DNA of 64,000 bases, taken from the NCBI RefSeq assembly GCF_001194135.2, contig NC_068981.1, positions 107,346,770 through 107,410,769 of the forward strand, read 5' to 3'. Source of the DNA: Octopus bimaculoides (taxonomy: Eukaryota). The position numbers and the translations under genes are program-made. Positions within the stretch are counted from its first letter, which is position 1; each line of letters opens with the position of its first letter. The notes beneath the pieces were generated by a model. The model was not told the origin of the DNA, did not search any database, and saw nothing but the letters and a program-made list of their open reading frames with translations. This document shows, piece after piece, positions 1 to 64,000 of this stretch.

Positions 1-1425
1 CTATAAGATGCACCCAGTGTAAGCTATGGACACATAAGATGTGCAGCAATATCAAAGGAAGGCTAACTAGGAAGTTAGTTTTTGTATGTGGCAGATGTTC
101 AGGAGCAATAAACACTGAAAATGTGCAGAAAACAACTTCTGCCACATTCCAGGGAGAAAAACTACAAGTAGTTGATAGCTTCCATTATCTAGGTAACCAA
201 GTTAGTAGTGGGGGAAGGTGCACTGAAAGTGTAGCTGCTAGAATAAGAATAGCCTGAGCAAAGTTCAGAGAACTCTTACCTCTGCTGGTAACAAAGGGCC
301 TCTTGTTCAGAGTAAAAGGCAGACTGAATGACGCATGTGTACGAACAGCCATGCTACATGGCAGTGAAACATGGGCCGTGACTGCTGAGGACATGCGTAA
401 GCTCGCAAAGAACGATGCCAGTATGCTCCGATGGAAGTGTAATGTCAGTGTGCATACTCGACAGTGTAAGTACCTTGAGAGAAAAGTTGGACCTAAGAAG
501 AATCAGTTGTGGTGTGCAAGAGAGACGATTGCACTGGTATGGTCATGTGGTGAGAATGGATGAGGATAGCTGTGTGAAAAAGTGCCACACCCTAGCAGTT
601 GAGGGAACCTGTGGAAGAGGCAGGCCCAGGAAGACCTGGGATGAGGTGGTGAAGCACGACCTTCGAACATTAGGCCTCACTAAGGCAATGACTTATGACC
701 GAGTTCTTTGGAAATATGCTGTGCGTGGGAAGACCTGGCAAGTCAAGTGAGACCATAATCCGAGGCCTCTGGCAAGGGTGTAGCCAGCCCACTTATGCAT
801 ACCTTTCCTTCATTGGACACTAAATTCTGCTTGCAAAGCCTGTTGGGGTGAGTGAGGTCGAAATCAAACCATATTCAACGACTGGCCTCCATGCCAACCT
901 TCCTTCATTGGATACTAAACTTGGCTTGCAAAGACCTGTTGGGGCAAGTGAATTCGAAATCGTGTTGACACCTGTACCAGTGGAGTGCTAAGAGCACCAC
1001 CTGAGCGTAATCATTGCCAGAGCAGCTATCTGGCTTCCATGCCAGTGGCACGTTAATAGCACCATTTGAGCGTTATCGTTACCAGCGTCACCTTACTGGC
1101 ACTTGTGCTGGTGACACGTGAAAAACATTCAAGCAAGATCGTTGCCAGTGCCGCTGGACTGGCTCCTGTGCAGGTGGCACATAAAATACACCATTTTGAG
1201 TGTGGCTGTTGCCAGTACCGCCTGACTGGCCTTCATGCCGGTGGCACATAAAAGCTCCCACTACACTCTCGCAGTGGTTGGTATTAGGAAGGGCATCCAG
1301 CTGTAGAAACTCTGCCAGACCAGATTGGAGCCTGGTGCAGCCGCTGCCTCTCCAGACCTCAGTCAAACCGTCCAATCCATGCCAGCATGGAAAACAGACG
1401 TTAATCGATGATGATGATGATGATA
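1..1425 (+). mobile_element. RTE-clade LINE 3' end: inactivated ORF2 C-terminus plus 3' UTR ending in (GAT)n
   Basis: Reads ...[50 protein letters not shown], then (frameshifted) VQERRLHWYGHVVRMDED..GRGRPRKTWDEVVKHDLRTLGL. In-frame TGA at 255-257 where the copy at 38221 has TGG. Tail ends ...ttaatcgatgatgatgatgat. Confidence 0.92.
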
Positions 1426-2529
1426 ATATACACTCATCCATATAATAGTTTATGTGGAAATTGAATTAAAATTAGAAAGTAATGGATCCATATAATTTAT
1501 TCCAATTTTTTAAATTTTCAAGTAACTGGACTAACTATGTACATAATTCCTCATCTCTTAAATATTGGACTAACTATTCAATGAATTCTAGTGTGGCTGA
1601 GTACTCCACTTACACTAACATCCTTAACATAATCCTTCAGTAGAATTTACTTGACACAGTGTGTAAAAATACTGTAAAATTACTTGTACTGTCTATCTAC
1701 CAAATTTCTACAAAATATCCATCAACCTACAAGGCTTGAAAGTAAATGAAATCAGAAAGCTCTGAAAAGCAAGAAGTTTTAATTCTATCATTGAAAATAT
1801 TCCTAACGGTGCTAATACTTCATATGCAATATGATATTGATGAAAACATGATTATCTGATAGGTTTGTTGAGATTTAATACTGCAAGATAGTCTAATTTG
1901 AGAATGTGCTTTCTTGCCATGTGTACAGAGAATAATTTTAAAATTTAGTGGAAGCAGGAATCTAGTTGAATAATTATCATGAGGATAAAAATGGGAGTAT
2001 TCCAATGTCTGTTTATTAAGGTGAAATTTTCAAGTTAAAACTTTGTATGCTTATAAAATAGCTAAAAATCTTAATGAAACTCAACATCCTGTTGCAATTG
2101 GATTTGTTAGAGTATTTAATATTTTAGACATTAGACGACATTATTGATGCACAAGAAATATAACTTGGGAATTATTAAGGTTTTTAAATACTGTAACATC
2201 TAACTGTAAAAAAATGAATTCCCAATATAATTCCATGTGACCATATCACATTGAGCTACTAGATAGAAATGTTAAAAATTGGCAATACCATTTCTTTTTG
2301 CTGTTAAAAATTATAACAAACACACACTCATCCATCCATGCATATACACCAACATAATATTCATATATGTAGATACATGCGTATGCTTACATTACACATA
2401 TATATATAAAACAACTTTACAATTATTAAAACATACTCAGAAATTGTACAACCAAAAGCAGATGAATGCCACAAAAAATATCACAAAACTAATGACTTGA
2501 TCAAACAGAAAAATCTATTCTTAAATGTG

Positions 2530-2586
2530 TAATATACATATATATATGTATATTATTTTTGTTGGTAGTTAATTTATAATATATTG

Positions 2587-2647
<61 letters not shown>

Positions 2648-2715
2648 TATATACACATATATATATACACATATACATATATTTATATACACAAATATAT
2701 ACATACACACACACA
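2530..2715. repeat. (AT)n/(AC)n compound microsatellite
   Basis: Directly visible. Confidence 0.95.
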
Positions 2716-5378
2716 CTTACACCATAAATAATTTAAAATATAGTTCCAACAAAACAGCATATCCCAGGAAAATATTCTGTATAAATAGTAAATATTTCAA
2801 TAGTAAAAATCAGCAAGACATGCAAGACACAGAATTGATAGCACATGTTGGTTTTAACACACACAAGCCATGCAACTACATGTCCCAAAACCAACAAAGG
2901 CTTAGAATATATCTGCGACATAACACAACAGCAGCCTAAAATTTCTCTCCTCAGTTTGACCTACATGAAAACGTAAAGCAAAACACAAATGTAATGAAAT
3001 TGTTGCAACATCAATTTTCCCTCCAAATCTCAACCTTGGACAGCAGCACAGATTTCTTTGAATAAAACACACCAAACCAAAACTTTCAAATGCTAGCCAT
3101 ATATGTCAAGTACATTTCTGGCAATCACTTGATCTACCAAGAGAATCCAATGCAAAATGTAGGATAGATGTTAAATGAGATGCAACATGCTGTCACATTC
3201 CAAATAGCTAATTAAAAGATGAAAAAATCTACAGCCAGCATGAAAACAAACGTCCTTTTGAATCTGCATGTCACTAAAACATTTTTGACCAAGTTTTTTA
3301 ATAGAGCTACTTAACAACAACAAATCTCAATTAAGTTCAAACTTAAAAGTTTTCAAGCTTCATTGTTATATGTTTCTGTTGGTCACACAATGTTATATTG
3401 GTTCATAAACTAACTAATATACTTATTCTGGTGAAGGTGGTTGTCACACAATAGATACATACTTAGAAAAACTGTAGAAATACACAAATATGCCATCAAC
3501 AAAAAAACATGTCCTCATAGGGCCTCTTGATACAAATTGTACAACTAGAGACTAAAAATAATGCACTGAGACTGGTCTAGTTAGTTAAACTAACCACATC
3601 ACTGCACACACAATTTAAAACAAGAATGAGAATTTATATTGGTTATACTTATGTGAATACTAATGATGAACAAAACCTCAACCTTGAGAATAATACTGGC
3701 AACTTGAAAACAGAGTGTTGTGACTCTGAAATATTGACATATAAATATTGTAGTCCTAGCAACAGGCTTTTCATTTGTTTATCACCATTTATAAATTTAA
3801 ACATAAAAATGGACAAATAAAAACAAATGTACAAAACATCTAAAAAGTTGATTTGCAGGTACTGATAAATCATGATCTACAACTGTAAAAGATAGGCCTT
3901 CAATGACTGATTCATGAATTCACCATAAAACAATATAAGATCAAGACATGGAAGTTTGTGGTATAGGAAACTGACAGAGGTAACTCCTTTTAATTTTCAA
4001 ATCAATAAAGTAAAGTATTAGCAGTGTAATAGCAAAAGGATCAAATTTACAGAATCTAGGAACCTTTTGTTCATTAGCAAAACAGCCAAAACTTCATTAT
4101 ATTTGTATGTAAAAACATTTTATCATGATATCTATCCATAAAAATTTATTACAGTAGCTATGAATAAACATACAAACAGGTATGTTATATTTAAAAAATT
4201 ATTACGATGTAGTTTAGTGTGTATTTCATCTTTTGATATTTTTACTTGAGTTTTGATAGTAAAAATTCTAAATATACATGGAAGTTAAAATATACTAAAC
4301 TTAAACCGTATACTCAATTCAATACGCTTAAACTAAAAGCTTGGCACACATATTGTATCTGTATGTCTCAGCATGCATGTGTAAATATTTATATGATGAT
4401 GTAAAATTCTTCTTCATTTTAGCTAAGTTTAGTAACAAAGACTCAAAAAAGTAGCAGAGACACTATAATGTAGGAAATAATTAGTTATATATAAAGATTA
4501 TCACAGCTAGAAAGAGGTATAAATTCTGGGTTATATGGAAAAAAAAATATATTAAAAATTAGCAGGATTGTTTATTGAAAAGTTTGTAGACACAGAATCA
4601 AATTTGAAATAAATAAATACAGAAATAATAAGTAGCATCTCATGGTGTGCATTTAATTTTTTCTTGATTATATAGTTGTAGTCTACAGTATAAAATAGTT
4701 ACAGTTACTGTTTTAAATTCTCAAAATAAGGGCAATAATAAAACAATAGTGAAGTGGTAGTAATCATACAGCACCAGACTATATGCCTTAAAGTATTGTT
4801 CCACTCCTCAACATTCTGTGTTCAAATCCTATAAAGGTGAATTTTTTAAATAATCCTTCTGTCTGATTAACATAGTACCAGTGATGTCAAGATGATTTCA
4901 TCAAACTAAACTCCTTTTCCACAAGTTTATCATACTGTTTCCATATAAGAAATCAATATTAGATCAATGAAATAATAACTATTTCTATTGTTGAAGGTTT
5001 CTCATTTTTATGATCTGTTTGTTAAATGTTTTGAATAGTTTTGATGCAAAGCTAAAAACAAATAAATATAAAATTACATCTGTTAATTTGCATATCATTT
5101 TCTATTCAAACAATATTTCAGATAATGGAAAATATGGCAGATTGATGGGAAAACAGAAGAATATGTTCATGTGTAAACATGTTTTGATCAATAAAAGGAT
5201 GCAGAATTTGATTCACACATTTCAGTTGTTTGTTGTAGATATCTAAATAGATTGTCTAGTGTGGACTGAGGATTATCAAATAAATATTTTACTTAAAATC
5301 ATACTGGTGCTGCAGCACTGGCAATAATAGTCATTAAAAAAATAATATATATAGGTAAAAGTTTCTCACACGTGTACA

Positions 5379-5455
5379 TGCACACACACACACACACACG
5401 CACACACACGCACACACACACACACACACGCACACACACACACACACACACATAC
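5379..5455. repeat. (CA)n microsatellite
   Basis: Directly visible. Confidence 0.95.
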
Positions 5456-8400
5456 AGCTTTGTGGAGCTTTTTTTCCCCAAATAATTTGAAAGTTTTGTT
5501 GTAGTGTTTTAAATGAAAAAATTACAATTCCACTATAATTTTTCTTATCAGTCTACATTTCTGCAGCACCCAGTTACAAATACTCAGCACACTAGAAATG
5601 GATAATCTTATTTGAAAGACACTGAACTGATTTAATAATAGACTGTTCCTACACTGTAATTTAAAAAATTATATTTAAGATGAAAAAAGATTTAAAAAAA
5701 TTTTTTTTCAAAGAAAGAATGTCAAACAATTTAAGCCTAAAAAGTGATAAAATCAAAATATGGATTAGATGCTAAAATGTTAGGGATAAAATTTTAAACT
5801 TTCTTTCAGAATAAAATGTTATAGCTAAAACTAGTTATTATTTGATTTAATGAGGGATAATTTTAGGAAATTTTCAATCTTAATGACTTTTTAATAAATT
5901 TGAACATTTTTCCTAAATTTCTTGAAATTAAGGATTTTTAAAAAAGATGTCCTGTATCCATAATGATATTTTTTAATAAATTATTATAATTCATTTCAAA
6001 ATAAAGAGGTTAATAAATCCTGTTTAATTTAGTTACTCAAATTAACTCCAAACTTGTATTATATTAATCAGTTAGGAATAATTAGCTTAATTTATAAAAA
6101 GATATTCATGAAAACACTCAGTTATGTCCAGGCACTCTATATGATTGTTTTATTCATTGTCAATGAACAAGCTCATTTAAAATGCTTGCAATAAGGGACA
6201 ATTGTTTGTTTATAATTATTATTAACACAGGTTATTAAATATATAGTTATACCACACATGGTTTTTCAAAGGGGGAATATTTTGACTGTTTATTCAAAAT
6301 ATGTTAAAATGTATAAAATGTTATAAAATTCACCAATTTCTGGTAAACACTTCTTATTGTACATACACTCAACACACATTCTATATTCTAATTTACAATA
6401 TATCAAAAAAACTTTTAAAATCTATTAACTATTGAATTATTAAAACTAAGATATATTATTTTATTCAAACATTGATTTCCCACAATGAATAGTATACTTA
6501 TTAAGAAACTACTTATCAAAGTGAAGTTGGCTGTACTTAAAGAATGGAAAATACAATAAATTACAATATAATTGAAAATTCAATAGTATTACTGAATAAT
6601 ATTATACTATAACAGAACTTGGTGAAATGTGAACTCACTACACTGGTTTAAGATGATAGGATAAAAAAAAAGGAGTTTGGACCTGCATGCATAATAGGCG
6701 ATATTTTTGTTAAGAAAGACTGGGTACATCTTTTAACATCATAATATGGTTTTTCATTGATGATTTAAGAATACCAATTTCTAAAGTAGAAAATGTTGCA
6801 AATAATATAAACTGAAAGAAAAATACTAACATATTGTGTCATAACTGTCAACAAAATGGGCTTTATTCTTAGTTGAAACTATATCACTAATGCAGCTAAT
6901 ATCCTTAGGAGAAGCTTTAGCATCACAACTTTATATTTCTATTATGCTTAAATAATGGAGCTTTGTGTTGAGTCAAAAGGAATCCATGACTAAAACCATA
7001 AATACCTATACAGATCTATCCATAATTAAATTTAAATCTATGGAAAATACCTCTTAAAACATCTGACAGTGTCATGTACAACAATAGGGGAAAAAAAGAA
7101 ACCATATTACTTTGAAGAAACGAGACAATTAAGTCAGCACTAATTAAAAAATAGTACATGAAGTAAAATGATACATATCACAAAGGTCACATTCTGTGCT
7201 ACATAACTATGAAGGCAAAATATAGATAGTAAAGTACCAACACTTTGTACTAATTGATCTTCTGAAAGTATTCTATAACTTAAAGGATCACTGATAAAAT
7301 TACAGAAACAAAGTTAAAATGTTAAGTGAAAAATCTGATATATGAGCAGATGTTCTTAAAACTTTTTGCTGTTTCTTTTAGAATTCTATATCATACTTAT
7401 TTTTGTTGCAGGTTCAATATCCTATCAAAAGGAAACATTTTACAGCTAAAAAAAGAAAGACCAAATTAATGTGGCTGACTACAGTTGTTAGAACCATACC
7501 AGTTCAATATGTTTAACTTAATGCCCAGAATTCTAAATCATAAATAATTGCATTTCAATGAAAAAGAGTGAGTCAGAGAAGAATGAGCAGCACTCATTCT
7601 TTTTTTCAGGGTTTTTTTTAAGCTGGTGGGGAGAAGTTAACTTTAGATGTGAGACCAAGGGCCAAGTGGTGGTGGCAACCATGCAATGTGTCATGTCTAC
7701 TACCCAAGAACAGCAACATTCCTCTAATAGGTTTTTTCTCAGAGCTTCCTTCTTCTAAATTTCACTCACAAAATGGCTTAAAAAACTTGCCCAAGGTACT
7801 GTGCAGTGGAAATGAATTCAAAACTAGTTAGTTGCATAGTGAACCTTTTAACTACAGTTATGTTCATACTGTTCATAGGGATTAAAAGAACTGGCATAAA
7901 AAAGAGCATTTCTAATGCATAGACATGGATTACATACAGTCTAAGAGAGTCTGCTAGTAGTCCACTCTCAGAATCTTTCCTACAAATGCCTGTAATAGTT
8001 CAAATTATACAATACTGTTACTGTATAGCAGCTGTATGTTTTCAATACCAGATACTAGTGAGAAACCTTACAAGAAAACTAGATGTGATTTGGATAAAAA
8101 AGAATGACATGCCTAAGCTTTTATAAAGAATCCACCAAATAGTAAAGTCATATAAACATAAATCCAGCTAATATCAGAGTGAATCATGCAATAAACTCTC
8201 TAATGCAATAGTTAGGTTTTTTTTTTAGGGATGTACTATCCCTCTGAGCTCAGTATATTTTTGTTTTGATGTGTAGGACATGTGGTGTCTAAATTAAAAT
8301 GAAAGTACTGAGGTAACATTTTAAGGCATTGAAAGTGTTTCTGCAATTACTTAACCTTCTTGCTAAAGGTAGAGCTAAACATTTCACAACACTCTACAAT

Positions 8401-9090
8401 CCATAAAATAGAGATCACATATTTTAAATCTTGAATCTTTACAACATGCTAACCATAAAAGTTGTGGTGTTATGGTTAGAATTCTGCCTGAATGAGTGAC
8501 AATGTTTAATTCTCCACCCATCCCCCGAAATCCTACCAAACATATCATTTCCATCTGAGAAAAAGAGAGAGATAGAGTGATTGATCTTAAGATCCATAAA
8601 GACAAGAAGAGAAATGTTGTTGCTGATGATAAAAGAGTCTTTATATGCAAGTTTAAACCATTGTATTGTAGCAAAAATCTTGAGAAAGGATAAAGGGAAT
8701 AAGATATTTGAGAAGTGGAATTTGAGCTGAAAAGTTTTGGAATTTAAAACTCAAGTGTTAGGAATATATAATAAAGAAGTTGTTATCAAATTTGTGCTGC
8801 TGGGCTGGTTGTACAGAATAACCAGAAAAGATTACAAAAGGAGAGAGCATATCAAACAACTTAAGACTTATGTATGTGGTTTAGGGACAACAGGCAAAAT
8901 ACTAAAAACAGGCCAAGCTGGAGAAAAATGTAATCTAACCACTTGTAATACCTTTCAAATCAATTATTCATCTTATTTTAAGCGTCTATTTCTATATAAA
9001 TATGTGAGAGAGAGAATAGAACAAATCTACTTTAGCAGTCTTGTAATGTTTTCATTAATGTACCCAGTCTTATTATTTATATACGTATAC

Positions 9091-9128
<38 letters not shown>

Positions 9129-9253
9129 CAAGTTACAGTAAACAGCACACTGACTCTCAAGAATATGGATGCTAGGTTGTTGGTCAAGCAATTTTAACTG
9201 TATAAAAGCAGGTAGTTGCCTAAACAGCATACTTGCAAATGAAGTATAAATAC

Positions 9254-9337
9254 CATTTTGTCAGAATAGATGTTCACCCACTCACTGTGTTTGGCATTGT
9301 TTAGCACCAATGGTCGACTGAGAACAGGAAGATATTC
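9254..9337 (-). CDS. CACNA2D: alpha2delta exon variant B (84 nt, phase 0/0): [28 protein letters not shown], a homologue of the exon at 28689-28772
   Basis: Acceptor ttgatttgttcaaag, donor gtattt; stop-free; same length and phase as variant A with 11/28 identical aa (Y2,V5,L6,R8,P9,L10,L12,N13,W20,Y24,D26). Not in the ORF track. Confidence 0.85.
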
Positions 9338-12300
9338 CTTTGAACAAATCAAGGTTTTCAAGTTAGCCAAATCAAAGGATTACATTGTAAAATATCCAAT
9401 GGGATACTAAAAATGGAATTTACATTAATGTCTTTCTAAAAAAGGAACGGAAAGTGTATCTTAATAAAAAGAAAATAAAGAAACAATTATGTTAGTTCTG
9501 GATAGAAACAGGATGCAAGAGTGAGTTTATATATAGACTAGCTATTTGAAAAAGTATAAAAAGAAGAAAAAAAACTACGAATAAAATCAAGAATAGTCTT
9601 TCTTATGATGTCAGTCAGGTCCATTTAATATCTGTGTATAGTAAAAAAGAGTGTAGAGTAATAGAATTGTCTACATGAGAAATTAACACTGAAACACGAG
9701 TGCCTAGTAAATTATGTGAAATTTATGGACATTTGGAAGCTTATGATAATGATAGAATATGCAACAGAAATCAGCTAACTTGCTGAGAGATAACAGATGC
9801 TTAAATTCGTTCCTTACTATATGTATCCTCAAGACTGAGATAAAAAAAAATATATATAAAGCATTTGGTATGAAAATAGTACTCCATTATCATAAATCTA
9901 TAAATTGAAAGAGGCTGTCCAAAACTTCAAAAATTTAGGCTTGTGAATTCAGTATATTCTAACAAACACATAATATAGCAAAACAAGTTTTAGTATTATG
10001 TTAGACTCTAACAATTTTTAAAGTTGATCTTGAAAGTATTGTTTTAGAAGTATGAAAGATGTGCTGAATACTATTGCACAACCATAACTAGAACTGGAAA
10101 CAAGAATTTTATACAAAAAGTCATCAATATAAATGTTTATTTTTGTTTAGATGAGGTGAAGAAAAGCATGAACATTAATGTAGTGAAGAGAACATTAAGC
10201 TATTTATAAATTAAAATTTTGGAAAATTTTCCCAAGGTTTTAATGATTCTCAATTAGTTTTAGATTTTATTGAAACTGCTTCCTTTCAGATTTAAAACAG
10301 ACTACATATTCACAATTTTCACCAAACAGAAAAATAACATATACTCAAAGGGATAAACCAGACAGTTGATATATTTCTGACAGTATTGGAAACTATTTCA
10401 TACACTCGTCATGATATAAGAAAATGCTTCAGAGTTATGACTTGGTAGTTTCTATGTGTAGAAAAGAACAAATACTGTTTTTGATGAAAATGTGATTGTG
10501 CTTTTCCTTGCAAAAAACACAAAAACAAATATTAATGGACTTAATCAGTAATGCAATCAATGAGTTGATTAAAAAGCAGTTAGAAAATGAGAAAGCTGAT
10601 GTTGTAATGGCAAAAACCCTTTCCCAAGATAATAAAACACAGATAAGAGACATCTGTTATGTAAGGGGAGTGATCAATACATAGTGGCATAGTAAGTGCC
10701 AAGATTGATTGGGAGATGCTCAAAAGAAAATATTTTGATATTTATAGGATTTTCTCTTCACAAAAAAGGTATAAAAGAAGCAATAAATATAGATGATCAA
10801 CAAAGTCTAGAAAGAAGAGCCAATATGATTAGATATATCTATAATATAAATAAAAAAGGATAGACTGTTTAGATAAGCTATAAAAACAACTAGCAATTAT
10901 GAAGATCAGATGTTTTCTGCAAGAGAGAGATAACTTCAATCACATAGACATTCAGGAAACATGTATAAGAGTTGAAGTGAACACAATTTGTGGATCAAAT
11001 GATCAGTGGTTATCAAATAGAAATACTGTAAAGCTCAATATAAAAACTCACAGCAAAGTTGTTTAGGTTAAGACATGATAACAAACAACTATCTGAAGAG
11101 AGCTGATGATTCTATAACACAGAATATGGATACAAAAATTTTGATTGATACAATCATTAAAAACAGAATATTGCAGCAGATTCAGTACTCTGTTACTCTC
11201 TCTCTCACACACACACATACACACAATACAATACACACACAATACAATATATATATATCTTAATATATAAAAATATATATGAAGTAAATAATGATTGTAA
11301 AGCAGTTTTAGAAGCTTATCATCAAACTTTACCAAATTGCAGACTACTTCCCATCACTGGAATTGGACACATGTTGGCGAGTCATCATCATTTAATATCC
11401 ACTTATCCATGCTGATACATCATAATATTACAGTATATACAGACAGAAAATTCTGCAAATTTGCAAAGTTGATGGAAAACTTCCTAAATTGTTCAATAGC
11501 CCCATCCACCTTACACACTATAGGTGTAGTTTAATATTCAATTTAAAAAAAAAATCAATACACTTTTGAGATATCCAACAATTTATCATTTCAAAATGTA
11601 AAACATTTTATGTGATATTTTAAATTCCAAAAGCCATAAATGTTACAAAATTGCAAATTAACCTACCAGCATTACAGGAATAACTGGTCATGTAACAGGA
11701 CTTTTTGACTACTTGAACAAATATATTAGAAAGTAGAATAGGGATTTAGAATATATTTAAAATCATGTAAGCACATACCTATACACACACTGAATTCAGT
11801 TATATGTGCAGGTTAAGTTTTATGAGACTGACAATCCTAGCATTAATTCTTTTAATTCTCTTTTGAAAGGGTCTGGCAACAATTTCTTTTCTAAATTATA
11901 ATCTAAAACATTTTTAAAAAAACCTTTTAAAGAATTAACATTGCTTTTAAACATTCCCTTATATCTCACAAATCAAATAATCATTGAGCACTTTTCTCTC
12001 CTTCTTATTAAGTTATGAGATACATTTTGCAATTGTTTAATTGTATTTAAAGCTTCAATGTGTGGTACAGTGGCAAAATTGGTTGAGAGTTGAGCAAAAT
12101 ACTTTCTAGTATTTAGTTATGTCACTTTATGCATTGGTTTTCAATTATTTTTTAGTGAGTTGATTTTCATACAAACCATTGAAATGAAACTGGAACAGAA
12201 GTTAGGCAGCTCGCCTAAATGCACAATACACTGGCATGAATAGCATTTGAATCAAATTTAGATGCGCATTAACCTTGCAATTATTTTACATATTATATAA

Positions 12301-15300
12301 GAGATTGGAATTTAGAAATAAAATATCAAATTTCATAGTTATGTTTGTTTTTGAAGATTTCATTTGAAATTTAAACAATTATAACTAATTTTCATTAAAT
12401 AATTATTTGCTCAAACTAAATTTTGCAGTAAATTTTGATGGTTTGGGATTTAACTGCAATTGTCAAGTTAATCTGCAATAGATATACTACACAATAGCTT
12501 CTACTGTAAATAGTTAAATATATTATCAAACATATATATCATATAAATTGAGCATTTCTAACAGTCTTTTAATGAAAAGTATGTTAAAATTATTGTTGCA
12601 TAAATTTTAAAAGTATTTAGAAAAAATTTTTGTATAGTTGACAAAACTGAAAAAAAATTGTATAATAGGCTATATTTTCAAATAAAAGAGTAAAAAAATA
12701 TGCATTTTAAATTTATACATATTGTTATAGATCTTTTCATAAATTTCAAATTATTCACTCACAGTACAGTCAAATGAACATTACTTCTAATGTAGAAACA
12801 TGTAGATCTATCATGTAAATCTATGATTAGTTGTCTATTAGAGTTGAATACATGGCTAAATTTTCATTTGTTTAGCAAAGTAAATACAAATGACTTCATA
12901 CCTTTAGATTTTTGTTCTAAAAATATAATGCCTCAATGTATGTTACAACAGTCTTCTCTTCTTGGTTACTAATCTGCTTTAAATTAATCCATCAGAAGGA
13001 ACCAGATATAAGCCTAAGGTCAGCTGAAACATGGTACAAACAAATTAAAGGAACAATGATGCTATGTTTAAAGAAAATAACTTACATTAATATTCATCAG
13101 AATGTTTCAGATCTAATACAGTTATAAATAATCATAAAGATATACATTCATATTTCTTTCCATTTCATTTTTAAAAAAACATTGCAGCATTAGATGCTTC
13201 CAGAAAAAATTTTTTAGATGTATGATAAAAACCTTTTGAAGCACAGTGGATTTAACCTCATGATAGAAACAAATCAAAGAATTATAAACCTATTCTTAAT
13301 ATTGGTAAAGTCATTTTCATTATGAAGTTTTGTTTACTGAAGAAAATAAGTGGATATTAAAGGATATTATGACATCTGGTTTACTGGCAATAAGACTGTA
13401 ATCCTGTCCTGTTCTCTATGAAATTTGGAATATACCTGTAGACAAATATATATAATTACTCTTCAGTGATATCTAGTATAACTACTAGTGTATACTAATG
13501 TATTAATGTAGTATAACTACTAGTGTATACTAATGTATTATTGTAGTCCCAGTGACGGGACTAAGCAGTTGCTCAAACAATCACTAAAGCCAACTCAAAT
13601 CGTTAAGAGGCTTCTACGTAGACACAGAAGCCACTAAGGGAGCATGTACATTGTTTCTTCATCTGTTAGAGTTAGCAACAAAATCTTCCTCAAAATTCAA
13701 TTAGTAAAAATTTTAAAAATTTAATTATGTGTTGCTAAGAGGACAAGCAATTTGATTTCATAATCTATAAATTACAGAAATAGCTCCAATAAAGTACAAA
13801 GTTCTAGTGGTATTCAAATTAATACTAGGAGTATATTTCATACCACACAGGTTTTACAAGCTAGAAGAAATAGATATTTTCACTATATGGGTAGAAATAA
13901 AAAAGAATAATAATAAAAAAAAACATCAGAATTGTGATAACTATGATTTATATAGGAGGTGCCGGTGGCACGTAAAAGCACCCACTACACTCTTGGAGTG
14001 GTTGGCATTAGGAAGGGCATCCAGCTGTAGAAACTCTGCCAGATCAGATTGGAGCCTGGTGCAGCCTTCTGGCTTGCCAGTCCTCAGTCAAATCGTCCAA
14101 CCCATGCTAGCATGGAAAGCGGACGTTAAACGATGATGATGATGACAACATTTGTAAATGTTTTATTTGTATGATGTTAAGTAAAGATCATAAAAAAATA
14201 TTTAGTATGAAACTAATGGTCACCATTATCTAAAAAATATATGACCAACATCATTTTGCTAAGCAAGTAACTAAGATAATCATGTTAAATGCAGATGTGA
14301 AATAAATATACAAAAAGCTATCAATCAAGAAGATTATCATAATATATTTGCTATTGGGCTGATTACTGATAAAAAAATATTTGATTTAAAAACTAGATTG
14401 TACTATAAGGAATGGAAAAAAATTTTAGCCTAATACCTCTAAAACAAACTTAAGGCATTTTTCCATGTGTTATCAATTTAAATTTATTTTCCAGTTAATA
14501 CATCTCTTTCGACTGAAGTTTTACCAGAATGTAAATATACTTCTTTTTTATGTCTTGAATCCCAAAATAATGATTTTGTTCAGAAAAAAATACATGACAG
14601 CAGAGATCCCTGTTTTGTTACCAAAAGGAAAACCTTTCTTTCACCCATTATGAATACAATATAAAATTCAAAGGCTAGAAATGTACTCTCAAGAACCATA
14701 CAAATTGTTCATAATCATCAGTTGTTAAAAGCTCAAAATGAATATGACACACTCTCCACATAATATATGCAATTATTAATATTACTAACTGTATAAATGA
14801 ATTTCTTCATTCACAATGAACATAAAACTGTCAATTGTGAAGCTATTATATATTGTTAGAAACTTATACTAATAACAAACCACTTATTCTTTAGTATATT
14901 TAACCTTCAGATTTTCATACCTAATCTCTTCCACAGCAACATTTAGTTGCAATTCAGTGACAGACTTCACAAGGTGAGCCAAGTGTTGGCACACAGAACC
15001 TCTCAAAAATCTGGTCCTGAAACTTTCTGATGGCTTTATTCTTCACTAAAATAGTTCATTATGAATATGGAACAAATGGTTCTACAACTGAGCTGGGTGG
15101 GACAAAAATTCAAATTGCATCCTATCAATTATATTTTGTACCTGTGTTACAACCAACCTCTTACCATTTTTATTACTTAATTAAAAAAAAAAATTAATAA
15201 TATCATTTTGTTTTGTTTTAATAACAAATGACAAAGATGTTCCTATATCAATCCAATCCAATTTAAATGTGCTAAGAATATAAGAAAACATGGGGTACAG

Positions 15301-16133
15301 ACACTTAATTATTCTATGCATATAATTTAATTTATTATTTTCCGATGTACATTAAAAGTCAGGAGTTTAATATATATTAATTGTAAATTAAAATTTCCTA
15401 AAACATTTTAATAGAAATATTATCATTAATGGATCACTAACCAGATTTAAGTATTATCATACAATATTGAATATAGTGTTTTGTACAGGAGTGAATTGCC
15501 CAAATGAGCACAATTTTGTAATAAAAATGTAATTTTAGTTTTAGCAAAAGAACTAATGCCTTTTTAAGGAACAAAATAAAGACAGCAAAGTTTATAATTC
15601 TAAGTTTTTGGTAATCACCTTACCAACTATATCTTTTGTTGCTTTATGGTTTACTATAAAGAAAATTTAAATGAAAACAACAAGTGGTAATGTAATATGT
15701 GACAGGTGCGTTATTAAGAGAAAGTTTATTTTATAAAATATTGCTTTATTAAGAATACTGCTTTGTTTATATACATATGTATATACATATATTTATTTAT
15801 TTTATTGACCATATACACTCAATGTACATGTTTTGTTTGTTCACTGGTTTTCTGAAGTATAGCACTTGAGGGATGACTCTCTCATCCCTAGTTCAATTCA
15901 GGCATGTGATATTGATAAGCCACAAAAATGGTGAAATACCATCACTCCTGAATTCGATCGGAGGCAAGTTGTCTCACCTGTCTATGACTTCCAGGAGTTT
16001 TAATAACAATGAGGAAGTCCTCCCCTAAGCACTATAGCGCACCGAAATGGCAAACAAACAAAACACATACATGGAGCATAGGCAGTCAATAATAATTTTC
16101 TCAACACTAACACTGTTTTCAATTTGTCATTGA

Positions 16134-16175
<42 letters not shown>

Positions 16176-19100
16176 CAGTTGATATTGAAAACTGGCATCC
16201 ATCAGAAATTAACTAATTGAAGTCAATACTTGATGGTTAAAATATTAAGGCTGTATTTACTTTTGCTTTAACTAATAAAAGAAGCCAGTTTAAAATATCT
16301 TAATCTCAAAAGTTTATACAAGAAACAGGAACTCATTGTAGTCAAGAGACCAAAAGAGAACTTCTATGTGACATTCAAGAGATATTGTCTTCAAATCAAT
16401 CCTTTCCATCTCAAAAGAAATCATATAGTCCTAATTTCCTCTCTAAACTGATGGTAGATGGTTAATGCTTGGAACATTTTTGAAAAATACTGTTTATCAG
16501 AACCAAACAGGGGTTAAACAATGACAACATAAATATATCAACAAAAAGGATATATTATTGTTGAAGATCCTGTACAGAAGACATTTGACATATAGGAAAA
16601 TATGCTAATTCACATTTCCACATTTTCTCATATTTCCAATGCACTATTCAAAAAATATCTAAATATGATTTCTTATGTTGTGAATTATTACAGTGGTAGA
16701 GGATAAAAAATGGCTATTTCTTTCATTCAAGTTTATCTTACTGTTTTTAAGGAAAAGAAAATCATTCTAGAAATCAATTTGAAGACTCAGTTACCAAGAA
16801 CTATCAACCGAGTCATGGTGTTCATAACAATGCAATTTAAAACAAAAACAATTTGTGTTTATAATTTATTAATCAACATGAATTAAGTAGGGAAAAATTC
16901 TAACATGAAATTATCATTCTTTTATGCACAATGCATATTTTAGAAAAACAAATTTGCAAGGAATAATTTGATGTATTATATATTTTATTTAGTTTTAGTA
17001 AGAGCCATTCTACTTTGTCTGCACCTTATATCATAACTCATGCCCAAGCAATAGAGGTAGAGTGGTTGGAACTATGCAAACACTAAATTTTTTAACAACA
17101 TGCCAATTGTCATAACAATAATGTAGATTAATAGAAAAAGTAAACAACAAAGCATTAAGATATCTAAAACCATGATCAATTTAGGCTTTATCTAAAGACA
17201 GCATATCTATTCTTCACTTATTGAAAAAATAAAAGTTCTATTAATTATTAAAGAAAAAGAGATTATTTATTTTAATATTACTGAAGGCTCTCAAAATTGG
17301 TATATGGTGAAATCTTCCTTGAAATAAATTTTCATGAGAGAGAGAGAGAAAGAGAGAGAGAAGCCTCACTGAGAAAAGACTTAGATTAGCAAGTATGATA
17401 AAACAATGGACATCTTAAGAACAATGCTTTTATACATAGATAAACAGAAATTTTAGATCAAAAATTCAAAAGTCAACATTCACCTAATTATAAGAAAATG
17501 TCATGAACATGTAAAGGGAAATTTTCTATCCAAGCCTTTAAATTCCTTTATTTTAATTTATTTGGCTGTGTTAACAGTTTTAACTACTCTCAAAACATTT
17601 TAAATGCAACTGCTTCATGTGCTTCATGTTTGCAATGGATAAAAAAAAAAAAAAGTAAATGTTCATCTAGGAAAATAGCATATCTATCTATAATGTAATG
17701 GGAAAATGATAGATAACAAAGTCCCTGAAACCTCAAAACAACACAGTACTTTGGATGTAATAATGCTATTTTGTAAAATAGAACATTTTTTAAAAAGCAA
17801 CCCCTCTTTAATATTTCATCAACATTTGTTTAGCTTGCCAAACAATGTTCAATCAAATGTAATTGATTAATGTATAAGGCATCCCATTTATTCAGCTATT
17901 GTAAATTACTAGTATTTGAGTTTTATATTGTTATAATATCTTCATATAAATTATCTGTCAAAAAAATTCACAGAAAACCTTTGATATCTGACAAAAGGCT
18001 CCATAACTAAACAACAATTCTATTGATTGAGTAAATTCCAATGTTCTCATTATTATTATTATATACAACTTATTTCTTATACACAAACTGTTTAGCAATA
18101 AGATTTTAGAAGTCCAAATGACAAGCCATTAAACAGGATTTTTCTAGCTCTAATTATTTAATAGATTTTAAAATTTTATTAATATTTTTTTTTTTTTTAA
18201 TAGAGAATTCCAGTTATGCATTCTGTTTATTCTTTATATTAACAAAAGTATCCAGTATATGGACTATTAGCAACAGCTACCAAACTACTCATTTGTTTTA
18301 GAGATAGTTTTGATGATCAACTAGTCAATTATTTTAATTCTACTTTTAGATAGTTTCAAAGTAAGACAAATATTCAGTGCATGAGTAAGCTGAACTGTGA
18401 AGTAGAAGTATTTGATCAGAAGTCAAAACATACAGTAAGTCTAGATACTGCAAAGAAATTCATCTGGATGTGCTACCATTCCTGCTAATTAGTCTAATCA
18501 TGAAGTAAAGTAGTGTGGTCAGGTAATACTACAGCACACACCTTAAAAGTTAAAATGAGTGCTTTTATAAAATTATCCTCCAGACCCTTTGCTTTTCTTC
18601 CTACATTCTAAATATGCAACAAAATTCTTGAAAATTCACAATGATTATGAAGTTAATTTTTGTTTTAGCTGAAGAACTATAAGCTTGTGCCTCTTCCTTG
18701 TATTGTGCCCTGGGGAAAACAATGTAAAATTAATTCTATATTATATATGACAATTTAATGCTGGCATCTGATTTTTACGTTGGGGCCAGTTTGAATCAGA
18801 ATATTTTAAAAGTTGATCATGATACTTTTTGAAATGATAAAAGGAGGAAACAATGATAAATAGAAAATATAGGGATATTAATTTTTGAAAATATACATAT
18901 ACTTGCTTTTAGTTACAGAGAAGCCACTAAATTATGATAACTATTACCACCACCAAAAATGATCACACCCAGTCAAATATGCACAATTTCATATTTGAAT
19001 AATAATCCTGAAAGCAATTCCACCATGCCATTATCATTTTATAAATCAATTAGAATAATCATCTTTATTTTCTAGCAAACCAAACAAAGAATACAACTAA

Positions 19101-22100
19101 CATATAGTAAGGGAGTATATGTTCATTTTTCTCAAATAATGAATAAATGTATACAATTAACAATCTCAGATTTAATGGTGAACAATATCTTCATATAAAT
19201 ATACATCAATATGTATACACAGGTAATTTTATTTGAGTTTAAATCTCAGCTAAATTTTTTTTCCTTTCATTTGTTTGTCAAAAAGTAAAACTGATATATA
19301 TTTACATTCAAAATAATTTATCTGAAATATTTTTTTATTTTTATATATTTGAGAAAAGTTTACATCATCAGAGCCTCCTATAGTAGTGTATTCCCAGTTT
19401 TGTGATATATATGAAAGAAACAGTATTTACTATAACATTTCTAAAGAAGTTAATGATTCTTATAGAGAGAAGACATGCCAATGTTGTTTTTAGCAGAAGA
19501 TAATGAAAAAGAAACCATTAACATTTCTTTAAAAGAAAACAGTGGGTATTTGCAGCAGTAGAAGCAACCCTAAACTTATAAATTTTGTCAGCTATATAAG
19601 TATTAAGTGTTACCGAACGGTCTAATCCAAGAGACCAATGAAAGTAGTAAGATGCTGTTCCTGGAGGACCACCCATATGTTTCAAAAACTCCTGTAGGTA
19701 ATATAGATGCAACAAAATATTTTTATAAAAATGTTAACAAAAATTTTCATAAAGTGAAAGTCTAACAAAAATCCACAGGAAAGAAAAACCTGAGAAAAAT
19801 CTGGATAGAATGGAATATTATAAAATTAGGTTAAATAAAAAAAAATATTAAAGTATAAATAACAATACATTTCTGATATGCACCTGGTTTGATATTGACT
19901 GAAAGAAAAGTTTTAAATATTTATAGACAAAATTTATAAAAAATGTATTTTTAAAATAACAATTACAACATGATTTTTCATTTAAAACCAATCTGTGAGA
20001 TCCATAACAGGAAGGATTGGGGTGATAATTGGTGCAGGTGAGAAATAAATGAAATAAGCTGGGTAACTAGCATAATATGTGAAAAAGAATATATAACAAA
20101 AGTGCTTGAAAATTTGGTTTAAGAGAAACTGCTTTAGCCTGATGTAATTATATATACTTGAATAGTAATTTTGAGAAATATATTGAAGTTGATATAACTA
20201 ATTAAAGATTGGAATATTCTTTTCAAATACATTACTGATATGCCTGTTCTATGTTAGAAAACAAAACTGATTAATAAGTTTTAGATTTTGTTTTAATACT
20301 TGAAAAACTAAAGATAATTTTAAACACGAATAAACATAATAGCATTAATTTTTATATGTATAAACATTTTCATTTCCTAAACAGGAAAAAATTTCAGTGT
20401 CATGTCTAAATTTCAGAAATCCTGAAACAAATTCTGTCTATAAGGGTAATTTAATCGTATCTAAATTATTATGTAGATTTAACTAAACAATTCTTTTTAA
20501 ATTAAGGAAAATAGATTTTTTTTAAATATGTATTTTTTAAAAATATGTATGTAATAAAAGTCGTAATTTTTTCTATTGTTTTCATTTTCTAAACTATTTT
20601 AAAAGCATTAATCATGTACCTATTTCATCAGAAGCCATAGATGTACATCAGTAGTTCCCAAATATATTTTACAATATAGAACAAATGAAAATATTTTGGC
20701 ATACATAGTGCATAAAGTCAATGTAGTAAAACAGGATTTTTATTTTAGTCTAGTTTGAACTACAGAAAATGAATAAATATGAATTTTATTCAATAAATAA
20801 AACAGAGTCTTCATGATTCATCATGATTTTTAGATTGAGAATTTAGTTTGTATTTTCATATTTTAAAAATATAATTCCATTATTTTTGTAATGCATTTAA
20901 CTACATTTCAAGACACAATAGTATGCCACAACACATTCATGAGAAACCTCTGATATACATTACTTTATCATTTTTTTTTTACGTTTTGTTATAAGCATGC
21001 AAGAAAAACTAAACTTCTTAAACATAAGATGGTTCACTGAACTGCTAAATATGGAAATAACAAGATGTTTGTGCACTCAACTTATGGGAATATATTCCAT
21101 CCAATGGGATTGTTACAATTGTAGTTTCCAGAAGTTTGTTCCATTATAATCTTATATTACGGATGTTAAATGATAATATGCTGATTATATTATGTATTTT
21201 CTATCTATCTATCTAAGGAAAATAGAATGCACACACACACACATATACTGTCTATTTTGGCATGGTTTCAATAGCTGGATGCACTTCCTAATGCCAACCA
21301 CTTTACAGAGTGTACTGCGTACTTTTAAGGTGGCATTGGCACAGGCACTTTTATGTGACACTGGTATATATTATCAAAGGAAAATAGATAATACACCCAC
21401 ACACATGTATGTATAGCAAGCTATGACAGTTCTTTTGGTCGCTACTATCAGGCACCAAACATGTGATCTAATGAGGGTTTGAAGTGAATAGTAACCACTC
21501 TCTTGACTTGAACTGTAATATATTTTACAATTTTACAAGCAGTTTACAATTCCAAAAGTGCAATTCCAGGCTTGATACACTTTTTCCCTTGTTAAAACTA
21601 ATGCTTTATAAACAATAGTTCAAATATTACTTCCTAGTTACCAGCATAGCTTTCATCCTGTTTAAACTGGTCGTGCTAAGGTAATTTTCATTTGGTACAA
21701 ACAGCAAGGTATTATCATTGTTTTCACAAATATTGGCCAGATAATCAATGAAAACTCAGAATAGGAGTAGGTCAAGTAGAGCCATATGGAACTGATGCAA
21801 ATAAGATAATAACATGGCTGATGTAACAGTCTATACCAAAGAAGATAGAGACTCAATATGAAAATTGAAACCAGCTTAGGAATAAAAAAAAAAAAAAGAC
21901 ATCACCATTTAATGTCTGTTTTCCATGCTGGCATGGGCTGGACTGTTTGACAAGAACTGACCAGCTGGGGAACTTCCAATTGTCTATATCAGCATGGTTT
22001 CTATTGCTGGATGCCCTTCCTAAATCAACCACTTCAGAGTATACTCGGTTGTTTTTTATGTGACACCGGCACAGCTGCTCTTTATGTGGCACTAACTTGG

Positions 22101-23933
22101 ATGCTTTGTATGTGACACCAGCATGGGTACTTCGTATGTGACACTGGCACAGGTGCTTCGTATGTGACACTGGTACGGGTGCTTCATATGTGACACTGGC
22201 ACAGGTGCTTTGTATGTGACACCAGCATGGGTGCTCCTTACATGACATTGGCACGAGTGCTTCATATGTGACACCAAAACGGGTGCTGCTTACATGACAC
22301 TGGTATGGGTTCTTTTTACATGATACCAGCATGATGGCTTTTTTATGCCGCCATCACAAGGGCTTTTTATGTAACATTGGCATGAAGGCTTTTTATATGG
22401 CACTGGTACAAGGGCTTTTACGTGACGCTGGCACAAGTGCTATTAATGTGACACCAGCACCCGCAAGCCCTCAAGAGAAGGACTTTTTGGCTGAGAGAGG
22501 GATGTAGAGGATATGCCTGCATGTATGGATGGTCATAGTTTACTTAGCTTTATAGGTCTTCTCAAGCAAAGCAAACTGCAAGAAGTCTTATTCCCTTGTC
22601 ATCTCTGTGAGGCCCAAAGTCTGAAGATCCTTCCTCACTACTTCATACCCCATCTTTCTGGTTCTACTCCTTCCATACATTCCTTTCACAATTAAAGATC
22701 AGCATTTCTTATGCAGCTGTCCTTAGCTAACTGATTCTCCTGAAGTTGCCTTATCAGGAAGAAAGCATCAGTAGTGCTTCTCTCTGGCACAAAACCAAAC
22801 TGCATCTCATTCAAGCTCATGCTCTTCCTGATTAGTTGAGCTATAATCCTCATTGTAACTTTCATCACCTGGTCCAACAATTCGATACCTCTGTAATTAT
22901 TTCTGTCTAAGGTGTCACCTTTACCTTTGTAGCAGTTGACTATAATGCCACTACACCAGTTATGGGGCATGATTCCCTCATGGATAACCTAATTATCTGT
23001 ATGGGTGAATAGGATCCCACTCCACTAGATATTTTACACATCTTAGTGGCAATTCCTGAAGGACCAGGGGCTTTCCCTGCCTTCATTGCTTTATCTACCA
23101 AGCTACTGTCAATTCGGATAGCTGGTCTCTCTTTCGGATCCACATTAGGCAGATTCTCCTTTTCTCATGCATTCTCTACCTTTAGCAGCCTTGCCTAGTG
23201 GCATGTCCAAGCCCCTTTCTTTGCAGAAACACTAACTGTAAGTGTACCATCACTCATGCAAACACACTTCTCATACTGCCATTGACTAGAATGGTTGGTC
23301 CCTTTGCTAGGCTCACATTTGGAAGGCTTTCTTTCTCCCAAGTATTCCATGTTTAGAAGCCTTTCTTGTCTCTTTTCCAAATTACAAAGTACAAATGTAC
23401 CATAGTCCATTTGTATACACTTTTCTCTTTCACAACGTCTCAATTTTCTCTCACACATTGTCTTGCAATCCAAAACACCTTAAGCCACTGGTCCTCATGT
23501 CACAGAACATTGGCAAACTTCTTCCTTTCTGCTTCTCCCCTCGCTAAATATGCTGGTCTCCTAGCTTCCCTTCTAGCTACCTAATACAGTTCTTACTATT
23601 ACCACTTTTCCAGTCCTTCCAGGCCCTTTTCTTCACTCTAATGGCCCTGTTCGATCTCATGTTAGAGGGAACTTTGCACCAGCTATAAATTTGGTAAGTG
23701 ACCCTCATTAACTTATCCTGTAGAAACCTCCAGTTGTCCTCTATGTTATATGTTTTTCTCACTCAAACTGTGATGACCCCAAACTTATTGGAGTCATATC
23801 CCTTGAAAATACATAAATATGTGTGTGTGTATCATTTAATATATACAGTATTTGAATGAGCTACTATTAGTTTCATGCTGTAAAAACATAAACTGGCAAG
23901 CTTAAATATTAACAAAACAGTAAATTATATATA

Positions 23934-23991
<58 letters not shown>

Positions 23992-24001
23992 NNNNNNNNN
24001 N

Positions 24002-24043
<42 letters not shown>

Positions 24044-24071
24044 TAGATAGATATATAGATAGATAGATAGG

Positions 24072-24109
<38 letters not shown>

Positions 24110-25595
24110 TATTCTTCACCTGTTGCAGTACCCCCACTAGACTTGCCTAATGAGGAGAATTGCTAGAAACCCAGCAAGGCAAAAACAAAACCTGTGAAAA
24201 GGATGGATGAACCTAGTATAGGTTCAACAATTATTGGCACTGAATTTCTTGCCCTGGCTTGTCTCTGGATAATATTAGTAGGGTTGAGAAGGTCTGTGAT
24301 GTACATTGCAAGCCTTATTGGACTTAAAATTTTAGGCTTTGCAATCACTGGTGAAGCAGCTTTCTGATGCCTGGTCAAGTAGGAGGGCACCATAGCAAGC
24401 ATGGAAGCCACAGGCATGAACCCAAATGAAGCTCACTGTGGGTGCAATAACTTCATGCACAGGCAATGCTGGCATTTTGCAAGGGCAATGGTCAGTGATG
24501 GTTTTCCTCAGTCATGAGTGGATAGCCATCATCATCATTATATGAATATATATATATCATCATTATCATCACTTAATGTCTGTTTTCCTTATTTATATAT
24601 ATACATACATACATACATACATACACACATATGTGTGTATACATATATATGTGAGGTGGTATCAAAAGGTTCCCAGACTAGTTATGTTTAATGGAAAATA
24701 ACTTATTTACCTAAGTTTTAACATCACTTCCTTCAAAATAGTCACCTTGCACAGCAATACACTGGTCCCAGCATTCCTGCCACTTTTGGAATCTGGCCTG
24801 GAAATCATTTTCCATAAGCAAGTCAAGGACCTTTTGCAATTCACTTTTGATCTCAACAATGGTGTTAAAACAGTGACCTTTGAACGGCATTTTCATCTTG
24901 GGGAAGTCCACAGGTGCTAAATCTGGCAAATAACATGGGTACAGAGGTGATACCATGTTTTTGATGAGAAACTCACAAGCAAGGAGAGTTTGATGACAAG
25001 GTGCATTGTCATTGTGAAAAACCCATTTCTTTGTGCTCCACAGATCTGATTACTTTTGTCAAATGTCCTCCCTTAAATGCTTCAAAATGTCATCAATTGT
25101 CCTCCAACAATCCCAAGATGATGAATTTTCTCCACATCTTAATGAGGTGGTGTGTGACACTCATGGCAAGTCTTCCAGATTGTTTGCCAAGTGGTTCTTC
25201 TGCTTTTGAAGTATCCATTTACTCTAAACATTACATACAACCCATTGCCTAGTTGCCGTAAGCTTGCCAAAGCATGCTTAATGTCTTTGTAGCAGACTAC
25301 CCAAGTTTAACATAAAATTTCACATTGGCTCTTTGCTCCAACTTCCTGTCCATGACAAACATTGTAGACTACAGCATACACATGATCACAAAATACGAAT
25401 TTCACAACAGTAATGTTACTCGGCACACTGTCTCACAAAGGTCACAGCTAGCTCTCACTGCACACACAACCATGTGCTACCATCTGTTGGCATGCTACAG
25501 AACTAGTATGGTAACTTTTTTATACTACCTTTTATATGTTTCAGCCCTAAGGCTGTGGCCATGCTGGGGCAATATATATATACATACATATATAT

Positions 25596-25681
<86 letters not shown>

Positions 25682-28600
25682 GTAGAAGAAATAAATTCAA
25701 GGAAAGCAGGTATGAGAGAAAGAACACCACAAAGACTGAAAACAAACTGAAGGAGGACAGAATAGATCTTGACGCAGAAAGCAAGAGAAAGACAAGAAAC
25801 AGACAATTGGGGATTATAATTTTTTTTACCATTACCTTGTGGGATAGGTTTCTTTTGCAGTGCATTTATAATTAGTTGATTGAATGTTTTCTACTGCAAT
25901 GTCAATATGACTGGTTGGCATTGTTGAATTTTGAAAATCTTGATTCTGTCTCTTGGACTTCATACCATTGAGCATTTGTAAAGTTTGTTAAAATGTTTTT
26001 GCTTACTTCATTGTTGTGCAAGTTAGTATGCAAGTTAGTATGGTGGTCCAGAGAAAGTTGCAGAATTGTTTGCCAAGTGGTTATGGTAGCTTGACTCGGG
26101 GGTTGAGAAAGTGCTCTAGGAAGAATTGTCATGCAGAGGCTTGACAAGTAACAATTATCTGGTTCACATCATGTGGCCATTTGCTGTATAATATAATTGT
26201 GTATGTGTGTGTGTGTGTATGTGTGTACATATATAATATTTTGCATGAAAGTTATATGAATTTGTTCATAAGCTTGCTTATGTATATTATGTGTATATAG
26301 CATCAACACTGACAAGGTATCCACCCAAGAGTGATGAAGAACATTCAGCACATACCTTATTATAATAGATTATAGCAGAACTATGGCTTGATTAGTAGAG
26401 CTCTGAAAGTTTTTCTTTCTTTCTTTCGTTCTCTCTCTCTCTCACACACACATGTGACTGAGGAAGGGAATTGGAGAGAAAGAAGAGAAAGATCAATGAG
26501 ATCAAAGAGCAATGACATCAGAAGACATGAATGGGTGGGAGGAACAAAAGTATTATGGAATGAGGGTAAGGATATGTATAGGTGGTGAGGAAAAGGGGAG
26601 TTGTAAGCAAAAGCAGGTGAACAAAAGTAGAGATTCTGATGAGATAAAGTTGAGAGTAGATGAAGGGTCGCATTAGAGGTGGTTCAGAAGAAAAAGAACA
26701 CTGGCTGGCAGCACAGCATGGTAAGTTAGAATATACTGAATGGGAGAGATGAGGGTGACTTAATGTCATCTCCTATGTATAGTTCTGCAGAAGGGCAAGT
26801 GGATAGTGTGATAAGGGTAGATCAATCAGTACAGGTAAGAGGATTGAAATTTACCTGGTGGAATTTTCCGTAGTGGAATTTACCTAGAACTGTTAGAGAC
26901 ATAGATGAAAAGTGCATTAAAAAATAGGTAGATGAAAGGATGGATCAAAAATGAGGTAGGTTTAGCAGGGTTTAAATATTAAAACCTCTAAACACTACAG
27001 TTGAATTAGAGTATGTGTGGTTGTGAGGAGAATGGTTCAACTGCAGCACTATGTATCACCAATCGATACAGCTCTTTGACATATCTATGAAATACATCTT
27101 TCAGTTAGCCTTCAATTTATCCCATGTTTGCTTGGACTCCCTTTTCCAGGTCTTCCACTCAGTACTTATGCAGCAGTATTCCTCCATGCACATCACACAC
27201 CCATACCAACATAACCTTCTCTCTTGTACACAACACCCAGTTTCTTTTTCAGTTCATTCGCACTCTGGTGTTCATGGACACTAATATTACATGCATACAA
27301 AGATGCATGCACATGCACTTATATACATATATACTCATAAATATATATGCACATATATACACACACACACATTTAAAAATACTTACACATACATATACAC
27401 TACACAAACATATAAATAAATGCACTTATATACAACTCACACACATGCATATGTACACACTTAAACACACATATACATATGTACACATATAAACACACAC
27501 ATGTGCGAAGGCGCATGGCTCAGTGGTTAGAGCATTGAGCTTACGATCGTGAGGTTGTGAGTTCGAATCCCGGACCGGGCTGCATGTTGTGTTCTTGAGC
27601 AAGACACTTTANNNNNNNNNNTCCCGGACCGGGCTGCATGTTGTGTTCTTGAGCAAGACACTTTATTTCACATTGCTCCAGTTCACTCAGCTGTAGAAAT
27701 GAGTTGCGACGTCACATGTGCCAAGATGTATCGGCCTTTGTCTTTCTCTTGGATAACACTGGTGGCATGGAGAGGGGAGGCCATCATGCATGGGCGACTG
27801 CTGGTCTTTCATAAACAACCTTGCCCAGACTTGTGCCTGGGTGGTAACTTTCTAGGTGCAATCCCATGGTCAGTCATGACCTAAGGGGGTCTCATCAATC
27901 ACACACACATACATATGTACACATATAAACACACACATATATTCATACAGTGTATATATATTATACATACACACTCACACAGACACAATGTGCATACATA
28001 CATGCACCCATCTACACACACACATACATAAACTGGACACATCAAATGATTGAGCTCTGTAGGGCCTTTTGCTACTAACAAATGTATGCATTCTACATAA
28101 CTGATTTCTTATTTGAACTATGATCTTCCAAGATCATATATATAGACACAAACTCACACACGTGTGTGTGTGTGTGTGTGAACTGGTGTGTTATGTCCCC
28201 TTATTTTAGCAATGTAGCGTAGTTGTTGAATGTGTACTTAAATTTATAACATTGTCAAAATCCCTCTAAGTTGGTACCATAGCACAGCTGCAGCTGAATG
28301 ACTGTAGCTATCTTAAGAATATAAGAAATACGCACAAATTGTTTTATGTTCAGGCTAAAATCAGATACACTTGACATCAATAAAAACAGTCTCACAGAAT
28401 GCAGAAAGTAGAGAAAAACAGCAGGAAATGCACTAACAGTAAGGGAAACAACATATGGTAAAGATATGAAAATAATTGCACAAGAAAAAAAAAAAAGATT
28501 TTAATATAAGCAAGCAACAGTTTGCATGAAATAAATAAACACAAGAAAGTAAAAGAGAGTAAAGAAACTAGAGCACAAGGCACACAAGCAGTAAGAAAAG

Positions 28601-31600
28601 AAAAAAGATCATGTGACATAACACTGTGTTGATAACTAATTAATATAGGAATATAAGTTGTAGAAGGAAGAGGTAATAGCCAGCTTACATGGCTATCCTG
28701 GTACACCCCAGCCCACTTGATGTATTCAGAATGATTAAGGGCCAAAGGTCGAGCTAGAACTCCTATATAGTGCTGGAATAAATAACATAGCAAGCATAGC
28801 TTAAGTCACACAGTTTACAGCAGTACCAACATATTTTACACATGGATTGCAACCAAAATAAAACAATAAAAAATTTCCAAAACTTATAGTTATTACTTTT
28901 CTTTTGTATTTAGTAATAAATGTAGTCATTTATATAAATATTTTCTATAAAATATGCATTGATTCTTACTTTGCATATAATTATTAATACAAAAATTAAA
29001 TTTTGTTTGTGAAATTCCTTTCAAATAGCTTTCGTCATCATTAATCAATAGCCTTTTATTGCTGGTTGAAATATACCCCAAAATTACATTACAAAACAAA
29101 ACAGGCATTATATAGATATATGTAAATCAATATGTATGAATATATATGTAAATTAATATGTATGAATATATCCATGTATATAAATATATTTATTTATATA
29201 TATTATTTGTAGGATTCATTAGGGTTATTATATATATGTGCGTGCATTCCTAATGTATTTTTTAACATTATTATTACAGTTGTTATTATCGTTGTTACTA
29301 TAACTATTAGTAGTATTTTGAACTGATTGAACCCCAAGCAAAATTTAGTTACATTCCATTAGAATCTGATTTCAAATTCTATGAACGATGACTTTAGATT
29401 TCCTCCTTCTAAAGTGAAAAAAAAATAAATACAAGTACTAGCACCAAATAAATGCTCATAATTATCAAAAGTAATGTAAGTTAATATTAGTATTAGTAGT
29501 GCTGGGAATAATGGCAATTGTTAATTAGCATGGACATGAATAAATAGCAATAATACTATTATCAGTAGTAATGTTATTAACTGAACTAATTAATAGTTTC
29601 TTTTTTATAAATTTTCTAAAACAATATGTGTTGACCTATACCAAATGTGTTTTAGAATTAAACTCTTTAAACAGGAGGTGTATTTAATTTTCACACAAAT
29701 GATGGATTTTTTTACGTAAACTATCTGGTAGAAAATGGAAATTCTAAGAGAGGTACCATTTTATGTTGGGTGTAAAAACATGAATTGACAAATATATGGT
29801 GATATCTTAAATAAGGATGATGGAATGGAGCTTATGTTTTACAAAGCAAATTTTACATATCACCAATGAAGGAAGGGTGTGCTGAAAAATTATTCTAGTA
29901 TAATCATCATCATCATCGTTTAACGTCCGCTTTCCATGCTAGCATGGGTTGGACGATTTGACTGAGGACTGGTGAAACCGGATGGCAACACCAGGCTCCA
30001 ATCTAATTTGGCTGAGTTTCTACAGCTGGATGCCCTTCCTAACGCCAACCACTCAGAGAGTGTATAATAATTTATAATAATCAAGGGGATAATTCTTTAT
30101 GCTATGAGTTATGTAATTTTGCTTTGCAAACAGATTATTATAAAACAAACTATTGTTTGTCTTTAACATTTGTTTATTAACCAGAAAAATTACCCTTATA
30201 CAAAGTCTCTTACAACCAACAAAGAATCCTCTACACGCTAGAAATAATAGCCAAGTCCCCAACTCCCATCTAATATTTTAGAAGTACAAGACAATATCAA
30301 TAACACTACACAGCTGTTTGACCTGCTAGAAAGTGGCCAGATCTCCAACTCATACCACATCATTTAAAAAGAAATTGAGACCATGTCTACTCAGTTTTTA
30401 TCTAGGGTTAAAGAATGACAAGTTCTCATAATTTTTTTACATTTCTTTCTATTTTTTATTCTCCCTCACTTTCTTATGAAGAAGGATAGCAATGCTAATA
30501 TCAAATCCAAAAGCAATCATCAATATCAACATTATGAACATAATATTGATAATTAGAATTAAGTGAGCATGAGGATGATTATGTGCTTAGTCCAGTCAAA
30601 TTTTAAATAAATTCATTTAACAAAATCAAATTCTGACTAAGTTTATACTGAATTTAATTTCTTATCATTCTTAGTTGAAAATTGTTATATTCTTCCAACC
30701 TTTCTAACATCAAATTTGGCGTTGTTGTGACATTGAGTAATATTCAACAAACTCAAATTATTTATGCCTATACAGCATTAAAAGCCATAATTCAACTATG
30801 AATATTATAAATTTTTACATTTTCTTGGCTCCTCTAGGCTCTTTAATTATATTTCTCCTATTATATTGTTTATTTTAATGGTATATTTGGATTAGACTAT
30901 AAATATGAAGTATATAACAAAAGAAACATAAAAGTTTTTATAATATTATTTATATTAAATTTGAAATTTCCGTATATTCTTTAACCCATTAATAACCAAT
31001 GCCCCATTTTTTGAGACATGTTTATTTACCAAATATAATTCATTACTGGTAATTACTCTAACAAAAAATATTGCATCTATTAATATTTGAATATTTGGTA
31101 AGGTTCAATGAGCTCTTACAAAAATACATATCTCCTCAACAATAATGGATATAATTTTCCTTTTGGAATAAAAGATTTTTTTTAAATGTGTTTTTTTTTT
31201 CACAAGAAACTACATAAAAAGAGCTATTTACTTATCATTATTGGAATCTTCCTATGACTTAATTACTTTCTACATTTTTCATTTCTTTCAAATATTAAAA
31301 ACAATTTTATATAAAAAAAAAAAATCAATGCTTAAAAATATTTACACAAAAAAATTCGGAAACAATGATAACAAGAATCAATGCATATTCAAAACTAGCT
31401 GAGAATTAGGCAAGTAAAAAAAAAATACATTTTCTGTTTCACTGAATGCTAAAACCCCTTGAAGGTGCAAGATTCCTTTGAATCTAATTAACTGTTCTTC
31501 CTGATTTTGTTTTCATGCAAAAATATCTTATAACTCCATTATAAACAGCTGATGTTTGTTTTTATACTCTAAATTAAAAACAAAACAAATTAGATTTAAT

Positions 31601-34600
31601 TTCCATAAGTAAACCTGTAATGCATTTTTTTAAAAAAAGGTTCTGGATTATTTAAAACTTTATGATTTAATTTTAATCAGTAAATGGTAAAATATGATTT
31701 GAGACATTTTCTGAATAACACCTGGAAAAAATATAATCCTTTATAGAATCATGCTACAATTACAGAATAGCCATTTAATGACGAGATACATGACAAAGTA
31801 AGTTTTTAGATTTAATAAAATATCTCAAAATAGAAGTTAAGAAATATTTTGAACTTGCAAATTAATTCACTGATAAATATTTACAATTACAGAATTATTT
31901 AAAATGAAAGTCGTTATTGAAGAGTATCAGAAATGAATATTGTTTTAATGAATATTGCTTTATATTCAAATCAAATTTGTACTGGGAATTTTAAACTACA
32001 CCATACTTACTTGAACTTTGGATCGTATAGCACCCATGGCTGGAATCTGTGAAAAATAACCTGAAAAAAATTATAGCTATCAGTATAACTATCATCATTA
32101 TCAAACCATTAACAAAATTTTCAAAAGTAAAAATGTTTGCTCAATATGCTTTATATATATTTTGTTGTGTTGGGGTGAGTCATACTGTCTTAATATATAT
32201 ATATATATATATGAAGATGAGGTTGTCCTTGTGCTCTTGTGCTGGTGACCAATTCCCCTGACAAGAGATCTTTTGGGACCCTCCTGTCCAGCATGCAATG
32301 TACATGACCAAGCCAGTGCAGATGAAAGGGTGAGTATACTGGGTATAGTACTGACCACATTTATATATATGTGCCAAACAGCCATTGAGCATGATGTGGT
32401 ACTCTGACTTGTTGAATCTTGTTGAACCATCCAATCAGTGCCAGCATAGAAAATGGACATTAAATAGTAAAGATCATGGCATTGAAACACAGTTATTCCA
32501 ACTTTGTGTGGTAAGTTGCTTGCTTACCAACCACATGGTTCCGGGTTCAATCCCACTGCGTGGCATCTTGGGCAAGTGTCTTCTACTATAGTCTCAGGCC
32601 AACCAAAGCCTTGTGAGTGGATTTGGTAGACGGAAACTGCAAGAAGCCCGTCGTATATATGTATACATATGTGTGTGTGTATGTTTGTGCATCTGTGTTT
32701 GTCCCCCCCAACATTGCTTGACAACTGATGCTAGTGTGTTTACGTCCCCGTAACTTAGCGGTTCGGCAAAAGAGACCGATAGAATAAGTACTAGGCTTAC
32801 AAAAAATAAGTCCTGGGGTTGCTTTGCTCGACTAAAGGCAGTGCTCCAGCATGGCTACAGTCAAATGACTGAAACAAGTAAAGAGTACTATTAAAAAAAA
32901 GGTTCAACAATTCTTAGACTTTTTTATATTCAACACTAACAGAGAAGTTAGCATAATTGTTTCACTTCAGGTAATGGGTAGTACTTTTAAAATTATCTCC
33001 TTGATATTTTGTCAACTATACACAATCCAAATCTTTGGTGGATCTGAAAACTTTAAAAACTTTGTTTATGTATCAATGATTGGAAAAGGCAAAGTGCTTT
33101 ATAAATGCTAATTTGAAGATTTACAAGACGTTGTAGGAAAAAATAGAATGTAATTAAATCACCAAGCCATGACAGATTTAGAACTGAGTATAATTAAGGC
33201 TTCTAGAGGTAAAGTGCAAGGTGTCACTAACAATGTTAGTTTTTTTTTCCATTTACAATGCTGTATTTGGCTGAAAATTCAGAAGAATGAACTCAGTATA
33301 CAATACCACAACGACAAAAAACTTCAGTTTAAAATTGTGTAATGTTTTTGCATTAGCATTCCTTTAGTCTGATAAAAATTCAAGGAGTTTTTAATGAACT
33401 GAAAGTCTTTTTATCTAAAGAAGCCAGAAAATTTACTGACTGACTCAAGGCCAAGAAAAGATTTGCATAAAGATGCAGTTGTTTGATTACAAACATTATT
33501 TCTACCAGATTTTTGTTAGTATATAATTGCATGTACCCTAAACAACATTGAAGTGTGACAGATGTGAAAAATTTAAGGGATACTCATGCTGGTGCATATC
33601 AAATTATAGAATTTCAAAAAGGGCTGAATCACACTGAAGGTGATAATAAATGTATTCCCTAGAACAAGATATGTCTCAGAGAAAAAAAGGCAGGTTTTCA
33701 TTCACTGTCCCTCTGATACATATATTTTCATTTAAAAAGTAAATGTATTTTAATGTTTCTCAAATAGATTCACATTTGATAAATGTGCTTTAAATTTTTT
33801 TTTTTTCTGAATATTTTTGGGGTTTTCATATTTCAGGATTTCAACATCTGAATGATATTTTGGGGATTCTGATATTTCAGGATTTCAACATTTGGGATTG
33901 ATAACCCACTTATACCACATTTATATGTATGTGTGTGAGCATGTGTTTATCTCTATTGTTGAGGTCCATATCTGCAATAACCAGTGGAAGTGCTGTAATT
34001 AATTATCTTTGTCAGTAGTTTTTGATCTTTTTATTAGTTAGCTAATCTGAATTGATATCTTGAATTTTAAAGAACATTAGAAAAGCAAGTGTTTTTGTAA
34101 AAACAAACGACACAAGTTTTTATAACATGGTTGTAAGGAAAACGTATGTTATATTACTTCAATGAAATGTAAGAAAATCAAAAGGATATGAAAATCTATT
34201 GTTTAAATTTGTCTGGCAATTTGGAACAGAATTCCTTTATTGTCATTTACCTTAAAGGAATTCTGTTCCAAATTGCCAGACAAATTTGAACAATAGATTT
34301 TCATATCCTTTTGATTTTCTTACATTTCATTGAAGTAATATTACATACATTTTCCTTACAACCATGTTATAAAAACCTGTGTCGTTTGTTTTTACAAAAA
34401 CACTTGCTTTTCTAATGTTCTTTAAAATTCAACATATCAATTCAGATTAGCTAACTAATAAAAAGATCAAAAACTTCTGACAAAGATAATTAATTACAGC
34501 ACTTCCACTGGTTATTGCAGATATCTTTAATCACAATTCTTTGTTTAATTTAACTAAAACAAACTAACCTAAAATACATTTTCCCCACATTACTGTGACA

Positions 34601-34672
34601 TTTCAATACAATGATTTATACAAATATGTAAATTTTTGAGAACTGCCTACTCCTTGTAAACATAAAGAAAAG

Positions 34673-34712
<40 letters not shown>

Positions 34713-35335
34713 TTATTGCCAAGATGTCTCACATGCGCAAATTTACAGTATGCCAGAATTAAATGAATTCTAATAACAGGTACATTATGGGTACCTCATT
34801 GAATTTCAATCAACGTGGTCATTTTCATTTATTCTTTAAACAATCAACCAAATTCTTTTGTAAGATATTTCAAATCTATAATATAAGGGTTTATAACAAA
34901 GATTAAGGAGATGTAATAGATGAATTACTCAAAATATGTAAAAATATAATTAAGTTTGAAAACATCAAGTAAGGTTACCTCGATTACTACAGGCCATCCA
35001 ACGAATAGCAGACGTAGGATTTGCAGTAGGACCTACTGCATACGTGAAAACTCTCACCTGTAATAAAAAGAAATGTTATTACAACCAGGAATTGAACATA
35101 AATTATGTTAATATAGTCACAATTGTATTGGATTTAGTAAAAACGAACATAGTTGAAACAATGGACAGTTCACAACTAAAACTTACTTCATCAGAGGTGG
35201 CAGAAAGGAAAAGTATAGTCAATCTGTCAGTCTATTCTTACAAACTCATTTCTCTACTTCATATTTTATGATTATGATTTTAATAAGCTTTTCTATAGAT
35301 AAAATTAAAACTACATATGTATGTGTGTGTGTGTG

Positions 35336-35369
<34 letters not shown>

Positions 35370-36856
35370 TATATAACATAGTCATCATCATCCTTTAACG
35401 TTCATTTTCCATACTGGCACAGGTTGGACAGTTTGACCAGACCTGGCAAGCCAGAGAGCTGCACCAGGTTCCAGGCTGATTTGGCTTGGTTTCTATGGCT
35501 GGATGCCCTACCAAGTGTCAACCACTTTACAGAGTGTGTTGGGTGCTTTTAATGTGGCACCAGGTACATATGTGTGTGTATGTGTGTGTGTGTGTACCAT
35601 AATATATATACATCAAGAAAAGGCAAATATACTGCAATATTCATATTGAGATAATATCTCTCATAGTTGTGCTTTGTTTAAAAACAAATATACCAGCTGC
35701 AGTTGAAAACTGTCTGCCACTGATGTAGTGATGAGAATGCTAACATGCACATTTCTGCCTTGTTGGACTTTATCAACTTGTTAAGCTTGTACTTGCTACT
35801 TATTGCATACTAAAACAAAATCCATTGCTACTGACTGGTATAGGAAAATAATCAACTACTCACATACTTTTTTTTAAACAATGTACACCATGATATTTTC
35901 AAGTTTATAGGCAAGATGTATTACTTTGAAGCTTTGTAGAAAGGGTAATACAGGTGAAGGATGTAACAGTAGTAGCAGTAAGAACTGATCTTTCTACTTT
36001 GTGAAAAAGTATTAATACATTAAGAAAAATCAAATATAAGTTTTATGTAGTCAGTTTATATCAAATATAGATAAAATGATTAGCATCATATGCATCAAGA
36101 ACAATTAGAGCAATTTTGTATGTGGTTGCTCAACCTGATAGAAATAGATGCCAAATCTGTATCCAACAGTCTGCTTTAAAAGGGAGAATATATTGATGTG
36201 GTCAGAGATACACTGTATACGAAAAAAGAGAAGATGGGCATGACTGAAAAGCTTTTGATGATAGATTTAATCAATCAAGGTTGACCTGGGGCTGAAGAAT
36301 AATAAGTTTTTTGCGAGGCTCATTTTAAATGTAAGAAAATATACATACCGACTTATTTTTTGACCAGTTGTATTTTTCAAAAACCTCTTTGGCATTATCA
36401 GTTCCACCATCAGTAAGTAACATGATGACTTCATTGCACTGGGCACCAACTCCATTTTGTTTAGATTTGTTTCTGAACTATAATAAAATGATATATTAAG
36501 ATAAATACAAAATAAGAATAAGTAGCAAATAATGAGAAGAACAAGATAAACATTAAAAAAATATGCATAGGTGAAGGTGCGGTTGTATAAGAAGCTTCCT
36601 TCCCAACTACATGGTTCTGGGTTCAGTCCCACTGCATGGCACCTTGGGCAAGTGTCTTCTTGTATAGCACTTGCGAGTGGATTTGGTAGACGGAAACCGA
36701 AAAAAGCTTGTCATATGTGTGTGTTTGTCCCCCATCACCAGTTGACAACCTGTGTTGGTGTGTATATGTCCCTGTAACTTAGCGGTTCAACAACAGTGAC
36801 CAATAGAATAATACACACACACACACACATATATATATACACGTGTATATATATAT

Positions 36857-36887
<31 letters not shown>

Positions 36888-37092
36888 GAAGAATGTACGA
36901 AAAAAACAACAACAGACGAGGACAGGTGATGTAAACAACAAAAGGATGTATTAGTATGATGCTCGAGAATACGGAAAGCCTTTTACGTTTCGAGCTATGC
37001 TCTTCAACAGAAAGAATACGGAGACAAGGAGAAAAACACGGAGAAAAAAAATTGAATAGTGTCCAGTCAGCGGTCAATCATAGTAATGGCTA

Positions 37093-37142
<50 letters not shown>

Positions 37143-39799
37143 GTACATATATATACATATATAAATATTTATATATATATATATATATATACATATATAA
37201 ACAAATAATCCATATAACATTTAATATATTAAACAAAACTATATAAATTTCATCAGATAAATGAAATGAAGCAGATTAGATGCTAAGATGGATTAATCTT
37301 TTACTTCATAATCCTTGACAATTGTTTCACACAAAAAGAACCAAGATTTCCATAAACAGAAGATCACAAAGACCGAATTTGTTTTCATCAATTGGTGAAA
37401 GTTTAATGGAAAATAAGAAAAACATTTAAAATATACCGTGAAGTTTCTCTAAGCTATCATTATTAAATCCGTATTAGTATAATCCTTCTTCCACTCATGA
37501 TACTCTCAATCAAGATGAAAAAGTTAAAGGAATTGGGTGTTTAAATACCTAATAGTTAATTCTTGAATGCCTCACTATGAAATCCGATAAATATCCATTC
37601 AAAAGCCCCCTACAGAAAATACGGGTCAAGATGTATACATGTGCATGTGTTTGTGTGTCTGTTTGTCCCCACCAACATGGCTTGACAACCGCTGCTAGTG
37701 TGTTAACGTCGCCGTAACTTAGCGGTTCAGCAAAAGAGAATGATAGAAGTACTAGGCTTCCAAAGAATAAATCCTGGGGTCAATTTGCTCGACTAAAGGA
37801 GGTGCTCAAGCATGGCCACAGTCAAATGACTGAAACAAGTAAAAGAATAAAAGAAAAAAACAATATACATATATGTATAATTATATATATACACATACAC
37901 ACACACACACACACACACTCTCTGAGTGGTTGGCGTTAGGAAGGGCATCCAGCTNNNNNNNNNNNNNNNNNNNNNNNNNNNNNNNNNNNNNNNNNNNNNN
38001 NNNNNNNNNNNNNNNNNNNNNNNNNNNNNNNNNNNNNNNNNNNNNNNNNNNNNNGTGGCAGATGTTCAGGAGCAATAAACACTGAAAATGTGCAGAAAAC
38101 AACTGCTGCCACAATCCAGGGAGAAAAACCAGAAGTAGTTGATAGCTTCCGCTATCTTGGTGACCAAATTAGCAGTGGGGGTGGGTGCGCTGAAAGTGTA
38201 GCTGCTAGAATAAGAATAGCCTGGGCAAAGTTCAGAGAGCTCTTACCTCCGCTGGCAACAAACGGCCTCTCACTCAGAGTAAAAGGCAGACTGTATGATG
38301 CATGTGTACGAACAGCCATGCTACATGGCAGTGAAACATGGGCCGTGACTACTGAGGACATGCATAAGCTCACAAGGAATGAAGCCAGTATGCTCCATAC
38401 CTCATCTTTAATATTGTCCTCTCTCACTACAGTTTACACTGAACTCCAGCCTACCCACCCCAGTCACTAGATTATCTTTCTTTTCCACCAACACTTGCCT
38501 TCCCCCACCAACTCTTGCAACCTATCTAACCACTCATCTTTCACTCACATTCTCCCATTGTCTACTGTATCATCATCATTATTATCCTTGAAGGTGGCAA
38601 GCCAGCAGAATCATTAGCATGCTGGATGAAATGCTTAATGGTATTTCACCCATTGCTATGTTCTGAGTTCAAATTCCCTTGAGGTCAACTTTGTCTTTCA
38701 TCCTTTCGGGATCAATAAAAGATGTACCAGTAGAACATTGAGGTCAAAGTAATCAACTCATCCCCACCTCCCCCAAGCTACCTTTGTGGAAAAAATTTGA
38801 AATAATAATTATTATCATTCTTATCTTCCCCATCATCAATAGTTGCTACACTACTCATTATCCACTGTTCACAACATTTATTGCAAAATCTCAACCCTAC
38901 TCAATCTCTATAGTTGTCATCTACTCTTCACCATCTCCCCTACTCATCATCCACTCAATAGTTGTTTTTCATTATTTTCACTGCCTCACCCATTCCTCAC
39001 CTCTCACTCTTGCGACATCCACCTACTCACACACCTGGTTCTTCTAGTTCCATTCACTTCTACTCACTTTGTACTTTGAAGGTCAACACATATGCCTTAT
39101 TACCATTATTTTCATCTCTTCCATGCTATATCCCAATCCCCCCCNNNNNNNNNNNNNNNNNNNNNNNNNNNNNNNNNNNNNNNNNNNNNNNNNNNNNNNN
39201 NNNNNNNNNNNNNNNNNNNNNNNNNNNNNNNNNNNNNNNNNNNNNNNNNNNNNNNNNNNNNNNNNNNNNNNNNNNNNNNNNNNNNNNNNNNNNNNNNNNN
39301 NNNNNNNNNNNNNNNNNNNNNNNNNNNNNNNNNNNNNNNNNNNNNNNNNNNNNNNNNNNNNNNNNNNNNNNNNNNNNNNNNNNNNNNNNNNNNNNNNNNN
39401 NNNNNNNNNNNNNNNNNNNNNNNNNNNNNNNNNNNNNNNNNNNNNNNNNNNNNNNNNNNNNNNNNNNNNNNNNNNNNNNNNNNNNNNNNNNNNNNNNNNN
39501 NNNNNNNNNNNNNNNNNNNNNNNNNNNNNNNNNNNNNNNNNNNNNNNNNNNNNNNNNNNNNNNNNNNNNNNNNNNNNNNNNNNNNNNNNNNNNNNNNNNN
39601 NNNNNNNNNNNNNNNNNNNNNNNNNNNNNNNNNNNNNNNNNNNNNNNNNNNNNNNNNNNNNNNNNNNNNNNNNNNNNNNNNNNNNNNNNNNNNNNNNNNN
39701 NNNNNNNNNNNNNNNNNNNNNNNNNNNNNNNNNNNNNNNNNNNNNNNNNNNNNNNNNNNNNNNNNNNNNNNNNNNNNNNNNNNNNNNNNNNNNNNNNNN

Positions 39800-39838
<39 letters not shown>

Positions 39839-42800
39839 TGAAATCATTCTTGTTATTTTAAAGGAGAAATTAAACTTGTTTGGAGAGTTTCCTATTGACT
39901 TTGAAAATGATAAGAATCTAATATATTAGTTTTTACAGTGTCAGAGTAAGTTGTCATATAATCCTTCGCAATTTAATGTTTCATTGTCTATATCAGCATG
40001 GGTTTGACAAGCTGACAATACATTATTTGCCAAACATCTCAATTCTGATGCTTAAACTTCTTTGCTTTCTTTAGTCTACCTCTGTTTCATCAACCAAAAA
40101 CTTCCACCACTTCCTTTTTAAAACCCCAAAATGTTTCATAATTTATACAGCTTGTCAATATCAGTGTTGTTGGTTATTTTGCATACATCAGCTGATTCAT
40201 TTAATAGGCCAGCTGCTTGCTTACTTTATCTGTTTTTCATGTTTACAGCTAGACATCCAACAGAACACAGGTGTTTGCATTTGAAATGCTAGAAATAACA
40301 GCCAAATTACATTCTATTTCAGTAAATAAAGTAGGGATGCAGTTGAGAATGTGGCCTAAATTACACTGTGATTATAAGTGTACCAATCACAGCTGAATAA
40401 CAACAATAAGCGTTCCAAAAAAATCATTTTCTCTAATTATTGAATATCCATTGCCTTACCATCTCATATTTTACTGTATTATAGCTTCAAATTTCTGAAC
40501 AAAATATAAAATATACATTTAAAAGAAAAGGATAATTTATATAAATATCATACCACTTCAAATTGTTCAAATGCAAATTTAAACCCTTCCTTGAAATTTG
40601 CCATATCATGGGCTGTGAGATTTTCTACAGCTTTTGTGAGAATCTAGTAAAATAAATGGTAATTAGAATTTAACAAACAATAGCAACAATATGAATAACA
40701 AAATTTTATGATAGAAATAATAATCTTTTCATGTGGCAGTCCCATGAAAGGGAAGAATGCTACTGTTATTTAGCCCTAGGAAACATTGTTTCCAGTTGCC
40801 CATGGCACATTTTCTGTGTCCTTATGTTTTCAAAGGGGAGATAAGCACCTCTACCCAGCAAAGCCAGCATCAAGAGACTATTTTCAGAGTCATTGCTCAC
40901 CATCAGTCTGAAGTAGCATGGCTTGCTAGCTTTATTCTTTACTATGAGCATATAGCTCTTACAAAGAAGGCATAAACAAAGACAGACAACACAATATAGT
41001 GGGGTACATAAAACATAAAAGAAAGAAAATATACCAACCTTTTTATTTCTGTAATTAGCTTGCACAAATGTGTCGTTGAAACAACTGACAAAACTTGCAT
41101 CTTTTGAAAACTGGAAATGAAATAGAATTGTTCTGAGTAGACTTTAAAAAACTATTACAACGTTAAGTTTTACTTTAATTCTTTGTTCTAAGTAGAAAGA
41201 AACTACAGCTATATATAAATTTAACCTCCAGAGTTCTAAGAACTCTACCTTAGCAAAAATCATGTAAACAAGGTTCAAAAGATGAATAATGTTAATTTGC
41301 TATGAGAATCTCCAAAAGAAGGTTGCCCTGCTTCTTAAACACACTTCCAATAACAAAATGGCAATAAAAAGTGATATATCAAGAAAAGTGTTTAAAATTA
41401 AGCACTTTGACTACATGACTCACCATAAAACATTAGATTAGTTGTTCCCAGTCTAAACATTGCTTAGTATACTCAACATATTAACAAAACCCTCTTCAAA
41501 CAAATCCACAAGAGTGCACTTACATAAAGGAACTAACTCCATATTTCAAAAAAATCTTTTCTTATATAGATTCTACAATTTTACATACTGAGATTTCATG
41601 TCCTAAATGCTAATTACAAAACAGGCCACCAAAATGGCATAAGCAGATCTACAGAATATATTCACTAACATGTACACATATATTTCAAGTACTACTTATT
41701 ATATGTAAGTGACTTTCTTACATAGAAGAAATATTTCCTATCTTTGACAACATGCAATTGCATATTTTTAGAAACTGTATTTTGGTATTAAATAGTTTTG
41801 TCTATAAGAGACCTATTTTTAAGTGATAGAAATTACTATATTTACATGAAAATAAGAGCAAATAATTATTTCTTACATGAGCAATATTTACAAAATCATT
41901 CTCTCCCAGAGTATCCAATAAAGATTTCACTGCCACCTTAATAAGCTGAAGGGCTTGCCCATGCACACTGCCACTCCTGCAAAAATATGAGAAAATGGTT
42001 TTATACAAATATAACTGCATAAAAAATGCATGTGCTATAATATATGGATTCATATCATGGTTAAATGAGTACAGGTGAGTTGGACATATGGAGTGAAAAA
42101 CAGTCTTTTAAAATTGAAGATAAGTAGACATAGTAGTTTAAGCTGGTTATTTTACCAGAAATTATTGTGTGTAGGACCTAGTTGCTTAAGCAATGTTACA
42201 TAGTAAAGAAGGTGTTAAGCTTTTGAGAAACATGTCACTAGATAAGAAGGCCAGTACACATCAGATTCAAACCAAGAAAGTATTTAGAGGTACATAATGT
42301 TAAAACTTTAATTATTCAGTGCTCCTGTTATTTACAGTTATATTTTAAAGCTGAATGGTCTGAGCCAGCAAACTAATATTTTTACTACTGAGTAGTGTAA
42401 CTGATGAATATAGATGTTGATCAGAAAATGATGTACATAAACAATTGTTAAATTAAGCTCAGTAACCCAATTTGACAATGTTATGTAAATATTAATTAAG
42501 TTCATTAATAATCATTCTTGTGCTTTGGTTAAAAGAAAATGACCTGCATTGTAATACTATTCACATTATTTGAAATATTACTCACATTCTCATTTATCTG
42601 AAAATTATTTGAGCAGTGACGAAATTAATGAAGATAGTTTTTAATACATAGAAAGTTTGAAGACATGAATGAAAGAATGATGCTGATATATGAAGGAAAT
42701 GTTTTCAATTTAACATTATTAAGAACAATAGAATTGTTCAATTGCTAAAATAAAACTAATACTGAAAAATATCTATGAATTTAAGCTTAGAAAACTAGAT

Positions 42801-44192
42801 GTGATGAGGAAATCAGAAACAGACCTTATTAAAAATTGTTAATATTTTTAATTTGGTGAAATAAGAGATAAACAGATACTTTAAATTTTGGTAGTAATGA
42901 TGATCTATATATGTTAAATGTTAAAAATTATACTTACGTGTCAATAATAATCATCATGTCTTTGGGTGAACTTGCTCCTTGAGTATACCTGACATTAAAG
43001 TGTTAAAAACGATATGGAATAAATTATGAAAATATACTAAAAAGCAATAAATGCAAATTTTAAAATATAAAATATTTTTAAAGTACAAACTAAAACCAAA
43101 GGTATAGTTTTCATCATCTTTTTCTACTACCATAGAGCTCATCCATAAACTATTTTCATCTAGCAATGAAATATACTGACTTTGTACATGTCAATGCTGC
43201 ATATTAGCTGTAGAAAGCCAATGATATTCAAGTTTTAAAAGAAGCAGCTTCAAGAGCAGTAGCATTAACATTTGTATATTTATTGTATTTAGCATACCAA
43301 AGCAATCAACTATATATTATGACTTTAGATGTCAATGTTGTGTGTGCCTGTTTGCAAATACTGCACTATATATAGTGAAATTTATGTGAGATTTTGAATG
43401 TCAAAATATAAGAAAACTAAAAATGAATTGAATATATCCAGTTTATAAAAGTTAACTAAAACATTCTATATGAATAAAATCATTCTTTACAGTTTCTCTT
43501 TTTTTTTTTTTTTAGTTATAAGAGCTTACCACCATAAAAAACATTGTTTAACAAGCTAAAAAGAATATACAACACAAAAACAACTTTGTAATCTCTATGG
43601 TTATAATCACATCACTTGAATGTCATCTACAAGTACAATATATGAAAACAAGTCAACAAAAACAGCCTTCTCCAACTAAAATTCACAGAAAAATATGAAG
43701 TTAATGCTTACTGTTATAGGCTATACACTTTTACACCATATTACCTACTTGCAATTAAGTGGAGGGGTTAATTTAAATGTCAAATATTTTGTCTATGGAC
43801 ATAGAACAATACAAGTAACAGAATTTTGAACCCTGGTTCTTATGGCCAGTGTCCTATTGATTGAACCAGTTAAAAAAAATAAAGAGAATTACAGAAGGTA
43901 TAATGAACTAAATGAAAAGGTAAACTATAAAATTTAGAATGCAAACATAAACAGGTTTAAATAATATATAAAATGGAGAAGTATAATAATGATATGAGGC
44001 CAGTAACAAATTCAGAGAAAAAAGAGGTAGGTTAATTTGTTTGATCCCTAACATCTATTCCTAAATTTTTTTCAAACTAATCTATATTTAATTTACCAGT
44101 AAAAACATTTTTTCATTTATCAAATGTAATACTAAATAATGACAATCTATTCATCTCCTGCCAGCATGGAAAGCAGATGTAAAACAATAATG

Positions 44193-44231
<39 letters not shown>

Positions 44232-47200
44232 TAGAAAGGATGCTAATTGAAAACAACGCTTACAAAAAAAATGTCTTTTATCCATTTAACAACTTGGGCT
44301 AACAATAAGAAAAATTTAACCATTTCAAAATTTAATAATTCTCACCATGGACGTCTACGCACATCAAAAAGATCAACACTACCATGTGTTCTCCATCTGC
44401 TTGCTGCAATAAAAACAAGGAATTTATAAATTCTGGAATGAAAGAACAGTTCATTGCTTATATGATTTGATAAACACTAATTTATTTACAAATTTAAATT
44501 ATACTACTTTTGTTTATGTGGGTTAATATTGGACTTTGACCAAAGCTGTTTAATACCAAGAATTTGTTCAGTTTTGCTTAAATACATATAGAATAGGATT
44601 GCAGGTATAGCTGCATGGTTAAGAGGTTTGTTTTAAAACTACATGATTTGAAGTTTGATTCCATTGTGTGACATCTTGGTTAAAACATCTTAGATTGCCT
44701 CAAGTTGACTAGTACGTTGTCAAAGGAATTTGGTACATGAAAACTGTTGAAGCTATAGGATATATTACATCTTTTGCCATATATTAGCTAATGATGTGAA
44801 CATCAAAGAAAAACTAGTACTTTTTGAATGAAGTTCACCAAGTTGTAACTGCTTCCCCATCACTCGTTTTGGCAGAAATGCAATTGACTAATGATTGCTA
44901 CTGGAAACATGTAACCCATGATGTCATTAGTCATGAATTATGATACAAATAAAATAAATTATTTAGGAATAAACACGTCTGGTATTTTGGCTATGTGGAT
45001 ATAAGATGTCAATCATATAGTTTAAGTTGAGCTGCTTCATTGTAAGGTATATTGTTCTGAAGTTTATAATTTAAAATATGTTGAAAACTATTTTGTTTCT
45101 ACATTATGAAAGTTGTCAAACTCTGCAAACACTAGTTTAGCTTCACTTATGTTGTTCACTTCAACCAACTGGTCTAATTTATGTATGTATACAATGTAGG
45201 TAACTGAACTGAAGTTCTAAAACCAAGAATATTCAAGAGTCTTAAAACAGTAATACATTGGATAGAAAGGTTCAATGAGTCAAATATTAAATAGAATACT
45301 TTATGGCTTTAAACTATAATAGATTGAAGGACTTGGATAAATTAGTAAGAATAGCAGAGAAGACATAGTTTGTATACTAAAAGAAGATAGAAAAATATAA
45401 TTAGAATTATGTTATAAAGTGATTGGTTTATTGAACGGTTAGTTAAGAATTATTGGATAGTGAAGTAAATAAGTGATTAGAAGCAAGTATATACACATGT
45501 ACAGTTCAATTTGCAATATTTATACTTAAGCTGTATGATACATTTGTTATAAATTTTTTATATATTTTTTTTTCTTGTAGATTTTAGAATTGTTATAAAT
45601 TTCTTCAGTTTCCAAATACCCTGGCTTTGGTAGTTTTGGCACAAGTAGTTGAAGATGTGAGTGAATGAAAGATTTCCTTCAGGCCTTAGTTGTATATTTC
45701 TAATTTAGCTAAGCCCTAAAGTTATTGAATCTCTGAGTTTTTCCTATATCTAGCAGAAGAAAGAGGTTAAAGTAACGGCCTAGTGGCAAGTGTGTTGTTT
45801 CTGTTCTGAGAGGTTTTTGAAGGTCAATTTTTTTGAAAACCGTTCATTTCCAGAGAGTTTGTATGATATTGGAGTCTCGGTGTTACTTAAGGTTGTTGTG
45901 ACATACTATATGGCTGTTGTTAGTTATTGGTGCTGCTAATTAATTTGTAGAGTATTTTCTGTTTATGTGGTTTACATTCAATATGGATGTTTGCCAGTTT
46001 TTAGCTCTTCTTTGGTTTATTTGGTTTATCATTTTCTTGTTAAGTTGTTTGATGCTGAGTTTTACTTCTGATGTATTTGCAATGATTCCTAGTTTTTATC
46101 AATTTGGAGACTTCAGTCATATAACTAGGGAAGTATTTTTCTGTCTTGCTTGTGAATATGTTCTTTGAAAGCCTCTATAATTTTGCTGAGTGGATAGAAG
46201 AGTCATTAGTGCATCAAAAAGAATGCTTTATAGTATTTGTTCTGGTTCTCTGTATTCTGAGTTCAAATCATACCCCATGTTGTTGGGGTGGGACAGCGAC
46301 ACTTCTGTTAGGAACCATGCTGTCACTATGACAAGTAATACAATATCTGGATTCTGTGAACTGTAATTCTATCCTTTGATGGAGGTGATCAATGGTTCTT
46401 TAAGAAGTTTATGGGGTGTTTCATTTTGTTCATTGATATGCATGTGTGTTGTGATGATGAGAGGTAGATGGGTGAAACAGAGTTGCAGGAACATTTGCTA
46501 TATTGTTGTAGTGGATTGGTGTATGGAGCAGAAAATAACACCTAGAAGAAAGTTGGAGAGGTATGTGGGTGTGTTGTTTAGAGAATAAAGAAAATTTATT
46601 TGTATTCTAGTACCATGCTTTGAAACTGCCTCTCATGACAGTGTATGTTAAAGTGGTGCATCTTTAAGTACAAGGGGAAGTCAAAAATTATCTGCACTTT
46701 CACTATAACATATCTTTATTATTGTCACACTGCCTTCTGCGCATGAGTGCTTATAGTTGGTACTATTGTGGTCACATGATAGAAATTGGAGTCTGATCGG
46801 GCCATTTTTTTTTTCTGGCTTTACAGTGTAAGTATGGCTGCTCCACTAGCAATGTGCACCAAAGAAGAACAAAGAGCAGTGATTCAATTTCTCTGGTCGA
46901 TAGGTGTCTCAGATGCTGAAATTCATCAGAGGCTTTTAACACAATATGGAGACAGTGCACTACTGCATAGAAGTATGTATGAGTGGATCGAGAAGTTTAA
47001 AAATGACTGGACAAGCATAACGCATGAAGAGGGAGCAGGACACCAGTCAACCTCCACCACTGACGAGAAGATTCAGCAAGCTCGAGTGATGTTAATGGTA
47101 AACTGGTTCACCATTATCATCTCTCAAATCACTGCTCTTTGTTCTTCTTTGATGCACATTGATAGTGGAGCAGCCATGCTTACACTGTAAAGCCAGAAAG

Positions 47201-48057
47201 AAAAGTAGCACGATCAGGTTCAAACTCTGATCACATGACCACAATAGTACCAACTATAAGCACTCATGCGCAGAAGGCAGTGCGACAATAATAAAGATAT
47301 GTTATGGCAAAGTGCAGATAATTTTTTACTTCTCCTCATATGTAGATTAGCAGCACAGCTGGTAAGGTCTGTGGTAGTATGCAGCTGTTTATTATATACA
47401 TGTACTGTTTTCATAGTCAACACTTATATTTCCAGCATGTTATACCCTATATGTTTTAAAATATCATTGCATAGCTTGGCCAAATTATTAAGTTATAACT
47501 TTTGCATTCTAAGTTTTTCCAAAATGAATTTCATATTTTTTCTTTTTTTGAATCATACCCCAAACATGTGCTTTAAATTTGTAACAGGACTTTACAAAAT
47601 ATTCTTACACTAAATTATGGCACTTATAAGACATCAGATCTGCTGTTTCATGCAAAAAATCTGATATCAGCAGAAAACAATTTTCTTTATTTCAAAATTG
47701 AAATTTTTCACAAGTCATTAAATTTGACTATTGGCACAATTAGACTGGTAATATACTTTTATTGCCAACTTATTACTTTTAAGCATAAGCCATATTAGAG
47801 TAGAAAGAATTATTTGTGAATGAAGTCCATCTGACACCAAACAGAACATTTTCCATTTTTATGTAGTTTATATTTTATTTATGAATATGAATATAATTTA
47901 AGAATTAAAATAAAAATTAATTTACCGGGATACATTCTCATGAAACCACTCTGGCTTCCAAAATACTGCCACAATAACTTTTTATTTTTGTTATAATTAT
48001 CTTCAAACACTTTATCAAGCTGTGCTGACCATCCTAATCCATTGAGTATGTCTATAT
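9254..48057 (-). CDS. CACNA2D: Partial multi-exon gene: voltage-dependent calcium channel alpha-2/delta subunit (VWA_N-Cache-VWA-Cache region); 5' and 3' ends outside the window or not found
   Basis: Ten phase-compatible GT-AG exons (845 nt) splice to (D)[281 protein letters not shown]. The motifs WQYFGS, DVRRRPWY, SPKDM-IIIDxSGS, QAN-RNK, IMLLTDG, VRVFTY-VG and MAC-NRGYF are alpha2delta hallmarks. The symbol is family-level only. Confidence 0.96.
13474..13547. repeat. 35-bp direct tandem duplication
   Basis: tagtataactactagtgtatactaatgtatta(a/t)tg twice, with one mismatch. Confidence 0.85.
13955..14145 (+). mobile_element. 5'-truncated RTE tail / RTE-related short element
   Basis: gagtggttggcattaggaagggcatccagctgtagaaactctgcc..catggaaagcggacgttaaacgatgatgatgatga; same tail as 1240-1425. 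Confidence 0.88.
19614..19691 (-). CDS. Candidate third, divergent exon variant C (78 nt, phase 0/0): [26 protein letters not shown]
   Basis: Acceptor ctatattacctacag, donor G|gtaaca; open in phase 0; GC-richer than its flanks. Shares E1, aromatic residue 2, L3, P9, a Trp at 19 (20 in A/B) and Asp three residues from the exon end. Homology is weak. Confidence 0.4.
21898..22480 (-). mobile_element. RTE-type 3' UTR/tail with an internal 26-bp tandem expansion
   Basis: tttccatgctggcatggg..ctggatgcccttcc is the reverse complement of the tail at 1240-1425; a period-26 array starts at 22057. Confidence 0.8.
22057..22462. repeat. 26-bp minisatellite, about 15 degenerate units (tatgtgacactggcacaggtgcttcg)
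   Basis: Units start at 22057, 22083, 22109, 22135, 22161, 22187, 22213 and onward. Confidence 0.9.
22690..23770 (-). mobile_element. Degenerate RTE LINE reverse-transcriptase fragment
   Basis: [59 protein letters not shown] and [12 protein letters not shown] are non-LTR RT motifs; split over several frames. Confidence 0.9.
23930..24110. repeat. (AT)n - 10-N gap (23992-24001) - (GA)n(GATA)n compound microsatellite
   Basis: Directly visible. Confidence 0.95.
24650..25536 (-). mobile_element. Internally deleted, inactive Tc1/mariner element
   Basis: Imperfect terminal inverted repeats in TA context (gaggtggtatcaaaaggttcccagactagtt / aactagtatggtaactttttatactacct). Transposase N-terminus [27 protein letters not shown] from ATG 25353 contains stops; C-terminus [20 protein letters not shown]...GDYFEG is present. 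Confidence 0.9.
25573..25678. repeat. (AT)n/(TG)n compound microsatellite
   Basis: Directly visible. Confidence 0.95.
27050..27285 (-). mobile_element. Highly degenerate RTE ORF2 C-terminal fragment
   Basis: The minus strand resembles 450-720 (gtgtacaagagagaaggttatgttggtatgg = VQERRLCWY). Confidence 0.6.
27510..27893 (+). mobile_element. tRNA-derived SINE (interrupted by a 10-N gap)
   Basis: A-box ggctcagtggttagagc and B-box gttcgaatccc head, followed by a non-tRNA body (gtgttcttgagcaagacacttta..). Confidence 0.85.
28689..28772 (-). CDS. CACNA2D: alpha2delta exon variant A (84 nt, phase 0/0): [28 protein letters not shown]
   Basis: Acceptor ttatttattccag, donor gtaagc; Y..VL.RP..L....W..VY.D matches the post-VWA Cache segment (human alpha2delta-1, from recall: EYLDVLGRPMVL..KQVQWTNVYLDAL). 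Confidence 0.9.
29903..30064 (-). mobile_element. 5'-truncated RTE tail with probable target-site duplication
   Basis: (cat)n cgtttaacgtccgctttccatgctagcatgg..; gtataat occurs at both 29898-29904 and 30062-30068. Confidence 0.88.
32011..32060 (-). CDS. CACNA2D: alpha2delta exon (50 nt, phase 1/0): (G)[16 protein letters not shown]
   Basis: Acceptor tttttttcag, donor gtaagt; G|GT completes Gly; end of the VWA domain. Confidence 0.94.
32506..32887 (+). mobile_element. tRNA-derived SINE, second family (with internal (TA/TG)n)
   Basis: gggttcaatcccactgcgtggcatcttgggcaagtgtcttct..gtgagtggatttggtagacggaaactg..cgtaacttagcggttcggcaaaagagaccgatagaataagt..caaatgactgaaacaagtaa; recurs several times in the window. 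Confidence 0.88.
33968..34524. repeat. Near-perfect inverted repeat (272-bp arms, 13-nt loop); MITE/fold-back-like
   Basis: 33968-34239 pairs with 34253-34524 without indels; I counted about 6 mismatches by eye; both ends are ATAT. Confidence 0.95.
34673..34710. repeat. 38-nt poly(A) run (poly-U in the alpha2delta pre-mRNA)
   Basis: Directly visible. Confidence 0.95.
34979..35057 (-). CDS. CACNA2D: alpha2delta exon (79 nt, phase 0/1): [26 protein letters not shown](G)
   Basis: Acceptor ctttttattacag, donor gtaacc; VRVFTY.VG and WMAC.N motifs. Confidence 0.96.
35385..35565 (-). mobile_element. Older, diverged RTE tail copy
   Basis: catcatcatcctttaacgttcattttccatactggc..ggctggatgccctacc..; same family, more mismatches. 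Confidence 0.75.
36349..36477 (-). CDS. CACNA2D: alpha2delta exon (129 nt, phase 0/0): [43 protein letters not shown]
   Basis: Acceptor ttttattatag, donor gtatgt; CN..IMLLTDG and F.KYNW motifs. Confidence 0.95.
36570..36812 (+). mobile_element. SINE, second family, partial
   Basis: gggttcagtcccactgcatggcaccttgggcaagtgtctt..gtaacttagcggttc. Confidence 0.8.
37641..37858 (+). mobile_element. SINE, second family, 3' half
   Basis: gtttgtccccacc..cgtaacttagcggttcagcaaaagag..caaatgactgaaacaagtaaaagaataaaag. Confidence 0.82.
37915..38398 (+). mobile_element. RTE LINE fragments on either side of a 100-N gap
   Basis: 38055-38398 closely matches about 88-425 ([43 protein letters not shown]). 37915-37954 is 3'-UTR sequence; this order relative to the ORF part is unexpected and may be a scaffolding effect. 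Confidence 0.88.
37955..38054. other. Assembly gap (100 N)
   Basis: N run. Confidence 0.99.
38592..38775 (+). mobile_element. Third, older SINE family
   Basis: gttctgagttcaaattcc..gaggtcaactttgtctttcatcctttcggg..ataaaa..gtaccag; more decayed copies near 12060-12190 and 54730-54860. Confidence 0.65.
39145..39800. other. Assembly gap (656 N)
   Basis: N run; the flanking exons (40554-40643 and 36349-36477) join in frame without needing a hidden exon. Confidence 0.99.
40554..40643 (-). CDS. CACNA2D: alpha2delta exon (90 nt, phase 0/0): [30 protein letters not shown]
   Basis: Acceptor tattttactag, donor gtatga. An alternative donor gtggta 3 nt earlier would drop the final V. GF.FAFEQ motif. Confidence 0.92.
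41039..41110 (-). CDS. CACNA2D: alpha2delta exon (72 nt, phase 0/0): [24 protein letters not shown]
   Basis: Acceptor tttcatttccag, donor gttggt; CF..F/LVQAN.RNK motif. Confidence 0.93.
41877..41976 (-). CDS. CACNA2D: alpha2delta exon (100 nt, phase 2/0): (T)[33 protein letters not shown]
   Basis: Acceptor tttttgcag, donor gtaaga; completes the DxSxS MIDAS loop (DTSGS); LDTL.ENDFVN motif. Confidence 0.96.
42938..42988 (-). CDS. CACNA2D: alpha2delta exon (51 nt, phase 2/2): (W)[16 protein letters not shown](T)
   Basis: Acceptor ttaatgtcag, donor gtaagt; TG|G completes Trp; start of the VWA domain. Confidence 0.96.
44192..44232. repeat. (TTA)n microsatellite
   Basis: Directly visible. Confidence 0.95.
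44346..44403 (-). CDS. CACNA2D: alpha2delta exon (58 nt, phase 1/2): (A)[18 protein letters not shown](W)
   Basis: Acceptor ttttattgcag, donor gtgaga; joins the previous exon as G|CA; carries the RRRPW motif. Missed by the ORF track. Confidence 0.95.
45620..46600 (-). mobile_element. Possible very decayed Penelope-like retroelement 3' region (GIY-YIG end)
   Basis: Minus-strand fragments PLGRYFN and [10 protein letters not shown] resemble the PVARHFN and L.TL.P.GLN motifs of Penelope endonucleases; many stops; weak evidence. Confidence 0.35.
46669..47340 (+). mobile_element. Fold-back mariner derivative: two 5' ends in inverted orientation
   Basis: TA-caaggggaagtcaaaaattatctgcact at the left, agtgcagataattttttacttctcctca-TA at the right. 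Transposase HTH start [42 protein letters not shown]. 47127-47340 is an inverted copy of 46669-46884. Confidence 0.88.
47926..48057 (-). CDS. CACNA2D: alpha2delta exon (132 nt, phase 1/1): (D)[43 protein letters not shown]
   Basis: Acceptor tttacag, donor gtaaat; open frame; VWA_N / Cache motif WQYFGS..G.MR.YP. Confidence 0.95.
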
Positions 48058-50529
48058 CTGTAAATATATATAGGAAAAAAAATTCCATTAGCTTATCATA
48101 CAAAATGTAAAATTTTTAAAAAATTGTGATATACATCCATAATAGTTCACTTTAGAATGAATACAATTGTATTTACTTGAAAAAAAAAAATCAAAAATAA
48201 TACATCTCAAAGTAAAACACGTGCAAGTTTGGGGTATACATGTATATGCATGTATAAATGGCAAATTTTGAGCCAAAGTGACTAAACTGCAACTATTTTA
48301 AGAAAATATAAAATAGTATTTAATGTGTGAAGTGGCAAAGTCATTCATATGTGCACTATATACAAATAGATATCTCATTGCTTTACTGCAATTTATTGAT
48401 ATGATACTACTATTTTAAATGTCATAATAATTTCTCACTAAAATCTGAAAGAGTAAAAACACTGGTGATTTATACTCTTTTAGAACACTGAAGATCAAGA
48501 AGGTTGCATATACTGAATTTGTGAAACAGGTGGGGTTTTTTTTTTTCATGCTGAATTTTTCTCAAGATCTTTTGTTGAAAAATGTCATTATATTTTATTC
48601 AAATTGAAAAATAAATCAAGATGAACAGCCCGTTAAACTTGGTCAAGAAAACTAGTTCAGCTACATAATTCTCTTTATCGAGAAAGTTACAGGAATGTCA
48701 TATGCAGTCTTCTTTGACAAGTGATATATTCCTACCAATATCAGTTTTTTATAATGATCAGTAAGCAGTATATTGTGACCAAGAAAATATCTGATACTTT
48801 AATTTCTTTTCATTGAATTAATTTAATAAAAAAAGCAAAAATGTTAGTTACTCTAGTGTAGCATGAAGAAAAAAATATTGTTTTAGGTTGTACTCTTCTT
48901 TGGATACATTAGCTATATAGATTTTCAAGATCTGATAATTAAATATGATCACAAGTGTTCGAGGCAAATTAATTACATTTATACAAGTGTATTAATAAGT
49001 CATGTTAAAGCAGTATAATAATCTACAAAATTTGTTTCATTATTTTTACATAATTTTGTAATAATAAAATCAAGTGTGAACACTCCCTTGCTTTCCAATT
49101 TATGTATTTAGGTTATGCATCTAATAGTGCCACCAAAAATAAAAAATAAAAAATAAAATATCCAATTGGGTTTTACACTTCAAAGAAACAAGCTTGTGTG
49201 TATTAGAATTCTTCAAACAAAAAAAATTTTGTGGTAGGGGTTGCAATGCTATGAAACATATTAATCATGTACAATGATTTTTTTTATGCTTTATAGATTT
49301 ATTTTCCTTCAATTGACATATCAAGACATAATTCACATTTGGGAATTAATCAACAACACAATAAGCCTCAAAATATAGATTTTTTTACTTTCAAACATCT
49401 ATTACTTTTAATATATCTAACACTTGCTCATGCCTGCAAAAAGAAAGGGGGGTCATGGTTAGAATGCTTTTGTTCATTGGTCTACTCAATCAAGCTAACC
49501 TGGAACTGAATATTGTATCTATTCTTATAACTGACTTGCTATGCATGCAGCAACAATATTTCAGTTAAATAAACCCATTACAAAACATTCTCAGTTTACT
49601 CCATTGAGACTGACACTTAAAACTGGTTGTTCAGTCATCTACTATTGTTTCATTTAAAAAGTTGGCAAATTATTCATACTGGATTTTAGTTTGGTTGCAT
49701 ATTTCATCATACAAACTTAGCATTAATCACATATAATCTATTTTACATTTCCAAACAAATATCTAAAATAGCTTAGCTGTTCTATTGCTGTGATTTTTTC
49801 TCTTTATCAAATAAAAAAAGTAAAATTTGAGACTAACAACCCACACTTCATTCATAGACAATATTACGGATAAACATCCATGGAAAGTAAAACTTGAATA
49901 TGAATACAAAAATAATAGACATAATCAATATCAAGTAAAGGAGAGTGTCTAGAGTTCATAGTTGAGAAGTTCAAAGAACTGTTACCTATTCTGACAGGAA
50001 ATAGATATTTTTTATGATAAAGGGACAGGCAATATACAGAATCAGCTCAAGTATATTTGGTGTAATAAAGTTACTGTTTCTATCATGTCTAGAATAGAAT
50101 GGGATAAAAATGATGTGTTGTGTGTACAGTAGAGTTGGGAGGAGTGGCTAAATCTAGATTAGCTCCATGGATATTGAGATATTTATTGAAACAGAGAAGT
50201 TTATAATTTTAAGGAAATTGAGATAATTTATACTGACAGATTCTAAGGATGAGGCAATAAAGATAGGCTACTAAACTGAGTAGCAAAAAATATACATTAA
50301 AATGACTATAGATGAATTGATTGGATATCAAACCAAGACAAACCAGTGGTTTTAGTTCAGCAAATAGAAAGAAACATAATTGAATATTGGTTAATTGTAT
50401 TAAGACAAAGTATCAACTAATACTAGTTAGAGTGACAAAACATTAGTCCTTCAGTTACCTAACATTAAATTAAATAATATCAGTTTTGTGCATGAAAAAG
50501 CATATAAACATTTTTTTAGCTTTTATCAT

Positions 50530-50855
50530 TTACTTTGGACTGTAGCCTTCCTGGGTCACCACCTTGAAGGGTTGGTTTAACAAATTGACCCCAGTACTTT
50601 TAAGTCTGGTATTTATTTTATATGGGGATGCAAACAAAGCAACTCTAGTTGTCAAGGATTGGGAGGTACAAACACACATGCACACAGACACACACACAAA
50701 AGGCTTCCACACAATTTTACCTACCAAATTCTCTTACACGGCATTGGATGGCCTGGGGTTATAGGAGAAGACACTTGCCCAAGGTTTTGCGTAATGAGAT
50801 TGAACTTGAAACCATGAGGTTGTGAAATGAATCTCTTAACCACACAGTCATGCCC
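50530..50855 (-). mobile_element. SINE, second family, diverged
   Basis: Reverse complement contains ccttgggcaagtgtcttctcctataaccccaggcc and tttggtaggtaaaattgtgtggaagcc. Confidence 0.7.
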
Positions 50856-52044
50856 AAAACAATATTGTAATAAATATAAAACAAATGTTTTATATCTTCT
50901 TTTTTTATTAAGATAAAGCATTTAACATAAAGTTAATATGAAAACAATTTGAGGAAAATATATGCAATCTCTATATATGGGGAGAAATGTTCCATATATA
51001 ATTTTTCTTTCAACTGATGTATGAAGGTAGTCAAAATTTGGAAAAGGAAATATTGAAAATGTAGAGATCAACTGAATTTTTAGACAAAATATATTTCTCT
51101 TTTGGTATAGTTAAAAGAAAGTTGTGTTTATCTCTAGCCCTTTTAAAGCATAATTTACAAAGAAAATTAAAAGACATTTTTAATAAATGTAATTAATTTA
51201 ATGATATAAGAGATATCTACATTAGTAAATGTCTTTTTCACTTATGAATTAACATCCAAAGAGACAGGAATTCTATCACCAAAAAGTCTAATTCAAAAAC
51301 TTGAGGTAAAATTGAACCAAAAAGCTAAAGTATCAGGTCATGGATTTCCTTAGGCTTATTGCTGTCAGCAAAAATGAAATTTTGAAAAACAAAGTAAGAT
51401 TGCATGACATTTGTTACACAGCTATGTAATTTGGACAATGAACCAACTCTGCTCATTGTTCCAAGATTGTTTTTGGTGTGACCACATTTTAAAATCTATT
51501 TGGAGGGATAAATATTAACTGAAAAGATTATCCTTTATAAATTTTTTTAAAAATTTGTTAATTATGTATTATACATTTTCTACTTGTTTTTCAAGTGACA
51601 AAAATAAAATACTCAAAACAAATTTTTGATATCACAATGTTTTCAAATTTATAATACATATTGCATGCAAAACATTTTCTTTTAATTTATCAATGCTCTC
51701 CTCCTCTAGAAACAGGCAAACAGGGATTATTTTCTGTAATTTGAAAAGATCTCATAAAAAACTATATTTTTTTCCATGCCACAGTTTCTTTTTAGTTGTT
51801 AGGGTCACTATGGGTGTTAATCCAGTCCTAACAGCGGCACTTGTGGGTCTCACAGATCTGGAAGCCAAGCCCCCAGATAAACACCGATGCACAGGCTGTT
51901 GTTATCAAACTGAGCGTGAGTCGAAAGCAAAGTCACTACACAACAGAATGGCAATTATGTCTTAGCTTTCACTGCTTAAACTAAACACGTGACATTTTTG
52001 CCTTACAATATTGGATATTTCCTTTCACTCTTTTTAAAAAATGG

Positions 52045-52277
52045 CACTCTGTTGGTTACAACAACTAGGTTCCTGTTTATCTGATCAATGGAACAGTCTG
52101 CTTGCAAAATTGACATGCAGTTGGCTGAGTATTTCACAGACATGCATACCATAAGCTGAGTGGACTGCAGCAAGGTGAAGTAGAGTACCTTGCTCAAGAA
52201 CACAGTATGCTGCAGGGAATTGTACTCATGACTTTATGATCATGGGCCGAATACCCCTAACCACTGAGTCATGCACC
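52045..52277 (-). mobile_element. tRNA-derived SINE, diverged, head similar to 27510-27893
   Basis: Reverse complement gives gcatgactcagtggttagggg..gtgttcttgagcaagg. Confidence 0.65.
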
Positions 52278-52789
52278 TTCACTCTCTTAACCATAGACAA
52301 AATGAGTGAAGTGATAGAGACAGAGAAAGGAAAGCATCAGTCATTTACAATGACAATTAGACTGAAATACAATCAATCTTTTCTAGCTTCTTTACTTTTA
52401 ACAATGAAGAAGAGGGAAAGACATTTAGTAATGAAGAGAGGGAACGTCTTTCAGGTGTTTGTGTTTTTATTCTGGGAGATCTAGAAAGATCGAGTGTTAG
52501 TTCTCTCTTCTTTCTCCCACCCCTGATACTTATTCACCTTCTTTCATAGTTCTTTATGTCTTTTAGTTGGGGGGAAAGACCATGATTTTTCATGCACGTT
52601 TAACGTTTTCTCTGCAAACTACAAACAAGACCTTCCCTTCCCTTTTCTTCCAAACAAAAACTAATGCAAATTTTGAACGGGGTATAGCTCTGAAAAGAGC
52701 CCAGAAAATGGTTAATATCCCCCTACAAAATCTGTGAGGGAGAAAAGTTGCCAACAGGTGGCTACACAAAATCCAACTCTATACTTTAA

Positions 52790-52852
52790 AAAGTGTCTTC
52801 TGGTCAACCAAAGCCTTGTGAGTGAATTTGGTAGATGGAATCCAAAAGAAGC

Positions 52853-52894
<42 letters not shown>

Positions 52895-53112
52895 TGTGTG
52901 TGTTTGTGTCTGTGTTTGTCCCCCATCACCATTGCTTGACAATCGATGCTGGTGTGTTTTCATCCACGTGACTTAGCTGTTTGGCAGAAGAGACTGATGG
53001 AATAAGCACCAGACTTACATGGAATAAGTTCAGAGGTCGATTTCTTCGACTAAAAGGCGGTGCTCCAGCATGGCAACTATCAAATGACTGAAACAAGTAA
53101 AAGAGTAAAAGA
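52790..53112 (+). mobile_element. SINE, second family
   Basis: ccaaagccttgtgagtgaatttggtagatggaa..(TA)n..caaatgactgaaacaagtaaaagagtaaaag. Confidence 0.82.
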
Positions 53113-54129
53113 ATACCAGAAGAACATTCAGTACCACTAAACCAAGAAGGTTCTTTGAATATGTCCGATGTATTTTAAGGCTAAATAGTAATTCTGTTTA
53201 CGTTTGCGTAACAGACATTTTGGTTGGATTACATAGTTATCGGTTTTACACTTCTTTCTATATTCTGTAACTGTCACAATATAGAAGCATTTCTCATGGC
53301 ACCAACACACAATTTACAGATGCTTACATTTTTTATATTTTCTGTGAATTTTTCATGGGTCCAGCTAGTTGTTGTTATTATTAATATTATTATTATTATT
53401 ATTATTACTATTCAAAAGGATGGAATCTTCATAGTAATGTCAATTACAATTGTATGTGTTTATATTATGTAAGCTACTATTGATCTTTACAAGTGAATAT
53501 GCTTATGGGTTATTTTTTTTGCTATAAAGTGTATAAGTGCATAGAGAGTAACTATATGGTGTGACAAGCCTACTTTGCATCACATTAAAATAATGTAACT
53601 AGAGACCGTTCTATATTAGTTTTACTATGCAGTCTAATATAAAATCACGTTTACAACACACAACAGTACAACAAATTTTACTACTCATATGTAAAGCATA
53701 CAGAATATTTCTGAATGCAACAAATTTATTTAATATTGCCTCAAAGCTTTCAGTGTTGTTGACATCAAAATGTAATAATATGAATGTAGAGACAGATATA
53801 AACAGATGAAAGGTTAAATTATTGCATTAACATGTATATGTGTTGTGTAAAAAGTGGCAGTATATAAATCTAAATGTGTTAGTCATGAAATAACAAACGT
53901 AAAATATATCTATTCTACTGCAGTTTATGATGGTTATTCATGAAAAGCAAGAGTCTATTCTGTGTTAGACATCAGAATGAATGATATATGCCAGGCGAAA
54001 AGGTGCCATAAGACATTGAGAAATGCAGAAACATATCACAGAAAACTTGGAGGGGAGGTTTTTGGCCAGATCTGATATCAGTGCATGATTCACAAAGAAG
54101 ACACAAACATTAAACAGATTGAGATAATA

Positions 54130-54570
54130 TAAATATTGGACCATGATATGATGTTTATTGAGGAGAGAGATGAAAATCAGGGAATAAGTTGGAGAAAATG
54201 ATAGTAGTGAATATGGGAAAAATGAAGGTAGCAATGAAATGATGATGATAATGATAATTGTCATGACAGTGATAACAGCAACAGAAATGAAATCAAAGAT
54301 GAAGACAAGACAAAGACAATGATAAAAACAGAGTTGACAACAATGACAGTTACAACAAAAGTAATGATGCCAATGAAAATAAAGATCTCAAAGATAAAAA
54401 TGAAGGTAATGCAGCCTGCCATACTGAATATGATGACAACAATGATAAAGCTAATAAAGGTGATGACAGTGACGATGACATCAAAGATGACTACAATGAA
54501 GATGATAAACAGGATGAAAATGATAAGGATGAAGGAAATGATGAAGATAAAGATGATGAAAATAAGCTGA
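54130..54570. repeat. Degenerate (GAT/AAT/GAC)n trinucleotide low-complexity tract
   Basis: Strong 3-nt periodicity; yields spurious M/K-rich or D/N-rich ORFs. Confidence 0.75.
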
Positions 54571-56069
54571 GCCTGAACATAGCTACATGAAAATAAAAAT
54601 GGGAAATCTTCAATCTAAATATAATTCAAAACATCATTTCAAATACACTCCACTCTAAAGAAGGCATGTTAGTTGGTATTAAAAGTATAGGGTGGTGGAT
54701 TCACAGATCATTAGTGTCTCAGACAAAAAGTTTTACAATAGTTGTTCTTGCTCTTTATGTTCTGAGTTCAAATCTTACTTTCACCTTTTGAGGCAGATAA
54801 AATAAAATATCAGTCAAGTATTAGGGTCAATAGTATTAACAAACACCACCTCCCATAAAATGTGCCTAATTTAGATAAAAAAAGAAAAGAATTTGAAGAG
54901 TATAAAGCTATAAAGCATTTGTTGTAATGGCTCATGACCATTCAACCAAAAGTGTAAAAGGAAAATTATATTTAATGTCTTAAGGAAAGTGGATATTGAT
55001 CTGACATTTTTGACAGGCTCTCTTACATAATGGACATTTGGATAGATGGAACAATAATTGGGTTTAAACAAGTTACATTTTATTCCAGTGAGGGGAGAGA
55101 TTAATGTTCTACCGAATAAACCCAGGACAAAATAATAATTCCAGTCACATCTCTGTAAAGTCTGTAATTTAAACTAGTTTCAGATAAAATATTATAAAAC
55201 ACCTTTTATCTTCTTTGAGTAAATAATAGTAATTTAGTATCTACAAATGTTTATATATCACCTCTTCATAAGTATTAAAGTACTAAATTAAAAAAGTACC
55301 ATTTTTGCAGCTAATTACTGGAGGAAGTCAGAGTTCTCATTAACAAGGTTGACTGAAGAAAGCAATATATTTTATCCATTTTATAATAGACATCCAAATA
55401 TTAAACTATTAGTAAAGCTAAATTACCAGGGAGTTACAAATGTTTTAATATCAGTTCTTAAACTATATTAATGAAAAGAAAAGATTTTAAATAGAAAAAT
55501 GTATAAGATTTATAAAAGCATTAAATTTTATAAAATATCCATAACGCCAACTCAAAAAGCAATTTTAATTCTGCTAAACAATTTATGTAGTGAAATCAAA
55601 GTTGGAAGAAGAAGAGGGGTGGGGAGGGAATTCATTTTACAGCTGGCATACTATATTGTATAACCAATAATTTTATTGTTAGTTACTCATGTCAATAAAG
55701 TAGCTCTGCCTATGTCATGTAAACTCCTGAAACGACAACTATTACTACTACTACTACTACTGTATCAAGTATGTAAGACAGTCAGCAATGAAGAACTGTT
55801 GTTGGAACTACTGCTACTTCTTTTAATTCTTGAAAATACCAAATCTTCACCAGCTTTTTATTATTTGACTGGGCTGCAATCTCAGTTGAAGCTGTTTTAC
55901 TTCAATTATGTCATTTATGCTATTGGGAAAGCAAAAACATTGCAACTTCCAATTTTCCTTCTCCTAAACACCTTTTCAATAATTGTTCAATAACGATCTA
56001 TTTACATCACATGAATATTCTTAGACACTAAATGTATCTTAAAGGACACCAATATGTTGAGCGTGATGC

Positions 56070-56071
<2 letters not shown>

Positions 56072-56136
<65 letters not shown>
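56072..56136. repeat. (AT)n microsatellite
   Basis: Directly visible. Confidence 0.95.
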
Positions 56137-56139
<3 letters not shown>

Positions 56140-59100
56140 AGTTGTATTTAGTTGCTAACCTACTTAGAAAATACTGCTCATTTACTTGAAGCCTATCTAA
56201 AAATATATTGACTATACCAATTTTTATTTGCAAGTAAAAGAACAGCTAGCAACAGCTAAGATTCATCAGCATTTTTATTGCCTTTACAACCAAGAATGTA
56301 ACATTAATTTAATATTGGACTGAATTATTGGGCTATTAGAAATGAAACAAGTTTAGTAGTAGGACATCCAGTTGTTATAAACACACACATTGTGTGCATA
56401 TGTGTACACACACAGGTGTATATGTGCATGCACACACGGGTATCTATGTGCATTCAATATTGAATCACTTGTAAAAATAATATTCAAACATCAAACACCA
56501 GTAAAATTCATTATATAATTTAAGTAATGAATTTCTATTTTGCCATTATAGTTTGTAACTATAAATACAACTGTAAAGAAACACTACAATTTGGTAGAAA
56601 AGTAAACATTATAATCATAGTAATTATTTCATATTGGGATCATATTCAACTGAAAGAAAAGAACACATATAACTGAATGGAATGATTATAATTGTGGAAC
56701 GAAAGATTATTAAAGAGAAAAAGTTGTATTCAAATATGAATTAGAGATTATGCTCAGTTGAAAAGATGGATTATATTTATGATAGAATTTTAAATTTTAG
56801 CAGAGAAATTTGTTTTCTAAATAAGTAGCTGTAGTTAATTTTGCTATTAAATGGAGACAGCTGATCAAAGAATTATTTGATTAGTAGTGTTCTATCTATT
56901 GCCATCTCATCTTTATGGTCAATATATCAAGGCATAAGCTAAAGATTAGAGTAACATTAAAAAAAAAATATCCATTGACTTTTATAGTAAACTAAATGAT
57001 TACATAGAGTTGACAAAGATTAATTTCAGTTGGAAGGTAGGAAAGTTTTTAAACTGTGCAGTGAGATTATTTTTAAAGCACATAATGAAGCATATCAAAA
57101 TAAGAGAATGTGTTGCAATCACTACTGATATGAATAGTTGATATTAAACAAGGCTCCATCTGTAAAGAAAAAAAGAAACCCTGCTCTCTTGACCAGTTTA
57201 CTCATTGAGAACCATAACATATTTTGGTTCTTTAATAATATTTTGTTTAGTTTCATTTTATATAAAGTGTCATGCTAAATATGAAGAGAGAGTTTTTCAG
57301 TTCTTTTTCTTTTCATTTTATTTTATTTCTTTTCTTTTCTTTTTGCTACTGGAAAGAAAGAATGTGTTTAATTGACAGGAAAAGTAATTTTAACTGGGCA
57401 AAAGGATTGTTTAACTGAGAGAAAGGAATATATTTGACTGAAAAGAAGGATTAGGTTTAACTGAAAGGAATAATTACATTTATGTGAAAGGAACGAAGCA
57501 TGTTTCAGTGAAAAGAATGATCATATTCATCTGACAAAAGAAAATGTGGCAAGACTCCAAACTAAATAACAAGCAAACTAATTTTCTACTTTTAGCTACA
57601 ATGACACATTTGTAATAACAACAAAAATAATACTGCCTTCCACTGTTTATTTACAAAACTTCTTTTATTTAAGCTAATCACTAACAGCAAAAAACATAGC
57701 AGTACTTCAATGAAGAATGACAATAACTAAAAGAACTTACCAACAAACTCGTTTGAAACTCAGTGGATTTTTTCCTCAAGGCTTTTTTATGTTTAAAAAT
57801 ATTTTGAAAATGGGAATCTAAATTTTTATAACTAATTATTATAAAAATTACTTATATTTTTATTACTCTAAAATCATTACAAAAATGAATAAATGAACAT
57901 TTTAGCATTATTTAATTGATATGAAAATCAAAATCCACTTCAATTTATCAATATCCTCATTTTCTAATGTTGAACCTATTACTTTGAAAGTTTAAATCAT
58001 ACTTTATATATATTTATATATATATATTACCCATTATAGATATTAAAAAAATGATGAGTTAATAATTTGATAAATCTGCCATAAACATAATCATCTTTGA
58101 TCCATAAGTTTGGGTTATGAATGCGCATTACCATAGTATGGTGTTAGAGAAGAGATTGACTGATACATTAGTCAATGCTTTCCATATTCTTCAGTGCACT
58201 GAACAAACTACATCATATAATCAAATTTATACGAACTACTCATTTTGTGGTCGAAGTTGATGAAAATAATATTTATTTTCTACAACTTATAGGCCAAGCT
58301 ACAATTTTGAATATTATTTTGCAATGATTTTCTTTTTCAAACTGAAATTGTGATACTAAATTATTAATAATGTCATAATGATATAAAAAATTTAGGAAAT
58401 ATATCAATTTTATTATTTGTTAATACTGCTAAAATTTGTTATTAATTAATGTTAAAATGGCAAACTAAAGACTAATATTCATAGCCAGTTTTTGCAAAGA
58501 AGCTAAAAGTAAAATATCTTTGGTCTATCATCATACAATTTGATCTTAGAACTATAAACTTCCAGACTATATGTCTTATTTTCTTTTAGGTAAACATTCA
58601 ACAATTCTTAGCTATCATGGAGTTATTTGAGCAGCTAGAAATAGCAGCCAGCTCTCCTTTATATCACCATACCATCTTAAAAAGTGGAGAGAACACAATG
58701 TCCAGAAAAAAGTCATGGCAATAATGATTTATTCATAAGGTCTATTTGATCAGGCATGACCAGGTACTAAATAACAACAACATGAACCTCCAGTGTTATA
58801 ACAGATAAGAGAAGTAGTTGTGTTATGGCTTGAGTTTCTGTGATGAGATGTAAAGTCACAACTCCACCAGGCACAGGCCAATACATTAACCAAGTGTGAC
58901 AACCACTTACCAAAATAAATTTACAAAAGAAATTAGCTTCAAATGCAATGTCTCAAAATACAATATAAATTTTGGAATGCAGTGAGGTTTTAGAATGTGT
59001 GTGTGCATGTGTATGTGTGTGTGTGTGTGTGTGTGCATGCATGCACCTTGCTGAAGCTTGGTGAGTTACTTCAATGTGAAGAGGAAGGGGTAATAAATAA

Positions 59101-59769
59101 CTGAAGTCTTGTTTAGCCAATGCTAAATTAGCTTTCTCAGAAACTTAAATTGGTCATTCATGAAGATTCTTGCATGAATTATATCAATTTATACATCTAT
59201 TTAGCAAACAGCATGAAGATCACTCTAGTTGAATATATCTTAAAGCCTGAAAGGATGTTAAAATTGTGATAGGAAAAAAAGTCGGTTTCAATGCCATAGA
59301 GTAAATTTTCTTTGATAAAATCTATGTATTAAGGAAGTTAAAATAGTATTTAAACACATTTAGACTCATTAAAAAGAGAAAAAACAACTGATACTTTGTA
59401 TCTTTGATATAATAAGCATTTTATTGTCTGTCAGCTAATATTTATATTTATTAAAAATGAATACCATGCAATAATTGATTGCATGAAATATAGATTTTTG
59501 TTTTTTATATTCTTTCTATGAAATAGAAACTAATAATTTATATAAACATAAATCTATCAAAAATAACAGCTGCTAAAATAAGTATTATAATATTCTAAAT
59601 ATGTATATTTTTCTAATGATTAAGTAAAGGGCTTTCAATAAATGAAGAAAACAATTCACTTGTCATTAAAGGATCAAATGATGTTAGAACTAATTAAAAT
59701 TATTAAGGAACATTATTCTTTAAATGTAAATTGTCATAGGTTCAACATCCACAAATATTTGAAAATACA

Positions 59770-60145
59770 ATATGGGGATGGGGATAATGATAAAGAGGGT
59801 AATGACAGTGGTGATGGTGGTGACAGTGGTCATGATGGTGATGATGAAGACAGTGGTGATGATGAGTGTGACAATGATGGAGATTATGATCATAACAAAG
59901 ATAACAAAGATAATGCAGATAGAGATGATGACAGAGATGATAAGATGATGGTAATAGACATGATGATGATGATGATGATGATAGAGATTATGATCATGAA
60001 GCTAATAGAGACGATGATGATGATGGAGATGATGATGATAATGTGGATGATGATGGCAACAATGATAGAGATTATGACCATGGTGATGAAGATAATGGAG
60101 ATGATGATGATCGCAATAATAATGATTATGATGCTGAAGAAGTAG
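59770..60145. repeat. Degenerate (GAT/GGT)n trinucleotide low-complexity tract
   Basis: The register slips near 59945, so the ORF changes from D/G-rich to poly-Met; typical of a decaying microsatellite. Confidence 0.8.
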
Positions 60146-63100
60146 TTTGAAAGTACTATATACACAAGGTATTAAAAAAACATTTCATCTAAAATTTAGA
60201 CAATATTCAGAATCAACAAAGAAAAAAGGTTTCTTTTTTATAAGTTCCTTTGTGAGATATTTGATTGAGATTTCCTAATGGCTATTAGGAGTACATTTGA
60301 TATTTTAAACCTATAATTTTCTATGCATCATTTCCAATAACCGTTGCTAACTGGTACTAGTGGAAGAAGGGGGAATCTGAAAGTTTCAAGGAGATGACTG
60401 AAAATGATCAGTCAAGTAAAAAAAGTGAATGAAAGTCGTTGACACTTTAATAGATAAAAACCATGCTTTCATATTTCTGAAGCATAAATAATTTTATATA
60501 TAGTCAATACCACCAGTAGAGGATATACTATTTTTTATGAAAGTCCTAGAAATAGACAATTGTTTTGTACTTTTTGTAATTTTAATTTTCTTTTGTGTTT
60601 TTCATTAAATGTTAAGAACATCTTTTGGAAGTAGTAATTAAGTTGATAAGAACTCGGTTTGATCAAGGTGAATGAATTTCCTAATTTTCCTTGTGATTAA
60701 TATGTTTCTACTTGTCTAAGGATAACAAATAATTTACTTGATATATTAGTTGACAATAATATTTGTGTTTAATATAACTTTATTCTTGTCCTTGAGCAAA
60801 GTAGATTTGTAGTAGAGGAGTGTTATTTCAAATTTCACAGGATTGTGTTATATTAGTGGATGATAGAGAAATTTCTGATTAATCATTGGCATTACTATAA
60901 TGCCAAAATGGTATTTGTTCTAGAATGACTTTTTTAATTTATACATTTTAAATAATATCAGAATCTGAAATTAAATATAAATGTACTTTACATATTAGTT
61001 TTTCTAAAGCTGCAAATTGGAGTTTTTTGCCAGGCAATTTACAACTTATTTTTAATAACTCTTTAGACTAAATTTTCAGGAACTGAGCATTAAGTGAGCA
61101 TTAAATGGGATTAGATGCTTTAAACTATGTTAGCCTCTTAGTTAAGAGTCAACTTGCCTTTCTTGAGTGATAAGGCAGGCACAAAACCCATTTATAAAAG
61201 CATTTGTGTCTTGGAGAGAAGTTAACATTTCTGTAATTTTGCCATGGAAAGAAATTTGTGTTTTATCATTTGATGCAAAGTGGAACTGCCTACATATTCT
61301 GCAATATAATTATGACTTTGAAATTATAACAAAACAAAGACATTATGATAATTCAAGTGTGATATTATTTCTTTACCAATTACAAAACTTGTATATCTTA
61401 TGCATATTGACATACAGTATTGCCAAGTTTTATCAATAAATATTATTGAAGCTTATGAATATTCAATTTGTTGGTGAGAAAAACATTAATGTCATCCATA
61501 AAAAGCAATAATGAATTAGTTATCTAATAGAATAAAGAGAAGAATATTATTTTTGATCTGCAATTTATACAAAAGTATTGTATCTCAATGACAATCCTAC
61601 AAGAATTTATAATGATGAGAGTTCAACTTGCTCAAAAAGCAATATGATCGTTTTGGGGGGCCTAATATCAGTTTTATTTCAACACAACTGAATAAAACAA
61701 AAAGAAAAAAGGAGGTTGAAGTAAGCCTAGTATTAATATCAAGTTTAGGAGATTTTTTTTCTCATTATTAAGCAAATTGCTTAAAGAACTAATGAGTGGT
61801 TCTTTGTTAATTATATTTTCTTTTCCATTAATGTTATTTAACTTTTAGAATCTTTGATCATAAAATGTCACATGGATAAAAACTTATTACAACAGTGTTC
61901 TTACTATTTGTAATGTGCTGTGACAATCTTTGGAAATTGTTAATGAATTCAGGACATCTAATGAAATGTTATGACAAAAACAAGTTTCTTAAAGAAAAAA
62001 TAACTGAAGAAAGAAGTAAATTCACAATTGTAACCTACTAGTTTAATTTAGATGTGTAGTCTCCAAGGAAAAATGTATATGGTAATAAAATCAGAAGAGG
62101 CTACTTCTAAAGAAAGAGGAACCTAGCAGAATTCTAAAGGATTACAATTTTTATGCAAAACAGAAATTTCTCATTTAATAGGAGTCACTGAGCTTTGAGG
62201 AAAAGCAGTTGAATAATTTCATCCATATATTTAGTGTTGTTATGGAATTAACGCCAGAAACTATAATATGCAAGTGACAAAGCTCTAATCATTGAATTAT
62301 TAATAAAGAAAGTGGGAAACCTGGTATAAAAGACTTGAATAAAAAAAAACTCAGGATTAACGTATGATGTCCATAACAAAACAACTCAAGGAAGTAATTT
62401 GGAAATCAATATGCACAACAATGAGAACTAATAATTGTAGAAAACATATAGACTTACTGACAGAATTTTAAACATACATGTACTAACACACAGAAACATA
62501 TACACACATATATGATAAATGTACCCATTAAATAGAGCATGAATATTTAGACACAAGATTAGATTTTTACAGTAGAGTAAAAATGGACATATAATAATAG
62601 GATATATAAAATGTTAATTGAGAAGCTACAAACATCATGGCTTGTCAAATATTGAGTGAATCACATACACACAAACATGAATTGAGATTAAAAAATGTAT
62701 ACAGTATTATAGTCATTTGTCCATGCAAGCAAATTAATATATTTAATGAAAAAATAAAAGAATTGCAAAATTTCATTTTTATCCTTTACTATCACCAACA
62801 ATTAAATTATGAAGGATAAAGAATACTTATTATTATCAAATATGACAACTGACATATATTGAACAACATATTACATCATGATTTTAGGAAATCATCCAGG
62901 TTTACTTCAGCTTTTCAAAATTCATCAGTTTTAATTGGAATCAATAACTCAAAGAAAACAGTTTTCACAAGCTCATTATTTTAAATATATTCCAGCACTA
63001 TTACCATGAAGCTGCTCTAATAAGTTTGTAAACTTAAAGCCAAAAATCATTAAACTGCTATATCAGGCCCCTGGCTGATTGAACTGAGAAAACATTGACT

Positions 63101-63758
63101 CAGTGCCAACTCAGCTGCTAATAAACAGCAATACTTTGCACAATGACATAATACTAAACCTGTTTGAAGAATTGAACATAACTATTAGGGATTTAGCTCA
63201 AAGTATGAACAACAGTGTATATGTTTAAAAATGTACATGTTTCATATTGTCAAAAACATACAATGTGCATGCATATAGACAGTCACGTTACAAACACACA
63301 AAAAAAACAGGTTAATTTTTTCCCTTAAGTTTAATTTACCATAAGAAGAAAAATAATATTTTCTAATAGTCTCAGAAATTGATGGTATACACCATGATGG
63401 TTTTAATATATCTGGTAAAATTTAGTATTTCAAGTATTTAATATTTTAATAATGCCATGATGTATCTTGCAATGTATTTCAATTCTGTGTTTAACATTAA
63501 TAAATATTATTTAACTATACTATTTCTAATTCAGAAAATATTGTCCATTTGCTATTAAAAGTTTTAGTTACATACTCAGCTTTATGAAGTGCCACATTGA
63601 TATACTTTGTTTCTTATTAATAGAATAATATCTTAAATGGTTCAAACGCTACACTACTCAATCAATGTGATTATGATCACATTAAGAATTTTTATAAAAG
63701 TTTCACTTAGTTATATATCAAGAAATGAACTTATGTGAAAATAAGTAATTGATGGACA

Positions 63759-64000
63759 ATCATCATCATCATCATCATCGTTTAACGTCCGCTTTCCATG
63801 CTAGCATGGGTTGGATGATTTGACTGAGGACTGGTGAAACCGGATGGCAACACCAGGCTCCAGTCTGATTTGGCAGAGTTTCTACAGCTGGATGCCCTTC
63901 CTAACGCCAACCACTCAGAGAGTGTAGTGGGTGCTTTTACGTGTCACCCGCACGAAAACGGCCACGCTCGAAATGGTGTCTTTTATGTGCCACCCGCACA
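63759..64000 (-). mobile_element. RTE tail, running off the window end
   Basis: Nearly identical to 29903-30064 over the shared ~160 nt. Confidence 0.88.

Follow-up and report, generated by a model that had tools for sequence, protein, structure and literature searches.

The 64,000-nucleotide stretch of Octopus bimaculoides DNA analyzed here (the window) very probably covers the middle of one alpha2delta (CACNA2D-type) calcium-channel auxiliary subunit gene on the minus strand, in which three homologous exons are used as alternatives. We refer to these, in their order along the gene, as exons A, C, and B. An earlier interpretation of the same letters (the sequence-only reading) knew of no description of the cluster; a three-exon alpha2delta cluster was already known, having been reported in 2018 (Sci Rep 8:3263; PMC5818475, Fig. 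1 and Table 1).

Results

The 282 amino acids encoded in the window matched alpha2delta-1 chains in a PDB search (E = 1e-88), and the match was colinear through either A or B. The Argonauta orthologue (P0004; 95% identical) carries all four Pfam domains (VWA_N, VWA, dCache_1, and VGCC_alpha2); the four-domain architecture was read from this protein, since the part of the gene inside the window runs only from the end of VWA_N through the VWA domain to the junction exon. With the Argonauta protein as the tblastn query, each remaining alpha2delta exon was found once in the 64 kb. In the direction of transcription on the minus strand, the constitutive exons encode the end of VWA_N (47926 to 48057; equivalents of the pocket residues Trp207, Val209 [Tyr in octopus], and Tyr219 [Met in octopus]), the RRR motif (44346 to 44403; equivalents of the pocket residues Tyr238 [Phe in octopus], Arg243, and Trp245), and then six further stretches: a segment running from (W) to (T) (42938 to 42988), the VWA MIDAS region (41877 to 41976), segments of 24, 30, and 43 amino acids (41039 to 41110, 40554 to 40643, and 36349 to 36477, respectively), and the end of the VWA domain (34979 to 35057). 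The RRR(P)W motif of the alpha2delta-1/-2 type is present, split across the exons at 44403 to 44346 and 42988 to 42938. Directly upstream of the cluster lies a 50-nt constitutive exon (32011 to 32060, minus strand) that ends ...AIRSKVQ in phase 0 and has the donor gtaagt. The constitutive exon that follows the cluster (GLGMVTTVTLPVYN..., beginning GLGMVTT) is absent from the window and is therefore placed beyond coordinate 1.

Exon A (28689 to 28772; acceptor ttattccag, donor gtaagc) and exon B (9254 to 9337; acceptor ttgttcaaag, donor gtattt) are both on the minus strand, 84 nt long, phase 0/0, stop-free, and AG/GT flanked, and the letters read just as the sequence-only reading had given them. 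That reading had claimed two variants, overlooking a third homologous exon between them: exon C (19614 to 19691, minus strand; acceptor acctacag, donor gtaaca) is 78 nt long and phase 0/0, and was first picked up as a candidate in an AG...GT scan. The similarity of A and B greatly exceeds what chance would give: a profile built from variants of this exon in the alpha2delta genes of other animals, run against all 2,324 stop-free segments found on either strand of the window, picked out only B (E = 9e-13) and A (E = 1.7e-11), with the next best segment at 0.063. The proposed combination of shared protein and far more diverged DNA also held: A and B are identical at 11/28 residues, at 44/84 nucleotides, and at 10/28 third codon positions, and their flanks match only at the random 25% level. 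Conservation of the protein with divergence of third positions and flanks points to an old duplication maintained by selection on the protein. We conclude that an ancient tandem exon duplication gave rise to A, C, and B.

The sequence-only reading had suggested that other genomes could date this duplication, and they did. The cluster was found in five other lophotrochozoan loci. The order A-C-B recurs in the pond snail Lymnaea, a chiton, and the annelid Owenia, and the oyster has A-(D)-C-B; Lamellibrachia has three variants. C-type exons of oyster, snail, chiton, and Owenia occupy the same middle position as exon C. The oyster A-like exon matched window A at 1.8e-8 and window B at 1e-3, and the oyster B-like exon matched window B at 5e-8 and window A at 1e-5; each of A and B thus best matches its own oyster counterpart, supporting orthology of the variants. 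Among cephalopods, B was compared from octopus and Argonauta, and A and C from octopus alone. Presence of the same cluster in oyster, pond snail, chiton, and a basal annelid places its origin before the mollusc/annelid split, and the cluster is older than 500 million years. Amphioxus has a single exon at the cluster position, and B is the version common to deuterostomes. It is B that represents the ancestral, vertebrate-like form, rather than A.

The alternative segment spans the junction between the VWA and dCache_1 domains: exon B corresponds to residues 390 to 417 of P0004, in which VWA occupies residues 209 to 381 and the dCache_1 match residues 408 to 536. In rabbit alpha2delta-1, 13 residues line the gabapentin/leucine pocket (10.1101/2022.12.05.519047), and the last five residues of the exon align with Tyr452, Asp454, Ala455, and Leu456, that is, with 4/13 of them. 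The claim that the exon swap alters pocket-lining sequence is therefore upheld, since these four positions map to the exon end. Exon A ends in YQDSH and exon B in YSDKM; the Tyr452 equivalent is thus present in A (VYQD) and B (IYSD), and the pocket positions after Tyr and Asp are S-H in A versus K-M in B. Exon C reads L-D-R-S there, with Leu in the Tyr452 column and neither Tyr nor Asp at the aligned positions. Elsewhere in the pocket, the Arg243 and Trp245 equivalents are present in octopus RRRPWY, and three further lining positions differ from rabbit alpha2delta-1 (Val209 to Tyr, Tyr219 to Met, and Tyr238 to Phe). Argonauta GIDITVED was matched by eye to GVDVSLED of alpha2delta-1, a stretch that we take to contain Asp493; the exon carrying this Asp493 equivalent lies beyond the window. 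The amino-acid motif of dCache_1 is YxxxRxWY ... Y ... D (PMC9901441), from which the octopus protein departs at its first Tyr, as the Tyr238 equivalent is Phe in both the window and Argonauta (DLFDV).

Judged from these alignments, exon choice would yield isoforms with different pocket chemistry, and exon C probably cannot form the canonical amino-acid contact. It is possible, though we propose it only tentatively, that splicing switches ligand sensitivity through the choice of exon, in which case A and B would keep Tyr and Asp, C, lacking both, would be ligand blind, and the conserved weak AAG/GUAUUU signals of B would serve as the regulatory handle. If so, different cells would receive either amino-acid-sensitive or amino-acid-insensitive alpha2delta subunits from one gene.

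The literature indicates that one variant is spliced per transcript, between the upstream exon and the GLGMVTT... exon, on the basis of a published table and gene models. Table 1 of Dunn et al. (2018; PMC5818475) lists "three mutually exclusive exons," with QHY..DSH and QEF..DRS for Octopus; of the O. bimaculoides models, KOF93326.1 carries A and XP_014768966.1 carries C (PMC5818475). Among RefSeq models of the oyster Saccostrea, the single variant present is the A-like exon in X2 and the C-like exon in X3. As the sequence-only reading had argued, two simple means of enforcing exclusivity do not apply here. Nonsense-mediated decay (NMD) cannot enforce it because all three exons are phase 0/0 with lengths that are multiples of 3 (84, 78, and 84 nt), such that any combination, or skipping of all three, stays in frame; steric hindrance cannot because some 9.0 kb of intron separates A from C and some 10.3 kb separates C from B. 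U2/U12 incompatibility was also considered and rejected, as none of the donors (gtaagt, gtaagc, gtaaca, and gtattt) fits the U12 consensus RTATCCTT.

Given that NMD would be unable to remove double inclusions, the exons could be alternative without being strictly exclusive, with two-variant in-frame isoforms (e.g., A plus B) also made and tolerated. Saccostrea RefSeq X1 (P0155), which has the A-like and then the B-like exon in tandem, fits this reading, and gene models of Lymnaea and Lamellibrachia join two or three variants. However, X1 may be a modeling artifact, the Lymnaea and Lamellibrachia models are non-RefSeq predictions, and a protein with a second pocket strand placed between VWA and dCache_1 would probably not fold. 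Dunn et al. moreover report three alternative sequences at the cluster site in the Aplysia transcriptome (PMC5818475). We therefore regard such double inclusion as rather unlikely, and favor use of a single variant per transcript.

How one exon would be picked is suggested by the splice sites. Those of A are strong (a pyrimidine tract with a CAG acceptor and a GTAAGC donor), whereas those of B are weak (an AAG acceptor and a GTATTT donor), so that inclusion of B would require either its activation or the repression of its rivals A and C. B-type exons have an AAG acceptor in octopus, oyster, snail, chiton, and Lamellibrachia, and a GTATTT donor in octopus, snail, and chiton; in the four mollusc classes sampled, AAG is thus kept in all and GTATTT in three. 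Exon B and the chiton B-type exon share 84% nucleotide identity over 55 nt that include the AAG acceptor. AAG is not universal, since the B-type acceptor of Owenia is TAG. Our best guess is that regulated competition among the three 3' splice sites would pick the exon, and long-range RNA pairing may help. Comparison with four other loci showed no conserved sequence in the window introns. A duplex scan of the window introns revealed no shared docking site and a single outlier (z = -3.7), between the start of the first intron and the 200 nt upstream of A; the downstream constitutive exon lies outside the window.

A candidate for such pairing is a pair of SINE-like repeats, one in the intron upstream of A (29900 to 30064, plus strand) and the other between C and B (13986 to 14145, minus strand). 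These inverted arms are 92% identical, bracket exactly A and C, and are predicted to form a 156-bp RNA duplex (-298 kcal/mol), a stem that could loop out A and C and bring the upstream donor to B. We consider it improbable that exon choice works in this way. The window contains eight copies of the element, with both orientations represented, and several rival pairs are about equally stable; no intronic pairing is conserved across species; and, being mobile, the element cannot account for a cluster more than 500 million years old.

A different reading of the cluster holds that B is effectively constitutive in octopus and that A and/or C are relics used rarely or never. B is the deuterostome-shared version, and Argonauta, which provided the one close protein compared, uses only B in its gene model and matches it at 28/28 residues (P0004). 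Against this, A and C retain open frames, the correct phase, and good splice sites, with those of A stronger than those of B; A still matches its oyster counterpart (at the 1.8e-8 given above) across the bivalve-cephalopod split; and the two O. bimaculoides models cited above contain A and C. Relic status for A or C is accordingly very unlikely, and we retain the reading of three exons in alternative use.

Two assembly gaps fall between A and B, both intronic, and neither touches an exon or reading frame. The gap at 27612 to 27621 lies inside a SINE and is flanked by an exact 44-nt direct duplication (27568 to 27611 = 27622 to 27665), and looks like an unmerged overlap; the gap at 23992 to 24001 lies between (TA)n and (GA)n runs. 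That B (or A) derives from a second paralogue, or was misassembled across these gaps, is scarcely credible, even with the exon downstream of B beyond the window and its linkage not directly seen: no other alpha2delta exon is duplicated within the 64 kb and none lies between A and B (tblastn with the Argonauta protein), which bears out the earlier claim that B is not part of a second gene, one gap is the apparent 44-nt overlap and the other a microsatellite, the same strand and A-C-B order in four independently assembled genomes argue against a misjoin, and A and B, at 48% DNA divergence, cannot be recent duplicates created by the assembly.

Discussion

The cluster of Dunn et al. (2018; PMC5818475) is the very one found in the window: its location (VWA-Cache) and number of variants agree, and their Octopus entries match window A and C at both ends. 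For Crassostrea they list QEY..DSL and QAY..DPR, whose ends resemble those of the Saccostrea B-type and C-type exons, respectively. That report tabulates sequence ends only; octopus B is missing from it, as are genomic layout, splice sites, and cluster age, and, having appeared before the pocket structures, it makes no connection to ligand binding (PMC5818475). The present analysis adds the link to the pocket, the conservation of the B-type AAG acceptor over four mollusc classes, and the extension to annelids.

In vertebrate alpha2delta-1, splice regions A, B, and C were reportedly described by Angelotti and Hofmann in 1996. These regions also represent alternative splicing within Cache domains (PMC3988960; PMC9901441), and the variant deltaA+B deltaC has a lower affinity for gabapentin (PMC9901441). 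Unlike the octopus cluster, however, they are not homologous duplicated exons and replace no pocket residues. The octopus segment is not among the described vertebrate alpha2delta-1 splice regions (PMC9901441), and amphioxus has one genomic copy of it.

Clusters of more than two in-frame homologous exons are known from Drosophila Dscam1 (exons 4, 6, and 9) and 14-3-3 zeta, in which exclusivity through frame or steric hindrance is likewise impossible. In contrast to Dscam1-type docking/selector pairing, no conserved complementarity was found in octopus, where the sole strong pairing is between copies of a mobile element. Within the calcium-channel complex, CaV1.2 exons 8/8a, CaV2.2 e37a/e37b, and Drosophila cacophony likewise use tandem same-phase duplicates, as mutually exclusive pairs, to swap a functional segment. 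Those alpha1 exon pairs belong to another subunit and another domain, whereas the octopus alpha2delta cluster has three members separated by introns of 9 to 10 kb.

Results

The sequence-only reading had described two homologous exons on the minus strand, A and B, each 84 nt long, stop-free, and sharing 11 of 28 residues, and this is exactly how they read in the window. The acceptor of exon A (28772-28689) is CAG with a pyrimidine-rich tract, and its donor is GTAAGC; exon B (9337-9254) starts after ttgttcAAAG/ and is followed by /GTATTT (slash, splice junction). As had also been claimed, the DNA of the two exons was far more diverged than the protein (44/84 nucleotides identical overall; 10/28 at third codon positions), and their 100-nt flanks matched at 25%, the mark of an old duplication conserved at the protein level alone. 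In a search of 2324 stop-free segments from both strands of the window with a profile of the equivalent segment in alpha2delta proteins of other animals, B (E = 9e-13) and A (1.7e-11) stood far ahead of the next best segment (0.063), and chance similarity was therefore rejected. A homologue search with the upstream exon plus A recovered no protein from an animal, only three metagenome fragments.

Eight further exons, from 48057-47926 to 32060-32011 on the minus strand, were located by tblastn of the window, with boundaries read from the sequence; the probe, human alpha2delta-1, served solely to place the exons, and all conclusions rest on later tool alignments. When joined, the exons were colinear to the last residue with solved alpha2delta-1 chains (E = 1e-88 with B; 4e-86 with A). 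A whole-library HMMER search identified a 95% identical Argonauta orthologue (GAB1597394.1, "alpha-2/delta-2 isoform X4, partial"), in which exon B is fully conserved (28/28 identical) and precedes GLGMVTTVTLPVYN.... Pfam places VWA at residues 209-381 and dCache_1 at 408-536 of this protein, so that exon B (residues 390-417) spans the VWA/dCache_1 junction. By tblastn, each exon matching the Argonauta protein mapped once in the window, with no match to an alpha2delta exon between A and B. Accordingly, B is not part of a second tandem gene, as had been argued, and a second paralogue was rejected. The next constitutive exon (GLGMVTT) was absent from the window by regular expression and tblastn, which locates it beyond coordinate 1.

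A third exon, C (19691-19614, minus strand; 78 nt, phase 0/0; acceptor attacctacag/, donor /gtaacact), was found between A and B by an AG...GT open-frame scan and recognised through a variant, QEF..DRS, in the report of Dunn et al. (2018, Sci Rep 8:3263, PMC5818475); a C-type exon profile did not detect it in the window. That study, in which Aplysia alpha2delta was cloned, gives the variants QEY..DSL and QAY..DPR for Crassostrea and QHY..DSH (KOF93326.1) and QEF..DRS (XP_014768966.1) for Octopus bimaculoides. QHY..DSH is exon A with the Q of the upstream exon in front, and QEF..DRS matches exon C. Thus, A and B are real members of a duplicated set, as proposed, but the set has three members, C having been overlooked, and a description of it, of which the sequence-only reading did not know, had been published. 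Single variants were also already present in RefSeq-type protein records (oyster isoforms and the Octopus accession that Dunn et al. cite). The other literature matches on alpha2delta and mutual exclusivity concerned only alpha1 subunits and, in one paper, the first exon of human CACNA2D2, and one supplementary file of PMC5818475 contains no mention of delta, mutually exclusive, or DPR.

Misassembly was rejected from the contexts of two gaps, both deep in the A-C intron with exons and reading frames untouched, and from an exon order shared with other genomes, which argues against a misjoin. The gap at 27612-27621 (10 N) has an exact 44-nt direct duplication on either side (27568-27611 and 27622-27665), typical of unmerged contig overlap, and is probably of zero length; the surrounding repeat, in the region 27541-27700, carries a tRNA-like GGTTCGAATCC box. 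The gap at 23992-24001 has (TA)n on one side and (GA)n on the other.

RefSeq isoforms of the oyster Saccostrea diverge at precisely the cluster position: X2 carries an A-like exon (EYVEVVARPLALKHTNFVKWTSSYKGSHGPSL), X3 a C-like exon (DYLTHLATDRQEITSGDDYLQHRIQRDPR), and X1 an A-like and then a B-like exon (EYVPVLSRPAALQDIKEFKWGNIYNDSL). The corresponding genomic locus (L001) contains A (22303-22398), C (25087-25173), and B (26007-26090), with the next exon at 27591. Between the A-like and C-like exons lies a fourth in-frame variant of 75 nt, DYVTVLSGSYHTELPLWTSVYQDRL (23960-24034; acceptor ttcag/, donor /gtattc), carried by none of the three isoforms. The order A-like, C, B was likewise observed in Lymnaea (L002; 13474, 15092, and 17667) and the annelid Owenia (L007; A-like 42110, C-like 42547, B-like 44325); the chiton Liolophura (L003) has a variant at 21431, a C-like exon at 23367, and B at 24223, and the annelid Lamellibrachia (L004) has three variants. 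The brachiopod Lingula (L005) has one A-like exon, and a search of the last 6.6 kb of its contig (307 N) found neither another variant nor the next exon; amphioxus (Branchiostoma lanceolatum, L006) has a single exon. The Argonauta and Ptychodera genes span 198 kb and 174 kb, respectively. Best matches to the window exons were type specific: the oyster A-like query scored 1.8e-8 against A and 1e-3 against B, the oyster B-like query 1e-5 and 5e-8, and the Lymnaea B-like query 1e-4 and 4e-9, respectively. Given this pairing and the presence of variants in both phyla, comparison with other genomes, the route to a date that the sequence-only reading had suggested, indicates that the cluster is older than the mollusc/annelid split; B is the ancestral, deuterostome-like version.

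In the amphioxus locus, the upstream 50-nt exon is itself tandemly duplicated (GYYVDIPAVGAIRQKTQ / GYFLEIPAVGAIRQQTQ; about 9201-9251 and 9342-9392, ~90 nt apart), and the deposited protein model runs through both copies. As 50 nt is not divisible by three, the two copies would form an exclusive pair enforced by the reading frame.

The gabapentin pocket is formed by Trp207, Val209, Tyr219, Trp225, Tyr238, Arg243, Trp245, Tyr452, Asp454, Ala455, Leu456, Thr463, and Asp493 (10.1101/2022.12.05.519047), and Tyr452 is part of a conserved dCache_1 amino-acid-binding motif (PMC9901441). The alternative exon ends in five residues that HMMER aligned with Y452-L-D454-A455-L456, bearing out the placement of the segment's Tyr-x-Asp at the pocket, opposite Tyr452 and Asp454 of alpha2delta-1. 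At these positions A has Y-Q-D-S-H and B has Y-S-D-K-M; in a multiple alignment, C has Leu in the Tyr column and Arg in the Asp column. In other species, the Tyr column of C-type exons holds Phe, Asn, or Gln, except in chiton and Owenia, which have Tyr. Mapped in this way, the choice between A and B alters two pocket positions, and C drops two predicted contacts. Outside the alternative exon, the octopus pocket differs from that of rabbit alpha2delta-1 at Val209->Tyr, Tyr219->Met, and Tyr238->Phe (exons 44346-44403 and 47926-48057), and gastropod homologues have RRQSW where octopus has RRRPW and thus lack the key arginine. The octopus substitutions are a caveat, and ligand binding in this animal is inferred.

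An AAG acceptor precedes the B-type exon in the window, oyster, Lymnaea, chiton, and Lamellibrachia, versus CAG or TAG in all A-, C-, and D-type exons (D being the fourth oyster variant); the Owenia B-like exon has TAG, so the AAG acceptor is not universal. The GTATTT donor of B is shared by the window, Lymnaea, and chiton. Window B (9286-9340) and chiton B (L003 24220-24274) were 84% identical in DNA over 55 nt, AAG included and many synonymous positions among them, with hints of constraint on RNA as well as protein at exon B. Variants are separated by introns of 9-10 kb, no donor is U12-type, and all variant lengths are multiples of three, excluding steric hindrance, spliceosome incompatibility, and NMD as enforcers of exclusivity; the first and last of these had already been discounted in the sequence-only reading.

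Between the window and the other loci, alignment was found only in exons, with no conserved intronic sequence, and an RNAduplex scan of window, oyster, snail, and chiton yielded duplexes that were long and loose, with no docking site in common. A SINE-like element of ~165 nt is present in eight copies in the introns of the window gene; its best inverted pair, 29900-30064 (+) and 13986-14145 (-), has 92% identical arms, brackets exactly A and C, and is predicted to form a 156-bp stem (-298 kcal/mol). This pair is an unlikely determinant of exon choice: the copies occur in both orientations (the others at 1262-1428, 21900-22039, 35382-35539, 37915-37954, 44159-44203, and 63762-63926) and offer competing pairings, and a mobile element cannot account for so old a cluster. 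The SINE-like duplex could be an RNA-editing substrate.

Several other intronic features were observed. The 200 nt at the start of the intron that follows the upstream exon (31811-32010) and the 200 nt upstream of A (28773-28972) gave an unusually stable, though long and loose, predicted duplex of -60.5 kcal/mol (z = -3.7 versus 30 intronic windows), which may be due to AT-rich simple sequence. The A-C intron contains a 26-nt tandem repeat (22024-22459), from which the 17-mer TGCCAGTGTCACATATG matches a repeated unit in the equivalent part of the Lamellibrachia gene (L004 31437-32097) at 16/17 positions, probably by chance (E about 4 per hit). Transposon remnants lie at 46783-47187 (+), 24711-25022 (-), 3-747 (+), and 38084-38341 (+). 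In one remnant ORF, Pfam identifies a transposase HTH domain of the Mos1 type (HTH_48, E = 1e-5), and another translation has a ...PDLAPVDF motif, which we take to be mariner-like; the latter and two reverse-transcriptase-like frames had no clear Pfam match, with a sub-threshold PHD finger in 3-254 the sole hit.

Discussion

The initial observation is confirmed, and its interpretation, that alpha2delta isoforms arise by swapping a pocket-forming exon, is essentially right, except that the set has three members and was reported in 2018. Given that the existence of the cluster was already known, the value of the present analysis lies not in discovery but in modest additions: mapping of the pocket, the genomic layout, the weak splice sites conserved at B, a fourth variant in oyster, the extension to annelids, and dating.

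The trafficking of calcium channels and the formation of synapses are controlled by alpha2delta subunits, whose dCache_1 pocket gabapentinoid drugs target; to our knowledge, the role of the pocket's natural amino-acid ligand is still unsettled. Molluscs and annelids have retained three or four interchangeable versions of the pocket segment since before the phyla diverged, which makes the cluster a natural experiment on the role of the pocket. The A, B, and C isoforms of one gene could reveal whether individual cells adjust ligand binding or turn it off.
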